64,000 nucleotides of DNA, taken from IMG/VR virus record IMGVR_UViG_3300042882_001046, positions 54,269 through 118,268 of that record. One strand, 5' to 3'. Every line of letters starts with the position of its first letter. The stretch's first letter is position 1. A program made the position numbers and the translations under genes. This document shows positions 1 to 64,000 of this stretch, piece after piece. The notes under the pieces are model-generated. The model did not search any database. It was not told the origin of the DNA and was given only the letters and a program-made list of their open reading frames with translations. Origin of the DNA: a virus.

Positions 1-360
1 TTTATTGACGAAATTTCAAAAATAGAAGAACAAATTAAATCAAACACAGGTGAAAGCGGAAAAATTATGAGAGCCCTATTGGTTAAATTAACGGCAGGTA
101 AATTAATTAGACCTCACGTTGATACCGTAGGGTTTAGTTTAGTTGTTTGTAGAAGAATCCATATTCCAATTCAAACTAATGATGAATGTTTCTTTACTGT
201 CGGTGATGATAAAAGAAATTTAAAGATTGGTGAAATGTGGGAAATCAACAACGACAAAAAAATGCACTCGGTTGAAAATTTTGGAAGTACTGACAGAATA
301 CATTTGATTGTAGATTGGGTTGAGGAATCATTATTTGAAAAATATGATAGACAAAACTAA
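1..360 (+). CDS. Asp/Asn beta-hydroxylase-like 2OG-Fe(II) oxygenase, 5'-partial
   Basis: Frame open from base 1; motifs IRPHVD, RIHIPIQTN, MHSVENFGSTDRIHLIVD. Confidence 0.8.
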   Translation, partial: FIDEISKIEEQIKSNTGESGKIMRALLVKLTAGKLIRPHVDTVGFSLVVCRRIHIPIQTNDECFFTVGDDKRNLKIGEMWEINNDKKMHSVENFGSTDRIHLIVDWVEESLFEKYDRQN

Positions 361-1009
361 AAAACTTATTGTTTTGATGCCGCCCAAAACCGCATCAAAT
401 TCTATACGAGTCTTATTGGAGCAACATGGTTACTTTTTTTCTAAAGACTCTAAAAAAACAAATTACCCCCAAATACATTTAAGGTTAAGTGAAATTGTGG
501 ATTTCTACAATATCAATAATTTAGACGAATATAGAATAATACAAATTACCAGAAACCCATATCATCGGTACGTCTCGTCTTTTTACTTTCAAAAAAAAAT
601 TATCCCTCAAAACTTCTCTGTTAAATTTAAAGATTATACTTTAGAACAATTTTCAAACCATTTATTGGAATCAAAAAAAACAAATAATTTTATTGATAAT
701 TTTTATGGTGATTCGTCATTTGTTAATCACACAATTAATAATGGTATTAGTTGGGGTGGGACCAGATTTTATGATAAACAATTTGATTGGAATGATTTGG
801 GGATGGACGTAAAATATTTTAAGTTAGAAAACATAATTGATGATATAAGTGAATTAGAAAATTTTTTAAATCTACCTATTAAAACTTTACCATTAATAAA
901 TTCACAAGGATTGAATGTTGATTATCTATCTTTAATAACACCAAAAATTCAAGATATTATTATTGAATTATTTGGAGAAGATTTTGATAAACTTAACTAC
1001 TCAAAATAA
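344..1009 (+). CDS. Sulfotransferase family protein
   Basis: PAPS-binding motifs PPKTASNS and RNPYHRYVSSFY; ATG at 344 preferred to the track start at 320. Confidence 0.75.
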   Translation: MIDKTKKLIVLMPPKTASNSIRVLLEQHGYFFSKDSKKTNYPQIHLRLSEIVDFYNINNLDEYRIIQITRNPYHRYVSSFYFQKKIIPQNFSVKFKDYTLEQFSNHLLESKKTNNFIDNFYGDSSFVNHTINNGISWGGTRFYDKQFDWNDLGMDVKYFKLENIIDDISELENFLNLPIKTLPLINSQGLNVDYLSLITPKIQDIIIELFGEDFDKLNYSK

Positions 1010-1010
1010 A

Positions 1011-1034
1011 AAACCCCCGATATGTCGAGGGTTT
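1011..1034. terminator. Probable bidirectional intrinsic terminator
   Basis: AAACCC-CCGA/TCGA-GGGTTT hairpin between convergent genes. Confidence 0.6.
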
Positions 1035-1038
1035 AATT

Positions 1039-1419
1039 TTACTTTTTCAAGTTTTTAATTTGGTCTCTAAGCTCAATTGATTTTTCAAACTCTTGGTTTT
1101 CAATTGACTTCTTTAATTCCAATTCAAGTTTCTCAATAGATTTTTGATTTTTTTCAAAGCCTTTGATTTGGTCTCTAAGTTTAACTGCCGATTCAAAATC
1201 TTCGTTCTCAATTGCTCTTTCAAGTTGATACTTTAAAGATTCTAATCCTCCTGTTTCTTTAGATGAGTCTCCTCCTCTATAATAAGTTGTTACTTTTATT
1301 GTACCATCATCAGATACTCTACTTTGCGATTTCCATTCCCCTTGGGTTAAATCAAAATGAGAGAACATTTCATCAAACGCTCTAAAGATGTCATTGTAGT
1401 TTTTTCTGTTTCCAAACAT
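1039..1419 (-). CDS. Tandem UvrB/UvrC (UVR) motif protein
   Basis: Two copies of the UVR coiled-coil motif: LERAIENEDFESAVKLRDQIK and LKKSIENQEFEKSIELRDQIK. Confidence 0.85.
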   Translation of the reverse strand: MFGNRKNYNDIFRAFDEMFSHFDLTQGEWKSQSRVSDDGTIKVTTYYRGGDSSKETGGLESLKYQLERAIENEDFESAVKLRDQIKGFEKNQKSIEKLELELKKSIENQEFEKSIELRDQIKNLKK

Positions 1420-1491
1420 AATTTTATTTTTTTAATTCAGATTTATTAATTACCTTTGTGGTATTCAAATAATATACCAACTGAATCTTAA

Positions 1492-1535
1492 TGTCAAGAT
1501 GTCAGGTAAAATAATTATAACCTGACAATTTGTCA
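1492..1535. promoter_or_regulatory. Array of TGTCA/TGACA half-sites, possible operator
   Basis: TGTCAGGT(1500-1507)-N12-ACCTGACA(1520-1527); TGACA-ATT-TGTCA (1523-1535); further TGTCA at 1492. Confidence 0.45.
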
Positions 1536-1589
1536 AAAGATTTGGAGAAGTCCAATATTTGATATTACTTTGTAAAAAATTAGAAACAT

Positions 1590-3605
1590 ATGAACGACTT
1601 AATGGACGATGACGACAAAATGATGAGTAAGAAACAGAAATCGACTGGCGACAGTACGACTCCTGTGTTAGACAACTTCAGTCGAGATTTGAATAAACTT
1701 GCTGAGGAAGGTAAATTGGACCCTGTCATTGGACGTGACAGAGAGATTTTGAGAATAGCTCAAATTTTATCTCGTAGAAAAAAGAACAACCCAATCATCG
1801 TTGGTGAACCTGGTTGTGGTAAGACCGCAATTGTGGAAGGTTTGGCGATGAAGATTGTTAGTGGTGAATGTCCACGTAATCTTTTGGATAAACGTTTAGT
1901 CAATCTTGACTTAACTTCTGTTGTTGCTGGTACAAAATACCGTGGACAATTTGAAGAGAGAATGAAGGTAATTATCGAAGAACTTCAAGCAAATCCTAAC
2001 ATCATTGTATTCATTGATGAAATCCATACTCTTGTAGGTTCTGGTAATTCTGCAGGTTCTATGGATGGTTCAAACATTTTTAAACCCGCACTTGCTCGTG
2101 GTGAAGTCCAAGTAATTGGTGCCACCACATTGGATGAGTTCCGTAAGAATATTGAAAAAGACGGAGCGTTAGAACGTAGGTTTCAAAAAGTTGTGGTTGA
2201 ACCTTCAACTGTTGTTGAGACAATTCAAATCTTGAAAAACGTTCGCGACAAATATGAGTCTTATCATAAAGTCACGTATTCTGACGAGGTTATTGAAACT
2301 TGTGTTAAGTTGGCAGACCGTTATATCACGGACCGTGAGTTCCCTGATAAAGCATTTGACATCTTAGATGAAGTTGGAGCTCGTATGCAAACAGAACTTA
2401 AAGTTCCTGAAGTTGTTGAAGAGTTAAAACGTAAAGCGGCTGAAATCAAACAACAAAAAATTGATGTTGTTAAGAAACAAAACTACGAACAAGCTGCTCA
2501 GTTAAGAGACAAAGAGAAAAAGGTATTGGATAAATTGGAGGATGAAAAACGTAAGTTTGAAGAACAGATGTCAAAAGACAAACAAAAAGTTACATTAGAG
2601 GATGTGTACGATGTTGTTTCAAACATGACCAAAATTCCTGTAAACAAAATGTCTGTTGATGATACCAAAGCTTTGTTGAACTTGGATAAACACATTGTTG
2701 GTACCGTAATCGGTCAGGACGCCGCTGTTATTAAAGTGGCTAAATCTATCAAAAGAAATAGATTGGGTATTAAAGACCCGAACCGTCCGATTGGTTCATT
2801 TGTGTTCCTTGGTTCAACAGGTGTTGGTAAAACTCACTTGGCAAAACAATTGGCTAAGGAAATGTTTGGTAGCGAAGATTCATTAATTCGTGTGGATATG
2901 TCCGAGTACCAAGAGAAACACACCGTATCTAAATTGGTTGGAGCCCCTCCAGGTTATGTTGGATACGAAGAAGGTGGATTGTTAACTGAAAAAGTTAAAA
3001 ACAAACCATATTCAGTGATTTTATTTGATGAGGTTGAAAAAGCTCACAAAGATGTATTCACAGTATTACTACAAATCTTGGACGATGGTCACGTTACAGA
3101 TAGTTTAGGTAGAAAGATTAACTTCAAAAATACCTTAATTATCTTAACCTCAAACCTTGGGGTTAAAAAATTACAGGACTTTGGAACGGGTATTGGATTC
3201 GGTACAAACTCTTACAGTAATGAAGAGGCAAAAAAAGACATTTTGATGAAAGAGATGAAGAACTTCTTCTCTCCTGAGTTTATCAACCGTATTGACGATA
3301 CTATTGTTTTTAACTCACTTTCTCAAGAAGATATCAAAAAGATTACGGATATCGAACTTAAAAAATTGATGAAACGTCTTGAAGATATGAAGTACAAGAT
3401 TAATTATGACGATAGTTTAGTTGAGTACATTGCAAAAATTGGATATGATGAAAGTTATGGGGCAAGACCTATGAAAAGAGCAATCCAAGACAAAGTGGAG
3501 GACTTACTATCCGAAGAAGTTCTAACCGACAAAATTGTGGAAGGTAAATCTTACGTGATTAAGGTTGAGGACGAAACGGTAAAGGTCGTTAAAAAAGGAC
3601 GATAA
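1590..3605 (+). CDS. clpC: ClpC-type two-AAA+ Clp ATPase lacking the N-terminal Clp_N domain
   Basis: Walker A GEPGCGKT and GSTGVGKT; KYRGQFEER and GAPPGYVG pore loops; UVR-type M domain; IGF tripeptide in GIGFG (ClpP docking). Confidence 0.93.
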   Translation: MNDLMDDDDKMMSKKQKSTGDSTTPVLDNFSRDLNKLAEEGKLDPVIGRDREILRIAQILSRRKKNNPIIVGEPGCGKTAIVEGLAMKIVSGECPRNLLDKRLVNLDLTSVVAGTKYRGQFEERMKVIIEELQANPNIIVFIDEIHTLVGSGNSAGSMDGSNIFKPALARGEVQVIGATTLDEFRKNIEKDGALERRFQKVVVEPSTVVETIQILKNVRDKYESYHKVTYSDEVIETCVKLADRYITDREFPDKAFDILDEVGARMQTELKVPEVVEELKRKAAEIKQQKIDVVKKQNYEQAAQLRDKEKKVLDKLEDEKRKFEEQMSKDKQKVTLEDVYDVVSNMTKIPVNKMSVDDTKALLNLDKHIVGTVIGQDAAVIKVAKSIKRNRLGIKDPNRPIGSFVFLGSTGVGKTHLAKQLAKEMFGSEDSLIRVDMSEYQEKHTVSKLVGAPPGYVGYEEGGLLTEKVKNKPYSVILFDEVEKAHKDVFTVLLQILDDGHVTDSLGRKINFKNTLIILTSNLGVKKLQDFGTGIGFGTNSYSNEEAKKDILMKEMKNFFSPEFINRIDDTIVFNSLSQEDIKKITDIELKKLMKRLEDMKYKINYDDSLVEYIAKIGYDESYGARPMKRAIQDKVEDLLSEEVLTDKIVEGKSYVIKVEDETVKVVKKGR

Positions 3606-3634
3606 TAAAAAGGGGGATTATTCCCCCTTTTTTT
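3606..3634 (+). terminator. Intrinsic terminator
   Basis: AAAAGGGGGA-TTAT-TCCCCCTTTT followed by T-run. Confidence 0.85.
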
Positions 3635-3646
3635 GTATTTATAATC

Positions 3647-4255
3647 ATGAGTAATTTTTCAAAACTATTAGACCATTTTAGACAAAGTTTCCCAGACGAA
3701 TTAAAGTCCAAGGTTGACGTTATTGAAAAATTTGTTGTTAACTATATTAAAAAACACAACATTACAGTTAAGTTTTTAAATTCGTGTGGTACTGGTTTTA
3801 GTGGGGTTAGAACAAGAGACCAAGTAATTATTTGCTCACCAGCAAACATGAGAACTATCGGTGATTTTTTATACACCATATTTCATGAAATTCGGCACGA
3901 ACAACAAGTTAGGGATATAAAAATGGATAACCCACTTACTGATTACGATTTAGAAGATTTTGAAAAATTATATCAGCAATATTGGGAAATGGAGTTGGAT
4001 GCCGACCAGTTTGCAAAAAATATGATTGCTAAATTAGTTATTAAATTAAACATACCCATTTGGTTTGCAAAAGGTCAATTCGGACTATCTTATTATATTG
4101 AACAATATCCTTCTATGTCAAAATCAGTTGAGATGTCTTTGAGGTCAATTGTGTCAACAATTCAACACCTAAAAAAATCGGGGGCCGAGTATGAAGACAT
4201 ACAAGACCACCCGATGGTTAAAAGGTTTATAGATAAGTTAGAAAATTTTATCTAA
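3647..4255 (+). CDS. Hypothetical zincin-like protein
   Basis: HEIRH (HExxH) plus downstream ELDAD; TATTTATA 3 nt before ATG. Confidence 0.55.
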   Translation: MSNFSKLLDHFRQSFPDELKSKVDVIEKFVVNYIKKHNITVKFLNSCGTGFSGVRTRDQVIICSPANMRTIGDFLYTIFHEIRHEQQVRDIKMDNPLTDYDLEDFEKLYQQYWEMELDADQFAKNMIAKLVIKLNIPIWFAKGQFGLSYYIEQYPSMSKSVEMSLRSIVSTIQHLKKSGAEYEDIQDHPMVKRFIDKLENFI

Positions 4256-5101
4256 TTAGAATAACAAATCTCTATTGTTATAACTGTATTGTTTTGCTTC
4301 TTTAAAGTGTAGGGTGTGTCCCAAATCCTGAATCATTTTTCTACCCATTTCAATCCCATTGAACACGTCATCAATAACGACATATTCATTTGGAGTGTGA
4401 TAATCATAATACCCAATCGAGAAGTTAATACAAGAGAAGTCAAATTTACCTCTTAAGGCATAAACGTCAGTATATGGGTGAACCATGTATCTCATATCTT
4501 CATTAACCATTCCTTCGGTTAGGACTTTATCAATTTTTTGGAAGAAGTCTGAATCTCTATCAAACAAAACTTGACCAAAACATTTTTCAGTAATCATCCA
4601 GTTTTCAGGGGCATCAAATTGGATTCCGTATCCAACATTTTCAAAAAACTTTGGGTCGGCAACTCTTGAGCCATGACATCCTGTTTCTTCAGATACAAAA
4701 AATGCTGCTTTTAGATATGGTAATTCTTTTAATAATGTTAAACAAGCAAATACACCACATTTGTCATCACCACCAATACCAGTTGGTTTCCCCTCATTGT
4801 TATAGGCTTTGAGGGATGGTTTTAACACGTCTTGTGCGTTTGGTAACATCATTTCTTTGATGTTAATTGTATCAATATTGTGAACGGTGTCTGTGTGAGA
4901 AATTACACACGGGAAATAAAAATCTTCAGGTAGTTCTGAATTTTCTTGTTTTGTTGCATAGACATTCATTTTGTCATCAACATAATGGTCTATATTGTTT
5001 TCAGTCAACCAATTAACCAAGAATTCCACCATTTGGTGTTCTTGATAGGTTTTTGTGGGTACACTTAAAACTTCTTTTAGAAGTGCTATTTTTTCTGTCA
5101 T
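4256..5101 (-). CDS. M20/M28-family metallopeptidase
   Basis: SHTDTVH, GGDDKCG, SEETG, QFD, YHTPNE metal-binding motifs. Confidence 0.8.
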   Translation of the reverse strand: MTEKIALLKEVLSVPTKTYQEHQMVEFLVNWLTENNIDHYVDDKMNVYATKQENSELPEDFYFPCVISHTDTVHNIDTINIKEMMLPNAQDVLKPSLKAYNNEGKPTGIGGDDKCGVFACLTLLKELPYLKAAFFVSEETGCHGSRVADPKFFENVGYGIQFDAPENWMITEKCFGQVLFDRDSDFFQKIDKVLTEGMVNEDMRYMVHPYTDVYALRGKFDFSCINFSIGYYDYHTPNEYVVIDDVFNGIEMGRKMIQDLGHTLHFKEAKQYSYNNRDLLF

Positions 5102-5121
5102 AGCACAAAGATAAGAATAAT

Positions 5122-6168
5122 TTATATTTCATCCAAATTAAATAATGTTGGTTGATATAATAAATTATAAAAATTATCCTCAGACAATTTAACTTTTTTC
5201 TGTTGGAATCCTTTTTGTAGTATTACCACTACTTTCATACCAGGGTATTCAAATCCTTCGATTTTGAATCTGGTTTCTTTTTTTGGGTCTTTAGGTAGAT
5301 TATAAAATTTGTCTTGTTCAAATTTTTTAGTAATTCTATCAGTCATTTCAGTGAAGTCGTGAACAGTAACTCCGTCTTCTCCTGGACCGTCTTCCAATTT
5401 TTCTAAAATATCATCTAATTTTCTCGAAGTATAATTATTGAAACTTTCTGTGTCAAAATTATCGTCGTTCATATATTGATACGTGTCATCGGCCCAACCT
5501 CCTGGAGATGTTACGTTTCGTATTATATCATCAATCAAATCTTCAAGAGATAAGTGTATTTTATTTTCTTTTAAATACAACATTATCAGGTTAGCAACCG
5601 TGGTTCTGAATCCGTCACCATAAGATTCAAACCCAAGTTGGTCCAAGAATTCATCAAATTCTTTATTAACCGAGTCTCTAGCACTTGTCCGAGCCTCACT
5701 GTTTCTTTCTGATTGATAATCTGAAATTATATCTTCCGTTTCACGTCTAAAGTTAGTTAATAGTTTTTCTGAAAGTTGGTTTCTAAATTGTTCACTGTCA
5801 AAATCTACTTTAATTGGTAGAATTATCTTTGAAATTTGTGCGAGTTTTTCTTTATTATCATCATTCAAATTATAATATAGTCCCCAACCATTCTCAAAAT
5901 CTTCTTTAGCCGAATGCCAATCCATAAATTCGTAATCACTATATGGAGAATTGATTACACGATAGAACCAACTGTCATCATCACTAAGACCCATCGCCTC
6001 TAAAAACTTTTCCTCGTTTTTAAACTCAACGTTAATCTTACTTTGACCTCTGTTCTGTCTATCTTCCCTTACTTCAGTGAATAACTCGTCCGCGTTTTCA
6101 AGTTCGTAAGCATTTATCTTACCTCTAACGTAGTTCCTTAAAGCAATGAATGTGTCTAATACCGCCAT
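5122..6168 (-). CDS. Hypothetical acidic protein
   Basis: 348-aa ORF; TATTTATA 5 nt before ATG. Confidence 0.7.
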   Translation of the reverse strand: MAVLDTFIALRNYVRGKINAYELENADELFTEVREDRQNRGQSKINVEFKNEEKFLEAMGLSDDDSWFYRVINSPYSDYEFMDWHSAKEDFENGWGLYYNLNDDNKEKLAQISKIILPIKVDFDSEQFRNQLSEKLLTNFRRETEDIISDYQSERNSEARTSARDSVNKEFDEFLDQLGFESYGDGFRTTVANLIMLYLKENKIHLSLEDLIDDIIRNVTSPGGWADDTYQYMNDDNFDTESFNNYTSRKLDDILEKLEDGPGEDGVTVHDFTEMTDRITKKFEQDKFYNLPKDPKKETRFKIEGFEYPGMKVVVILQKGFQQKKVKLSEDNFYNLLYQPTLFNLDEI

Positions 6169-6241
6169 ATGAATATAAATACAACTTCCACTTGGATTTA
6201 AACATATTTATACTTACCTTTGTAATGTTCTTTGAAAATAT

Positions 6242-6664
6242 GGGGATGAAATGGTATCGATTGGCATTGTTGGGGATAAGTGGCACGTAGTCAGAATTCA
6301 TCTATGACTTTAATCTATGGTGAAGACAATTAGCTGGCAATACTTTTGCTAAGATGGCGACTTTAGGTTTAACTAGAGAAGCTTCTGTTGTAGCTGCCTA
6401 AGAGGTAGTCACAACCGTTACTCCAACCAAGTTGGTGTAACCTCGGGTCGATTAGGACGTTAACCTAGGAACAGAAGTCCAATATACGGGTCACAGGTCA
6501 GAGCTCGTTTAAAATAATTCTGAGACCAGGTTGTTTGTAAGTTTGGTTCCCACATACATCAAACTTAATATTTCGGAACGTTGAGAAACAACGTTGTACT
6601 AAACGTGTAGTCATTTATTGTCAAAGTGAGCAAGACGCGGGTTCGACTCCCGCCATCTCCACCA
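6242..6664 (+). ncRNA. ssrA: tmRNA
   Basis: Acceptor GGGGATG/CATCTCC with G3:U70, discriminator A and encoded CCA; T-arm GCGGG-TTCGACT-CCCGC; tag ORF 6336-6401 GNTFAKMATLGLTREASVVAA* after UAGCU resume context. Confidence 0.93.
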
Positions 6665-6675
6665 ATTTAAATTTT

Positions 6676-7068
6676 ATGGGAGTAGATTGTAATATATGTA
6701 GCAACAAGTGTTTCGGGGTACCAGGGTACCACGGAAGTTGTTGCACCATAGAGGACCGTGATTATATCATAGGTTCTCATCACGACACCCAAGAATTTAT
6801 TGACTCTCTATCTAATAAATTTGGTAGAGAAGTTTCCTATAATGAAGTGTTTGTTGATTACGAAGAGGGAAAAACTTTATTCCCAAACAAATCAACTTGG
6901 CAAAATCCAAATAGCTATCCCGCACTTCGAGTTGATTTTTACAACCCAAGATTCCCATGTATTTTTTATAACACAAAAATTAAGGCGTGTTCTGTATACG
7001 ACATACGTCCTAAAACCTGTAGAGAATACGAGTGTGATTATTTAAAGGAGCACACAACCAACATTTAA
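6676..7068 (+). CDS. YkgJ-type cysteine cluster (Fe-S/Zn) protein
   Basis: CxxCxxxC...CC then CIFY...CSVYDIRPKTCREYEC. Confidence 0.8.
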   Translation: MGVDCNICSNKCFGVPGYHGSCCTIEDRDYIIGSHHDTQEFIDSLSNKFGREVSYNEVFVDYEEGKTLFPNKSTWQNPNSYPALRVDFYNPRFPCIFYNTKIKACSVYDIRPKTCREYECDYLKEHTTNI

Positions 7069-7143
7069 TAATTTCATAATACATTATTAATACACTTACA
7101 GACATACTTTCATAGTTATTGGGGAACTAATTTAAATAATTTT

Positions 7144-9621
7144 ATGAAGTATTTTCTTTTATTTTTATTGCTACTTCCAACATTAGCAATTGGACAAATA
7201 ACCGTAAACGGTTTAACAAAATCAAAATCCGAAAACATATATTTTTCACATATAAGTTTTAAACACTCAGACGGTGCCACATATTCAACAATTTCAAATG
7301 AAAACGCGGAATATAAATTAAACCTTAAATCTGGTTTATATACAATAAAAGCGTCATACATTGGATATAAAGAATTCACAAAAGAATTAAATGTAACGTC
7401 CGACTTAACCTTTGATATAATATTTGAAGAAACTGAAACTCAGTTGTCAGAAGTTGTTGTAAGGGCGGCTCCACAAAAAGTAACCGAAGCATCAATTGTT
7501 AGGTCAATACGAAATAATAATGTCGTATCCGATGGACTATCAATTGAATTTATTAAGAAAACTCCTGACAGAAACGTTGGTGACGCACTTAAAAGAGTTG
7601 GTGGGGTAACCATCCAAAACGATAAATTTGTATTGGTAAGAGGTTTGGCAGACCGTTATAATTCTGCATTATTAAATAAAACCCCACTACCGTCAACTGA
7701 ACCAGATAAAAGAGCGTTTTCTTTTGACATAATCCCAACTTCTTTAATTGACAACATTATTGTTGCTAAATCATCGTCAGCAAATTTGCCTGGTGATTGG
7801 AGTGGGGGATTAGTTCAAATAACAACAAAAGAAGTTTCTGATAAATTTTTTAATCTGTCATTGGGAAGTGGTTGGGGTTCGGTTTCAACCTTTAGAGATT
7901 TTAAGTTAGTTCAAGCTACCGATTTCCCTTCCACATTCCCTTCAACTTATAGATACCGTATATCATCAAACGGAGATAAAAGGGCGTATACTAAATTAAT
8001 TGGTAATCCATCAGTTGAACAGACTAAATCAACCCCTAATTTAAATGGAGGATTATCATTTGGTCACGCAAATGGAAAATGGAATTCATTATTTAGTTCT
8101 ACAATTAGAAATTCATATACACTAAACAATATTGAAAGAAAAGATTATCAATCATCAACAGAGTTAGCTTATGACTATAAAGATGTTTTATTTACAAAAA
8201 GATTTTCAACAAACAGTTTGTTTAATTTAACTTACTTGGGTGAAAATAGATACAGTTGGAAAACTTTAGTAAACTACCAAATTGAAGATTCATATCTAAA
8301 CCGTAATGGCGATAATTTTGATAACGTTCAGAATGTTTTAACAACGTCTTCGAATCATGTTAACAACGTTGTAATTAGTTCTCAATTTGACGGTAAAATT
8401 AAAACATTAAATTTTAATTTAGGATACAATTATACGTTTAGAGAACAACCAGATTATAGGATTAATCCAATCACAAAATCATTAGGTGTTAACGAACCTT
8501 ACGCAACTGCGTGGAGAGACACATATCGTTTTTGGAGTGTAATGGATGAAAACTCATTTAACGGTAACATAAATAAAGAACTCAATAATATTAAAATTGG
8601 TGGTGGGTACATTAAAAGGTTTAGAGGTTTTAACGCTAGAATATTTCGTTATCTATCAACAGACATGATGGATGAAATAACAAACAACACCGACAGATAT
8701 ACTGCCGATTTTGATTTGGGGTCTCTTTACTCGATGTATGAAAACGAATTTGGTAAATGGAAAATAAATGGTGGAATAAGAGGTGAATATAATTTATTTA
8801 ATGTTCAAACCGCAGATTTTAGTGGTACGGAAGTGAATGTTAACAGAAAATATTTAGACCTTTTACCTTCGTTAAATCTCTCATACAACGAAGAAAAAAC
8901 AAAGTATAGATTCTCAGTAAGTAAAACATTGGCAAGACCTGAATTCAGAGAAGTTGCTAATTTTGCTTATTATGATTTTGTAAGAAATGCTCAAATATTG
9001 GGAAATTCAAAGTTAGAAAAATCTGACATATATAATTTAGACCTTAAATACGAATGGTACCCAAAGACAGGTGAAAACATTTCGGTTTCTTTATTTGGTA
9101 AAAATTTCATTAAACCAATTGAACAAATTGTTGCAGACGGCTCAGTTCCTTCAAATCTTCTTTTAACTTACACAAACCCTAATTCAGCAATCTTATACGG
9201 TATTGAATTTGAAGTTCGTAAAAAGATAAGTGATTGGTTTGATGTTTATACAAATGCTTCGGTAATGAATTCAGAAGTAGAAGTTAATGGTATCAAAAGA
9301 CAATTACAGGGTCAATCAAACTATGTTTTAAACGGAGGAGTAAACATACATAAAAAGAAAAACACCCTTAATTTAACTTATAATAGAGTTGGTGATAGAA
9401 TATCATCTGTAGGGTTTCAGGGGTATCCTGATATATTCGAAAATAGTAGAGATGTATTAGACATTACATTCTTACATAAACTTTCAAAAGGAGAAATAAA
9501 ATTGGCAATAGGTGATGTATTTGCTCAACCATCAATTTATTACCAAAAGGTACAAAACCGAAATCTAATAAAAATAAACAATGAGCAAACAATTTCATTA
9601 ACATTAAATCTAACATTATGA
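7144..9621 (+). CDS. TonB-dependent outer-membrane receptor (Bacteroidota type)
   Basis: Signal peptide, carboxypeptidase-regulatory-like N-domain, plug (VRGLADRYN...FSFDIIPTSLID), barrel motifs LARPEFRE and GNSKLEKSDIYNLDLKYEWY. Confidence 0.9.
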   Translation: MKYFLLFLLLLPTLAIGQITVNGLTKSKSENIYFSHISFKHSDGATYSTISNENAEYKLNLKSGLYTIKASYIGYKEFTKELNVTSDLTFDIIFEETETQLSEVVVRAAPQKVTEASIVRSIRNNNVVSDGLSIEFIKKTPDRNVGDALKRVGGVTIQNDKFVLVRGLADRYNSALLNKTPLPSTEPDKRAFSFDIIPTSLIDNIIVAKSSSANLPGDWSGGLVQITTKEVSDKFFNLSLGSGWGSVSTFRDFKLVQATDFPSTFPSTYRYRISSNGDKRAYTKLIGNPSVEQTKSTPNLNGGLSFGHANGKWNSLFSSTIRNSYTLNNIERKDYQSSTELAYDYKDVLFTKRFSTNSLFNLTYLGENRYSWKTLVNYQIEDSYLNRNGDNFDNVQNVLTTSSNHVNNVVISSQFDGKIKTLNFNLGYNYTFREQPDYRINPITKSLGVNEPYATAWRDTYRFWSVMDENSFNGNINKELNNIKIGGGYIKRFRGFNARIFRYLSTDMMDEITNNTDRYTADFDLGSLYSMYENEFGKWKINGGIRGEYNLFNVQTADFSGTEVNVNRKYLDLLPSLNLSYNEEKTKYRFSVSKTLARPEFREVANFAYYDFVRNAQILGNSKLEKSDIYNLDLKYEWYPKTGENISVSLFGKNFIKPIEQIVADGSVPSNLLLTYTNPNSAILYGIEFEVRKKISDWFDVYTNASVMNSEVEVNGIKRQLQGQSNYVLNGGVNIHKKKNTLNLTYNRVGDRISSVGFQGYPDIFENSRDVLDITFLHKLSKGEIKLAIGDVFAQPSIYYQKVQNRNLIKINNEQTISLTLNLTL

Positions 9622-10823
9622 AAAAATTATTAATTGCTATTTTAGCATTAGGATTATTGAGTTGCGAAAAAGATTTAGGTGGTGGAGAAGATGGACCAAT
9701 TAACATTCCAACTTCAACAACACTTTCAGGTAACATCAATACAACAACAACTTTAACTGCAGATAAAGTTTGGACACTAAAAGGTTATGTATACGTAACC
9801 GACGGAGCAAAACTTATTATTCAACCAGGTACGACAATCGTTTCTGACATTGCAGAAAAAGGAGCATTATGTATTGAAAGAGGTGCTCAAATTATTGCAG
9901 AAGGAACCGTAACAAAACCAATTATTTTTACATCTGGTAGAGCGGTTGGAGAAAAATCACCTGGTGATTGGGGTGGTATTGTAATATTGGGTAGAGCAAA
10001 AACCAATAGAACATCAGAACCAACAATCGAAGGTGGTATTGGCAGACCGTTTGGTGGAACAAACGATTTAGATAATAGCGGTATTCTTCGTTATGTAAGA
10101 ATTGAATACGCTGGTATCGCGGCAATGCCGAATTCTGAAATAAATGCATTGACATTAGGTGGTGTTGGTAGTGGAACAATAATTGAATATGTTCAAACAA
10201 TTTACGCTAACGATGATGCATTTGAATTCTTTGGAGGAACTGTATCACCAAGAAACTTATACGCGTTTGCGACCGCAGATGATGATTACGATTTTGACTT
10301 TGGATATAACGGAACCGTAACAAACAGTGTTTCAAAAAGAGACCCTCAATTTGTAGACAACGGAGATGCAGGAAATGGTGTAGAATGTGATAACGATGGA
10401 ACAGGTTCATCATCACAACCTTTTACACATCCTAAATTAAGTGGTATGATTTTAATTGGACCGTTTGATGTGTCATCACTATCAAACCATAATTTAGGGT
10501 TAAGATGGAGACGTGCAACACAGTTTACAATAACAAACTCAAAGATATTAGGTTATCAAAAAGGTTCGTTTTCTATTGAAAGTAATGAAACCGCACAATC
10601 ATATAGAGATGGGGTATCTAAATTTCAAAATAATGAGGTTCAATCGTTTGACCCATTATTAAATTTTAAATCAACCTCAACAGTGTTTACCGCATTACAA
10701 ATGAAAGAAAAATCGTTAAGTGAAGGTAACCTTGAGAAAAATTATACGAGAGCAGAATTAGAAATACTTTCTAAACCAACATGGACTAATGGTTGGACAA
10801 GATTTCCATCAAGAGGAAATTAA
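9618..10823 (+). CDS. Surface lipoprotein, beta-helix-like, TBDR partner
   Basis: Lipobox LLSC followed by EKD; GDWGGIVILG and DNSGILRYVRIEYAG motifs; ATGA overlap with receptor. Confidence 0.8.
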   Translation: MKKLLIAILALGLLSCEKDLGGGEDGPINIPTSTTLSGNINTTTTLTADKVWTLKGYVYVTDGAKLIIQPGTTIVSDIAEKGALCIERGAQIIAEGTVTKPIIFTSGRAVGEKSPGDWGGIVILGRAKTNRTSEPTIEGGIGRPFGGTNDLDNSGILRYVRIEYAGIAAMPNSEINALTLGGVGSGTIIEYVQTIYANDDAFEFFGGTVSPRNLYAFATADDDYDFDFGYNGTVTNSVSKRDPQFVDNGDAGNGVECDNDGTGSSSQPFTHPKLSGMILIGPFDVSSLSNHNLGLRWRRATQFTITNSKILGYQKGSFSIESNETAQSYRDGVSKFQNNEVQSFDPLLNFKSTSTVFTALQMKEKSLSEGNLEKNYTRAELEILSKPTWTNGWTRFPSRGN

Positions 10824-10900
10824 TATTCTTTTAATTAAAATTTTAAGCCCTCACCTATGGTGGGGGTTTTTTATTTTAAATAATTTACTATTATTACGTT

Positions 10901-11248
10901 ATGAGTTTAACAAAAGTATTAATTGCAACTATCATTATGATTTTTGGTCAGATAGGTTCATTTCTGCAATTACAAGGGGCCATCAAATATGGATGGTACG
11001 AAAAATATATGTGGGTGGTTTTACTTTCAAGTATCCCAATAAGTTATTTGTACATTGTAGCCGTTAGAATGTATGTGGAAGGTTTTGGTGGTCAAATTTG
11101 GCCGAGTAGATTGATTGGATTCGCGCTTGGTATCATGGTTTTTACATCTATGTCTTCAATGTTGTTTGGGGAACATATGTCATTAAAAACTGTTGTGTGT
11201 ATATTACTGGCGTTAACAATTGTTGGAATCCAATTGTTTTGGAAGTAA
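10901..11248 (+). CDS. Small 4-TM membrane protein
   Basis: Four hydrophobic segments in 115 aa. Confidence 0.6.
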   Translation: MSLTKVLIATIIMIFGQIGSFLQLQGAIKYGWYEKYMWVVLLSSIPISYLYIVAVRMYVEGFGGQIWPSRLIGFALGIMVFTSMSSMLFGEHMSLKTVVCILLALTIVGIQLFWK

Positions 11249-11263
11249 TTGGTATTTATTGGT

Positions 11264-12748
11264 ATGAAATTCATGTCAATTCTTATATTAGAAGGTAGAA
11301 AAGAAGACCTAAAGAAAAAATACTCAAACAAGTTTGATGAAGAAACATTAAACTGGATTTTGAATATTTCCGACCTTGTAGATTTCAATCACAAATACAC
11401 TGACTTTATTTTAAAGGCTTTAGACCCAAATTCAGATATTGATATGAATGTTGATATTGCCGTTGGGTTAATACAAGATTTTGACAAATATCAATCTCAA
11501 TTAAATAAGAAAGATATTAATCAATATAATACTTTTTCTGAATTAGAAGGAGCTTTATTACCATTCCATGAAAAAGAGAAAGAAAAAGAATTAGAAGGTC
11601 AATCTAAAAAAATCTATGAAAAAGGAGATTTTGTGGTGATTCAACCAAAAACTGAAGAAGCTTCTTGTAAGTATGGCTCAAACACTAAGTGGTGTGTTAC
11701 ATCAAAAGGTTCAGGTCATTTTGGTAGATATACCTCAGGTCGTCAATCGTTATATTTTATTATCAACAAAGCCAAATCCACAAACAAAAATTATTCAAAA
11801 GTTGCAATCCATTTTGATGATGAAGGGTTTATGAGATATTGGGATGCTCAAGATTCACCAATGAGTCAAAGAGAAATTGATGTATTTGAATATGCATTTC
11901 CTGAAATGATTGAGTCAATTAAAAATGACTATAAGGTTTACAAGGGGTCAATGACAGACAGATTTTTGATAGAAACTTTTGATAAAGTGGGTGAGAATTC
12001 TGTTGAAGCTAAAAATTACTTAAATTCTAATTATAATTTAACAACTTATATAAGAGGGTTCCAAAACATCCTCGATTTAGGTTTTGGACATTCCGAAGCC
12101 CGCTTATCAGTTTCTTTAAAATCGGACACAGAAAATAAATTAATTGACGAATATCAAGTTTTTATTACGTACAAAAGTAAAGATGATAGAACGTTCTCTG
12201 CCAGCATAGGGTTTATGGGGAATGATGAGGTTGCGGGTGATGATTTTGAGGACCTTGGTCTTGAAGGGTGGGGAATTGATTCAACATACTATCTTGGTAA
12301 AACCCCCGCAGAAACCGCTGAAGGTGTTAGAAGACACATTGTAACAAGAGTATTAGACCACATTAAAAACAATCCAAAATTACTTCAAAAAGTTGCAGGT
12401 TCTTCAAGAGTTTTTAGGTCTACCTATGGTTACAAATTTGGTAAAAATAAAGGTTGGGTTAAAAAACTTGTTGATTATTTGGATAAAGGAAAGATAGGAA
12501 CAAAACTAGATTTCCTCACAGATATTGGTTATTTAGAAAAAATAACTCAAGACGGTAAAACACAATTTAGAAAAAGTAAACTTGGTTTTCTATATAATCC
12601 TCGAGACTTAAGAGGTCAACATTCTTCATTCTTTGCCGCAGCAAAAAATGCTGGAATTTTAAATTATAGAAAAATAGGAAAAGATTATTTCCTCATCAAA
12701 GGTCCAAATTTTGAGGCCTTCAAAGAAGGTAAGCTCAAGGCTCTTTAG
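11264..12748 (+). CDS. Hypothetical phage protein, paralogous in part to 51082..52098
   Basis: Shared block VIQPKTEEASCKYGSNTKWC...LYFIINK; TATTTATT 3 nt before ATG 11264. Confidence 0.7.
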   Translation: MKFMSILILEGRKEDLKKKYSNKFDEETLNWILNISDLVDFNHKYTDFILKALDPNSDIDMNVDIAVGLIQDFDKYQSQLNKKDINQYNTFSELEGALLPFHEKEKEKELEGQSKKIYEKGDFVVIQPKTEEASCKYGSNTKWCVTSKGSGHFGRYTSGRQSLYFIINKAKSTNKNYSKVAIHFDDEGFMRYWDAQDSPMSQREIDVFEYAFPEMIESIKNDYKVYKGSMTDRFLIETFDKVGENSVEAKNYLNSNYNLTTYIRGFQNILDLGFGHSEARLSVSLKSDTENKLIDEYQVFITYKSKDDRTFSASIGFMGNDEVAGDDFEDLGLEGWGIDSTYYLGKTPAETAEGVRRHIVTRVLDHIKNNPKLLQKVAGSSRVFRSTYGYKFGKNKGWVKKLVDYLDKGKIGTKLDFLTDIGYLEKITQDGKTQFRKSKLGFLYNPRDLRGQHSSFFAAAKNAGILNYRKIGKDYFLIKGPNFEAFKEGKLKAL

Positions 12749-12959
12749 ATAACCTTCGAAAGTAGATATATAATCCAAAAAACAACCCCGCAACACAATA
12801 CAAAACGAAGTTTGCGCTCCATAAACTTCCTGTCAGTAATATTAGGGAGTATTGAACGGCATCGAATCCAAAAGGATTGAAAAATAACGCGAGCATTAAA
12901 AATACCTGTGATAGGTTGTCTTGGAGGCTCCTTCTCCACGTTTTCATTCTTTTCACCAT
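12735..12959 (-). CDS. Small membrane protein
   Basis: Two hydrophobic helices; upstream TATTTATA at 13011-13018. Confidence 0.5.
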   Translation of the reverse strand: MVKRMKTWRRSLQDNLSQVFLMLALFFNPFGFDAVQYSLILLTGSLWSANFVLYCVAGLFFGLYIYFRRLSKEP

Positions 12960-13032
12960 CTTCCATATGTAGGTATTTAAAATTTATGCGAATTCCGCGT
13001 TGTTTTTTATATAAATACATTATCTTTGTGAT

Positions 13033-13485
13033 ATGGAAAAATTTAATGACAAAGAGGCATTCAAAACTTGGGTCAAACAGAAAACTGAGACCAAAGAAGA
13101 GAGATATGCTCGTGTCAAAGAATATTGGAAAACTCGAGGTCCGTTTAAGGATAAAAACGATATTCCACAATTACCAATAGTAGATAAAGAAGAATGGGAA
13201 CAGTTTTATATCCCAAAATTAATTGAGTTGGGTGCAATTCCAAAAAAAGACTTGGTTGTTGGCGAGTATTACATTGGTGACCACAGGTGTACAGGAATTG
13301 CGAGATGGAATGGTGATGTGTTTGAATATTGGAAATGGGAGTTTTTTCCTATGGAAGACGAATGTAACCATTTTGAAGATGATAATGGATTTGCCCTTTT
13401 TGTCCCAATAGGAATTGGGACTAAAGAAGAATTTGATAAATATGGTTATGACGCATGGCTAAAAGAAAAAGAAAAAAAGAATTGA
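13033..13485 (+). CDS. Hypothetical protein
   Basis: 150-aa ORF; TATCTTTG 4 nt before ATG. Confidence 0.7.
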   Translation: MEKFNDKEAFKTWVKQKTETKEERYARVKEYWKTRGPFKDKNDIPQLPIVDKEEWEQFYIPKLIELGAIPKKDLVVGEYYIGDHRCTGIARWNGDVFEYWKWEFFPMEDECNHFEDDNGFALFVPIGIGTKEEFDKYGYDAWLKEKEKKN

Positions 13486-13486
13486 T

Positions 13487-14110
13487 ATGAAAGTTATATT
13501 TTTAGACCATGACGGAGTAATATGCTTATCTACTGAGTGGGGTGGTCGCCATAAAAAACAAAAGGAATGGGGCGGACGAAAATTGTCTATGACAAATAGT
13601 GAAGTCCCTTTAGATTGTAGATTTGATAACTTCAATAAAAAGGCAATCAAAATCTTAAATGAAATCTTAGAAGAAACAGGAGCGGAAATCGTTGTGTCGT
13701 CTGATTGGAAAAGATGGGCAAACGTTGAGGAGATGGGTGAATATTATGAGTCTCAGGGAATCAAAAAGAAACCTATTGCATTTACCCCTAATTTGGGTCA
13801 ATGTACTTGGTACATTGATGCATATCCTGCTGGTTTTATGTGGTCTCGAGCATGGGATTTGGAACAAACTAGAGTTATTGAAATTAAACAATACCTACAT
13901 GACCATCCCGAGATTACTCATTGGGTTTCTATTGATGATTTGAGAATGGGTAAAGAAGGTCTTGACTATAGTATACCTTACGAGCATGAGTGGGGATTAG
14001 ATAATTTTGTTGAGACTCCGAAAAGTACTGAGGGTATCAAACAAACAGGTATTAAAGAAAAAATTATAAAATTTTTAAATAGTGAAATACAGGACAAGAA
14101 GATTAATTAA
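13487..14110 (+). CDS. HAD-superfamily protein (Swiss-Army-knife RNA-repair HAD type)
   Basis: KVIFLDHDGV, IVVSSDWKR, WVSIDD motifs. Confidence 0.75.
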   Translation: MKVIFLDHDGVICLSTEWGGRHKKQKEWGGRKLSMTNSEVPLDCRFDNFNKKAIKILNEILEETGAEIVVSSDWKRWANVEEMGEYYESQGIKKKPIAFTPNLGQCTWYIDAYPAGFMWSRAWDLEQTRVIEIKQYLHDHPEITHWVSIDDLRMGKEGLDYSIPYEHEWGLDNFVETPKSTEGIKQTGIKEKIIKFLNSEIQDKKIN

Positions 14111-14456
14111 ACCAGAAGATTTAAATCCAAGAGGAACCCTATTTGGTGGCAGGGTTCTTCAATGGATTGATGAAGAGTCTGCAATTTATGCAATATGCCA
14201 ATTGAACAGTTCGAACATTGTAACCAAAGCAATGTCTGAAATAAATTTTGTGTCTACAGCAAAAGTTGGTGATGTTATTGAATTTGGATTAGATTTAGTT
14301 AAAATTGGTACTACATCCATTACAATAGCTTGTGATGTTAGAAATAAAAAAACAAAAGATTCTATTATTAAAATTGATGAGATTGTATTTGTGTTATTAG
14401 ACGGAAACGGAAAACCTTACCCTCATGGAAAAACAAGAAAAACTGACGACAATTGA
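14082..14456 (+). CDS. Acyl-CoA thioesterase (hotdog fold)
   Basis: PEDLNPRGTLFGGRVLQWIDE motif. Confidence 0.85.
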   Translation: MKYRTRRLIKPEDLNPRGTLFGGRVLQWIDEESAIYAICQLNSSNIVTKAMSEINFVSTAKVGDVIEFGLDLVKIGTTSITIACDVRNKKTKDSIIKIDEIVFVLLDGNGKPYPHGKTRKTDDN

Positions 14457-14640
14457 CATTAAGAAATTAATCAAAGAAGAAGGTCATATCAGAAAATTTC
14501 ATGGAATCGCCCCTGAAGGGTTTGTTTTAGTTCACGAAAATACATTAGAACAACTAAAGGACATGGATGTATGGTTAGAGTGGAAAATGGAAAAATTATC
14601 TATAGAAGAAATGAATAAAATCAATTTTGATAATAATTAA
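14425..14640 (+). CDS. Hypothetical protein
   Basis: 71-aa ORF overlapping upstream gene end. Confidence 0.5.
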   Translation: MEKQEKLTTIDIKKLIKEEGHIRKFHGIAPEGFVLVHENTLEQLKDMDVWLEWKMEKLSIEEMNKINFDNN

Positions 14641-14683
14641 AAATATACTATATTTGTATTAAAGAAGTTAAATCGTTGAATGT

Positions 14684-14779
14684 ATGTCTTATTTGGATTT
14701 TGAGGTAGAACTCGACCCAAATTGCTCTCAAGATTCTCAGGATGATTGGGACCAACACGGTGACAATTGCACATTTTAA
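14684..14779 (+). CDS. Candidate 31-aa acidic peptide MSYLDFEVELDPNCSQDSQDDWDQHGDNCTF
   Basis: Read by hand; below ORF-track cutoff; downstream of TATATTTG promoter at 14649-14656. Confidence 0.4.
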   Translation: MSYLDFEVELDPNCSQDSQDDWDQHGDNCTF

Positions 14780-14784
14780 CGTAT

Positions 14785-14873
14785 GATGGTCAAGTTGGTG
14801 TAACTGTCTGCAGCAGTGAACGGGTGCTAGCTCCAAGGGTTAATATTCCCACCAACCTCTGACCATCTTTTTT
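14785..14873 (+). ncRNA. Shrunken tRNA-like cloverleaf inside a terminator-like outer stem
   Basis: Outer stem GATGGTCA/TGACCATC then T6; inner GTTGGTG/CACCAAC, ACTG/CAGT and two 3-bp arms with 7-nt loops. Confidence 0.4.
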
Positions 14874-14891
14874 ATTAAAAACAATTTTTTT

Positions 14892-15080
14892 ATGAAAAGA
14901 CTATTAAGACGCGAACACGGAGAGATTGGAGGAGTTTGCGGAGGAATTGGAGATTATTTTAACATTGACGAAACTGTAGTACGAGTTTTGTTTTTAATTG
15001 GAATTTTCACTCCGTTTCCTACGATTTTCACTTATTTTTTACTTTGGATATTCATTCCAAAAGATAGATTAATACCATGA
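14892..15080 (+). CDS. pspC: PspC domain protein
   Basis: IGGVCGGIGDYFNIDETVVRVLF motif. Confidence 0.85.
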   Translation: MKRLLRREHGEIGGVCGGIGDYFNIDETVVRVLFLIGIFTPFPTIFTYFLLWIFIPKDRLIP

Positions 15081-15469
15081 GTAAAGTAATTAAAAACCCA
15101 ACATTATTTGTTGACATAGACGGTACACTAGTTGAGTATCGTAAGTTTAGTGAGTTATCTGAATCAATACTTACCCCAATTCAGGATGTGATTGATTTTG
15201 TTAATAACCACTATGATAATGGTTCAGTTGTTATGATAACAACAGCCAGACCTTCAACCTACGAATTATTTACCAAACAAGAATTAGAAAAGATTGGTGT
15301 AAAATACCATCAATTAATTATGGATTGTGGTAGAGGTACAAGAGTCATTTTGAATGACAAAGACCCTGAAAATCCGATAGACAGAGCGGTTGGGATAAAC
15401 TTAGATAGAAACGGTGGGTTAAAAAATATAACCATACCTGAGAGTGTAAAATCTTATGAGTCAAATTAA
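15077..15469 (+). CDS. HAD-like phosphatase
   Basis: FVDIDGTL and ITTAR motifs. Confidence 0.7.
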   Translation: MSKVIKNPTLFVDIDGTLVEYRKFSELSESILTPIQDVIDFVNNHYDNGSVVMITTARPSTYELFTKQELEKIGVKYHQLIMDCGRGTRVILNDKDPENPIDRAVGINLDRNGGLKNITIPESVKSYESN

Positions 15470-15755
15470 AGTATCTGCTAAGAGACACTTAGCAAAAACA
15501 ATTAGTTATCGTATAATCAGCACATTAATAGGATTTTTAATAATGTGGGCAGTTAGTGGAAGTATAACAGTTGGAGCAGCATTTGGAGTTGCGGAATTAG
15601 TATATAAACCAATTCAGTATTATATTCATGAAAGAATTTGGTATAGATATATAAAATATGGTTTGATTAAGATTAAAGACGAAAAACCAAAAAAAGAAGA
15701 ACAAAAAGAAGAACAAAAAACTAAGAGATTAGTTTATACTAAAAAGGCCAATTAA
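15456..15755 (+). CDS. DUF2061-like membrane protein
   Basis: RHLAKTISYRIIST...YYIHERIW pattern. Confidence 0.7.
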   Translation: MSQIKVSAKRHLAKTISYRIISTLIGFLIMWAVSGSITVGAAFGVAELVYKPIQYYIHERIWYRYIKYGLIKIKDEKPKKEEQKEEQKTKRLVYTKKAN

Positions 15756-15796
15756 TATTGGTCTTTTTTATTTATGTCTATGATATTTATTTCAAT

Positions 15797-17674
15797 ATGA
15801 GCATAGATAAAAAAATCTTAGAAATCTACAATCAGATTACCGAATCACAAAAGTCAATTATAAAAACGATTGGTTTAAATGAAGCCGCTTTGGAAGCTCC
15901 ATTAGATACTGTAAGAGTAAATTCTGGTTTTGGACCAAGATGGGGTAGATTACATAATGGTGTTGATTTAGCTGCGGACGCAGCAAATGTTAAATCTCCT
16001 GCGGATGGTGTTGTTGACATTGCCGCAATCAAAAATGATGATTGTGGAGGTACTATCATGATTAATCATGCTGACGGTTATAAATCAGGGTATTGCCACA
16101 TGCAAAAAATTAATGTAAGAGCAGGTCAAAAAGTTCAAAAAGGTGAAGTAATCGGAATTAGTGGTGGTGGTCCTAATGACCCTGGTAAAGGTAGAAGTGA
16201 TGGTAGACATTTACATTTTACTTTAAGAAAAGATGGTCAAGTTGTTGACCCTATGAATTTTATTGGCAAAGAAGGTATTGTCATGACAGGAAGTACCCCT
16301 GAATCCTCGTCTAAAGCATCAGAAGATGCGTATGATTATGCAACGTCTAAAAATAAATCCACAACAAGTTCATCACCAAAATATGCTGAGGTTGTTGGTA
16401 CAGTAACAAGTGCAGAAGGAATGAACGAAGAAATACAAGAAATTTTAAAACTTTACGATATAATTCTTAAAGAAGCCTCTTCCGCAAGTAGTGAATTATT
16501 TGGTGGTAATAACGTAAAAATACCTGTAGACGGGGCTCACGCAGGTCAATCAGGATGGCAAAGTAATAATGCTTGGGATATTGCGGCACCCGTAGGTACA
16601 CCTGTTTATGCATTAGCCGATGGAGTTGCCCAAACATTTTCAGACTATGGAAGAGAGGTTAGAGCAACCCAAGGAAAAAAACTTTACGGTCAAAGTTTTA
16701 CAGTGAAAAGTGACGGAGGTCTTCCAAGTATTTATTACACACATTTGGAAGGCTCACCTGTAACAAAAGGAGCAACAATCAAGTGCGGTCAATTTTTAGG
16801 TTATATTATGGATTTTCCTAATAGTAGTTACGACCACGTTCACATTGGAGTTGAGACTGGAAACATACGACAGTTTTTGAATGATGATGGTACAATGAAA
16901 TGTGCAAAAGGTCAACAAATTACTGGAGGAGAAATTAGTAATTCTCCTTCTACTGATGACGCATCATCAAAAGCGTATGATTATGCCGTTAGTAAACAAT
17001 CTTCACAAACATCATCAAGTATTCCAAAATATGCAGAAGTTGTTGGGACTGTGACAAGTGCCGAAGGGTTGAATGAGCAGAGAAATTTTGGTAAAAATAT
17101 ATCAAACAGATATGGTAGGGTTATAATTCCAAAAGATGATAATCCAAAAATTAAATCTCCAATATCTGGTGTTATTAACAATAAAAAGTATTTTTCGGGT
17201 TGCGCAAATCAATTAACTATTGAAAATAATGACAACGGAACTGTTTATTTACAATATTGTGGTATATCAAATGTAAAAGTTAGTAATGGTAGGAGAGTAA
17301 ATGTTGGTGATGTATTAGGTACTACTGATTCGGATGTAGAAGCTATTATGTATGATAGTAGGTGGAATAGAATTAATATTCCTTCTAAGGATTTAAAAAT
17401 AGATAAAAAAGAAAAGGATAAAGAAGAAGAGGTAGATAAAACAAGAAAAAGTTCTGACCCTGAGTATTTTGACCCTCTTATGGCATCTATTATGGGTATT
17501 CCAGGTAAATTGTTTCAAGATAAATATGATAAGTCAGGTAACAGAACAGAAAAAAGATATGGTGGTGTTGCCGACAAACAACAAGTAGACCCATGGGTTT
17601 TAAATTTCTTAAAAGACCCATTCAATAGAAAAAAGGTTAATGAAAATATAGAAAAAATTAAAAAGATGTTATAA
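15797..17674 (+). CDS. Multi-domain M23 peptidase (probable virion-associated lysin)
   Basis: M23 domain 1 HNGVD...HM...HLHF; domain 2 WDIAAPVGTPVYA...YYTHL...HVHIG; degenerate third domain; TATTTATT 5 nt before ATG 15797. Confidence 0.85.
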   Translation: MSIDKKILEIYNQITESQKSIIKTIGLNEAALEAPLDTVRVNSGFGPRWGRLHNGVDLAADAANVKSPADGVVDIAAIKNDDCGGTIMINHADGYKSGYCHMQKINVRAGQKVQKGEVIGISGGGPNDPGKGRSDGRHLHFTLRKDGQVVDPMNFIGKEGIVMTGSTPESSSKASEDAYDYATSKNKSTTSSSPKYAEVVGTVTSAEGMNEEIQEILKLYDIILKEASSASSELFGGNNVKIPVDGAHAGQSGWQSNNAWDIAAPVGTPVYALADGVAQTFSDYGREVRATQGKKLYGQSFTVKSDGGLPSIYYTHLEGSPVTKGATIKCGQFLGYIMDFPNSSYDHVHIGVETGNIRQFLNDDGTMKCAKGQQITGGEISNSPSTDDASSKAYDYAVSKQSSQTSSSIPKYAEVVGTVTSAEGLNEQRNFGKNISNRYGRVIIPKDDNPKIKSPISGVINNKKYFSGCANQLTIENNDNGTVYLQYCGISNVKVSNGRRVNVGDVLGTTDSDVEAIMYDSRWNRINIPSKDLKIDKKEKDKEEEVDKTRKSSDPEYFDPLMASIMGIPGKLFQDKYDKSGNRTEKRYGGVADKQQVDPWVLNFLKDPFNRKKVNENIEKIKKML

Positions 17675-17676
17675 TA

Positions 17677-17701
17677 AAAAACCCACCATTAGGTGGGTTT
17701 T
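17677..17701. terminator. Bidirectional intrinsic terminator ending the tRNA region
   Basis: AAAACCCACC-ATTA-GGTGGGTTTT between convergent genes. Confidence 0.8.
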
Positions 17702-17723
17702 GTTTTTAAGGGAAAGTTATAAA

Positions 17724-17915
17724 TTATTTTACTTCTTCTACTTTCTCAACATCAGCTTTAACTGAATCAACTGCCACTGCAGATGAATCAACTTTAACTG
17801 AATCAACAGCTACTGCAGTTGAATCAACCGCTTCTGTAGATTTACCAGTCCCGTTTCCGCAAGATGCTAACATTGTTGTTGCTGCAATTGCAAATAGTGC
17901 TACGATTTTTTTCAT
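17724..17915 (-). CDS. Small Bacteroidota-type lipoprotein with AVDS/KVDS repeats
   Basis: MKKIVALFAIAATTMLASC lipobox; repeated D-S motifs; ATG 17915 preferred to track start. Confidence 0.75.
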   Translation of the reverse strand: MKKIVALFAIAATTMLASCGNGTGKSTEAVDSTAVAVDSVKVDSSAVAVDSVKADVEKVEEVK

Positions 17916-18031
17916 GTTTTTTTGTTTTTTGTTTGTTATGTATTTTATTAACTTATGAACCATAAATATATGAAGAATTATCTTATGTGTCAATTATTTT
18001 AAAAGTTTTTTTTTGTTAAAATTTTGTTATG

Positions 18032-18117
18032 CGGAGAGTGTTGGGCTCGAACCAACGCGGCTGTTACACCCTACCTGTTTAGCAAACAGGCCCCTTCACC
18101 AACTTGGGTAACCCTCC
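18032..18117 (-). tRNA. trnS: tRNA-Ser(GCT)
   Basis: Cloverleaf; anticodon arm CCTGT-TTGCTAA-ACAGG; long variable arm. Confidence 0.93.
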
Positions 18118-18456
18118 TTATTGTAATAATTGTATTAAATAATAAGATAATTTATATCCTGTAAACGCACCAAGAGCTGATGGTAATGGGAAAACAATCA
18201 TTTTACCTAAATCTGTAACGTATTTTGGTCTGTTAACAATCTTACCCATATAAAAGTAATATGTTAAGTACCCTAATAACACCGCTAAATCCGTTCTTGT
18301 TGCAATGAATACAACAATAGTCGCACCAATAAAACCAAAAGTAAAATTATCTCTAACTCCTTCCCAAATTTCAAATGTGGTAGCCTCTTTGTACTCTTTA
18401 ACAATTTTTTTAAACTTTGTTCTGTTTGTCTGTTTTTTTTTAATTTGTGATTCCAT
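18118..18456 (-). CDS. Membrane protein inside the tRNA array
   Basis: 112-aa ORF with hydrophobic helices filling the gap between two tRNAs. Confidence 0.65.
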   Translation of the reverse strand: MESQIKKKQTNRTKFKKIVKEYKEATTFEIWEGVRDNFTFGFIGATIVVFIATRTDLAVLLGYLTYYFYMGKIVNRPKYVTDLGKMIVFPLPSALGAFTGYKLSYYLIQLLQ

Positions 18457-18457
18457 G

Positions 18458-18531
18458 TTGGAATAGATGGATTCGAACCATCGACATCTACCGTATCAGG
18501 ATAGCGCTCTAACCAACTGAGCTATATTCCA
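18458..18531 (-). tRNA. trnI: tRNA-Ile(GAT)
   Basis: Cloverleaf; CTATC-CTGATAC-GGTAG. Confidence 0.92.
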
Positions 18532-18536
18532 ATGTG

Positions 18537-18706
18537 CTGTAAGGGAAGGAGTCGAACCTTCAAGAGGAGATTCAATTGATAACACAACGCTTGCAAGCTG
18601 GTGGTCTACCCCATATTATCAATCTATTTCTTTGTCCCCGCCCCCGAGACAGGAGGGTGCGTATGCCAAGGTCATAACTGAGACAACCTAATTTCGCCAC
18701 CTTACA
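18537..18706 (-). ncRNA. Oversized (170 nt) tRNA-like RNA with insertions in D-loop and variable arm
   Basis: Perfect acceptor TGTAAGG/CCTTACA, T-arm GAAGG-TTCGACT-CCTTC, Leu-like D-arm GCG...CGC. Confidence 0.75.
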
Positions 18707-18711
18707 ATTTG

Positions 18712-18798
18712 CGGAGGAACAGGGATTCGAACCCCAGATACCCTTTCGAGTATGCCAGTTTTCAAGACTGGTGCAATCAACCGCTCTGCCATTCCTCC
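18712..18798 (-). tRNA. trnS: tRNA-Ser(TGA)
   Basis: Cloverleaf; CCAGT-CTTGAAA-ACTGG; long variable arm. Confidence 0.93.
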
Positions 18799-18802
18799 AA
18801 AT

Positions 18803-18902
18803 AAAAGTGTTTTGGTCAACCACTCGCTACCCACCGCAGTATGACGATTCCCCCTGTGGTCATCGTACTTACGCCTAAGCCTTGTCCGTTGTAAACACTT
18901 TT
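18803..18902 (-). ncRNA. Structured inter-tRNA element
   Basis: 10-bp closing stem AAAAGTGTTT/AAACACTTTT. Confidence 0.45.
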
Positions 18903-18903
18903 G

Positions 18904-18977
18904 GGTGACTAACGGGAATCGAACCCGTGACAACTTGAACCACAATCAAGCGCTCTACCTACTGAGCTATAGACACC
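18904..18977 (-). tRNA. trnH: tRNA-His(GTG)
   Basis: G-1:C73; CTTGA-TTGTGGT-TCAAG. Confidence 0.9.
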
Positions 18978-18982
18978 ATATG

Positions 18983-19052
18983 TTGCGTGTATGAGGTTCG
19001 AACTCACTTGACCTTCCTTATGAGAGAAAGTTCTTTCCCACTAAGCCACGCA
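18983..19052 (-). tRNA. trnM: Atypical tRNA (CAT), probably elongator Met
   Basis: CTCATAA loop and normal T-arm; 6-bp acceptor and shortened acceptor/D junction. Confidence 0.6.
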
Positions 19053-19058
19053 GTTTAG

Positions 19059-19130
19059 TGGTTTTATTAGGACTCGAACCCAAACTCCGAAATCCGTAGT
19101 TTCGTGTGCTATCCATTACACCATAAAACC
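19059..19130 (-). tRNA. trnR: tRNA-Arg(ACG)
   Basis: CGAAA-CTACGGA-TTTCG. Confidence 0.92.
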
Positions 19131-19134
19131 GTTG

Positions 19135-19205
19135 TTGTCCCTCAGGGATTCGAACCCCAACTGGATGGACCAAAACCACCTGTACTACCGTTATACTAAA
19201 GGACA
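19135..19205 (-). tRNA. trnQ: tRNA-Gln(TTG)
   Basis: GGTGG-TTTTGGT-CCATC. Confidence 0.92.
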
Positions 19206-19213
19206 CTTTAGTG

Positions 19214-19293
19214 TGGGAGTGGAGGGATTCGAACCCCCAATGTCGACGACCACAGATTTACAGTCTGCTAAGCAACCGTTGCTCAACACTCCC
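19214..19293 (-). tRNA. trnY: tRNA-Tyr(GTA)
   Basis: GCAGA-CTGTAAA-TCTGT; long variable arm. Confidence 0.92.
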
Positions 19294-19296
19294 AAG

Positions 19297-19477
19297 TTAG
19301 GAAAGGAGAAGATGGTCGAGTGGACATCTCCTTTTACGATTGGCATTACTCAGGTGTATTTCTCCCAACTCCGATGATACCGACCAAAATACACTCTCAT
19401 GTCATAGGTACCACCATTCCCCAATCAACCTATAAAACGATAATAGAATGTCCCAGCCGTCTCCTTCTCTTATCTAA
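19297..19477 (-). ncRNA. 181-nt structured RNA with probable pseudoknot, family unknown
   Basis: 5'/3' purine-pyrimidine closing helix, GGACAT/ATGTCC, ATAGGT/ACCTAT, GTGTATTT/AAATACAC, loop GATTGG complementary to distal CCAATC. Confidence 0.6.
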
Positions 19478-19526
19478 CATACACTAACAGCTAAATACGG
19501 CTTGACTGATTATACTGTATGTTTTG

Positions 19527-19600
19527 CACGGGTGGAGAGGTTCGAACTCCCGACAACTGGTTTTGGAGACCAGTACTCTACCAAACTGAGCTACACCCGC
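19527..19600 (-). tRNA. trnW: tRNA-Trp(CCA)
   Basis: CTGGT-CTCCAAA-ACCAG. Confidence 0.93.
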
Positions 19601-19605
19601 TTATA

Positions 19606-19848
19606 TTACCTATACTTCCTGATAATCTTCATTATCTCTCCGATATCTGTAAGTTCCATCTTTTGTCCGACACGGATTGGATAGAATGCCACGGTAAATC
19701 CGTGGTTTCCACAAAAACGTTCGGTTACTCTTTTTCCATTAACTTTTTCAAGATAAATCCATGGAATGTTACCTGCGAATTCACATTTGATTCCCAGTTT
19801 GTCCATTCTTCTTCTGAAATCGTTTAATACTCTTGTGTCTGTTTCCAT
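19606..19848 (-). CDS. Hypothetical protein inside the tRNA array
   Basis: 80-aa ORF between trnC and trnW. Confidence 0.65.
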   Translation of the reverse strand: METDTRVLNDFRRRMDKLGIKCEFAGNIPWIYLEKVNGKRVTERFCGNHGFTVAFYPIRVGQKMELTDIGEIMKIIRKYR

Positions 19849-19862
19849 AAGTTTATTTTTTG

Positions 19863-19934
19863 AGGTCGAACCCAGAATCGAACTGGGGTAATTAGTTTTG
19901 CAGACTAACGCCTAAGCCGCTCGGCCACCCGACC
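19863..19934 (-). tRNA. trnC: tRNA-Cys(GCA)
   Basis: TTAGT-CTGCAAA-ACTAA; U73. Confidence 0.93.
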
Positions 19935-19940
19935 ATTGTT

Positions 19941-20174
19941 TTATTTAACCATATCAAAGTTAATCATATTCTCTGACATTAATTCACGAAGTTCATTTCT
20001 TATTTCCTGATATGCGTCATACTTGTCCTGTGGTAAATCATCGGAAGCATATTTAGTTTTCGCTCTCAATGATTGGTCCAAATCCCAAAGTATTGACCAC
20101 ATCTTCATTCCTTTAGTTGCCAAGTCGAAATCTTGTTGGTCCTCAGGTAAATTAAATTCTAAAACAGCTTTCAT
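19941..20174 (-). CDS. Hypothetical phage protein
   Basis: MKAVLEFNLPEDQQDF...; ATG 20174 preferred to track start. Confidence 0.65.
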   Translation of the reverse strand: MKAVLEFNLPEDQQDFDLATKGMKMWSILWDLDQSLRAKTKYASDDLPQDKYDAYQEIRNELRELMSENMINFDMVK

Positions 20175-20352
20175 TTTTTTTCTCTTTATATTTTTTACAT
20201 CTCTTTTTTGGTACTTCAACGTAATATGAACCCATAAACGATGAGAATACACCAACGTAGTTGGACCCAACCTCTTTTACATCATGGAGCACTGAACCCT
20301 CAAAAAGGTTGAAGAAGATGTCAGTACAGTCTTTTTTTGTTACAACTTTCAT
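20152..20352 (-). CDS. Hypothetical protein
   Basis: TATATTTG (20357-20364) 4 nt before ATG 20352. Confidence 0.6.
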   Translation of the reverse strand: MKVVTKKDCTDIFFNLFEGSVLHDVKEVGSNYVGVFSSFMGSYYVEVPKKRCKKYKEKKNESCFRI

Positions 20353-20390
20353 ATTACAAATATACACAATTTTATTTAATTTTTCTAATG

Positions 20391-20464
20391 TGACCCCGCC
20401 GAGATTCGAACTCGGGACTCCTTCATTAAAAGTGAAGTGCTCTAGCCAACTGAGCTACGAAGTC
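20391..20464 (-). tRNA. trnK: tRNA-Lys(TTT)
   Basis: CTTCA-CTTTTAA-TGAAG. Confidence 0.93.
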
Positions 20465-20470
20465 TTATTG

Positions 20471-20543
20471 TGGTAACGGTCAGAATCGAACTGACGACAC
20501 CTTGGTCTTCAGCCAAGTGCTCTACCAACTGAGCTACATCACC
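20471..20543 (-). tRNA. trnF: tRNA-Phe(GAA)
   Basis: CTTGG-CTGAAGA-CCAAG. Confidence 0.93.
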
Positions 20544-20548
20544 ATTTG

Positions 20549-20621
20549 TAGTCCCTGTAGGAATCGAACCTACGACATCTTGCATGTAAAACAAGCGCTC
20601 TCCCAACTGAGCTAAAGGACT
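20549..20621 (-). tRNA. trnV: tRNA-Val(TAC)
   Basis: CTTGT-TTTACAT-GCAAG. Confidence 0.92.
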
Positions 20622-20626
20622 GTTTG

Positions 20627-20700
20627 TACTCCGTACGGGGCTCGAACCCGTAATCTTCACCGTGAAAGGGTGACGACTTAACCAATTTGTCCAACGGAGC
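20627..20700 (-). tRNA. trnE: tRNA-Glu(TTC)
   Basis: TCACC-CTTTCAC-GGTGA. Confidence 0.93.
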
Positions 20701-20754
20701 AATTATTCAACAAAAATACGACCAATAAATCAAAGAACCAAAAAACATCAAAAT

Positions 20755-20787
20755 AAAAAACCCCGAACCTTTTTACGAGTTCGGGGT
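20755..20787 (-). terminator. Attenuator-type terminator upstream of tRNA array A
   Basis: ACCCCGAAC-N10-GTTCGGGGT followed by T-run; 5' arm complementary to AGTTCGG in leader ORF. Confidence 0.85.
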
Positions 20788-20820
20788 ATATAAAAAATTT
20801 AGTTTATTAATCTAAAAAAA

Positions 20821-20919
20821 TTATCCTATTTTGACATCCGAACTACATAATAGCATACGCTCATACCAACAAATCGATTGTTGTGTACTAAAGACCATAT
20901 GTTTAAATGTAGTTTTCAT
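20821..20919 (-). CDS. Leader peptide A (32 aa) MKTTFKHMVFSTQQSICWYERMLLCSSDVKIG
   Basis: Read by hand; sits between a consensus promoter and a terminator; codon content mirrors downstream tRNAs. Confidence 0.85.
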   Translation of the reverse strand: MKTTFKHMVFSTQQSICWYERMLLCSSDVKIG

Positions 20920-20937
20920 TGTTTCTTATATATAGTA

Positions 20938-20968
20938 CAAAGATACAAAAAAATCTTTGGGTGTCAAA
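20938..20968 (-). promoter_or_regulatory. Bacteroidota primary-sigma promoter for leader A
   Basis: TTTG(20968-20965)-N19-TATCTTTG(20945-20938). Confidence 0.8.
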
Positions 20969-20993
20969 TATTTTTTTTAACTATTTATAAAAG

Positions 20994-21413
20994 ATGAAAA
21001 CATTGAGACAAATCATTAAGGAAGAATTATTACTTGAAAAAAGAATCACTCAAGTTAATTCGTCTTTAGAAGTAGTATTCCTATTTGACGTAAACAGGAC
21101 CACTCACGCCTTTGATAGAGACACAAGAGATGATATTGAAGGGTATAATGTAAGACCGATTGTTAACGCTGAAATTAGAGAGATTATCAGTACAGTAAAA
21201 AAAGATATTGCCGAAAAAATAGTTTCAAGGGAAATTAACCCTGAAGTAGATTTTGTTGTAAAGTCCTTAAAATGGGAATTAGCCATGGCAATAACTCCTG
21301 TTCATATTGGAGGAACTTATTGGCAATTAATTATCAAAACAGTATTCAGAGAATCCAAATACAACCCTTTTAGAGTGGGTGAAAACCAATTGGTGATTTA
21401 CTCAGACATTTAA
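20994..21413 (+). CDS. Hypothetical, probable virion protein
   Basis: TATTTATA 4 nt before ATG; N-terminal IIKEELLLE. Confidence 0.65.
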   Translation: MKTLRQIIKEELLLEKRITQVNSSLEVVFLFDVNRTTHAFDRDTRDDIEGYNVRPIVNAEIREIISTVKKDIAEKIVSREINPEVDFVVKSLKWELAMAITPVHIGGTYWQLIIKTVFRESKYNPFRVGENQLVIYSDI

Positions 21414-21504
21414 AAAAAAAAAGGGTAACACTAGTATCTGAATCGTTCCCGTGTTACCCAGTTTGTAATTGAGCTTGTGTATCTAAATCGTGCTCCTCAA
21501 TCAC
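21412..21504 (-). ncRNA. Two-hairpin small RNA with duplicated loop motif ACGATTYAGATAC
   Basis: TATCTTTG (21509-21516); stems GTGATTGAG/CTCAATTAC and GGGTAACAC/GTGTTACCC; 11-nt U tail. Confidence 0.75.
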
Positions 21505-21543
21505 AATACAAAGATACAAAAATATTTCGTACCACAAAAAATA

Positions 21544-22254
21544 TTATCCCTGAATATTAAAATTAATCACACATCTGTGAGTTTTTCCGTAAAAAGGTTT
21601 AACCGAATGAACAATATCGTAAGGCCAAATTATTAACATCCCTTTCTTTGGTCTAATAAAGTAAGACATTCCCCTAACGTGAAATGTAAATACCCCACTA
21701 TATGGATGGTCATCAACTGGGTCTCCGTCAGATAGATAATAACCACCAGAAAAGTTTAAAGTTGTTTCTTCATTTGGTTGCCATCTACAATGATTATGAG
21801 CGTTATGTCCACGACCTTCAGTTGGATTATAATATTGCATCCAACTCTCAGTAATCATTGGTTTTCTGTTGTGTTCAAATCCAAGTTTGTCCAGCATCTC
21901 CATATAACCCAATTCTACCCTTTTTTTAATTTTCTTAACACATTCCTCATCTATATTAAGAAAATCGTTTGGCGGGGTCCAAAATCGACTACCAATGGGG
22001 TTATGTTCCGTTGGTTCCACCCACATGTCTTGCCTATTGTAGTTTACTTGATATGTAGATTGTCTTTGTTCGTCGTATTGTTCTGGTAACTCTTGACCCA
22101 TCAATTTTTGTTGGTCGGTTAGAGCATTAAAACCAAAATTATAAACTTCGTCTTGAAGTTCGTCATCTGTGAATACTTTCATAAACACAGGAATAGGTGC
22201 AAGATGAAAAAGATTCTCCTGACTTGTTTTAACTAATGGATTTTTTACGTACAT
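21544..22254 (-). CDS. Putative 2OG-Fe(II) oxygenase
   Basis: HNAHNH, SGGYYL, IWPYDIVHSVKP, RCVINFN. Confidence 0.7.
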   Translation of the reverse strand: MYVKNPLVKTSQENLFHLAPIPVFMKVFTDDELQDEVYNFGFNALTDQQKLMGQELPEQYDEQRQSTYQVNYNRQDMWVEPTEHNPIGSRFWTPPNDFLNIDEECVKKIKKRVELGYMEMLDKLGFEHNRKPMITESWMQYYNPTEGRGHNAHNHCRWQPNEETTLNFSGGYYLSDGDPVDDHPYSGVFTFHVRGMSYFIRPKKGMLIIWPYDIVHSVKPFYGKTHRCVINFNIQG

Positions 22255-22267
22255 AATTTAAATCTTG

Positions 22268-22348
22268 TACCCCAAGAGAGACTCGAACTCTCACGACCGA
22301 AGTCATTGGTTCCTAAGACCAACGCGGCTACCGTTACGCCATCGGGGT
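22268..22348 (-). tRNA. trnL: tRNA-Leu(TAG)
   Basis: TTGGT-CTTAGGA-ACCAA; variable arm. Confidence 0.92.
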
Positions 22349-22351
22349 GTG

Positions 22352-22443
22352 TCATTATCGCTTCAGCCACATCGGGAAAGGCGCCTCTCCCGCGTTGTTT
22401 AAGTGTGTAACTTGCGCCGTATCTCACTGAGGTACGATAATGA
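22352..22443 (-). ncRNA. Structured inter-tRNA element
   Basis: 9-bp closing stem TCATTATCG/CGATAATGA; inner hairpin CGGGAGAG-GCGC-CTTTCCCG. Confidence 0.5.
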
Positions 22444-22446
22444 TTG

Positions 22447-22520
<74 letters not shown>

Positions 22521-22524
22521 ATTG

Positions 22525-22610
22525 TACCGAGGGAGGGACTCGAACCCTCACGGCCGTTTACTGACCAAGGGATTTTAAGTCCCTCGTGGCTACCATTACA
22601 CCACCTCGGC
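22525..22610 (-). tRNA. trnL: tRNA-Leu(TAA)
   Basis: AGGGA-CTTAAAA-TCCCT; own promoter TATATTTG at 22620-22627. Confidence 0.93.
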
Positions 22611-22648
22611 ATTGTCTTACAAATATAACCTTTATGGAATCATAAATC

Positions 22649-22683
22649 AAAAAAAACCCCAAACTTTTTTTTTAGTTTGGGGT
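22649..22683 (-). terminator. Intrinsic terminator
   Basis: CCCCAAACT/AGTTTGGGG followed by T8. Confidence 0.75.
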
Positions 22684-22709
22684 CCTATTATATAAAGTTA
22701 TTACCTTTT

Positions 22710-23441
22710 TTATTGAGCATCAAACTCTTCTTCCCATAACGTATCAGAAGAATTTTCTTCTGTATTATAAGTGTGATTTAATTCAATTGTCATGTCATTG
22801 AAATTAAATACGAACTCTCCGTCTGACCCTTCATTAATTTCCCAACCACCATAATGACTTTCAAGTTGATTATAACACCAATCTTCAATTGTTGACGGAA
22901 CTGAATCACCATTTTCTTCAAATGAACTTTCAATATAACCAGAATCCCCCGAACCATTATATCTTAGAGTTAATATTCCATCTTGTGGAATTTCTAAATC
23001 AGATAGAACCCCATCTTTTTCCCATTCTTCAAAAATTTCTTGACCTTCTTCTTCTGACCATTCAGTCCCACTAGCGTCTCCTCTATCATACCAAGACCAA
23101 TAATGGTTAAATGAAATGTCTTTGTTTGCAGAATTAATACTAATCTCAAACTTTTGCCATGACATCGCATCAATATCTGGTGTCTCACTACTATATAATT
23201 CTTGGTCAGACGCATACTTCGTAATTTTTTGAAGTATCGGTATCAACCCTGACGGAACGTCCGCTCTCCAGTTATTGGAGAAATGTGTCATTTGATTCCA
23301 ATCTATATTATTATAGTTAAGTGTATCACCATAATCATCCATCTCGAATTCAAACTCACCGACTTCCATTCCGAGAGAGCTCAAATAATTACAAACTCTT
23401 CTCAGGTATTGTTTTTCTTCTGTTGTTAAAAGTTTTTCCAT
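22710..23441 (-). CDS. Acidic protein with DUF6878-like C-terminal region
   Basis: YNGSGDSGYIE and GGWEINEGSDGEF motifs (family name from memory). Confidence 0.55.
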   Translation of the reverse strand: MEKLLTTEEKQYLRRVCNYLSSLGMEVGEFEFEMDDYGDTLNYNNIDWNQMTHFSNNWRADVPSGLIPILQKITKYASDQELYSSETPDIDAMSWQKFEISINSANKDISFNHYWSWYDRGDASGTEWSEEEGQEIFEEWEKDGVLSDLEIPQDGILTLRYNGSGDSGYIESSFEENGDSVPSTIEDWCYNQLESHYGGWEINEGSDGEFVFNFNDMTIELNHTYNTEENSSDTLWEEEFDAQ

Positions 23442-23452
23442 ATAAATAAATA

Positions 23453-23806
23453 TCAGTCTTCAAACTCTAATTTCATTGTTTTTAACATCCATTGGGGTCT
23501 TTGATTTGACGAGATGTTACTAATCCACTCTTTGGCTGAAGGTATGTAATTATTACAATCTTCTTTTACGTGTTGTTCTCCAACATATCGGGTATAAACT
23601 GTTTTTCCGTCTGAGTTTAAGAACTCAGTTCCAAATCTTTTTTCCATTTCAAAAATTCCTTCACTATGATGTCTAAACATTCTATGAAGAGAATCTCCAA
23701 ACCAAGATTTGGTTTCATCTAACCATTCATGTAAATGAATGTAATCCTCAGGTTTTCCTCCAAACTTTTTGGCGGATGATTTTGCATGTAAATTTGGATG
23801 TGCCAT
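23453..23806 (-). CDS. DUF6915-like His-rich protein
   Basis: MAHPNLHAKSSAKKFGG...HRMFRHHSEGIF...HVKEDC (family name from memory). Confidence 0.65.
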   Translation of the reverse strand: MAHPNLHAKSSAKKFGGKPEDYIHLHEWLDETKSWFGDSLHRMFRHHSEGIFEMEKRFGTEFLNSDGKTVYTRYVGEQHVKEDCNNYIPSAKEWISNISSNQRPQWMLKTMKLEFED

Positions 23807-23808
23807 GA

Positions 23809-24042
23809 TTATTTAATTTGTGAGTTGTTTCTTCTTGCTTCCTCAGCTTCTTTGTAAACCCTAACCCATGTTAAAAATACATCAATAGGTGCTAAAATCC
23901 AACACATAATAATTAACGCCATACTCTCAAGACCTGGAGATATTCCAAGACCACCTGACATAACATCTCTGTTCCATTTTCTAATTGACATGATTACGCA
24001 GTAAATGAAACAAACAACGTAATACGACCAAAATAATTGCAT
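23809..24042 (-). CDS. Small membrane protein
   Basis: Two hydrophobic helices; ATG 24042 (track start overlaps trnA). Confidence 0.6.
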   Translation of the reverse strand: MQLFWSYYVVCFIYCVIMSIRKWNRDVMSGGLGISPGLESMALIIMCWILAPIDVFLTWVRVYKEAEEARRNNSQIK

Positions 24043-24057
24043 AAATAAAAGTTTTAG

Positions 24058-24130
24058 TGGAGAATGAGGGAATCGAACCCACGACAACTTGAATGCAAAT
24101 CAAGCGCTCTACCAACTGAGCTAATTCCCC
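24058..24130 (-). tRNA. trnA: tRNA-Ala(TGC)
   Basis: G3:U70; CTTGA-TTTGCAT-TCAAG. Confidence 0.93.
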
Positions 24131-24136
24131 TGTTTG

Positions 24137-24209
24137 AGCCTCCTGTCGGAATCGAACCAACGACCTACTGATTACAAATCAGTTGCTCTACCTGCTGAGC
24201 TAAGGAGGC
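24137..24209 (-). tRNA. trnT: tRNA-Thr(TGT)
   Basis: ACTGA-TTTGTAA-TCAGT. Confidence 0.93.
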
Positions 24210-24259
24210 ATTTGTGGGTGTATGCTCATCACATACTCATGGGTTCCCACAACCCGTTG

Positions 24260-24332
24260 AGCGGAAGACCAGGCTCGAACTGGCCACCCCCGACTTGGAA
24301 GGACGGTGCTCTACCAAATGAGCTACTTCCGC
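24260..24332 (-). tRNA. trnG: tRNA-Gly(TCC)
   Basis: CCGTC-CTTCCAA-GTCGG (one T-T mismatch); U73. Confidence 0.9.
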
Positions 24333-24337
24333 AATTT

Positions 24338-24413
24338 TGGCGGTCCCGACGGGATTCGAACCCGTATCTCGCACCGTGACAGGGTGGAATTGTAACCATT
24401 CAACCACGGGACC
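24338..24413 (-). tRNA. trnD: tRNA-Asp(GTC)
   Basis: CTGTCAC loop; the only tRNA here with encoded CCA. Confidence 0.92.
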
Positions 24414-24441
24414 GTGTGTGGGGAGTTTCACCCCAAACTTT

Positions 24442-24933
24442 TTAATTTGTTAAGATGTGTTGATGTTCTCCGATTACTCGTTTTAAACTACTAACATATC
24501 TCTTATCAGACGCATATACCCTTCCGAGTAGTGCAAGATACTGATTTTTTGTCAAATCGTCTTTACCTTTTAACATATAATCTTGCCATAAAAAGTAATC
24601 ATATACGCTAAGGTTCCAATCTGTATATTTTGAGTATCCGCTCTGAGTTTTACCAACTGAAGACGTTTCTCTTTTTGTTGGAACTCTCATTCCAAACAGA
24701 TTGTTTGCCGTTTTGAACAATTTTGATGTAAATGCTCCTGACTCTAACACAGCTTGTGCAAACACAATATCAGGAAATTTTATACCAAACTTAATTATCT
24801 GCTCGTACAATTCTTCTTTTGTCAACCTATCATCTTGTGTCTGATAAGTTGTTTGTACTTGCTTCTCTTGTGCTTTTGTTGTCATTGTTCCTAACAATAA
24901 CAACACAGTCAATAAGAATGTTTTTAACTTCAT
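24442..24933 (-). CDS. Glucosaminidase-domain (GH73-like) peptidoglycan hydrolase with signal peptide
   Basis: AQAVLESG, NNLFGM, YASDKRY motifs. Confidence 0.8.
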   Translation of the reverse strand: MKLKTFLLTVLLLLGTMTTKAQEKQVQTTYQTQDDRLTKEELYEQIIKFGIKFPDIVFAQAVLESGAFTSKLFKTANNLFGMRVPTKRETSSVGKTQSGYSKYTDWNLSVYDYFLWQDYMLKGKDDLTKNQYLALLGRVYASDKRYVSSLKRVIGEHQHILTN

Positions 24934-25013
24934 TTCTTTCTTTTTGTCTGTTTATGCTTCAGGATTACTCCATCCACGATACCACAACATTGGAAATTTT
25001 CCACCCACCTCAG

Positions 25014-25085
25014 CTGCTCCACCTGGGCTCGAACCAGGATAAAAGGATTAACAGTCCTCCGTAATAACCATTATACGATAGAGCA
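25014..25085 (-). tRNA. trnN: tRNA-Asn(GTT)
   Basis: GAGGA-CTGTTAA-TCCTT. Confidence 0.92.
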
Positions 25086-25122
25086 AAATTATAATCAAAT
25101 TTTCCAACAAAGGAAACTTTTG

Positions 25123-25196
25123 TCGGGATGGCTGGATTCGAACCAACGGCCTCCACGTCCCAAACGTGGCGCGATACCTGACTACGCTACATCCCG
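25123..25196 (-). tRNA. trnP: tRNA-Pro(TGG)
   Basis: CCACG-TTTGGGA-CGTGG. Confidence 0.93.
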
Positions 25197-25201
25197 TACA
25201 T

Positions 25202-25232
25202 AAAAAAACCCTGAAGTATTAGTTCAGGGTTT
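25202..25232 (-). terminator. Attenuator-type terminator 5 nt upstream of trnP
   Basis: AAACCCTGAA-N7-TTCAGGGTTT-TTTT; 5' arm and loop complementary to AGTTCAG in leader ORF. Confidence 0.88.
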
Positions 25233-25254
25233 AGATAATTGGCTATAATATTGT

Positions 25255-25353
25255 TTACCAACCACTCGCTTCTGAACTTACGCAAATAGTGCCCGCATCC
25301 CCATTAGGAGTTGTCGGTGTGTCTAAATTCGTATTTGTGTTCATAGTTTTCAT
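25255..25353 (-). CDS. Leader peptide B (32 aa) MKTMNTNTNLDTPTTPNGDAGTICVSSEASGW
   Basis: Read by hand; TATTTATT at 25367-25374; codon content mirrors downstream tRNAs. Confidence 0.85.
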   Translation of the reverse strand: MKTMNTNTNLDTPTTPNGDAGTICVSSEASGW

Positions 25354-25398
25354 AGTGCAATATTACAATAAATATATTTAAAAACCAAAAAATAAATA

Positions 25399-26181
25399 TT
25401 AGTTACTAAAACCTCTCAAATAAACATCATTTGTCATATTGAAATTAATCCTCATTGATGAGTTTGGATAAGTACTATAAACTCTATATTGACCCTGTGG
25501 AATTACATTCCCTGTATAATTAATCAAGTATGATGACAACTGAGTATTTGTGTTCAACACTGTTTGACTATTGTTAGCACTTGACACTATTCTTGTACCG
25601 TTTTTCGCATAATAACCAATTCTAGTTTGTCTTTTTGTATCATTATTCATTGCCGAGACAGGAATCAAAACTAAAACCCAAGCGTTATCATTAACAGTAT
25701 TTTTAGATATTTTTACTGTTGTAAAATTATATGCCATTTTAGGGTTACCGTGTTCATCAACTCCACCACTTACTTGTGGTATGTCAGCCTGAATAACTTG
25801 TGGTAACACACCATTAGTCCAAAATGGCATGTTTAAATAATTGTTTAAATCTCGGTAATTGGTATTTTGAATACTCACCATTGTCCAACAAGAGTAAAAT
25901 GGAACGCTTGTAGATTGTGGGTTTCTTGGAACTGAGTTTTTAAGGTAATTAACAATTAATGTTGTTTTAGCTTGCTTTTCAATAAAAACATACGCCTTCA
26001 AATTAGGTGTTGAACTTGTCGTAACCCTTAAATTAGGGTTCGTACTTGAAGTTGAGTTAAGTTCTTGGGATTGCTCAATTTTAGTTTTTTCGAAGTCTAC
26101 TCCAGTGATGTCTTCTTTAGAACAAGACACAACAAATACCGATAAGGTAAGGAATGATAATAATAATTGTTTGATTTTCAT
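25399..26181 (-). CDS. Hypothetical lipoprotein
   Basis: Lipobox VVSC followed by SKED. Confidence 0.7.
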   Translation of the reverse strand: MKIKQLLLSFLTLSVFVVSCSKEDITGVDFEKTKIEQSQELNSTSSTNPNLRVTTSSTPNLKAYVFIEKQAKTTLIVNYLKNSVPRNPQSTSVPFYSCWTMVSIQNTNYRDLNNYLNMPFWTNGVLPQVIQADIPQVSGGVDEHGNPKMAYNFTTVKISKNTVNDNAWVLVLIPVSAMNNDTKRQTRIGYYAKNGTRIVSSANNSQTVLNTNTQLSSYLINYTGNVIPQGQYRVYSTYPNSSMRINFNMTNDVYLRGFSN

Positions 26182-26191
26182 GATTGTTTGT

Positions 26192-26473
26192 TTAAATGTA
26201 TTTTTTAAAAATTGTTTCTAAGGTGTCTTCATCTTCCCTACTTATAACATGAAATTTTTGAGATAACTTATCCATTTTCTCTAAAAATTCATCTTCTAAA
26301 ATAGATGTTTTTGGTTTACCATTTTTATCAGTTTGTATTTGAGACAACACTGATTTAGGTAAATGGTTTTCTTCAACTAACCCTTCAATTAATTCTTTAA
26401 TTTCTCTTGGGTCACAGGCCGTAACAAATTCATACGGGTCAATGTCGATTTCTTCTACACAAAATTCAGGCAT
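26192..26473 (-). CDS. Hypothetical protein
   Basis: 93-aa ORF in operon-like spacing. Confidence 0.65.
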   Translation of the reverse strand: MPEFCVEEIDIDPYEFVTACDPREIKELIEGLVEENHLPKSVLSQIQTDKNGKPKTSILEDEFLEKMDKLSQKFHVISREDEDTLETIFKKYI

Positions 26474-26498
26474 AATTATTTTTTTTTTAATAGTTTAG

Positions 26499-26572
26499 TG
26501 GACCAGCCTGGGCTCGAACCAGGGACCTTCACATTATGAGTGTGTTGCTCTAACCAACTGAGCTACAAGTCC
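26499..26572 (-). tRNA. trnI: tRNA(CAT), probably Ile2 (lysidine type)
   Basis: CTCATAA loop; Ile-like acceptor and D-arm; own promoter TATCTTTG at 26582-26589. Confidence 0.8.
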
Positions 26573-26637
26573 AATTTGATACAAAGATAAACAATAAATT
26601 TGATTTTGGAAATTTTTTTGTGATATTTATAGATATT

Positions 26638-26739
26638 ATGACAGACAAAAATATAACGTGTCTTTTGGGAACTAACCAAAAATATGAGAACTCGGGCGAT
26701 TTGAGACGTGGAAAACCTCGAACCATAAACTATTGCTAA
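26638..26739 (+). CDS. Candidate 33-aa ORF MTDKNITCLLGTNQKYENSGDLRRGKPRTINYC
   Basis: TATTTATA 6 nt before ATG; terminator 26756-26783 downstream. Confidence 0.45.
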   Translation: MTDKNITCLLGTNQKYENSGDLRRGKPRTINYC

Positions 26740-26755
26740 ATCTGTAGTATAATAT

Positions 26756-26783
26756 AAAGGGGTCGACTAAATTGACCCCTTTT
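26756..26783 (+). terminator. Intrinsic terminator
   Basis: AAAGGGGTCGA/TTGACCCCTTT hairpin. Confidence 0.75.
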
Positions 26784-26822
26784 GTTTTTAATAAAAATAA
26801 TATATCTTTGTAAAAAATTTTA

Positions 26823-27314
26823 GTGATGAGCACTGTATTGGTATTAAATTTTGACTACACTCCGTTAAACACAACTAGTGTTTGGAGGGGGTTTGTGTTA
26901 GTTGATAAAGGAAAGGCAGAAATTGTAAAATCAGACGAAAATCCGATTGTTGCAGGATATAATACTTATGTACGTCCACTTATTATTAGATTACTGAAAT
27001 ATATCAAACATCGTTCAAGGACATTAAGGGCAAACAGAAGTCGAATATATAAAAGAGACGGATATGAGTGTGTTTATTGTGGGTCAAAAAAAGAGTTGAC
27101 CTTAGACCACGTATTACCCAAATCAAGAGGTGGGACAAATGAATGGACTAACCTTGTTACGTCTTGTATGAAATGTAATCGTAAAAAAGCAGATAGAACA
27201 CCAGATGAGGCCAAAATGAACATGAAATCTAAACCATACATTCCACAAATTATGTACGAAGACAAAACTTTATTGAATGTTTGGAATGCGTATCAAGAAT
27301 CATTCATTTCTTAA
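26823..27314 (+). CDS. HNH endonuclease (McrA-like)
   Basis: RDGYECVYCG...TLDHVLPKSRGG...NLVTSCMKCNRKK. Confidence 0.92.
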   Translation: MMSTVLVLNFDYTPLNTTSVWRGFVLVDKGKAEIVKSDENPIVAGYNTYVRPLIIRLLKYIKHRSRTLRANRSRIYKRDGYECVYCGSKKELTLDHVLPKSRGGTNEWTNLVTSCMKCNRKKADRTPDEAKMNMKSKPYIPQIMYEDKTLLNVWNAYQESFIS

Positions 27315-27331
27315 AAATAAAACCTATAATT

Positions 27332-27652
27332 ATGAGTAATATGTCAGACAAATCATTGAGAATTACAATTGTTATCCTTGGATTAATTCTTTGCTGGGGA
27401 ACTGTTATGTACAGTAAACAAGAACAAAAATTAAAAGAAAAAGAATTAAAAATTGAGGTGTTTAGTGGCGGAGATATTTCTAAAGTTCAAACTATGGATT
27501 CATTACAAAATGTAATTGATTCTTTAGAGGTTGAAATTTTCCCATGTCAAGTTGAGCTTGGAAGATATCAAATCGCATATGAAATTTTTAAGGAGAGAAA
27601 TCCAAAAGCCGCGTCACAATACGGTGACATAATATCACAAGAAACAGAATAA
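27332..27652 (+). CDS. Hypothetical membrane-anchored protein
   Basis: N-terminal hydrophobic helix. Confidence 0.6.
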   Translation: MSNMSDKSLRITIVILGLILCWGTVMYSKQEQKLKEKELKIEVFSGGDISKVQTMDSLQNVIDSLEVEIFPCQVELGRYQIAYEIFKERNPKAASQYGDIISQETE

Positions 27653-27664
27653 AAATAAAATAAA

Positions 27665-27970
27665 ATGCAAGATTCAAATTACACAAACCCAGAACAATCA
27701 GGTCAGGGACAAAACCCTCAAGACCTTATTAACGCATCATTAATTTTTGCCAGAGCTTTAGGTTTAATTCTTAAAGAAGGTGAAGGTATTGTTGTCGACA
27801 TCAAAGGAGACATTAATTTAGGAGAAGACGTAAAAAAAGTTATCGTTTTTGAATATCAAAACCAAGTTCACATATATAAGTGTGAAGAAGACCTTGAAGA
27901 AGGGACCGCGGTAAATATGGACCAAAAAAATGAGGGTCCTGAAGTTGTGGAACCAACCGAAGAGGTATAA
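27665..27970 (+). CDS. Hypothetical protein
   Basis: 101-aa ORF. Confidence 0.6.
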   Translation: MQDSNYTNPEQSGQGQNPQDLINASLIFARALGLILKEGEGIVVDIKGDINLGEDVKKVIVFEYQNQVHIYKCEEDLEEGTAVNMDQKNEGPEVVEPTEEV

Positions 27971-27992
27971 TTTTTTTAAAAACAAATTTTAA

Positions 27993-29660
27993 ATGAGGGT
28001 ATTAGGGTTTTCAGTAGGCCACGATAAAGGAGCGGTTATTATTGAAGATGGGAAAGTTATTGTGGGTATAACACAAGAAAGAATTTCTCGTGTTAAACAT
28101 GATGGAGCACATCAAGGAGGACTTATACCTTTTGAGTCAATAAATTATTGTCTAAACTCAATTGGTATTACTTATAAAGAAATTGACCTTTTTGTTTATA
28201 GTACAACGGAGCTTGAGGATAAAACAGCTGCGGATTTTTTCAGAAAATATAATGACATTAGTTACGATAGATTATTTTTTATACCTCACCATTTAGCACA
28301 CGCTTATTCAACATTCTTTAGTTCAGGATTTGATGACGCTGCGGTTATTGTTGCCGACGCGTCAGGTAGTATATTAAACTTCAAAAATAAATTACATTTA
28401 TGGTATGAAGTTGACCGTACGGGATTGAACCCTGATGAAGATTGGACAGAAGGAATTTCAATATATCATTTTAAGAAAAATGAATATAATGAAGTTTATA
28501 AAAAATGGATAAAATATCCTGTACCTATTGATACTAATGAAGGTGTGTCGGTTGGTACCGTATATTCACAAGGTTCTTTACAGTTAATCTATGAACCAAA
28601 TGAACATACTTGGCCTGCAGGTAAATTAATGGGACTGGCATCTTATGCGGATGATGAAATTGTAAAAGAAGCCCCTGAATATGTTCAAGATTTAGGTGAT
28701 GATATCTATATTCCCAATAACGCAATATACCCAAAAGTTACTTGGGGGTCTGATTTCTTTTCAAGAGCATGTGTTGCGGGAATATATCAAAGAGAACAAG
28801 AAAGAGCATCCTTAATTTTAGCAAAAATCGCAAAAGATAAAACAGGTTCAGAAAATGTATGTGTTGCGGGTGGTTCTTTTTTGAATTGTAATTCTAATGA
28901 AAGAATTTTAAATTCAGGTTTATATGAAAATTGTTATTTCATTCCGCCAAGCGATGATAGTGGAATTCCATTAGGTTGTGCTTGGTTTGCATATCAAAAA
29001 TTAACCGATATTTCGGAAGTAGAACAATTAAGCCCTTATCTTGGTAAATCATACAGTAAAAACGATGTTGTTGAAGCACTTAACGAGTATCCAGGTTTAA
29101 AGTATACTGAATACGATAATTTTGATTTACTAATCAATGAAATTAGTTATTGGTTAACACAAAATAGAGTTATTGGGTGGTTTCAAGGAGGTTCGGAGAT
29201 TGGTCCAAGAGCGTTAGGTAATCGTTCTATATTGGCATCTCCAATTAAGTCATGGATGACTGGTCATATAAACTCAGACATAAAGAAAAGAGAGTGGTAT
29301 AGACCTTTTGCACCTGCAGTATTATTTGAGCATCAATCAGAAGTTTTTGAATCTGATGTATATTCACCTTACATGTTGTTGACAACAACAGTTAAAGAAG
29401 ATTGGATAAATAAAATACCAGCCGTAGTTCATATTGATAATTCTGCAAGACATCAATCGGTTACCGAAAAAAATAACCCTAAATTCTATTCTTTGATTAA
29501 AAAATTCTACGAAAAAACTAATGTTCCTGTTTTATTGAACACAAGTTTTAACGGACCAAAAGAACCTATTGTAGAAACACCTAAAGAAGCAATTAATACA
29601 TTCTTAGAAAACAATTTAGACTACTTGGTCATCAATAATTTTATTATCTCCAAAAATTAA
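27993..29660 (+). CDS. Carbamoyltransferase (CmcH/NodU/TobZ family) 1
   Basis: HD, HHLAHA, DASG, GKLMGLA, EIGPRALGNRSIL, RPFAP, NTSFN. Confidence 0.92.
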   Translation: MRVLGFSVGHDKGAVIIEDGKVIVGITQERISRVKHDGAHQGGLIPFESINYCLNSIGITYKEIDLFVYSTTELEDKTAADFFRKYNDISYDRLFFIPHHLAHAYSTFFSSGFDDAAVIVADASGSILNFKNKLHLWYEVDRTGLNPDEDWTEGISIYHFKKNEYNEVYKKWIKYPVPIDTNEGVSVGTVYSQGSLQLIYEPNEHTWPAGKLMGLASYADDEIVKEAPEYVQDLGDDIYIPNNAIYPKVTWGSDFFSRACVAGIYQREQERASLILAKIAKDKTGSENVCVAGGSFLNCNSNERILNSGLYENCYFIPPSDDSGIPLGCAWFAYQKLTDISEVEQLSPYLGKSYSKNDVVEALNEYPGLKYTEYDNFDLLINEISYWLTQNRVIGWFQGGSEIGPRALGNRSILASPIKSWMTGHINSDIKKREWYRPFAPAVLFEHQSEVFESDVYSPYMLLTTTVKEDWINKIPAVVHIDNSARHQSVTEKNNPKFYSLIKKFYEKTNVPVLLNTSFNGPKEPIVETPKEAINTFLENNLDYLVINNFIISKN

Positions 29661-29661
29661 T

Positions 29662-31254
29662 ATGAGTTCAATTTATTCTTTTTTTGCGGGTTCACATAGT
29701 GCAACATCATCATTAATCATTGATGGTGAAATAAAATATGTTATTGAGGAAGAGAGATTAAGTAGAATCAAAGCAGGAGATAAATACGAATCATTTCCAA
29801 ATTTATCGTCATCCAAAATTGTTGAATTATCTGGTTTACAAATAAAAGATGCGGACTATAGAATAATGGTAGAGCCAGTACCTGATTTGTATGCAGATGA
29901 ACTTACAAATGGTAAATATGAAAGAGTTAGTCACCACGACTCACATTGTTACGGTTCATATTTTACAAGTGGAATGGACGGAAAAGTTATGACAATATCC
30001 TATGATGGTGGAGGTGATAAGTCAGTTATGAAAATTTACCTATGTGAAAATGGTAAAATGACATTACTTAAAAGTTTGGATTATTCAACCTTTGGAAGTT
30101 TATCACATCTTTGGGGATTTTCTACTACAGGTATTTTAGGGGTTGGTGAGAACGGTGCATCAATTTGGAAAATTTGTAAAGATGAAGGTAAATTAATGGG
30201 TATGGCGGCGGACGGATATTACGATGAAAACATTATTAATATGTTAAAGTCCGTTATAAAATATAAAGATTTAAAATTTAGTCCATCAACAACAGGAGAA
30301 AGAACTAAATTTTTAATGGACTCATTACGATTACAAGGTGCCTTTGATACCAAAGAACAACGAGAAGTTTTTTCATATAATTTACAACATTATACAAACA
30401 AAATGTTTGTTGAGTTTTTAACTGACCTAAACAAACTTTACCCTGAGTATAGAAAATTTGCGTTCTCGGGTGGACTTTTTGCAAACGTAAAGTTGAACCA
30501 AAAGATAAATGAATTAGATTTTGTTGATGAGATTTTTGTTTATCCCCCAATGGGTGATGAAGGACTTCCATTAGGTGCCTGTATTAAAAAAGCTGTGGAG
30601 TTGGGTGAAATAACAAAACCAATTAAGTTAAAAAATGTGTTTTTTGGTATTGAATACACAAATGAAGAAGTGGACAACATATCAAAAGATTATGACTTCA
30701 ATAAGTCACTATATGTACCTGAAGAAATTGCATCAGACATCGATAATGGTGGTATTATAGGATGGTTTCAGGATAGATTTGAACATGGTCCAAGAGCATT
30801 AGGCGCACGAAGTATATTGGTTAAACCAACCGAAATTGGTACGCACCGAGTTCTAAATGAAAGACTTAAGAGGTATGAAATAATGCCATTTGCACCAATT
30901 GTAATGGAAGAATATTTTGACGAAATTTTTTATCCTTCCAAATCAAAATACTCTTCTGAATTTATGACAATTTGTTATTCCACAAGAGAATCTTGGATAA
31001 ACAAAATTCCCGCAGTTATTCAAAAATCCGATAAAACGGCAAGACCTCAGATTGTTGTAAAAAATAAAAACAAAAAGTTTTGGGAAATATTAAACGCGTA
31101 TTATAAAATTTCAGGAATCCCTGTTTTATTGAATACGTCATTTAATTCTCACAACGAACCAATTATAGATTCTCCACAACAAGCGTTTGATACGTTAAAA
31201 AAAGGAATCATAGATAAATTAATTATAGGAGATTATGTTTATTATCGTAAATAA
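29662..31254 (+). CDS. Carbamoyltransferase (CmcH/NodU/TobZ family) 2
   Basis: EERLSR, HHDSH, DGGG, EGKLMGMA, EHGPRALGARSIL, NTSFN. Confidence 0.92.
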   Translation: MSSIYSFFAGSHSATSSLIIDGEIKYVIEEERLSRIKAGDKYESFPNLSSSKIVELSGLQIKDADYRIMVEPVPDLYADELTNGKYERVSHHDSHCYGSYFTSGMDGKVMTISYDGGGDKSVMKIYLCENGKMTLLKSLDYSTFGSLSHLWGFSTTGILGVGENGASIWKICKDEGKLMGMAADGYYDENIINMLKSVIKYKDLKFSPSTTGERTKFLMDSLRLQGAFDTKEQREVFSYNLQHYTNKMFVEFLTDLNKLYPEYRKFAFSGGLFANVKLNQKINELDFVDEIFVYPPMGDEGLPLGACIKKAVELGEITKPIKLKNVFFGIEYTNEEVDNISKDYDFNKSLYVPEEIASDIDNGGIIGWFQDRFEHGPRALGARSILVKPTEIGTHRVLNERLKRYEIMPFAPIVMEEYFDEIFYPSKSKYSSEFMTICYSTRESWINKIPAVIQKSDKTARPQIVVKNKNKKFWEILNAYYKISGIPVLLNTSFNSHNEPIIDSPQQAFDTLKKGIIDKLIIGDYVYYRK

Positions 31255-31873
31255 TGAACGGATAGAGATTAAGTTTGACCCTTACATTTATGTTAATGTT
31301 TGGGGTCCTGAACATTTTTATTATGTTGAGGTTCGTGAATATGTTAAAGACAATCCTGAATCAAAATTTGTAGAAGGATTTCATTTTAACAGAAACGCCA
31401 ATGTTGTCAAAGATTATAATTTTTATTTCTTTGGTGAATTCTACGGAGACTATGAAATATCAATTTTCAAATTTGTAAAAAATGTTGGCTTACAAAAAAT
31501 ACATTCTCATAGGTATAATGATTGTGGCCAATTAGTTCAATTTAATTTAGTTACGGATAATATTGAAGATGCCAAGATTTGGACTAAAAGTATTGATGAA
31601 TATCAAAAAAAACACGGGTGTATTGTAAAAGTTAATTCTAAATTTGAGGAAATTAACAATCAATACTCAACTGAAATCCAGTCTCCATATAAAACATACA
31701 ACATAGGTAGGTTTCATAAAACAGTAAATGATTTCAAAAGTGTTGGTGAAACAAGAAAATATGGTAATCTTTGGTTTGGAAACTGGAAAGTTTTTTGGTC
31801 TTATCAACACCCAAGAAATTGGAAGGAGTTATCCGCAAAAGAAATTTCAGATGATATTTTGGGTTTAAGTTAA
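31235..31873 (+). CDS. Hypothetical protein coupled to the carbamoyltransferases
   Basis: 212-aa ORF overlapping the upstream stop. Confidence 0.65.
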   Translation: MFIIVNNERIEIKFDPYIYVNVWGPEHFYYVEVREYVKDNPESKFVEGFHFNRNANVVKDYNFYFFGEFYGDYEISIFKFVKNVGLQKIHSHRYNDCGQLVQFNLVTDNIEDAKIWTKSIDEYQKKHGCIVKVNSKFEEINNQYSTEIQSPYKTYNIGRFHKTVNDFKSVGETRKYGNLWFGNWKVFWSYQHPRNWKELSAKEISDDILGLS

Positions 31874-31905
31874 TTTTTCTTATCTTTGTTCAAAATAAAA
31901 CATAT

Positions 31906-32586
31906 ATGAATATAGGACAAGATTTTCAAAACTACTACGTTAAACATTTAGGTAAGTCTTCATTGGATTTACATAATTTTTCAAACCATATCGAATCTTC
32001 CATGACTCCTTATATTTTGGAAGAAAGGGAATTGAGGGCAACTCAAATTGATATCTTTTCAAGATTAATGAGAGATAGGATTCTATGGGTTGCGGGTCCT
32101 GTTAATGACCATATGTCAACAATAGTTCAAGCTCAATTAATGTTCTTGGATTCAAGCGATAAAACAGATATTACAATGCATATTGACTCTCCAGGTGGAA
32201 GTGTTAAATCTGGTTTATCTATGGTTGATGTTATGAATTACATCGCTTGTGATATTAGAACTATTAACACAGGTATGGCAGCATCTATGGGGTCAGTATT
32301 GTTAGGTGCAGGAACTAAAGGTAAAAGAAGTTCATTAAAGTTCTCAAGAACTATGTTACACCAATCTTCAGGAGGTGCTGGTGGAAATATCCAAGACGCT
32401 AGAGTATCATTTAAAGAATGGGAAAAAATCAACGATACTTTATTTGACCTTTTAGGTGAATATTGTGGTAAAACCGCAGAACAAGTTAAACTTGATGCAA
32501 CTCGTGATTTATGGTTAGATAGTGAAGAGGCGTTAGCTTACGGAATTATTGATGAAATTGTTAAAACAAAAAAGAAGGGTAAATAA
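31906..32586 (+). CDS. clpP: ClpP protease subunit
   Basis: DIFSRLMRDRI, DSPGG, GMAASMG (catalytic Ser), MLHQ (catalytic His), RDLWL. Confidence 0.95.
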   Translation: MNIGQDFQNYYVKHLGKSSLDLHNFSNHIESSMTPYILEERELRATQIDIFSRLMRDRILWVAGPVNDHMSTIVQAQLMFLDSSDKTDITMHIDSPGGSVKSGLSMVDVMNYIACDIRTINTGMAASMGSVLLGAGTKGKRSSLKFSRTMLHQSSGGAGGNIQDARVSFKEWEKINDTLFDLLGEYCGKTAEQVKLDATRDLWLDSEEALAYGIIDEIVKTKKKGK

Positions 32587-32656
32587 CCCTTCTTTTTTTA
32601 GACTTTAGAACACCCCCTTTATTTTTGTTCGTCAGTTTATCACAAAATAGTTTTAC

Positions 32657-33361
32657 TTATTTTGGCGTAGCTGAAGTTCCCAAAGATGGAATTAGACCTC
32701 CAAGACCACCACTAGTAACATCAGTTTTAAGTTTGTCGTAAACTCCTGAAGCTTTATCATTCATTTTTCCAAACAATTCACAAACTATTCCACTTATCTG
32801 TTTTTCAATACTTTGTATAAACCCATAATCTTTAACCGCGCCTCCTAAAGCATTTCTAAGGAACGTATATCCTTGACCTTCTAATCCTTGTTGTCTTTGA
32901 ATCATCATGAAGACCGCCTCAGACAACGCCTCAGCAATTAATTTTGTAAGTTCTTCACAACTTTTCATTGCTTTAGCTAATCTTGCAGGGTTTGTTGTTA
33001 TAAATGAAACTAAAAAATCTTTAAAATATCCTTTTAGTCCAATTGCACTTAATACTGAATTAACTAAAGGTTCAGCAACCGTTTGAAAAATACCTCCTAA
33101 ACTATTCCCAAAGATTTTACCTAAAAAGTCCATAAGTTGTTCATTCAACAAACTTGTTTCTTGTAGGTAATTAATTTCTTCTAAAAGTTTATAAGCAATT
33201 TTTTCTTGTTTTTTCTTAGGAAGAGAACTAAAATTTTTGATGTTTTTTTCTGACTCAAAAATCATCATAATTCTACTTTTGACTAAATTTTCTTCAATCA
33301 AAAGTTTTTCTTTCCTTTCTTTAGTTTCTAAAATTGCTTTTTTGATGTTTTTATCTAACAT
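32657..33361 (-). CDS. Hypothetical, probable virion protein
   Basis: 234-aa ORF with several L/I-x-E motifs. Confidence 0.65.
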   Translation of the reverse strand: MLDKNIKKAILETKERKEKLLIEENLVKSRIMMIFESEKNIKNFSSLPKKKQEKIAYKLLEEINYLQETSLLNEQLMDFLGKIFGNSLGGIFQTVAEPLVNSVLSAIGLKGYFKDFLVSFITTNPARLAKAMKSCEELTKLIAEALSEAVFMMIQRQQGLEGQGYTFLRNALGGAVKDYGFIQSIEKQISGIVCELFGKMNDKASGVYDKLKTDVTSGGLGGLIPSLGTSATPK

Positions 33362-33370
33362 ATTCTCAAA

Positions 33371-34387
33371 TTACTTTATTCTCCAAATTGAATCGTCTCC
33401 GTATGATGTTGGACCACCTTCTTTATTTCCTGATAATATATCTAAATAATTGTCTAATCTATTTCCACCACCTGCAATACCCCATTTACCATAGTGTTCA
33501 TCCTTACAAGCTTGTACAATTCTTTTCGCTTTGTTAATTGTTGCTGGGTCAATGACAATACTATTTTTTCTTCTGAATGTTTCGAAGTAATCCGTAACAT
33601 TTTTTCTACAAGCTTGTCTATTAATTGATTGATTTGAAAGAACATCCGAAAGAACGCTTCCATCATTTCTTTTAATATCGTCTTGAGTATTAGGATTATA
33701 CCACATAACCAATCCATTAGGGAAAAGGTCTGCAGGTGCACCTAAATCTTTATCGGTAACCTTTACCAAAGTTGATTGTTCGATTCTACTTGGATTTAAC
33801 TTATATCCTTTTTGTTCAAACGTAGAAATGAATGATAATTGGTCTTTGTTAAAATCTGTTGTTGAAGTGTTTGGTGTAAAATTTGTTGAGGAACCTTTTG
33901 GTCTGTATAATGTTACGTTACCAACAACTTGAGTGTCGTAAACTTTATCTAATGTTGTTAAATCAACTCCTTCAGCTCTTAAAGTTTCTAATTTTTTCCA
34001 ACCTTTTTTAATTTCGGTCGCAATTTTAGATTCGTTATCTGCCGTTGTTTGTTGTGTTGTAATTTCAGTCGCAGTTGCATTTGCTAATTGAGGACAAACC
34101 CATTTTCCTTTTCTACTTCCGTCTTCAAATGCAAAAGTCATGTCAGGAAAAAATCTAACAAATTTTCCAACTTGTTTAGTACTTTCTTTCTTGTAGTATA
34201 GTTTACCTGTAGATTTTTGACGTTTTAATGAACCGTTTTTCAAACATCCAGCACTAATAGCTTTACGTAAAAGACCTTCTTCAGGAGATAATTCTCCCGT
34301 CGCTTTAGTTTGTTCTTTCATCAAAGATTTGTGCATTGACAAAATATTTTTCTTTTCTGATTCTTCTTCTATTAAAAACTGTTTCAT
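33371..34387 (-). CDS. Hypothetical, probable virion protein
   Basis: N-terminus EKKNILSMHKSLMKEQ. Confidence 0.65.
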   Translation of the reverse strand: MKQFLIEEESEKKNILSMHKSLMKEQTKATGELSPEEGLLRKAISAGCLKNGSLKRQKSTGKLYYKKESTKQVGKFVRFFPDMTFAFEDGSRKGKWVCPQLANATATEITTQQTTADNESKIATEIKKGWKKLETLRAEGVDLTTLDKVYDTQVVGNVTLYRPKGSSTNFTPNTSTTDFNKDQLSFISTFEQKGYKLNPSRIEQSTLVKVTDKDLGAPADLFPNGLVMWYNPNTQDDIKRNDGSVLSDVLSNQSINRQACRKNVTDYFETFRRKNSIVIDPATINKAKRIVQACKDEHYGKWGIAGGGNRLDNYLDILSGNKEGGPTSYGDDSIWRIK

Positions 34388-34390
34388 ATT

Positions 34391-35278
34391 TTAAATTTGA
34401 TTTGGGTCTACTCCATCAACATCTTCTTCATCAGAATCTACTGTAGGTGTTGTTGTTGGTTTATTACAGATTTTATCAACCTCTGCATCTGTAAATGATG
34501 AAAATCCTTTTGCCTTTAACGCCGCTTCAGTTTTTGGACCAAATTTACCGTCGGTAACTAATCCTAAACATCCTTGAACTTTTGCAATTGCATCAGACTT
34601 ACATCCTTTAGTGTAGCTTCCTGAACATGGTTTATATCCGCCACCAGTTCCTCCGCCTCCGCCTTTTTTCTTTTTACCATCACCTTCTTCTTTACCACCT
34701 TCTTCTTTTGATTTTGCCAAATCTTCTTCAGCGTCGTCAACTATAGGTGCAATTGCTGACCAAACATATTTTCTAAAATCTTCTCCATCAATATCACTAT
34801 CTAAGTCATCATATAAATCACCATAAACTTTATTGTAGTATTTCGCCATTGCACAAAGGTCGGCAACAGTTTCCATCGATGATATAGCTCCTTTAATTGC
34901 ATCCTCATCAGTACCTATTCCTTGAATAGCGTTGTATATTGAATCCGCAGCCTCTCTGTGGTCTCCTTTACTTTGAGTTGGTTTTAAGTTTTTATCAAGT
35001 GAAGAACATCCTTGTAAAAATGTTTGGGTTTTACTAAAAGCGTCTCCTCCTCCTTGGACCTTATAAATCCAAGCACCTACAGCTGCTGCTGCGGTTGCCC
35101 CTGCGGCCCAAAGCCAAGGTGCTGCGATTGTAATTGCAGGAATAACTAATGGGGCAACCTCATTTACTGGTTGTTTAATTGTTTCAACGTTTTCATTTAA
35201 CGTTTTTGAAGTATCATACTTCATCATCAATTTTATTCTGTCTAGCGCCTCTTGTGGGCTGTATTGTGGTTGTACCAT
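34391..35278 (-). CDS. Probable virion protein with peptidoglycan-binding-like C-terminus
   Basis: VQGCLGLVTDGKFGPKTEAAL; hydrophobic Ala-rich segment; LNE motif; TATTTATA upstream. Confidence 0.65.
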   Translation of the reverse strand: MVQPQYSPQEALDRIKLMMKYDTSKTLNENVETIKQPVNEVAPLVIPAITIAAPWLWAAGATAAAAVGAWIYKVQGGGDAFSKTQTFLQGCSSLDKNLKPTQSKGDHREAADSIYNAIQGIGTDEDAIKGAISSMETVADLCAMAKYYNKVYGDLYDDLDSDIDGEDFRKYVWSAIAPIVDDAEEDLAKSKEEGGKEEGDGKKKKGGGGGTGGGYKPCSGSYTKGCKSDAIAKVQGCLGLVTDGKFGPKTEAALKAKGFSSFTDAEVDKICNKPTTTPTVDSDEEDVDGVDPNQI

Positions 35279-35311
35279 GATAAGTAATTTTTATTTATAA
35301 ATATACGATTA

Positions 35312-35560
35312 TTACCAAATTTGATTAGCAGCACCTCTTGTGAGGCCAGTTTCCCATTTTTCTCCCGAAGCACCTAATTTATTTGCCTTTCCTCTTGTTA
35401 TATTATATGAATCAGACCATTTAGGAACTTTCCCACCTCCTCCTGATGAAGGTGCTGGTGAAGCAGCTGCGGCTGCGTCTTGTTCACCCATTTCACCTTT
35501 TGATTCTGTGTTTGAAAATTTTTTAAAAAAATCTATAAGGAAATCTACGTCTAATGTCAT
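35312..35560 (-). CDS. Hypothetical protein
   Basis: 82 aa with repeated TRGxAN. Confidence 0.55.
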   Translation of the reverse strand: MTLDVDFLIDFFKKFSNTESKGEMGEQDAAAAASPAPSSGGGGKVPKWSDSYNITRGKANKLGASGEKWETGLTRGAANQIW

Positions 35561-35608
35561 GTTAATAAATATTTTGTAATTTGAAAAGAATTTGATTATC
35601 TTAGCCCC

Positions 35609-36139
35609 ATGAGAAAACTTATTTTATTATTAGGTATATTTTTAACCTCTTGTGAACAATATGTGGTTGAAATTAAAGATGTTACATTAAGTGGTAAGTA
35701 CGTGGTATCAAAGTTAGAGATTACAAATGTGGACCAAAACTATACAAGGGATTCTTTATACCTTGTTGGTACAACATATGTAAATCCTAACTTACCTCAT
35801 CCATTTAATAATATTCCCATTAACAACTCTTATTTTCATTTTGACTATTCTACAGTTAGAATGAAATTATTAGGGGTTTCAAATGCTGGCCAAGATATTT
35901 GGCAGTATGGAAATTCTCCTAATGAAATTTTTTATAAAACTTTTGGTGGAACTCCGTATCATGCGGGTTATCTACAATATGACTACACCTCACAAAGCGG
36001 CGGGCATCGTCTGATTACATTTTTAATTGAGGACGATGGTTTACAATCCCTCCAATTAAAAACAGAAGGAGCGTGGTTTAACGGTAAATTTGGTCAGAAA
36101 CAAGTTATGACACTTTCATTAACAAGAGTGGGTCCTTAA
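35609..36139 (+). CDS. Hypothetical lipoprotein
   Basis: Lipobox LTSC; TATCTTAG 4 nt before ATG. Confidence 0.7.
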   Translation: MRKLILLLGIFLTSCEQYVVEIKDVTLSGKYVVSKLEITNVDQNYTRDSLYLVGTTYVNPNLPHPFNNIPINNSYFHFDYSTVRMKLLGVSNAGQDIWQYGNSPNEIFYKTFGGTPYHAGYLQYDYTSQSGGHRLITFLIEDDGLQSLQLKTEGAWFNGKFGQKQVMTLSLTRVGP

Positions 36140-36438
36140 TAGAACTCACTCTTTGGTAATACCTCAGGGTTAATCGTATAATATTCGTTTAAAAACGTAA
36201 TTAATTCATCCTCATCTAATTCAACTTTGTCCATTGGTAAGACTTCGTCATCTTCAAAGTCATCATCAAAAAAGTCAAAAGATTCGGTCACTAAATCAAA
36301 TCCGTAATCTTCAACAATACTATAATCTATACTGTCGGTTCTCATAACCTCTTCGTCGTCTTCAATAGTTCTGAAAGACACGTCTAAAATGTTGGAGTCA
36401 CTATTAAGGAAATAGGACACAATTTCTTTTATTTCCAT
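36136..36438 (-). CDS. Hypothetical acidic protein
   Basis: 100-aa D/E-rich ORF. Confidence 0.6.
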   Translation of the reverse strand: MEIKEIVSYFLNSDSNILDVSFRTIEDDEEVMRTDSIDYSIVEDYGFDLVTESFDFFDDDFEDDEVLPMDKVELDEDELITFLNEYYTINPEVLPKSEFY

Positions 36439-36535
36439 AAACACAATTTATAAAGAAATATCTAAAAACAAATTAAAAGTCATATTTTTTTATTTGTATT
36501 TATGATTATAATTAAGATAGAAAAATACGCAACAT

Positions 36536-37117
36536 ATGAGATTTAATTCATTAACAATCGATAACTTCTATGAAAACCCAATGGAGGTTAGAGAATTTGC
36601 CCTTAATCAAGAATTTAAAGTAAGAGGGAACTACCCTGGAATGAGAACTGAATCGTTCTTATCTGACGGAATTAGAAAAAAATTTAGAGATATTCTTTAT
36701 CCATTTGCGGGTGAGATTACTTGGTGGGGTGGTGAATATACTGGGTCATTCCAATACACAACAGCATCAGATAGGTCATGGATTCATGCGGACTCAACAA
36801 CTGATTGGGCGGCATTGATTTACCTTACTCCTAACGCACCTTTGTCATCAGGTACAGGTATTTTTAGACACAAAGAAACTGGTTGGCAACATTTTGATTA
36901 TAAGAGAGAAAACGAACCAGGATATAAAGAATCGGCTCCTCCAGGTCACGATATGCAAGATTATACAAAATGGGAAATGGTTGACAGATATGGAAACTCA
37001 TTTAATAGATGTGTAATGTACAGAGCAGACAATTACCACGTATCATTAGATTATTTTGGTAAGGATATGTACGACGGAAGACTGTTTCAAGTATTCTTTT
37101 TCAACACTGAAAAATAA
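36536..37117 (+). CDS. DUF6445-like putative 2OG-Fe(II) oxygenase
   Basis: IDNFYENP, YPGMRT, WIHAD, WAALIYLTP, RLFQVFF. Confidence 0.7.
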   Translation: MRFNSLTIDNFYENPMEVREFALNQEFKVRGNYPGMRTESFLSDGIRKKFRDILYPFAGEITWWGGEYTGSFQYTTASDRSWIHADSTTDWAALIYLTPNAPLSSGTGIFRHKETGWQHFDYKRENEPGYKESAPPGHDMQDYTKWEMVDRYGNSFNRCVMYRADNYHVSLDYFGKDMYDGRLFQVFFFNTEK

Positions 37118-37149
37118 AAATAAACCCCGATTTTGGTCGGGGTTTTTTA

Positions 37150-37572
37150 TTACAAACTATTATTTAATTCTTCTATAAACTTTGGGTCTAAGTCATTTAG
37201 TATACTTATAACTCCATCGTGACAATAACAATAATCAAATGTGGAAGATATTTTGGTAAATTTTTTGAACCCGATTATAACAGGACTAAATTTTCTTTTT
37301 TGTTCTATTTTAGCATTTCTATATAAGTTTTCATATCTAATCCCCAATTCCATTAAAAAATCAATACTGTCCTCCGTATAAGATTCAAAATAAGGTATAT
37401 TAATGTTATCAATTATAAACGGTAACGTGTTTGTTTCCTTTATATCCCCAATTAATGTGGATATCGCAAGACTACCTTCATTTTGGTCCTTTTGCAAAAA
37501 ATGCCAAAGAAAATATTCATTCTCTTTGGCAATTTTGAAATAATCTTTATGTGATACTTTTTCCCTAATCAT
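37150..37572 (-). CDS. Hypothetical protein
   Basis: 140-aa ORF coupled to the upstream oxygenase. Confidence 0.55.
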   Translation of the reverse strand: MIREKVSHKDYFKIAKENEYFLWHFLQKDQNEGSLAISTLIGDIKETNTLPFIIDNINIPYFESYTEDSIDFLMELGIRYENLYRNAKIEQKRKFSPVIIGFKKFTKISSTFDYCYCHDGVISILNDLDPKFIEELNNSL

Positions 37573-38171
37573 TATCTAAGATTTGCCCCGCAAAACCAAG
37601 TAACCAATGATTTTCTAACACCTGATGTTAGTGGAGTTACTCTATGTAATAAAAACGAAGGGAAAAAAACCATTGTTCCCAATCCTTTTGGTACTTCAAT
37701 TATATTCCCACCTGGATTAATTTGTAATTGACCTCCTTCATATTCTTCTGGTGTTGATAATTGTAACACACAAGAAAGTTTTCTATTTGAAATGCCAGGA
37801 CCTAAATCAACATGCCAATCGTAATGACCACCATCTCCATAGTATTTTGTATATTGTAATCCGTCTCCAAATCCCCATATATCAAAGTTCCACATTTCTT
37901 TATTGGCAATAATAGCATATTCCGCCAATTTGTCATAAATGAATGCGGTTTCTGGTGTTTCATTCAACCAAGCAATCTCACTTATTCTATAATCGGAAAC
38001 ATCCTGACTTTGGTCGTGACCCACTGTTGTTGCGGCTTGTTTAGGGTACGATTCCCCTATTTCAATTATTTTTTCAATTTCTTTAGGTGTAAATGCGTTT
38101 GTGAAATAATAATAATTTAAGTGGTTTACGTTATTTCTCTGTTCGTCTAAAAATTTGTTTGCTGCTGACAT
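37572..38171 (-). CDS. 2OG-Fe(II) oxygenase (prolyl-4-hydroxylase/PKHD-like)
   Basis: HYDWHVD, RKLSCVLQLS, YEGG, FPSFLLHRVTP, RKSLV; ATG 38171. Confidence 0.88.
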   Translation of the reverse strand: MSAANKFLDEQRNNVNHLNYYYFTNAFTPKEIEKIIEIGESYPKQAATTVGHDQSQDVSDYRISEIAWLNETPETAFIYDKLAEYAIIANKEMWNFDIWGFGDGLQYTKYYGDGGHYDWHVDLGPGISNRKLSCVLQLSTPEEYEGGQLQINPGGNIIEVPKGLGTMVFFPSFLLHRVTPLTSGVRKSLVTWFCGANLR

Positions 38172-38225
38172 TTTATTTAAATTTTGTATTTTAATTATAA
38201 ACAATAACAAATCTAATTTCAATAG

Positions 38226-39440
38226 ATGGAAATGAATATAGAAAAAAAATTTAAGGTTGTTGATTCCGTATTTTTTAACGGGGAGATAGATTATTTGCAA
38301 TTCAGATTTACGGAACTAAACAACATGGTAGATTTTTTTATTATCTTAGAAATAACAGGTGAAAATGAAAAAACATCATTATTTGAAAGTAATATAGAAA
38401 AATTTGAATTGTGGAAAGATAAGATAATACATATCAAATCGACTCACCCTTCGGAAGAAACTATTAGTGATATGCTTGAAAAGCATGAATTAAATGAAAA
38501 AAATAACCTTAAAGTTGTACCAATTAAACTTAGTCAAATCCACGATTTATCCGTTTGTCTAATCTCTTTAAATTTAAATTTTGATGATATAATTTTAATT
38601 TCAAACATTGATGAGATTCCGATTCTACCTAAGTCAGAGGTTTTACAATCTTTCCTTTCTTTTGAACCTGTTGTTTTTTTACAAAAAAATTTTTTGTGGA
38701 ATAAAGGTTTTGTTAAGCAAGAGAATCATTTAGGGTCGTTGTGTTTTCAATATTCACATTTTATAACAAACAACCACATTTCCCACATTTTTACTGAAAA
38801 TAGTTCAAGAGAAATAACTTTAAATTTTACTCCAATAAACTCAGGATTTAAATTTGAATTATTCCAAAACTTAGAAAATTCCGTACATAGTATTGCATCA
38901 AAATACGGTCACGATGACCTTGAAAAAATTAATTCAATTGTTTCTAATAGTAGAAATGAGTTAATTTATTATGATTTTAAAACGTTATTAAACCCAATGT
39001 CGTTAGTAAAATATGATGGGGATTTACCAGTATATGTTGATATGTTAGATAGCCAAGAAATTGGTAGGGTATTACCTAAAAAACATTTAGTTGTTGTTGG
39101 GATTGATGCTTCTCAAAATATCGATACTGATAATTTTGAAACAGTGTCTATAATATCCCATACTACTTCAATTGATACGGAACCATATAAACAAGTTTCA
39201 GATAACGTTAAAATACACTACATTCAAATTCCAAACATAAATTATTATGACGTATTAATAGAAGATAATAATTTGAAAAATTTTCAGAAAATGTATGTTT
39301 TAAATGAAATTAAGTCGGTTTTAATTTCATTACACCCATTAGATATTGATATTTTTGAGTTTTATTTTGCTGGTAAAACCATATCATATCCTTGGTCAAT
39401 AATTAAAGATAATTTTATATACGATTTACTACATAAATAA
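38226..39440 (+). CDS. GT17-like glycosyltransferase with C-terminal extension
   Basis: DSVFFNGEIDYLQFRFTEL...DFFIILE and DDIILISNIDEIP. Confidence 0.55.
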   Translation: MEMNIEKKFKVVDSVFFNGEIDYLQFRFTELNNMVDFFIILEITGENEKTSLFESNIEKFELWKDKIIHIKSTHPSEETISDMLEKHELNEKNNLKVVPIKLSQIHDLSVCLISLNLNFDDIILISNIDEIPILPKSEVLQSFLSFEPVVFLQKNFLWNKGFVKQENHLGSLCFQYSHFITNNHISHIFTENSSREITLNFTPINSGFKFELFQNLENSVHSIASKYGHDDLEKINSIVSNSRNELIYYDFKTLLNPMSLVKYDGDLPVYVDMLDSQEIGRVLPKKHLVVVGIDASQNIDTDNFETVSIISHTTSIDTEPYKQVSDNVKIHYIQIPNINYYDVLIEDNNLKNFQKMYVLNEIKSVLISLHPLDIDIFEFYFAGKTISYPWSIIKDNFIYDLLHK

Positions 39441-39466
39441 AAAACCCCTCTTTTGGAGGGGATTTT
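39441..39466. terminator. Bidirectional terminator; identical hairpin recurs at about 62345-62369
   Basis: CCCCTCTTTTGGAGGGG between convergent genes. Confidence 0.75.
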
Positions 39467-39467
39467 T

Positions 39468-40505
39468 TTATTTTATAATTTTCATTCTGTTCATCATTTC
39501 CATTACTTTGTTCTTTTGTGAGATAAAAGACTCTTGTAAATCTTCGTCAACCTCATCCCAATCACCTGTGTAAGATTTGATTTCTTCCCACGATTTGTCT
39601 CTCGGGTCAAATTTGCCAAAATCAATTTCTAACTCATCTTCTTCAAAGTCGTCATCATCTCTTTTTCTTCTTTGTTCTTCAACTTCGTTTTCATTGTATG
39701 ATGAACGTTGGTAAGGTCCTGCCTTTCCTGGTCCTTCACTATCAAAGTCATAAGCACTTTCCATGTCACCATAAATTCCTTGAGAACCTGATACATCTAC
39801 TTCGTCCATTTCTGATTCCGCCCACGCAGATTCCATAGTTTCATACTCTTCATCACAATCTAAACATTGTTCGTCCATTTCTTCAGTTGGATAGACATCT
39901 CCTCCCGCCATTGGTCCGTCAGAAATGAAATCATATGCTGGGTCAATGTTACTTAAGTCCATATCAGGGGCGTTTCCACCACCAGTATATCCTTGTTCGT
40001 CCATTTCTTCACCTGATTCAATATCTTCAAATCCATCATCTTCATTGTCCGTATTTTCATATTCATCTTCTTTGTAAAGATTTTTATGCATACCTTCAAA
40101 CGTATCAACATCATTAGATGGTCCTTCAATGTAATCAAACCCACCTGTTGGGTCTAAATCTTGTTCATCATAGATATCATCTAAATGTCCAGTTTCTTCT
40201 TCCATGTAACCCGAACCACATTCATTACAAACACCTTCTTCCATGTAACCCGAACCACATTCTGAACACATTTGTTTTTCTTCAACTTGTTCATTGATTC
40301 CCATGTTTGTGTATTTCTTAACTTCACCTTTATTGTTTACAACCATACCGTCTTTATCACCAGCAAAATCATACACGTACAAAGGTTGTGTATTTGAAAC
40401 TTGTGGCTGCATTGTTTGGTATCCGTTATATAAACTTTTATGTTGGTTCAAGATGTCTGACTTCTCAGTTGCAGACAATTGACCTAATCCAAAGTATCCT
40501 CTCAT
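39468..40505 (-). CDS. Very acidic protein, possible head core/scaffold component
   Basis: D/E-rich, repeated MDE/MEE/INE motifs, tandem CxECGSGYMEE. Confidence 0.6.
   Translation of the reverse strand: MRGYFGLGQLSATEKSDILNQHKSLYNGYQTMQPQVSNTQPLYVYDFAGDKDGMVVNNKGEVKKYTNMGINEQVEEKQMCSECGSGYMEEGVCNECGSGYMEEETGHLDDIYDEQDLDPTGGFDYIEGPSNDVDTFEGMHKNLYKEDEYENTDNEDDGFEDIESGEEMDEQGYTGGGNAPDMDLSNIDPAYDFISDGPMAGGDVYPTEEMDEQCLDCDEEYETMESAWAESEMDEVDVSGSQGIYGDMESAYDFDSEGPGKAGPYQRSSYNENEVEEQRRKRDDDDFEEDELEIDFGKFDPRDKSWEEIKSYTGDWDEVDEDLQESFISQKNKVMEMMNRMKIIK
40197..40262. repeat. 27-bp direct repeat, period 39 bp
   Basis: TTCTTCCATGTAACCCGAACCACATTC at 40197 and 40236. Confidence 0.9.
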
Positions 40506-40587
40506 AGTTTTTAGTTTTCTTAATAAATAGTTTTGTTTTTTAATTTATTTCGTTTGACATTATTCAGAACTAATTCTATTATTTGTT

Positions 40588-40674
40588 GAGACAAGTGAGA
40601 CCCGTATTTCATTCGATAGTATCTTGGTAATTTATTTATCGCCTTAATCTACACGGTCCACTTGTTTCTTTTTT
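40588..40674 (+). ncRNA. Candidate structured small RNA or cis-leader
   Basis: TTGACA-N17-TATTAT upstream; closing stem GAGACAAGTG/CACTTGTTTC then T6. Confidence 0.55.
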
Positions 40675-40676
40675 AT

Positions 40677-40931
40677 ATGACTATTAACAACTATGATATT
40701 GACCAATATGCGGAAGGAGCCATCATTCTTGATGGACTTGATGATGCCATTATCGGTATTGTTGAGGAGTTTGGTAATGGTCCTCGTATCCTATATTCAA
40801 AAAACAAAATTCTTAACATTTTGTGTGAAAGAGACCTGATGACAATGGGAGAGGCTGAAGAATTTTTTGACTACAATATTATCGGTCTTTACGCTGGAGA
40901 ACAAAATCCTGTTTTTTTAGTTTCAGAATAA
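40677..40931 (+). CDS. Conserved-looking phage hypothetical protein
   Basis: LDDAIIG...EAEEFFDYNIIGLYAGEQNP. Confidence 0.7.
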   Translation: MTINNYDIDQYAEGAIILDGLDDAIIGIVEEFGNGPRILYSKNKILNILCERDLMTMGEAEEFFDYNIIGLYAGEQNPVFLVSE

Positions 40932-40952
40932 TTTTTTTATTATCTTTGCTCT

Positions 40953-41627
40953 ATGATAAAAGTAGACGTAAATAGCAAAGGTCGGCCAGAGAACAATGTT
41001 TGGATATTCTCTGACCCTCACTATAACCACAAGAATATATGTCGTGGTGTAACCAATTGGAAAACTTCTGATGGTGAAATCCCTATTGCTCAAACCCGTG
41101 ATTTTCCAACCATAGAAAAAATGAACGCAGCAATTGTTAATAACATTAACAACTGTGCAATGCCTGACGATACACTAATATGTCTTGGTGATTGGTCTTT
41201 TGGTGGGTTTGAAAGTATCCGCGAGTTCTGGGATAGAATTATGTGTAAAAATATTCACTTAATTCTTGGTAATCACGACCACCACATCGATAGAAATAGA
41301 GACGGGTCCCAAGGACTTTTTAAAAGTGTTTCTCACTACAATACTCTTGAGATGGGTCAGTTTAAGTTCCGTTTGATGCACTATCCTATTAGTTCATGGG
41401 ATGGTCTTAATAAAGGTGTTATGCACTTACACGGACACTGTCACTTACCAACAAATTTAAGATTTGGTAAAGGACAAAGAATGGATGTCGGTATGGACGG
41501 ACACCCTGAATTCAGACCTTACAATGTTATGGATGAAGTGGTACCATTACTTAGACATAGAGAAAAATTATCAGAAATGCCAAATGACCACCATTTAGAT
41601 GACCTTGTAAATAAAGACAATGGATAA
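40953..41627 (+). CDS. Calcineurin-like metallophosphoesterase
   Basis: SDPH, LGD, GNHD, HYP, HGHCH. Confidence 0.88.
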   Translation: MIKVDVNSKGRPENNVWIFSDPHYNHKNICRGVTNWKTSDGEIPIAQTRDFPTIEKMNAAIVNNINNCAMPDDTLICLGDWSFGGFESIREFWDRIMCKNIHLILGNHDHHIDRNRDGSQGLFKSVSHYNTLEMGQFKFRLMHYPISSWDGLNKGVMHLHGHCHLPTNLRFGKGQRMDVGMDGHPEFRPYNVMDEVVPLLRHREKLSEMPNDHHLDDLVNKDNG

Positions 41628-41985
41628 GTCAGTCAAATTGTTTTATAAACCACCCAAAGACGAGTGTTTTGAGGAGTTAAAATCTCTTTGCATTCGTTTT
41701 TGGAATGTGTTTCCAGGATTTGCGGTTTGGGATGAAGAACATCATAAATTACAACGTGAATATGCAAAATCTAAAATTGACGAAATAAAAGATTTAAAAA
41801 ACGAGGGGTCTAATTTTGTAATGATGGTTCAAATGATTCATCAAAATAGTAGAGAACATCTTTCAAAATTCCTATCTTTGGAGACTCGTAATGAAATTAG
41901 TATGAGGATATATGGGTGGGAAAAAGAAAACGAGTTTGACCCTTTCAATATTTGGAAAATAGAAAACAATATACGCGATGCCTAA
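41620..41985 (+). CDS. Hypothetical protein
   Basis: Coupled ORF in + strand operon. Confidence 0.6.
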   Translation: MDKSVKLFYKPPKDECFEELKSLCIRFWNVFPGFAVWDEEHHKLQREYAKSKIDEIKDLKNEGSNFVMMVQMIHQNSREHLSKFLSLETRNEISMRIYGWEKENEFDPFNIWKIENNIRDA

Positions 41986-42181
41986 TAAAATAATTTGTGT
42001 CGAATTAAACGACAAACAACAAAAAATGTACGAAGAATGGTTGTCTCATCTGAAGGCTTTGTATGGTGAATACGGTTCTTTGACTTGGAAAATTACTCCA
42101 ACAGGGATTGGAGAAGGGATTTACGTTTACAGCGAAAAAGCAAGGGTAGAATTAGATTTAACCGATATAGATTCTTGGTAG
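41978..42181 (+). CDS. Hypothetical protein
   Basis: Coupled ORF in + strand operon. Confidence 0.6.
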   Translation: MPNKIICVELNDKQQKMYEEWLSHLKALYGEYGSLTWKITPTGIGEGIYVYSEKARVELDLTDIDSW

Positions 42182-42182
42182 T

Positions 42183-42593
42183 ATGGAAAAAAATTTATAT
42201 ATTATAAGGGGAGTTCCTGGAAGTGGTAAATCCACTTTCGCGAAGTCTATTGCCAAACCTTGGCAAATTTTTGAGGCCGACCAATTTTTTATGAAACATG
42301 GAAAATATGATTTTGACTTCACAAAACTTAGGTTGGCACATGAATCCTGCAAACGTAGAGTTCATTATTGGATGCACCCTGGTTTGTTTAATTGGTTATT
42401 TTTTCGTAATATTGTGGTGTCAAACACATTTACTCAAGAATGGGAGATGAAGTTTTACCAAATAATTGCAAAGAAATACGGTTATAAGGTAACAACTATT
42501 ATTGTTGAAAATAGGCATGGGGGGAACAATGAACATGGGGTTCCTAATGAAAAAATTCAACAAATGAAAGACAGATTTGAAATTAAACTTTAA
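42183..42593 (+). CDS. P-loop polynucleotide-kinase-like protein (AAA_33 type)
   Basis: RGVPGSGKST, EAD, VVSNTF, HGVP. Confidence 0.8.
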   Translation: MEKNLYIIRGVPGSGKSTFAKSIAKPWQIFEADQFFMKHGKYDFDFTKLRLAHESCKRRVHYWMHPGLFNWLFFRNIVVSNTFTQEWEMKFYQIIAKKYGYKVTTIIVENRHGGNNEHGVPNEKIQQMKDRFEIKL

Positions 42594-42604
42594 AATAAAA
42601 TAAA

Positions 42605-42826
42605 ATGCAGACACTCGTATTTAACACAAAAACCAAGACAGTGGTCGTTTATGAAGGCGTACCAGAAGAGTCAAAAATAATCCACACATTTAACGATGTT
42701 CCAACCGTATCTGTTGCCGTAGCACATTATGAGGTAAAGGCAAAAGTGATGATTAATGAAATTGAAAACAGAGTACCTGTTGCCAGATTTCCAATTTCTA
42801 ACACAAACATGTTAATTCAAAATTAA
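42605..42826 (+). CDS. Hypothetical protein
   Basis: 73-aa ORF in operon. Confidence 0.55.
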   Translation: MQTLVFNTKTKTVVVYEGVPEESKIIHTFNDVPTVSVAVAHYEVKAKVMINEIENRVPVARFPISNTNMLIQN

Positions 42827-42829
42827 TAT

Positions 42830-43051
42830 ATGAAAGAGAAAATCAAAAATGGTTTAAAAATCCTATTTTCAGTATTGGGTGTTGTGGCAATTTTTGATTG
42901 GATTATTGCACCTGGACTAACATCTCAAAGTATAACAATTAACATTTTATCATTTATATTGTCAGGTATTGTTTCAACAATAGTTGGGGTCATTATTTGG
43001 AATGAAATAACTGAAAACCAAGAAGATGATAAAGATGGAAAAATATATTAA
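42830..43051 (+). CDS. Small membrane protein
   Basis: Two hydrophobic helices. Confidence 0.55.
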   Translation: MKEKIKNGLKILFSVLGVVAIFDWIIAPGLTSQSITINILSFILSGIVSTIVGVIIWNEITENQEDDKDGKIY

Positions 43052-43067
43052 TATTCAATAATAAAAA

Positions 43068-44129
43068 GTGGTATTCGATATAGACATATTAAATGATTAC
43101 ATAGAGAAGGGGTTGGTGGTTAAAAATGACCACCCAACCCTTCCTTTATCTATATACAACTATTCTCGTACTACTCAGTATGAAGGTAAATGGGACAATA
43201 TAACCAAAAGTTGCCGAGGGCTGATATTGGATAGAGAAGGAAATGTTGTCGCAAAATCATTTGATAAGTTTTTTAATCTTGAGGAGCACAATCCTGAAGA
43301 AATACCAAACGAAGAATTTGAAGTTTACGAAAAACTTGATGGTTCATTAGGAATATTGTTTTGGTACCAAGGTAAATGGATACTTGCAAGTAAGGGTTCT
43401 TTTATTTCCGACCAAGCAATTAAGGGAAAAAACATATTGAATTCAAAATACAACGTAGAACCAATACCTAAAGGATATACCACTTTGGTTGAGATAATAT
43501 ACCCTGAGAATCGTATAGTTTGTAGCTACGGAAATGATGAAGTTTTAGTTGTTTTATCTATGGTAAGTAACGCTTCAGGTAAAGAACTTGATTACGATTC
43601 TCTTCTAAAAATAAATGAAGAAACTGGCCTTCCTGTTATAAAAAAATATGACGGAATTCAAGATTATAAGACCCTAAAAACTTTAATATCTAAAGATAGA
43701 GAAGGATATGTTGTTCGTTTCAGAAACGGTTTTAGAATAAAGATAAAAGGTGATGAATATGTTCGTCTTCATAGAATACTTACTGGATTTTCTAACGTAG
43801 ATATATGGGAATACCTTAAAGACAAAAAAGATTTAAACGAACTTTTAGACAAAGTTCCTGACGAATTTGATGCATGGGTTAGAAATACAGTAAACGAATT
43901 AAATTCACAATTTGAGGGTATAGAAAAAGAATATCAGTGGATTTTTAAGGTAACTAAACGAGTTGAAGGTATTGAAGACAGAAAAATATTTGCAGAATAC
44001 GCAATGAGATATAAAAACCCATCAATTTTATTTTCAATGTTAGATAATAAAAATTATGATGAAATAATTTGGAAGTTAATAAGACCACAATATTCAAAAC
44101 CGTTTTGGCAAAAAGAAGATGAATCATGA
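43068..44129 (+). CDS. T4 Rnl1-like RNA ligase
   Basis: CRGLI, FDKFFN, motif I EKLDGS, EIIYPENRIV, motif IV EGYVV, KIKGDEY. Confidence 0.9.
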   Translation: MVFDIDILNDYIEKGLVVKNDHPTLPLSIYNYSRTTQYEGKWDNITKSCRGLILDREGNVVAKSFDKFFNLEEHNPEEIPNEEFEVYEKLDGSLGILFWYQGKWILASKGSFISDQAIKGKNILNSKYNVEPIPKGYTTLVEIIYPENRIVCSYGNDEVLVVLSMVSNASGKELDYDSLLKINEETGLPVIKKYDGIQDYKTLKTLISKDREGYVVRFRNGFRIKIKGDEYVRLHRILTGFSNVDIWEYLKDKKDLNELLDKVPDEFDAWVRNTVNELNSQFEGIEKEYQWIFKVTKRVEGIEDRKIFAEYAMRYKNPSILFSMLDNKNYDEIIWKLIRPQYSKPFWQKEDES

Positions 44130-44326
44130 AATCAGAATTAGAAAAAATAATAGAAAAAAACATAGTCCACAATAGTTTTTTAGACAAACAATCAGTTGAA
44201 AAATGTGTTGAGGAATCTTATAATTTAGGGGTTAATGACGTGTTAGGTTGGTTATCCAAAATGGATTACCTATCTGACAACGTCAAGTACATAATTGAAG
44301 AATGGAACAACCAACATAAATCATGA
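44126..44326 (+). CDS. Hypothetical protein
   Basis: ATGA-coupled ORF. Confidence 0.55.
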   Translation: MKSELEKIIEKNIVHNSFLDKQSVEKCVEESYNLGVNDVLGWLSKMDYLSDNVKYIIEEWNNQHKS

Positions 44327-44487
44327 CAAACGAAGAAATTGTTGAAGAACTGCTTCACGAGGCAGAACAATTGAAATTAAGAATAGAGGTGTTAGACCTT
44401 GCTACTAAAATAAAAGAAGTATCTCCAAATATGTCTTTTTTAGAATCATTGGAGCACGCAATGAAACACATAAAAGAACACGTTTAA
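44323..44487 (+). CDS. Hypothetical 54-aa protein (below track cutoff)
   Basis: ATGA overlap with upstream gene; ends 2 nt before thyA. Confidence 0.55.
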   Translation: MTNEEIVEELLHEAEQLKLRIEVLDLATKIKEVSPNMSFLESLEHAMKHIKEHV

Positions 44488-44489
44488 TT

Positions 44490-45722
44490 ATGAATAACAT
44501 AGATAAAAAATATACGGAGCTTCTTCAAGACATTCTTGACAACGGAGTAGAAAAGAAAGACCGAACTGGAACAGGGACCCTTTCGGTTTTTGGTAGACAA
44601 ATCAGACATAAAATGTCTGAAGGGTTTCCATTACTTACCACAAAAAAAATGGCTTGGAATTCGATTGTTACCGAGCTTTTGTGGTTTTTAAGAGGAGAAA
44701 CAAATATTAAATTCTTGTTAGACTACGACTGTCATATATGGGATGGGGATGCATACAAAAGATATGAAAGGTCTCGTACTTGGGAATTGCAAGAAACTCC
44801 AACAATGAGTGAGTTTATCAAAAAAATAAAAGAGGACGAATTGTTTAGAAAAACATGGGGAGAATTGGGTCCAATTTATGGTAAACAATGGAGGCATTGG
44901 GAAAATGAAGTGGTTAATTATGCGGGTATGAAATATGATAGGGAACATATCGACCAAATTAAAAACTTAATTGATGAACTTAAAACAAACCCTGATTCAA
45001 GACGATTAATGGTTAATGCGTGGAATGTTGGAGAGTTAGACCAAATGGTTCTTCCTCCTTGTCATTATGGGTTTCAGGTTTACACAAGAGAGTTGAGATA
45101 CAAAGAAAGATATGATTATTGGTTTTCCAGAAACTATGAAACAGGGATGGAGAAAAACTATAATCTAATTCCCGATATGGAAAACCCATATTATGAGCCA
45201 ACACCAAAACGTGCAATTTCTTTAATATGGAACCAACGTTCTGTGGACACATTTTTGGGATTACCTTTTAATATTGCATCATACGCCTTGTTATTAGAAA
45301 TTATCGCCAAAGAGGTTGGAATGATTCCCGATGAATTAATTGGCAATCTTGGTGACACTCACTTATATTTGAATCATATTGAACAAGCAAAAGAACAAAT
45401 AGGAAGACCATTAACATTTGATGAGAGATATTCAATGTATACTGGCGATAATAAAACTTGGGAAGATGGTGGAGGAAATGCTTGGGGTAAAATAAACGGA
45501 TTAGATATTATGGACGACGCTGGAATCCCAACTCGAACTAGACAACCATTTAAATTACCAAGATTAAAAATTACAGAAAGAAATTGGTACCAACACGAAT
45601 TAGTTAAGGAACATTTAGGTGAAAAAACTTTAGATGAGAAAATCAAAAGTTATCGACCTGATTGTTTTGAACTAATCAATTATCAATCACACCCAAAAAT
45701 TAAAGCTCCTTTATCAAACTAA
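44490..45722 (+). CDS. thyA: Thymidylate synthase with two insertions
   Basis: DRTGTGT, PLLTTKK, ELLWFL, LPPCH, QRSVD, GLPFN, HLYLNH. Confidence 0.95.
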   Translation: MNNIDKKYTELLQDILDNGVEKKDRTGTGTLSVFGRQIRHKMSEGFPLLTTKKMAWNSIVTELLWFLRGETNIKFLLDYDCHIWDGDAYKRYERSRTWELQETPTMSEFIKKIKEDELFRKTWGELGPIYGKQWRHWENEVVNYAGMKYDREHIDQIKNLIDELKTNPDSRRLMVNAWNVGELDQMVLPPCHYGFQVYTRELRYKERYDYWFSRNYETGMEKNYNLIPDMENPYYEPTPKRAISLIWNQRSVDTFLGLPFNIASYALLLEIIAKEVGMIPDELIGNLGDTHLYLNHIEQAKEQIGRPLTFDERYSMYTGDNKTWEDGGGNAWGKINGLDIMDDAGIPTRTRQPFKLPRLKITERNWYQHELVKEHLGEKTLDEKIKSYRPDCFELINYQSHPKIKAPLSN

Positions 45723-45943
45723 TGGAATACGAAATTATACTACCCGAAATAATCGGTGACGAATGGCATAACATTGGAATTGATTTTGCCCCTCAAACAA
45801 TTACTGGAGTTATCCGAGGTGAAAATGTGGATAAAACAATTATCGATTTGAAAAAATATTGTCTTTCATTAGATAATCGCTATTTGAAAGAATATAAAAT
45901 AATAAAGAAAGAAGATAAAACGATAATTCAAATTACTGTTTAA
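45722..45943 (+). CDS. Hypothetical protein
   Basis: TAATG-coupled ORF. Confidence 0.55.
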   Translation: MEYEIILPEIIGDEWHNIGIDFAPQTITGVIRGENVDKTIIDLKKYCLSLDNRYLKEYKIIKKEDKTIIQITV

Positions 45944-46371
45944 TGAAAAAATACGGAATAACCTCAATGTATGGAAACCCTATCCATCCAGGACATATCG
46001 AATGTCTTATGTTGTCCAAAGAACTTGTGGACGAATTATGGGTAATCGTAAATAACGATAAACAGGCTGAATTAAAGAGAGGGGTTCCTTCCTTTCAAGA
46101 TGAGGAATATCGTAAAGTGGTTATTGAATCAATTAGATACGTTGACCATGCAGAAATCGCTATTGACCAAGATGGTAGTGTTTGTGAAACAATTAAATTA
46201 TTCCACAATAAAATTAAATCATTAGACTCTGAGTCTGAAATCATCTTCACAAAGGGTGGAGACCGATTCGCAAATGAAATCCCTGAGAAAGTAGTTTGTG
46301 ATTCATTAGCTATAAAAATAGTTGATGGGTTAGGATTAAAAACTCACAACTCAAGTGACATGATTAAGTAA
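45943..46371 (+). CDS. Cytidylyltransferase-like nucleotidyltransferase
   Basis: HIGH-type NPIHPGH, VIVNND, FTKGGDR. Confidence 0.85.
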   Translation: MKKYGITSMYGNPIHPGHIECLMLSKELVDELWVIVNNDKQAELKRGVPSFQDEEYRKVVIESIRYVDHAEIAIDQDGSVCETIKLFHNKIKSLDSESEIIFTKGGDRFANEIPEKVVCDSLAIKIVDGLGLKTHNSSDMIK

Positions 46372-46376
46372 AAACT

Positions 46377-47231
46377 ATGAAAAAAATTTTAGTAACGGGT
46401 GGTAATGGATTTATCGGTAGTAATTTAATTAAGAGATTAGTTAGTGAAGGTCATAACGTAGTGTCATTAGATGACTTATCAACAGGTTTGAAAGAATATG
46501 AAGTTAAAGGATGTAGTTACTCGTATGGCGACATTGAACAACTTTTATATTGGAAAAATGATAACTTTGATTTGTGTTACCATCTTGCTGCGTTGTCTCG
46601 AATCCAAACTTCATTTGATGACCCAATGGAAAACTTCAGAGTAAACGCGGGAGGTACTCAAACTGTTGCTCAATGGGCAAAAGAAAATAATGTTAAAGTA
46701 GTTTATGCTGGTTCATCATCTCGTTGGTGTAATCCTCAAACTTCTCCTTACGCAACAAGTAAAAAAATTGGTGAGGACATTCTTAAGATGTACAGGACGG
46801 CATATAATTGTGATTTTGAAATTTGTAGATTCTATAATGTTTATGGTCCAAACGAATTAGTCGACAGTAAGATGGCGGCGGTTATTGGAATTTGGAGATA
46901 TCAAATTAATAATGGATTACCAATTACAATAGTTGGTGATGGTAACCAACGTAGAGACTTTACCCATGTTGAAGACATTGTAGATGGTCTATATAGAGTT
47001 GGCATGTCTTCAGAAAAACATGAGGACGCTTGGGAATTAGGAACAGGGGTTAATTACTCAGTAAATGAAGTTTATGAAATGATGGTAGAAAGATTTGGTG
47101 AGATTAAAAAAATCCATATTCCTGACCAAGCGGGAAACTATCCTTCAACACTAAGAGAAAATTTTGACACATTGGCCCGATTGGGGTGGAGTCCATCAGA
47201 TAAATTAAAATTATATATTCAATCATTATGA
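46377..47231 (+). CDS. NAD-dependent epimerase/dehydratase
   Basis: GGNGFIG, HLAA, YATSK (YxxxK), RFYNVYGP, RDFTHV. Confidence 0.92.
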   Translation: MKKILVTGGNGFIGSNLIKRLVSEGHNVVSLDDLSTGLKEYEVKGCSYSYGDIEQLLYWKNDNFDLCYHLAALSRIQTSFDDPMENFRVNAGGTQTVAQWAKENNVKVVYAGSSSRWCNPQTSPYATSKKIGEDILKMYRTAYNCDFEICRFYNVYGPNELVDSKMAAVIGIWRYQINNGLPITIVGDGNQRRDFTHVEDIVDGLYRVGMSSEKHEDAWELGTGVNYSVNEVYEMMVERFGEIKKIHIPDQAGNYPSTLRENFDTLARLGWSPSDKLKLYIQSL

Positions 47232-47569
47232 GAGAAGAAAGACCTTGGGGATTTTATGAAATCCTATTAGATAAAGAATACACTAAAGTAAAACAGATAA
47301 CGGTAAACCCTGGTCAAAAATTGTCCTACCAATACCATAACTTTAGGAAAGAATATTGGACAATAGTTCAGGGTTCTGCAACTATAATTTTAGATGATGA
47401 AAAAGTTTTCAGGTATCAAGGAGAATCAATCCACATTCCACTTGGTGCAAAACATAGAATCATCAATGAAGAAGAATTCCCATTAGTTTTTATTGAAGTA
47501 CAGGTTGGTGAATACTTTGGTGAAGATGATATCGTAAGATTAGAAGATGATTATGGTAGACAGGATTAA
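47228..47569 (+). CDS. Mannose-6-phosphate isomerase type II cupin domain
   Basis: ERPWG, LSYQYH, IEVQVGEYFGEDDIVRLEDDYGR. Confidence 0.9.
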   Translation: MREERPWGFYEILLDKEYTKVKQITVNPGQKLSYQYHNFRKEYWTIVQGSATIILDDEKVFRYQGESIHIPLGAKHRIINEEEFPLVFIEVQVGEYFGEDDIVRLEDDYGRQD

Positions 47570-48189
47570 GATAGATTACCTGTCATTCCCGCCAAAGTTA
47601 TATATAAACCAAGTATTTTTTGAGAAAAGTTTTTCGCATAATGATTAACCATTCCCATATTGTCAAGGTCTTTGTTATGCTTAATCATATAACTAATCAC
47701 ACCTTGTACAATTTTGTCCTTGGACTCGTCAGCATCTTCTAAAACCGCTTGAAATTCCTCCTCGTCTTCTCTACCTTCACCATAATATCTGTCAATGTGT
47801 TCTTTACCTGCATATAATAAAGGAGACGCTCCGAACATATTAATAATCCCTGAATCCCTAATTTTAGTTAAGTACTCTCTAAACCATCTCCAATCGAAGT
47901 GGTCATAAATGTCTGGATTTTGTGTTATATAATTCCAATTACCATCTTTGGCTTCTTTAATTGATTCCGACTCAACTTTTTTCCAAGCGTCGGTTGTAGA
48001 TAAAAGGCCTAACGTGCTTCCGTTTTCCCAATTAACATTATAAATTAATTCACCTGCAGGTTCAAATGGGTCTCTTGATAAACTCCTAACAGTTCCTCTT
48101 GTACCTGGTGGTACTGATGTTTCACCATCCATATGGTAACAAACTACTACATCACCCTCTTTTAATGGTGGATTTAACTGTCCTTTCAT
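47566..48189 (-). CDS. Fusion of DUF4314-like and DUF5049-like regions
   Basis: VPPGTRGTV...VNWENGSTLGL and KIRDSGIINMF (family names from memory); TATTTATT 3 nt before ATG 48189. Confidence 0.55.
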   Translation of the reverse strand: MKGQLNPPLKEGDVVVCYHMDGETSVPPGTRGTVRSLSRDPFEPAGELIYNVNWENGSTLGLLSTTDAWKKVESESIKEAKDGNWNYITQNPDIYDHFDWRWFREYLTKIRDSGIINMFGASPLLYAGKEHIDRYYGEGREDEEEFQAVLEDADESKDKIVQGVISYMIKHNKDLDNMGMVNHYAKNFSQKILGLYITLAGMTGNLS

Positions 48190-48223
48190 AATAATAAATA
48201 TATACAGTATATTTATAAGTTGT

Positions 48224-48844
48224 ATGGAGTTTTTAATTACAGAATCACAACTTAAAAAAATATTAACTGAACAGGAAAGGTCCAGAATGGATGGGTATAT
48301 GAAACAATTAAACTCATTCACAAAACAAATTGTCAATAGAGTTCTTAAATCTTACGGTTTGAACTTAAGAATGTTATTAACATGGGGTACTTCTGTTGGT
48401 GGTATGGTTTTACCTTTGGACCGTTATCTTAGGACAGGTAATTTTGATTTAACTGACAATCAAAGGATGTTAGTTTTGGCGGGAATTGCGTTTACTCTTT
48501 TCTTTGAGACTAAAAGTCCTTTAAGTAAATTATTAAAATTAATTAAAGAAGAGGGTCTTTCTGATGTTTATAAAGTTGGACTTAACAAGGGTAAACAACT
48601 TAAAGAATCTTTTTTGAATTTTATGAGTTCTGTGAATGTAAGCACTGGTAGTTTTATGGATACCGTGGCTTATAGTTTTTTAATACCTATAATTACAGAC
48701 ATACAAGAAGCGGCAATGAGTGGTGGAGACCCAAAAGAAACCGCGATTATGATTGCTCAAAGATTATCCGCATCGGGTGTGGTTATAATTGGAAGTCAGG
48801 TTTTATCAAGAACTATTAAGAAAATTATAGATAGAATTAAGTAA
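48224..48844 (+). CDS. Hypothetical membrane-associated probable virion protein
   Basis: MEFLITESQLKKILTEQ; TATTTATA upstream. Confidence 0.65.
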   Translation: MEFLITESQLKKILTEQERSRMDGYMKQLNSFTKQIVNRVLKSYGLNLRMLLTWGTSVGGMVLPLDRYLRTGNFDLTDNQRMLVLAGIAFTLFFETKSPLSKLLKLIKEEGLSDVYKVGLNKGKQLKESFLNFMSSVNVSTGSFMDTVAYSFLIPIITDIQEAAMSGGDPKETAIMIAQRLSASGVVIIGSQVLSRTIKKIIDRIK

Positions 48845-49577
48845 ATAATTCTCGAGTTATATAGACACCCCAATCACTCCCTGAAACTTCAATTCCATCT
48901 ATTTTGTTAACGTAGAATGAGACATTATAATATAAGTCATCAACATTCATAACTCTCATATCTGGTTCTAATATTCTATAGATTACATTCTCAACAAAAT
49001 TTCTAATGTAATCATTATCATTCATTCCTTCTGAAATTGCCGCACCTAAATCATCTATTTTATCTAAATTAGGGTTAATTGGTTTCCCGTTTTCTTGAAA
49101 AGAACTCGCTTGTACGGTAAAATAAAAATTAATATTAACATCACTTAACTCATAAAAATAATCTTTTGCGGGTCTGAATCCAGTATTAAAATCAACTCTA
49201 AATTCTTTACCTCTAAGTTCTATTCTCCCAACATCGTTATTTAAACTTGATATAATTTCTTTTTGTTTTTCGGGTGTAATGTATATTGGGTATTCAGGTA
49301 TTTTTCCATTAACAAATATTTTATCTATTGAATATGAAAATTGCGTTCCAATATAATTCCAAAGATTGATTAATATGTCTTGTATGTTCCCGTCAAATTT
49401 TGGTACAGCATAACACATATTTTCTCTTGGTAATATGACATTAACCTTGAATCTGAAGGCCATCTTACTATGAAGGTCATACGGTTCAACGGAAAGAAAT
49501 TTGAATCGGTTTTCATCAATTTCAAATTCGTTTTCAAGTAAAAATCTTTTAATTATATTTTCTATTCTACTCGTCAT
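48837..49577 (-). CDS. Hypothetical protein
   Basis: 246-aa ORF. Confidence 0.65.
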   Translation of the reverse strand: MTSRIENIIKRFLLENEFEIDENRFKFLSVEPYDLHSKMAFRFKVNVILPRENMCYAVPKFDGNIQDILINLWNYIGTQFSYSIDKIFVNGKIPEYPIYITPEKQKEIISSLNNDVGRIELRGKEFRVDFNTGFRPAKDYFYELSDVNINFYFTVQASSFQENGKPINPNLDKIDDLGAAISEGMNDNDYIRNFVENVIYRILEPDMRVMNVDDLYYNVSFYVNKIDGIEVSGSDWGVYITRELFT

Positions 49578-50557
49578 TATTTTGTGTCCAAAATTTTCTG
49601 AATAACTCTCTCTTTTTGGTTAGGATTCAAGTTATGTTTATGAGAATTTTTTTCAAACCATTGTCTTACAATAGTTTCAAAATCGGACTTTTCTGATTTG
49701 GCTCTTTTTCTAAAACCAGCTCTCTGAGCTCCAAGTTCGTGTGGTTGTGTGTAATATTTTTCAGGAGATTTTGGTTCTTTTTTCGGAATTTTCATACCCT
49801 CCCTATGTTGTTTGATATGTTCTAACTCGTGTCTTATAATGTCATTAAGTTCTCTAGTTAATTCATCCAAATTAGAATATCCTGATTCAGGGTTAGATAT
49901 AATTGTAATGTTTACCAAATCATCGTCAAAATATAAATCACCGTCAACATCTACACCTTCAATGTTCTCATCAGTTTGTAAATCTAAAAATATGGTAAAC
50001 CCTTCAAACCCTGGTAAATTATATACCATCTCCTCGTCACTCAAATCTTCAGGTAATCCGAACTCACCCTTTCTTTGGTGCTTAAAAAACTTAATAACGT
50101 CTTGAACCAGCTTTCTTGTTGTCTTATCTAAAACACCTTCTGTTATAATACCTTCTGTTAATTTCATTGCCCTTACCTCATTTATTACTTTAGTACATAT
50201 TGCTGGCATTTCAATGCCAAAATATTTTAAAAAATTTGTTAGTTTATCACTAATAACCCACCTTAAATTTGCATATTCTTGACTACTTGTATTGATATCA
50301 ATGTCGTTACCGTACACCTGACCGAACACACTACTCCATCTGTCTGAGTTTTCGTTTGTTGGTAGAATATATGCGGTATACTCAACGTGAGGTTTTTTAT
50401 CTCCAATACTAATATAATCTTTAACACCTGTTAGTTTTACCTTAACATTTGTTGGCAGAGAAAAATCCTCATCATGTGTTGGTTGTAAATAAACCTCAAA
50501 GATGTGGTTTTCAAAAAACTGATTTATTCTTTCTATTGGAAAATCTATTAGATTCAT
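49577..50557 (-). CDS. Hypothetical protein with HExxH motif
   Basis: HELEH...HELGA; TATTTATT 4 nt before ATG. Confidence 0.65.
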   Translation of the reverse strand: MNLIDFPIERINQFFENHIFEVYLQPTHDEDFSLPTNVKVKLTGVKDYISIGDKKPHVEYTAYILPTNENSDRWSSVFGQVYGNDIDINTSSQEYANLRWVISDKLTNFLKYFGIEMPAICTKVINEVRAMKLTEGIITEGVLDKTTRKLVQDVIKFFKHQRKGEFGLPEDLSDEEMVYNLPGFEGFTIFLDLQTDENIEGVDVDGDLYFDDDLVNITIISNPESGYSNLDELTRELNDIIRHELEHIKQHREGMKIPKKEPKSPEKYYTQPHELGAQRAGFRKRAKSEKSDFETIVRQWFEKNSHKHNLNPNQKERVIQKILDTK

Positions 50558-50559
50558 CT

Positions 50560-50994
50560 CTAATAAATACCATCAAATGGAATTGCAATCCCAACTCCGA
50601 AACGAAAACCCTTCATGTAGTTAACTCCGAATGTGAAATCGAACCCTCTTTCAGTATTTGTAATGATTCTTAATGGATAAACTTTAACCCAAACATCTGG
50701 CTCAAGTTCAATTTTATCAACATAACTTTCAATAAACGCACCACCCATCACACTAATTTTGTTGTTTGTTAAACTAATTCCAACCCGATTCATAAATGAT
50801 ATTGGGGTGGTGTAGATATACGGTTGTGGGAAGCTGGTTCTGAAATACCCCCCAACGTAATAACCTATTGGAGAATAGTTGCTATTGTAAGTTGCAACCA
50901 ATGTGTTTTGGTCTTTAACGTACATTACATCTGCTGTCTGCCCATACACAATGGAACATAATAACACAAAAATTGAGGTGATGGTTGTTTTCAT
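50560..50994 (-). CDS. Secreted/outer-membrane beta-strand protein
   Basis: Signal peptide, alternating beta pattern; TATATTTG 4 nt before ATG. Confidence 0.6.
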   Translation of the reverse strand: MKTTITSIFVLLCSIVYGQTADVMYVKDQNTLVATYNSNYSPIGYYVGGYFRTSFPQPYIYTTPISFMNRVGISLTNNKISVMGGAFIESYVDKIELEPDVWVKVYPLRIITNTERGFDFTFGVNYMKGFRFGVGIAIPFDGIY

Positions 50995-51081
50995 AATGCA
51001 AATATATTATTTTTGGGAATACAAAACGAATGTTGATTATAATTTTTATTATTTGTAAATTTAAAAAAAAATACGTTAAAG

Positions 51082-52098
51082 ATGTCGAGATTAGATGAAT
51101 TAAAAAAACAGTACCCTGAGTTGAACATTAGCTTGTTTGACCTTTTAAACCGTATGGATACGTCAAAAACCTACAAATACATGCCGTTGTTATGTAAAAT
51201 TTTTGGCGAAAGGTTTGATGCGGAAAAACAATATGGATTTAATAAAAAATCAAAAATTGATGGTCAAAAAGATGAGTTAGTAAGCGGATTAACACATAAA
51301 GGAATTACGTGTTCAGATTTAACATTTTCTGAACTTTACACAATTCACCAATTCACTGATTTTTATAACTATGAAACTTTTACAACTGTTAAAGAATTCA
51401 TGGAAAGAATGGATAAAAATCAAATGGAAAATAAAGATGTTACATCTTATCCAAACTTGGAATCTTTAAGGACTGCTGTAAGTTTGGCATCTTTAAAAGA
51501 ATTAGATAAAGAACTTGAATTACAAGTTGTTAAAGAATTTGAAGACGAAAAGTGGTTGGTGGTTAGACCTCTAACATTCCAATCATCTTCAAAGTACGGA
51601 GCATCAACAAGATGGTGTACAACCTATCAAAAAGAAAAACAATATTTCGCAAGATATTGGAAAAAAGGTATTTTGGTTTACTTTATCAATAAAGAAAGTG
51701 GATATAAATTTGCGGGATTTAAAGCGTTAGATGGTGATACAGAATTAAGTTTTTGGAATTCGGCGGATAGTCGTGTTGATTATTTAGATGTACAAGTGGA
51801 TGATTACTTGTTCCCAATTGTTAAAAAAATCTTGAGCTCGACAAAAACAAACAAAGATTTTTGTTCTGAAGAATTGGCTGATAGCGTTTTAAAAGAATGC
51901 GAATATTATGAGATAAAATCTGAAATAGAAGTACCAAGAGAAATCGGATATGAACAACCAATGATGGATGAAATGGCTGAAGAAGGAATTATTGAAACTG
52001 TTCGTGACTTTGGTAGATTATTACAAGAAAGAATTAATACGGAAGAAGTTATGGAAATGGAGGTTCAATCCGAAATTGTTCCTACTATGAGAGCATAA
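51082..52098 (+). CDS. Hypothetical phage protein, paralogous in part to 11264..12748
   Basis: VVRPLTFQSSSKYGASTRWC...LVYFINK. Confidence 0.7.
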   Translation: MSRLDELKKQYPELNISLFDLLNRMDTSKTYKYMPLLCKIFGERFDAEKQYGFNKKSKIDGQKDELVSGLTHKGITCSDLTFSELYTIHQFTDFYNYETFTTVKEFMERMDKNQMENKDVTSYPNLESLRTAVSLASLKELDKELELQVVKEFEDEKWLVVRPLTFQSSSKYGASTRWCTTYQKEKQYFARYWKKGILVYFINKESGYKFAGFKALDGDTELSFWNSADSRVDYLDVQVDDYLFPIVKKILSSTKTNKDFCSEELADSVLKECEYYEIKSEIEVPREIGYEQPMMDEMAEEGIIETVRDFGRLLQERINTEEVMEMEVQSEIVPTMRA

Positions 52099-52132
52099 AT
52101 AAATAACCCACCTATTGGTGGGTTTTTTATTT

Positions 52133-52399
52133 TTAAAATTCTTCTATTTCTACAATTAAAGGTGTTTCTCCTTTTATGACTCTATGCCAAACAAATTTTG
52201 GAATTAGAATTTGTTCGGCATTTAACAATTTGTTTGGCAAACCATCATCCATTTGAAATGACCAACCTCCAGATTCTATAATTGTAACTTTTCGGTCCAT
52301 TAGGTCTTGATGCCACTTTAATTCGTCTGAATCAACATCAGGACTAAAAGTCCTAACTAATTTTCCTTCTTTTTCTATTTGTTTAAAGGGATGTTCCAT
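52133..52399 (-). CDS. Cupin-like small protein
   Basis: LKWHQD...WHRVIKG. Confidence 0.55.
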   Translation of the reverse strand: MEHPFKQIEKEGKLVRTFSPDVDSDELKWHQDLMDRKVTIIESGGWSFQMDDGLPNKLLNAEQILIPKFVWHRVIKGETPLIVEIEEF

Positions 52400-52400
52400 A

Positions 52401-52721
52401 TTATAAATCTTTGGTTCCGTAAAAATCCGTATTTTTGAATGCGGGGGTTTTATTCCAGTGTACCTTTATTCTATTATTAATAGAAAAAACTTTAAAAAAG
52501 TCAGCAATGTTTGATTCAGTTTTTTTTAATAAACTTTTTAATGTATCGTGAGGCTCAATTTGGATAAAAACATGATATATTGGTGGTTGATAACTCCCTT
52601 TTAGAACATCTGTCACATTCATAGTAATAGGTTCAATCAAAGATTCATCTGTATTGATTTTTGGTATAAGAACTGAGTCTACATAGTTTTGTAAATACTC
52701 TTTTATTATTTCTAAATCCAT
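52401..52721 (-). CDS. Hypothetical protein, paralog of 52723..53022
   Basis: Shared YLQxYxDxVxxPKIN...I..FF....I....++WNKxP. Confidence 0.65.
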   Translation of the reverse strand: MDLEIIKEYLQNYVDSVLIPKINTDESLIEPITMNVTDVLKGSYQPPIYHVFIQIEPHDTLKSLLKKTESNIADFFKVFSINNRIKVHWNKTPAFKNTDFYGTKDL

Positions 52722-52722
52722 A

Positions 52723-53022
52723 TTAAAATAAAGGTCTTTTGTTCCAATAAATGCGTAAGTCTTTGTTAATACCTAACAATCTAAAAAAACTTGAAATGTC
52801 TGAATTAATGTTGTTGATAATACTACCTTTAGACCAATCTGGGTCCATATCTAAGAAAAAAACAATTCTGTTAGGATTTGTTTCAGCATGATGTACTTTA
52901 TAAACCGTAATTTTTATTGGTTCGTCATCTTCGCCGACTAACTCATCATTAATTTTCGGCTCAACAACATCATCAATATACGTTTGTAAGTATCTTTCAA
53001 TTTTATCTGATTCCATTACCAA
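52723..53022 (-). CDS. Hypothetical protein, paralog of 52401..52721
   Basis: Same shared pattern. Confidence 0.65.
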   Translation of the reverse strand: MVMESDKIERYLQTYIDDVVEPKINDELVGEDDEPIKITVYKVHHAETNPNRIVFFLDMDPDWSKGSIINNINSDISSFFRLLGINKDLRIYWNKRPLF

Positions 53023-53639
53023 GAGTTTGAAGAAGAAAGTCCTAATTGTTTTGCATATCTCCCAACATTACAAGACCAGTATCCTGCGGTGGTTCTATCT
53101 TTCTTTTGGTCACATTTGTGTCTTGCTCTAAAAGATTTTGCAGCTCCTTTGTTCTTATTTCTTACTCTTAAATTAGGGTCACCAAACGATACCTTTTTAA
53201 TACCTCCACTTTTTGATTTAACGTAAACCGAAAACTTTTTTGCCCCACCAGAAGTTCTGAATGGTTTATTAAGTTTAACATTTTTACCTCTGTGTTTTGC
53301 TTCCTCTAAAACTTCCTCGTCTTCCTCATCTTCATAAATGAAAGGAGCATCAAGATAAATTAATTTTCCATTAACCATAATTTTTTTACCTAAGTCGGAT
53401 TCAACCATAAGAGTATCCTCTTCGTTCAATTTAATTAACCCGTTCTCCCAAAGAGCTCTTACTTCGTTTACTAAATTGAAATAACTCTCAGAGTATGTTC
53501 TGAAGATATTGTTCGTTAATGTCATACCATTTTCAACATGGTATTTCAATGCATCGGACATTTCAACCGACTCTTTAAGAACTAAAGATTTGTCTAAATG
53601 TTCTTCTAATGTTTCTTTAATTAATTCTTTTAAATTCAT
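53016..53639 (-). CDS. Probable virion protein with basic C-terminal domain (DUF6321-like)
   Basis: KKFSVYVK...KVSFGDP...SFRARHKC...YWSC; L-x-E-rich N-terminus. Confidence 0.65.
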   Translation of the reverse strand: MNLKELIKETLEEHLDKSLVLKESVEMSDALKYHVENGMTLTNNIFRTYSESYFNLVNEVRALWENGLIKLNEEDTLMVESDLGKKIMVNGKLIYLDAPFIYEDEEDEEVLEEAKHRGKNVKLNKPFRTSGGAKKFSVYVKSKSGGIKKVSFGDPNLRVRNKNKGAAKSFRARHKCDQKKDRTTAGYWSCNVGRYAKQLGLSSSNSW

Positions 53640-53642
53640 ATG

Positions 53643-54743
53643 TTAAGGTTTTAATACAGCAACAACCTCGGGGTATTCTTTTTCTAAGACTTTTTTGTCT
53701 TTACCCTCATAAGGAATATTTTGTAAAATGTATCTAATGGCGTTTAATCCCGATATTCTTTTATCTTGTGAATCAATAATAACCCAAGGATTGTTAACTG
53801 TGGAGGTTTTATCAAAAAGTTTTTCTTTAAATTCTGTAAATCTATCCCATAGGTCTTGCATTTTTGAATCATTTGGAGAATATTTCCAATATTTTAATGG
53901 CGATTTTTGTCTGATGTCAAATCTTCTTTTTTGAGTATCTTTTTCAATTGAAAACCATAACTTAAACAAATAATCTCCTTCTCTAACTAAATCGTTTTCA
54001 AAATTCTCAACGTTTTCCATAAAGTCCTCATACTCTTCTGGTGACCCGTATCCCATAACAGGCTCAACTAAACCTCTGTTATACCAACTTCTATCAAAGA
54101 AATTAATCATTCCTGGTTTAATTTCTCTTTTGTATCTTCCCCACCAATCTTTTCTATCTTCAGGACTTGGTATCCCTAAAGCAACCACATTGTAGTATCT
54201 TGGATTTAAATTTTCTGTAAATTTCTTAATTGTAGAACCTTTACCTGCAGAATCCCTACCTTCAAAAACTATGATTACTGTTTTACCTGTTTTCTTTAAC
54301 CATTCTTGTAATTTCAACAATTCAACTTGAAGTTCAAACATTTCTTTTTTGTAAACTTTCTTTGGGACGATTGATGGTTCTTCGTCAAAGTCAAATTCAT
54401 AATCTTCAGCGTCAGGTTCAACACCATACCCTTTTTTTTCTCTAAATTTTAAAGAACTGATTATTTTACCAAAATAGTCTGATACGTTTCTTTTTTTGTC
54501 TCCCTTCTTAAGTAGAACTTTTCTAAGTCCTCTCTCTAACAATCCAAAATCAATAATTTGTTCTTTGGCTAAATTGGTAATTTCAATCAACATCCTCTCA
54601 ATTGTCGGGTTATAGATTTTAAGATACCTTAAAGCCTCCACACTTTTTGATAAATTAATGTTAAGATGTTTTGGCGAATTTTTATCTTCGGTCATCACAC
54701 CCATTACACTTTTGATTCTATCTATCTCATTTAATAACTGCAT
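53643..54743 (-). CDS. ppk2: Polyphosphate kinase 2 with about 120-aa N-terminal extension
   Basis: FEGRDSAGKG, FDRSWYNR, KLWFSI, KYWKYSP. Confidence 0.92.
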   Translation of the reverse strand: MQLLNEIDRIKSVMGVMTEDKNSPKHLNINLSKSVEALRYLKIYNPTIERMLIEITNLAKEQIIDFGLLERGLRKVLLKKGDKKRNVSDYFGKIISSLKFREKKGYGVEPDAEDYEFDFDEEPSIVPKKVYKKEMFELQVELLKLQEWLKKTGKTVIIVFEGRDSAGKGSTIKKFTENLNPRYYNVVALGIPSPEDRKDWWGRYKREIKPGMINFFDRSWYNRGLVEPVMGYGSPEEYEDFMENVENFENDLVREGDYLFKLWFSIEKDTQKRRFDIRQKSPLKYWKYSPNDSKMQDLWDRFTEFKEKLFDKTSTVNNPWVIIDSQDKRISGLNAIRYILQNIPYEGKDKKVLEKEYPEVVAVLKP

Positions 54744-54879
54744 CGTTATTTATAATTTAACTATAAATACCTCTCAAGTTGGTCTTTTTTGATATTTATC
54801 TATACCAAGATACTATCTAAAAGTTTTTTTAGCTTTTTAGATTTAATAAACGGTATTAATTAATAAAAATTAGATAAAA

Positions 54880-55998
54880 ATGAAAAATTTATCAAAGGAA
54901 GAGCTATTAAGTAGAATTGAGGCAATTAATAGAAGTAATGCAATAATATATTTTGACCTAAATGGTTTTATTTTAGGGGTTAATCCCATTTTCTTAAAGA
55001 CCATGGGATATTCGGAGAATGAACATGAAAAAGTTATAGGCCAGCATCATAGTATTTTTGTTTCACCTGAAGTTGTAAAGTCGGATGATTACAAGGAGTT
55101 TTGGAAAAAACTATCAGAGGGAAAGTTCTACGAGGGAGAGTTCGAAAGAATAAAATCAGATGGTAGTATTATTTATCTTCAAGCAACCTATAACCCAATA
55201 ATTAATGAAGATGGTACAGTTACAAAGATAATGAAAATTGCTACCGATATTACTACAACTGTAATAGCTAAAAATGAAATCGGGGCCGTGGGTAGAAGTA
55301 ACGCTATCATCTATTTTGATTGTGACGGTTACATACTTGGAGCAAATTCTATTTTTTTAAAGGCGATGGGGTTCGATGAAAAAGATGAAAAAAGAATTAT
55401 TGGTAAACACCATAGTATTTTTGTAAGTCATGAGTATTCAAAATCGGAGGAATATAAAGAATTTTGGGTAAAACTGAGTAGTGGAAAGTTTTTCGAAGGG
55501 GAATTCGAAAGAAGAAAACTAGATGGTTCTCCAATCTTTTTGAAAGCAACCTACAATCCAATACTTAATAACGACGGTATTTGTAAAAAAGTAATGAAAA
55601 TTGCTAATGATATTACCGAGACTGTTGTTAGTAAGAATAAAATAGATGAACTTTCAAAAAATTTACAAACAGAATTAGATAATTCAAACAAACTTCGTAT
55701 GTCAATCGAGCTCGAGAAAAACGCAGCGTTAGAGGACTTAGATGCTACAATCAAAAAAAGTCAAAACCAATTGATAGGAACTATTGTTAAATCAGCTCTG
55801 TTTGTAATTATGAGTGTTGGATTTATTACCACTATAATGTACTCATTTGCAATACTGTCGAATAAAGATACACAAATAATTGGCTCAACGTGGAGTAATA
55901 TGTTCAGTGTCTTACTCACAAACGCGTTCTCCATCGTAGGTACGATTATGGGTATCAAATACGCTACCTCAGATGATAAAAAAAATAAATTAGAATAA
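54880..55998 (+). CDS. Tandem PAS-PAC sensor with coiled coil and two C-terminal TM helices, no output domain
   Basis: Two near-duplicate repeats RSNAIIYFD...IGxHHSIFV...YKEFW...GEFER...ATYNPI...MKIA. Confidence 0.85.
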   Translation: MKNLSKEELLSRIEAINRSNAIIYFDLNGFILGVNPIFLKTMGYSENEHEKVIGQHHSIFVSPEVVKSDDYKEFWKKLSEGKFYEGEFERIKSDGSIIYLQATYNPIINEDGTVTKIMKIATDITTTVIAKNEIGAVGRSNAIIYFDCDGYILGANSIFLKAMGFDEKDEKRIIGKHHSIFVSHEYSKSEEYKEFWVKLSSGKFFEGEFERRKLDGSPIFLKATYNPILNNDGICKKVMKIANDITETVVSKNKIDELSKNLQTELDNSNKLRMSIELEKNAALEDLDATIKKSQNQLIGTIVKSALFVIMSVGFITTIMYSFAILSNKDTQIIGSTWSNMFSVLLTNAFSIVGTIMGIKYATSDDKKNKLE

Positions 55999-56077
55999 AG
56001 TATTTTTTTTAGAGAAACATACTCTCATCTTACTCCCCATAATTAAAGAATATTTATAGTAATAAAAATAAATTACT

Positions 56078-56920
56078 ATGATACTAAAAGTTGGGTCTAA
56101 AGGAGAAGACGTAAAAAAACTCCAACAGAAATTAGGATTAGGTGCCGATGGAATTTTCGGTACAGGAACTGAAGCTGCGGTAAAAAAATGGCAAGCAGCT
56201 AACGGATTAACGGCTGATGGAATTGTAGGAGAAGGTACATGGGGTAAAATGTTTAGTTCAGGTCAACAATTAATTACTGAACCATCAACTCCGTCCACAC
56301 CTATTAAATCAGTTGGTAATCTTAAATTAGAAAACCTTAAGGGGCATATTCCTGAGGCGGTAATTGCACAAATCCCTGATACCGCAGCAAAGTTTGAATT
56401 AAACACTCCATTAAGATTGGCACACTTCTTAGCTCAGTGTGGGCATGAAAGTGGCGGATTCAAAGCAACTCAAGAGAACTTAAACTATTCGGCGAGTGGT
56501 CTTAAAGGTATTTTTGGTAAGTACTTTAAAGAAGCTGGATTAGCGGAATCATACCAAAGAAATCCTCAAAAAATTGCAAGTAGAGTTTATGGTGGAAGAA
56601 TGGGTAACGGACCTGAATCTACAGGTGAAGGTTACAAATTCAGAGGTAGAGGGTATATTCAGTTAACTGGTAAAGATAATTACACCGCGTTTGGTAAAGC
56701 AATAAATGAAGATATGACGGCATCTCCTGATAAAGTTGCAACACATTATCCATTATTATCAGCAGCATGGTTCTTTACAAAAAATGGTTTACATAAACTT
56801 GCAGACCAAGGGTCAACTGATGCGGTTGTTACACAAATTACAAAAAGAGTTAACGGTGGTACAATCGGATTGGCAGATAGAATCAAACATTTTAAAGAAT
56901 ATTATCATTTACTTGCGTAA
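56078..56920 (+). CDS. Endolysin: peptidoglycan-binding domain plus GH19 catalytic domain
   Basis: LKVGSKGEDVKKLQ...ADGIFG; HFLAQCGHESGG, FRGRGYIQLTG, TKRVNGG. Confidence 0.92.
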   Translation: MILKVGSKGEDVKKLQQKLGLGADGIFGTGTEAAVKKWQAANGLTADGIVGEGTWGKMFSSGQQLITEPSTPSTPIKSVGNLKLENLKGHIPEAVIAQIPDTAAKFELNTPLRLAHFLAQCGHESGGFKATQENLNYSASGLKGIFGKYFKEAGLAESYQRNPQKIASRVYGGRMGNGPESTGEGYKFRGRGYIQLTGKDNYTAFGKAINEDMTASPDKVATHYPLLSAAWFFTKNGLHKLADQGSTDAVVTQITKRVNGGTIGLADRIKHFKEYYHLLA

Positions 56921-56970
56921 TATTTTTGTAATATAAAAATTAACCCTATCTTTGTAGTAAAGATATTATC

Positions 56971-57210
56971 ATGATAGCAATGAATAGAACAACAGCAATT
57001 AACGACTTTAAGTGGGTAATTAAAGTATTGGATTCATCCGAAAGTAAAGAACATATGGACACAACTCTAAAGTGTTTTACTCTATGGGAAAACAAACATG
57101 TTGATAAATCATTAACTACAGTTGATAAAAAAATAATAACTGAATTAAAATCCAAATTTTGGTCTAAATTCAAAAATAAAGTATCATGTATTGGAACCTT
57201 TAACATTTAA
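56971..57210 (+). CDS. Hypothetical protein
   Basis: 79-aa ORF after TATCTTTG. Confidence 0.55.
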   Translation: MIAMNRTTAINDFKWVIKVLDSSESKEHMDTTLKCFTLWENKHVDKSLTTVDKKIITELKSKFWSKFKNKVSCIGTFNI

Positions 57211-57598
57211 AAGTCAATTTGACCCAAACATAACAATTGTAATAATTTTATCTGACCATCCTCAATATGAACAGGTAAAACCGATGTTTGACGAGTATGG
57301 TTATGGATTTATGGTACCAGGTCAAAACTTAATTATTATTGATGGGGAACAATTTATTGATAATTTTAACTCAGATGTTTTAAAGTTCATTGAAGCTCAT
57401 GAAGTGGCCCATTTTATGTTAAACCATAATGGACCAAGAGATGATGATGATGAGATGGATGCTGATTTAGGGGCTTATTTGTTATTACAAAATATTGGGG
57501 CAACAGATTCAATTAAATTATTAGTGAAACACTTCAAAAATAGACATGGAGTTAGATTTGACGAAAAATTGTTAGAAAGAGTAAAAAATTCATTCTGA
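57191..57598 (+). CDS. Small zincin-like protein
   Basis: HEVAH then EMDAD. Confidence 0.6.
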   Translation: MEPLTFKSQFDPNITIVIILSDHPQYEQVKPMFDEYGYGFMVPGQNLIIIDGEQFIDNFNSDVLKFIEAHEVAHFMLNHNGPRDDDDEMDADLGAYLLLQNIGATDSIKLLVKHFKNRHGVRFDEKLLERVKNSF

Positions 57599-57644
57599 CG
57601 CTAATGAAAAGTGGACTTTTTTAAAAAAAAGTCATATTTATTAG

Positions 57645-57727
57645 TACAATCGCTCCAATAAGGAGTGTTCTCATATATCCCTTTCCAAAAGACCCGCGAA
57701 ATTTATTTTGTCGGGTCTTATTTTTTT
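57645..57727 (+). ncRNA. Candidate small RNA
   Basis: TATTTATT at 57635; hairpin CGCTCC/GGAGTG; terminator AAGACCCG/CGGGTCTT plus T-run; no ORF. Confidence 0.5.
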
Positions 57728-57741
57728 ACTATATTTGTACT

Positions 57742-58479
57742 ATGGAAAATACACTATATCAAAAGATTGAAACCGCAATCATAAGATGGAATATCGATGG
57801 TACAAAAACCGCAGGAACATTAACAAGAGAAATTTTAGAAATTATGGAACCAGAAAAAGACATATTTGAACAATGGGATGAAGAAAGGTCCAAAAAACCT
57901 TGGATTATGCGAAAATTAGAATTTATCCCGTTATGGTGGAATCATGAAGGCAAGTACCTACATAAAGAAATTCGGACTGGAATAAAGAATATTTGGTATT
58001 GGCTACCTATAATTTGGAAAGACCGAAATTGGGATTCTCATTATATATTTGAGATAATGATGCACAAATTAAAGGCTCAGTCCAAATATATTGGAGGTAG
58101 GGGTATTCATTTACGTGCTGAAAGAGATGCTGAAGTTATGATGACATGTGTCAAATTAATGAAACTTATTCAAGATGATTTTTATAGTTCAGAGTACTCA
58201 GGTTATCATAAAACAAAACATTGGTTTGAAGATGTGCCAGGAAAAGAAGGTTATAGCTCTTGGGAGTCTAAATTAGTTAAAGAAAATTTTGATGATTATT
58301 TTAAAAAATACCCATTAATTTATAAAAGAGTATTAAACGGTGAAGGTGTATTTAGAAAAGAAGGTCGTGAAGAGGACAAACAAGTTATTGCCATGAGTAT
58401 TGCACACATTAATCATGACAGAGCGAGGAAATTATTATTTAAATTAATGGAAGAAAACATCGAAAGATGGTGGGATTAA
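57742..58479 (+). CDS. Hypothetical phage protein
   Basis: 245-aa ORF; TATATTTG 4 nt before ATG. Confidence 0.7.
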   Translation: MENTLYQKIETAIIRWNIDGTKTAGTLTREILEIMEPEKDIFEQWDEERSKKPWIMRKLEFIPLWWNHEGKYLHKEIRTGIKNIWYWLPIIWKDRNWDSHYIFEIMMHKLKAQSKYIGGRGIHLRAERDAEVMMTCVKLMKLIQDDFYSSEYSGYHKTKHWFEDVPGKEGYSSWESKLVKENFDDYFKKYPLIYKRVLNGEGVFRKEGREEDKQVIAMSIAHINHDRARKLLFKLMEENIERWWD

Positions 58480-58493
58480 TAAATTAAAAAATT

Positions 58494-58649
58494 ATGTGGA
58501 AAGTTTATACATTAATGTTTATTGTAGTCGCAGTTATTTCATACCTTTGGGTTCGTGGAATTGACTACATGAAAGAAAATTATCCTGATTATAAAGGAGA
58601 CGATTTATTTGGGCCATTTAACGAAGACGATAAAGACAATATATTATGA
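58494..58649 (+). CDS. 51-aa single-TM protein (below track cutoff)
   Basis: MWKVYTLMFIVVAVISYLWV...; ATGA overlap with next gene. Confidence 0.6.
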   Translation: MWKVYTLMFIVVAVISYLWVRGIDYMKENYPDYKGDDLFGPFNEDDKDNIL

Positions 58650-59323
58650 AAATAACATTCATCAGCGACACTCACAACAAACACAACCACCTTACAAGTA
58701 AGGGGATGGGTAATATATTGGGTAGTGGAGACGTACTTGTACACGCTGGTGATATCAGTAGTATGGGTAAACAACATGAAATCCAAAATTTCTTGAACTG
58801 GTTTGCCCGCACTGATTTCAAACATAAAATCTTTATTGCGGGTAACCACGATTTCGGATTTGAACATGGGTTTGAAATTGACCAAGAATTCAAGGATATG
58901 GGGGTTATCTATCTTCAAGATAGTGAAGTTGTAATCGATGGTGTTAAGTTCTACGGAAGTCCATGGCAGCCTGAATTTTACAATTGGGCCTTCAACCTAC
59001 CAAGAGGAGAGAAACTAGCTGAGAAGTGGTCTAAAATCCCTGGTAACACAGATATCCTTATTACTCATGGTCCTGTTTACGGATTGTTGGATTACGCACC
59101 TATGGGTGGTCACGTTGGATGTGAAATGTTGTACCAAAGAGTTTTTGAAGTAAAACCAAAAATTCACGTTTGTGGTCATATCCACAGTGGGTATGGACAA
59201 AAAAGTATCGATGGTGTTGAGTTCCTTAATGCATCCGTACTTGACGAAAGATACGAACATGCTCACAAACCAATTGTTGTAAACTTCAACACTGAAACTA
59301 AGGAAGTTGAGGGATATGCTTAA
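58646..59323 (+). CDS. Metallophosphoesterase (MPPED-like)
   Basis: SDTH, HAGD, GNHD, THGP, GHIH. Confidence 0.9.
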   Translation: MKITFISDTHNKHNHLTSKGMGNILGSGDVLVHAGDISSMGKQHEIQNFLNWFARTDFKHKIFIAGNHDFGFEHGFEIDQEFKDMGVIYLQDSEVVIDGVKFYGSPWQPEFYNWAFNLPRGEKLAEKWSKIPGNTDILITHGPVYGLLDYAPMGGHVGCEMLYQRVFEVKPKIHVCGHIHSGYGQKSIDGVEFLNASVLDERYEHAHKPIVVNFNTETKEVEGYA

Positions 59324-59639
59324 AGAATATTGTGATTGTGGAAAATTGGCGACTTGGTGTTATATGCCTGGTTATAGTAGTGGTGAAAGCTCATATTCTT
59401 GTGACGAATGCGTTCCAAGGGGGTGTGATTGTAATCACATTTATTGTAAGGGTAGTGCACATGACCCGCCTTTAGAACACGAACAATGTCCTGAAGGTGA
59501 TGAGAGTTCAAATTGGAAATGGATTGAAAAAGATATCATTTGGACACATATTGATGACAAAGGTAGAGAGTATCCATGTGCGGAATATGATTGGGACCCT
59601 GATGGGTACGAACGGGATATTAATCCTCATATAAAATAA
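59316..59639 (+). CDS. Cys-rich hypothetical protein
   Basis: CDCG...CDECVPRGCDC. Confidence 0.6.
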   Translation: MLKEYCDCGKLATWCYMPGYSSGESSYSCDECVPRGCDCNHIYCKGSAHDPPLEHEQCPEGDESSNWKWIEKDIIWTHIDDKGREYPCAEYDWDPDGYERDINPHIK

Positions 59640-59644
59640 ATGTT

Positions 59645-59938
59645 ATGGAATTAAAAAAAACAAAAGAAGTATTAATTTGTGATTGTCATTCAAGTGACCA
59701 TCAGATTTTATTAATGTACAGCGAAGATGAATATTCTACTGGTGAAACTTTTCCTACTTGTTACGCTCATATACATCTTAACCGAAGACCGTTTTGGGAA
59801 AGAGTAAAATATGGTATAAAATATATTTTTGGATATAGATGTAGATTCGGTGCATTTGACGAATTTTTATTCAATCCTGATGACGTTGAAAAATTAGAAA
59901 AACTTGTAAAATACCTAAAAAATGAAACAAATGATTAA
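59645..59938 (+). CDS. Hypothetical protein
   Basis: CDC..H motif; operon spacing. Confidence 0.6.
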   Translation: MELKKTKEVLICDCHSSDHQILLMYSEDEYSTGETFPTCYAHIHLNRRPFWERVKYGIKYIFGYRCRFGAFDEFLFNPDDVEKLEKLVKYLKNETND

Positions 59939-60335
59939 AGTATATTTGGACGACGTAAGAACTCCTGTTGATAAAGATTGGGTTGTGGTTCGCTCTTACG
60001 ATGAGTTTGTTGACAAAGTGAATGAAATTGGTTTAAATAAGATTGAAGTAATTTCTTTGGACCATGATTTGGGGGATACTGCAATGGCTGAATGGCATCG
60101 TAATGTATACCACAACTACACCTTGGATTACAACAATATCAAAGAAAAAACAGGGTATGATTGTGCTAAGTGGTTAGTAGACCAATGGATGGAAGGTGAG
60201 CCTGTTGTTGATGTTTATACTCACTCAGCGAATGCTATCGGTAGTGCGAATATTATGGGGTACGTAAATAACTACAGACACGTTAATCGATTACCTCAAA
60301 ATTGTGTAAGAGTTCAAATCGAACATACGGTATAA
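59922..60335 (+). CDS. Receiver-like domain of the cyclic-phosphate-processing type
   Basis: YLDDVR, SLDHDLG, TGYDCAKWL, HSAN. Confidence 0.7.
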   Translation: MKQMIKVYLDDVRTPVDKDWVVVRSYDEFVDKVNEIGLNKIEVISLDHDLGDTAMAEWHRNVYHNYTLDYNNIKEKTGYDCAKWLVDQWMEGEPVVDVYTHSANAIGSANIMGYVNNYRHVNRLPQNCVRVQIEHTV

Positions 60336-60375
60336 AGAAAGATGGAGAAATCCATCTTTTTTTGTATTTATTAAT

Positions 60376-61041
60376 ATGGCATCACAGAGTCAATTTTCTA
60401 AACTATCAAAAAAACAATTAGTATTCATTTGTGAAAAACTAGTTGACGATGAATTTCCAATAGGAAATCCATACGAACAGGATTTTGACCACGCGTATAA
60501 TACGTTGAAGGATGTTTCGAAATATTTCAACATTGAACCAGCTCATGAAGATGTTGAGTTTTTTTCAAAACTTTTAGAAATCAATGGAGAGATTATTGGG
60601 GACTTTTTTGCAAATAATCGTGAAGAAATGAGAAATAAGGAATTAATTGAGCAATTAGTTCTTCCTGTATCAAAAACATATGATTTACATTATACCACAA
60701 ACGGTACTTGTAATTTTGAAGAATTCATGGGGCAGTACTTTGATTGTTACGATAAAGACTGGGTTAGAGATTCTGCAGAACAACAAAGACAAGACGGAAA
60801 TTGGGACTTGTATGATGGTAGAAATCTAAGAGAAACCGAATACGACAATTACGAAATAAATGACGAAAGTTATGGTCATGTCTATGAGGTAACCGAGGAC
60901 TATATTAAGGATGGTTTTGTAAACGAATCAATCTTAGATAGAATTGTTTTAGAAAATACTAAAGACGTTGTTAATTCTTTAGACAAAAAAACTCTATTAA
61001 AATTAAGAACCATTATTGAATCAAGGCTTCGTTCTCTTTAA
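60376..61041 (+). CDS. Hypothetical, probable virion protein
   Basis: TATTTATT 3 nt before ATG; VNE/VLE near C-terminus. Confidence 0.65.
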   Translation: MASQSQFSKLSKKQLVFICEKLVDDEFPIGNPYEQDFDHAYNTLKDVSKYFNIEPAHEDVEFFSKLLEINGEIIGDFFANNREEMRNKELIEQLVLPVSKTYDLHYTTNGTCNFEEFMGQYFDCYDKDWVRDSAEQQRQDGNWDLYDGRNLRETEYDNYEINDESYGHVYEVTEDYIKDGFVNESILDRIVLENTKDVVNSLDKKTLLKLRTIIESRLRSL

Positions 61042-61263
61042 CCTTGCATCTTTTCTGGCATCTTTAGCCAATTCCCCTAAAGTTTTTTTCTTTTTTTCCA
61101 ACGGATGAGTATACCCTTTCTTATACTTATGCTCAACTTCTACGGGTCCTGCAGTTGTTATTTTTGAGTTATATTTCCAAATAGAAATACATTCATCATC
61201 TTCATATACTACCTCCCATTTTGTAGGTTTTTCTGTTGGTTTTGTGTTTGTTAAAATTGCCAT
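61021..61263 (-). CDS. Hypothetical protein
   Basis: TATCTTTG 4 nt before ATG. Confidence 0.6.
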   Translation of the reverse strand: MAILTNTKPTEKPTKWEVVYEDDECISIWKYNSKITTAGPVEVEHKYKKGYTHPLEKKKKTLGELAKDARKDARLKRTKP

Positions 61264-61284
61264 AAGACAAAGATACGGATATTT

Positions 61285-62319
61285 TTAATCTTCTCCAAAC
61301 TCTTCTTCAGGTGAAGAATAACAGAATTGCATTTGATTTGATTGGTCTGGATTACCATGAACGTTCAAGAAAGTTGTTTGGTCTAATTCTAACGTTTTAC
61401 ATTGTTTCTTGGACTTAGCCATTCTCTCTCCGTCGTATACTCTAATATTAAAATATTTGGCCTCGTTTGAGACACACCAGTTTTCGCACATATGTTGTCT
61501 CGCATATTTGATTGTGGTGTCATCACATCCACCAACATATTTTTTTACTTGAACTGGAACCCAATTTCCTTCAGGATTTCTAACTAACATGTCAATACCA
61601 ATCATATCCATAAATGAATAATCTCCAGAATACATAACAACATTTTCAGACCCAATTTGTTCTGAAATATACTCATAAAATTTATCTTCAATTAAAGACC
61701 CTTCTTTTGTTTTCTGTGCAATTGTTTGATTAATCCTATCCCTAATTTCTTTTTTATTTTCACCCTCAATTCTACCCATAAATTGTTCAAATGGTGTAAC
61801 ACCATCTTCATTTACACGATTAAAGAAATATTCTAAAGCATTTTCAAAAGAAACATTGGTTTTATAATGTTCTGGGAGTTCAGAGGTCATCATGTATGCC
61901 GCGGCTGTGTAATTCGTGTTTAACTTATTAAGTAAGTCGTATTGTTTTTCTTCATTCCAAATCACATATTGTTCTGTAAACTTAACCATTCTATCTATAA
62001 CATATTTTCTGAGTTTTGGACATGAAGATTTGAATTTGGTTAAAGCATCAACAACCATCTCTCTCCTTTCAGAAAAAAATTCATTCTCTTTGTCGTATTT
62101 TACAGCTCTAATTCCTGTGGTATAGGTTGATAAGTAATTTTTAATGTACTCATCCATGGCTTGTTTTACCTTTCTGGTGTTTCTCATAAGTTTGTTTTCC
62201 GCAAACTTGCACCATCTATGGTCGTTGGTGTGTGGAGGAAAAAAATCACACCCAACCAAATTCTTTTTTGAACCTTTCTGTTCTTTTAAAACTTCTTTAA
62301 TTTTTGCACGAATATCCAT
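61285..62319 (-). CDS. Hypothetical, probable virion protein
   Basis: MDIRAKIKEVLKEQ; TATTTATA 4 nt before ATG 62319. Confidence 0.65.
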   Translation of the reverse strand: MDIRAKIKEVLKEQKGSKKNLVGCDFFPPHTNDHRWCKFAENKLMRNTRKVKQAMDEYIKNYLSTYTTGIRAVKYDKENEFFSERREMVVDALTKFKSSCPKLRKYVIDRMVKFTEQYVIWNEEKQYDLLNKLNTNYTAAAYMMTSELPEHYKTNVSFENALEYFFNRVNEDGVTPFEQFMGRIEGENKKEIRDRINQTIAQKTKEGSLIEDKFYEYISEQIGSENVVMYSGDYSFMDMIGIDMLVRNPEGNWVPVQVKKYVGGCDDTTIKYARQHMCENWCVSNEAKYFNIRVYDGERMAKSKKQCKTLELDQTTFLNVHGNPDQSNQMQFCYSSPEEEFGED

Positions 62320-62376
62320 CAAGTATAAATACCTACATTAACTAAAAATCCCCTCTTTTGGAGGGGATTAGTTAAT

Positions 62377-62628
62377 TTACTCTTCAGTACTGTCAGATTT
62401 TCCTTTGTTAATCCATTTGTCAATGGAACCGATTCCAAAAGACCCAAGAACTAACCATAGGAACGCGTTAAAGATGAACTCGTTAATTACAAGGTCTTTT
62501 CCTAAAGAACCTGTTACGATGTCTGCAATTGCAAACCCTGTCATCATTACAAAAGCTAAAAATCCAACGACACTTTTTTCGTTGATTGCGTTGTTGTCGT
62601 TAAACAACTGTGAGAAAAATTTTTTCAT
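62377..62628 (-). CDS. Two-TM membrane protein (holin-like size)
   Basis: Two hydrophobic helices and charged tail; ATG 62628. Confidence 0.55.
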   Translation of the reverse strand: MKKFFSQLFNDNNAINEKSVVGFLAFVMMTGFAIADIVTGSLGKDLVINEFIFNAFLWLVLGSFGIGSIDKWINKGKSDSTEE

Positions 62629-62685
62629 AGTATTTGGTAATTTACTTACCAATAAATATCTAAAACTTCACTAAGATACTACAAA

Positions 62686-64000
62686 TTAAAATGGTTCATC
62701 ACTTGTTTGTGTCACACCATTATTGTTTGTTACAGTTTGTGTTCCTGAACTATCAGTTGTTACCACAGCACCCAACATCAAATATTGAGTGTTTGCTAAC
62801 GATGTAAGAGGTCCTCTTGGTGTTGATTGAGTTGTTTGAGTTGAATCATATACTGCAGTTCCAATTGTCATTCTCATATTAGTCCAATAACCTGGCCAAT
62901 ATCCACCGTAGAATCTACCAATAGTGTCAGTTGCAGTGGTATAATTTAATGTATCAGATTGTGTACCACCTGCTCTAACTCCATCAATATACACCGCAGT
63001 AGTTCCATCTGCATTTCTATTGTAAATCAAATAGTGCCAAACGTTGGCACTAATTGCTGATGATGTTACGTAACTAAACGAACCACCTCCACCATTTCTG
63101 TCCGAAGTTATTGTTGTACCATTAGCAAAATATAAATTCAAACATCCTGTAGGACTAGTAACTGGAGAACCTACTATTCCCTTATCAACAAAAAGGTCAT
63201 TATTATAAAACCATCCTTCCAACGTAAATGCACCCGCTCCAAAAGTTACTCCAGGACTTAAACTTAATGATTGATTGGTACCATTGAATAGTAAACTACC
63301 CGCTAATGTTTGGAATGGTGTAGGACTTGGAGTTTGTGTTAATGTTGGTGTAGGTGTTGGTGTTGATGAAGTCCTTGTAGGTGTTGGTGTTAATGTTGGT
63401 GTAACTGATGATGTTTGAGTATTAGTTACACTTGGCGTAGGTGTACTTGTATTTGTTGGTGTTGCCGTAGGTGTTGGTGTTACTAATGAAGCCTCACAAT
63501 CATCACAGTTAAAATAGAAAGTTAGTGGTGCTCCTGTATCTGTTGGGGTAGCAACAATCTTATTGACAATTCTGTAACATCCACTTGGAGTTGCTCCTGT
63601 AAATGTCATGTTGAATATATCACCAGCACCGAATGCTCCTGGTCCTAAATCAGCGACTAATACATTCAAAGTAGTACATCCTGAAATTGTGTAAGTTGTG
63701 GTTGTTCCGTCAATACAATCGGCACAATTAGGATAGGAAGATATTGGGTTACCACCATCTGTAGGTGTTGCGTTGATTTTATTGATAATTGTGTAACATT
63801 CAGTTGCAGTCGCTCCTGTAAAGTCCAAATAGAATGTATCACCAGGGAAAAATGCTCCTGGTCCTAAATCAGCAACAATCACATTTGAACTACTACATCC
63901 TGAGATGGTGTAAGTGGTAATCGCACTTAAATCAGTTGGAGTTGGTGTTTGTGTTAATGTTGGTGTAACTGATGGTGTTTGAGTTGCCGCCGCAGTTCCT
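62686..64000 (-). CDS. Large virion-surface-type protein, 5'-partial: T/P linkers, repeated Cys modules, LamG/ConA-like C-domain
   Basis: Frame open to window end; two TTYTISGC..NV.VADLGPGAF modules; TPTPT tracts; FTLEGWFY...WHYL LamG-like region. Confidence 0.75.
   Translation of the reverse strand, partial: GTAAATQTPSVTPTLTQTPTPTDLSAITTYTISGCSSSNVIVADLGPGAFFPGDTFYLDFTGATATECYTIINKINATPTDGGNPISSYPNCADCIDGTTTTYTISGCTTLNVLVADLGPGAFGAGDIFNMTFTGATPSGCYRIVNKIVATPTDTGAPLTFYFNCDDCEASLVTPTPTATPTNTSTPTPSVTNTQTSSVTPTLTPTPTRTSSTPTPTPTLTQTPSPTPFQTLAGSLLFNGTNQSLSLSPGVTFGAGAFTLEGWFYNNDLFVDKGIVGSPVTSPTGCLNLYFANGTTITSDRNGGGGSFSYVTSSAISANVWHYLIYNRNADGTTAVYIDGVRAGGTQSDTLNYTTATDTIGRFYGGYWPGYWTNMRMTIGTAVYDSTQTTQSTPRGPLTSLANTQYLMLGAVVTTDSSGTQTVTNNNGVTQTSDEPF

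Follow-up and report, generated by a model that had tools for sequence, protein, structure and literature searches.

The attenuators of the trp, his, thr, and leu operons each combine a short ORF rich in the codons that are sensed with mutually exclusive RNA helices (1:2, 2:3, and 3:4), the last of which is an intrinsic terminator. Multivalent sensing has precedents in the thr leader, which responds to Thr and Ile, and in the ilvGMEDA leader, which responds to Leu, Val, and Ile, and the pheST attenuator of E. coli is a case of leader-peptide attenuation of a component of the decoding machinery. T-box riboswitches also report the state of a tRNA through competition between a terminator and an antiterminator. 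They bind the uncharged tRNA directly, without translation, control synthetase and amino acid genes, and are typical of Firmicutes. In large phages, tRNA clusters such as the T4 tRNA region are expressed as precursor transcripts from promoters that lie upstream, and processing follows. To our knowledge, such clusters have not been described with a leader ORF or a terminator that senses translation, and the regulation of phage tRNA genes is essentially unknown. The role of phage tRNA sets is itself debated, with codon bias, late-gene demand, and escape from tRNA-cleaving defenses all under discussion.

Here we describe two related units that, judged by their sequence, resemble classical leader-peptide attenuation and in which the new element is the target, a set of tRNA genes. 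Both lie in a 64,000-nucleotide stretch of DNA (the window) taken from a 118-kb lake-water virus record in IMG/VR. The record is ~39% complete by the CheckV estimate, which makes a jumbo phage its probable source. There are 23 tRNA genes in the window, all on the minus strand, and a tmRNA gene on the plus strand. Array B consists of six tRNA genes and an endolysin-like ORF, and array A (positions 18031 to 20700, minus strand) comprises 13 tRNAs for 12 amino acids, with tRNA-Glu first. The features of the two units that precede these arrays are listed in Table 1. We place the probability that leader B is a ribosome-sensing (leader-peptide) transcription attenuator feeding a phage tRNA array at about 70%.

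Unit B shares with the amino acid operon attenuators both the short ORF rich in codons to be sensed and the predicted set of exclusive helices with a 3:4 intrinsic terminator. The operon attenuators control biosynthetic enzymes, whereas units A and B precede tRNA genes; 3' of leader B there are six tRNAs and the endolysin-like ORF, with no gene for biosynthesis, transport, or aminoacylation. Classical leaders use codon runs, whereas leader B samples six amino acids and leader A 12 to 13, most of them just once or twice. Unit B also differs from the classical attenuators in that its antiterminator includes both segment 2 and the stop codon, segment 1 lies beside the start codon, and the element is phage borne. 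The pheST attenuator senses a single amino acid through a Phe run, controls a synthetase, and is cellular, unlike units A and B. The competition between terminator and antiterminator that we propose for unit B is like that of T-boxes, but unit B has no T-box match and contains an ORF with signs of coding, and the host-type promoters of the window point to a Bacteroidota host. A literature search found no leader-peptide attenuator of tRNA genes.

Table 1. Positions of the predicted elements of unit B, array B, and unit A, numbered from the first letter of the window
Feature	Positions	Strand	Details
Leader B promoter-like region	25358..25389	-	TTTG 25389..25386, 20-nt spacer, TAATATTG 25365..25358
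Leader B ORF	25353..25255	-	32 codons plus stop
Segment 1 (UGAAC)	25339..25343	-	Codons 4-5; predicted partner, segment 2
Core sensor codons 13-22 (PTTPNGD[A/G]GT), putative	25288..25317	-	P T T P N G D A G T in the window
Segment 2 (AGUUCAG)	25272..25278	-	Codons 26-28; predicted alternative partners, segment 1 or 3
Inner hairpin, predicted	25233..25266	-	Around the stop codon (25257..25255); stacks within the antiterminator
Intrinsic terminator, putative	25202..25232	-	Hairpin 25232..25206; 10-bp stem, 7-nt loop; seven-U tract 25208..25202
Segment 3 (CUGAACU)	25221..25227	-	3' part of the terminator 5' arm plus first loop base
Array B	24057..25196	-	Pro, Asn, endolysin-like ORF, Asp, Gly, Thr, Ala
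tRNA-Pro(tgg)	25196..25122	-	Array B
tRNA-Asn	25085..25013	-	Array B
Endolysin-like ORF	24933..24442	-	163 aa; between tRNA-Asn and tRNA-Asp
tRNA-Asp	24413..24338	-	Array B
tRNA-Gly	24332..24259	-	Array B
tRNA-Thr	24209..24136	-	Array B
tRNA-Ala	24130..24057	-	Array B
Unit A	20711..20968	-	Paralogue of unit B; followed by tRNA-Glu at 20700
Unit A host-type promoter	20968..20938	-
Leader A ORF	20919..20821	-
Unit A segment 1	20914..20907	-
Unit A segment 2	20848..20838	-
Unit A segment 3	20784..20778	-
Unit A terminator, putative	20787..20760	-
Unit A second host-type promoter	20742..20711	-

Leader composition, conservation, and tRNA repertoire

An earlier note on this DNA had stated that array B encodes Pro, Asn, Asp, Gly, Thr, and Ala, that 17 of the 18 residues at leader B positions 5 to 22 come from this set with all six present, and that Phe, His, Gln, Tyr, and Arg are missing from the entire peptide. 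Recounting bore out each of these statements; the endolysin-like ORF follows tRNA-Asn in the array. Within the core, codons 13 to 22, the amino acids are exactly the six of array B. Among 14,586 18-residue stretches taken from the window's long ORFs, none contained at least 17 array B residues, and leader B was the sole ORF to pass the array B composition test among the 222 small ORFs (25 to 60 aa) of the window. In leader A, the 12 amino acids of array A all occur within the conserved part, which is matched by only 5 of 14,418 21-residue stretches, and across the same 222 small ORFs the array-composition tests were passed by leaders A and B alone. When all 18,564 possible 12/6 splits of 18 amino acids were compared, no other split told leader B and leader A apart as well as the genomic one, and the residue classes of the two leaders differed with a P value of 1.3e-6 (Fisher's test). 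Chance is excluded as the source of the leader B composition. The match at the codon level is imperfect: the conserved GGC/GGT at codon 21 would not normally be read by tRNA-Gly(tcc), and the GTC codon of leader A is a poor fit to tRNA-Val(tac). Leader B of more distant relatives also has Leu, His, Ile, Phe, Arg, and Lys in its first third; what stays constant in them is the ten-residue core, which in all recovered variants changes at codon 20 alone (Ala or Gly).

The first relatives of the unit were located through neighboring proteins, without use of the leader, and the count was then raised to 36 distinct units by pattern scans of viral and metagenome contigs. Because the search pattern demanded the core, its constancy in the metagenome matches is by construction, and only the first, neighbor-protein relatives (from IMG/VR) give an unbiased view of it. 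In these relatives, codons 12 to 22 vary at synonymous third positions save for codon 20 (Ala or Gly), and the ORF, the terminator, and tRNA-Pro were all kept in every case. All 36 variants, which come from freshwater phages that are uncultured, have an intact ORF. Wherever the contig extends, tRNA-Pro is found 57 to 95 nt 3' of the stop codon (38 distinct leader-plus-downstream sequences from 66 loci), and the unit and tRNA-Pro remain together where a different gene lies upstream. Indels within the ORF measure 3, 6, or 9 nt, and those 3' of the stop codon 1 to 3 nt; a Leu codon changes from TTA to CTT in relatives and still encodes Leu. By these patterns of substitution, the leader B ORF looks translated.

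Outside this group of phages, tblastn searches of cultured phage genomes with both leader peptides returned no matches, and DNA similarity searches of the same genomes returned tRNA matches only. Three matches to the core pattern in bacterial and archaeal genomes were discarded as chance, with neither an ORF nor a tRNA. In a more distant phage, whose lipoprotein homologue is 46% identical, no leader or terminator was found near the tRNAs. Two variations on the unit were seen among the relatives. At one locus (L060:4979-5138), leader B has a 9-nt in-frame duplication of codons 1 to 3. At two others (L031 and L055), ~37 additional bases lie between the U-tract and tRNA-Pro, and in L031 the sequence of tRNA-Pro is unlike that of the window, which together suggest that the first tRNA was replaced.

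We also compared the leaders with the tRNA repertoires of the relatives. Across eight distinct leader/array combinations, every array A amino acid was present in the conserved part of leader A, with the exception of Ser in one. The same held, by manual inspection, for a relative with a reduced repertoire, in which array A consists of Glu, Phe, Cys, Trp, Tyr, Met, Gln, and His and lacks tRNA-Lys, tRNA-Val, and tRNA-Arg(acg). There, neither leader has Lys codons and the conserved part of leader A has no Val or Arg codons, although Ile and Ser codons remain in the absence of those tRNAs from the array. For leader B, five of the six types with Gly at codon 20 have no tRNA-Ala in the array, and Ala is kept at this codon in two leader types whose arrays also lack tRNA-Ala, so that the association is a trend only, with exceptions in both directions. 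A strict rule by which a leader codon occurs if and only if its tRNA does was rejected: relatives without the TCG codon were predicted to be without tRNA-Ser(tga) too, which proved right for one genome but wrong for a sister contig; one contig has tRNA-Ser(tga) yet no TCR codon at that leader position. The leaders follow the tRNA repertoire partly, which supports the attenuator reading without deciding it, as the events are few and phylogenetically linked.

RNA pairings and promoters of units B and A

The hairpin, the end of the U-tract, and the gap of five bases before tRNA-Pro proved to be located as the earlier note had described. The hairpin has a predicted energy of -11.8 kcal/mol and is paired in 100% of the 36 variants, and we regard it as a putative terminator. 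Upstream of it, segment 2 can pair with either of two partners. The 1:2 helix is paired in 96% of cells, compared with 3 to 45% in slid controls, and its last pair is CG in 20, UA in 6, and UG in 6. It spans only 5 bp, and segment 1, at codons 4 and 5, lies off the core codons, so a ribosome stalled later would leave segment 1 unmasked. For the 2:3 antiterminator, six pairs are paired in 100% of the 36 variants, one of them as GC in 29, AU in 6, and GU in 1, and the seventh is AU in 16, GC in 6, UA in 1, and unpaired in 13. When the terminator 3' arm is withheld, the antiterminator fold reaches -15.8 kcal/mol, and all variants fold into 2:3, enclosing the hairpin around the stop codon. This inner hairpin is paired in 74% of cells, with changes on both sides at two pairs. 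Segment 2 lies inside the ORF rather than beyond its stop codon, and its nucleotides are kept while the first of its codons varies among Ser, Arg, Cys, and Asp. One position changes in step across segments 1, 2, and 3, as predicted for a segment that alternates between two partners; the covariation has few independent changes behind it. By these predicted pairings, unit B resembles in layout a classical four-segment attenuator with 1:2, 2:3, and 3:4 helices.

An Rfam cmscan of positions 17000 to 28000, at E values of up to 1, gave no match in 25200 to 25400 or in 20750 to 20970, and thus neither a leader family nor a T-box at unit B or A. Matches to Phe_leader at 17653 to 17730 in that region were rejected, being far below threshold and falling on a bidirectional terminator hairpin. 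The core of leader B also contains a small hairpin of four base pairs (CUCC-UAAU-GGGG, 25299..25310, minus strand). The third bases of codons 15 and 18, both synonymous sites, covary within it in 36 of 36 variants, with U paired with G or A in 21 and A paired with U in 15. It could be a pause site for polymerase or ribosome, or scaffolding.

Unit A, the paralogue, has a longer 1:2 helix of 7 to 9 bp that joins codons 2 to 5 with codons 24 to 27. It is paired in 90% of cells and the 2:3 helix in 96%, with one 2:3 pair present as GC in 10, GU in 3, and AU in 3, and with the terminator 3' arm withheld the unit A variants likewise fold into 2:3. The main out-of-set residues of leader A are two Thr codons, which are explained by RNA pairing because they form segment 1. 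Identical 3' tails (segment 2 up to the stop codon) are attached to A leaders in some genomes and to B leaders in others, and the 5' sensor parts stay array specific despite the shared tails. Such exchange between A and B attenuators implies recombination of the expression platform and suggests that the putative sensor (5') and expression platform (3') are separate modules. Tails common to both families were seen at loci L004, L005, L015, and L053, among others. The runs Val-Phe, Ser-Ile, and Cys-Trp-Tyr in leader A (20821 to 20919) mirror the order of the tRNA genes in array A, on the same strand, which may be a coincidence.

Matches to the Bacteroidota-type promoter consensus (TTTG, 18 to 21 nt, TAnnTTTG) number 18 in the window, compared with 3.6 expected. 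Exact matches include the promoter of leader A, a second promoter of the same unit between its terminator and tRNA-Glu, and the promoter of the tRNA-Leu array, and these host-type promoters point to a Bacteroidota host. A -7 box of this type is also present ~10 nt upstream of tRNA-Met. Upstream of leader B, TAATATTG differs from the host-type consensus by one mismatch and ends 4 nt 5' of the AUG. The predicted 5' untranslated region is therefore almost nil, which would make the mRNA leaderless or close to it, and no Shine-Dalgarno sequence is present. The promoter-like region is kept in close relatives and diverges further in distant ones, and it reads as a degenerate host-type (Bacteroidota-like) promoter. 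The earlier note had instead contrasted TATTTATT, the motif that leader B follows, with the host-type promoter of leader A and had suggested that the two attenuators may act at different infection stages. This motif is not enriched in the window (14 occurrences, 15 expected), and a longer conserved form, TATATTTATTG, was also rejected as a phage promoter motif for lack of enrichment. Neither a separate, phage-specific promoter class nor the distinction in timing therefore has support.

With regard to how tRNA-Pro is transcribed, readthrough of the terminator, which the 5-nt gap had been taken to make obligatory, is the simplest source in the window itself. In many B relatives, however, the terminator is separated from tRNA-Pro by a TAnnTTTG box that the window's clade has lost, and because of this host-type -7 box, obligate readthrough would be confined to that clade. 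The TAnnTTTG boxes in the B relatives and in unit A suggest an ancestral layout of promoter, leader, terminator, second promoter, and tRNAs. Across the family, then, the attenuator probably supplements a basal tRNA promoter and is not the only route to the tRNAs.

The leader region was represented in assembled contigs from four freshwater metatranscriptome runs. One contig of 1,497 nt runs unbroken from 25378 across the terminator, tRNA-Pro, and tRNA-Asn into tRNA-Asp, where it ends at an adapter. The three others cover the leader and end at 25240 to 25276, which is 8 to 44 nt before the stem at 25232. Such contigs define neither single transcripts nor transcript ends and could include DNA carry-over, and the one that bridges the terminator gives the attenuator reading weak support and does not show regulation. 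Unit A had no coverage among the RNA-library contigs.

Proposed regulation and competing explanations

From the layout of unit B, we infer translation, termination, stalling, and stalling-dependent readthrough, which would be connected as follows. Transcription would begin at the weak host-type promoter immediately 5' of the AUG. A ribosome that translates the leader without delay would cover segment 2 and the stop-codon hairpin, allowing the 3:4 terminator to form and stopping the transcript 5 nt short of tRNA-Pro. Stalling of the ribosome within the core, whose codons are only for Pro, Thr, Asn, Gly, Asp, and Ala, would leave segment 2 free to pair with the terminator 5' arm, and polymerase would then enter the Pro-Asn-(endolysin-like)-Asp-Gly-Thr-Ala genes. 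If no ribosome were present, segment 1 would hold segment 2 and the terminator would again form. The outcome would be negative feedback, in which scarcity of the decoders encoded by an array turns that array on, and unit A would act likewise for the 13-tRNA array headed by tRNA-Glu. The endolysin-like ORF, embedded between tRNA-Asn and tRNA-Asp, would be coregulated with array B.

A broader interpretation, to which we give even odds, is that the two units form a homeostat for tRNA supply. Each array would be gated by a mini-ORF written in the array's own amino acid "alphabet," such that a shortage of any decoder of the array stalls the leader ribosome and activates the array that supplies it. 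The trigger could be a mismatch in codon usage, late-infection demand, or a host anticodon-nuclease defense. If this interpretation is true, tRNA genes would for the first time be known to be under the control of a leader-peptide attenuator, which would also be the most multivalent one known. Attenuation of this kind would then cover RNA genes and the sensing of 6 to 13 amino acids together. An element that senses how well exactly the amino acids of the tRNAs 3' of it are decoded would provide a direct, testable tie between tRNA demand and tRNA supply, as well as a compact natural sensor of multi-tRNA availability for Bacteroidota. The order of a short array-matched ORF, a terminator, and a tRNA can also serve as a search signature in tRNA-rich phages.

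Leader B might instead be a self-contained gene for a small peptide, which we think unlikely. Either the 32-residue product or its ten-residue core would be functional, the hairpin would end the gene's own transcript, and tRNA expression would depend on separate promoters or on leakiness of the terminator. The peptide order is indeed strongly conserved with synonymous changes, and the promoter box 3' of the terminator in unit A and many B relatives means that the leader could stand alone; the three RNA-library contigs that end shortly before the stem (by 8 to 44 nt) fit a self-terminating transcript as well. What such a gene leaves unexplained is that two paralogous peptides divide the amino acids as the two arrays do, that Lys, Val, and Arg codons are lost where those tRNAs are missing, and that segment 2 is conserved in its nucleotides amid codon change and covaries with segment 1 as well as with the arm of the terminator. 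Nor was a homologue of the peptide found in cultured phages. A RiPP precursor or signaling peptide, with a conserved N-terminal part and a variable C-terminal part, was considered and dropped, as RNA-level constraint acts on the variable part; the nearby candidate modifying enzymes examined were the carbamoyltransferase-like ORFs only.

The conservation could conversely be that of an untranslated structured RNA, either a small RNA or an element for the 5' processing or stability of the tRNA precursor, with the ORF being incidental. High nucleotide conservation, several covarying helices (one of them at synonymous core sites), a nearly absent 5' untranslated region, and the lack of a Shine-Dalgarno sequence would all be compatible with this idea. 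We nevertheless consider it improbable, given that indels are all multiples of three within the ORF and not downstream of it, that all 36 variants keep the ORF intact, that a Leu codon is swapped for a nonadjacent synonymous codon, and that the composition matches the arrays; there is also no Rfam family at E values of up to 1. As for an ORF that arose by chance in the stretch from the upstream lipoprotein gene's terminator to tRNA-Pro, the AT-rich genome does yield 222 small ORFs of 25 to 60 aa in the window, and a third terminator (22686..22653) precedes the tRNA-Leu array with no ORF. The composition statistics, the 36 conserved variants, and the persistence of the unit after replacement of the upstream gene effectively refute this explanation, to which we attach almost no weight. 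Attenuation by a translated leader is the reading that we prefer.

Other genes in the window

The 163-aa ORF of array B resembles an endolysin or glucosaminidase and has a signal peptide, and its place within the array is kept in relatives. In array A, the gap between tRNA-His and tRNA-Arg (18983 to 19052, minus strand) contains a tRNA-like match of 24.7 bits, below the cutoff of 29, and it looks like a decayed tRNA because some relatives have tRNA-Met(cat) there. Most relatives have a tRNA-Met between Tyr and Gln that is missing from the window. The tRNA-Leu array has no leader ORF. The terminator before it, at 22653 to 22686, is bidirectional and lies directly after a 243-aa ORF and 42 nt upstream of tRNA-Leu, with a perfect host-type promoter between the two.

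The tmRNA (6242 to 6664, plus strand) is phage encoded, has a predicted tag of 21 residues, and shares the genome with the proposed ribosome-stalling leaders. Also on the plus strand are genes for a Lon-like ATP-dependent protease (1590 to 3605), a carbamoyltransferase confirmed by PHROGs (29662 to 31254), and a thymidylate synthase (44490 to 45722), which are auxiliary genes typical of large phages. Adjoining the carbamoyltransferase gene is a second carbamoyltransferase-like ORF (27993 to 29660, plus strand), called from its own sequence alone.
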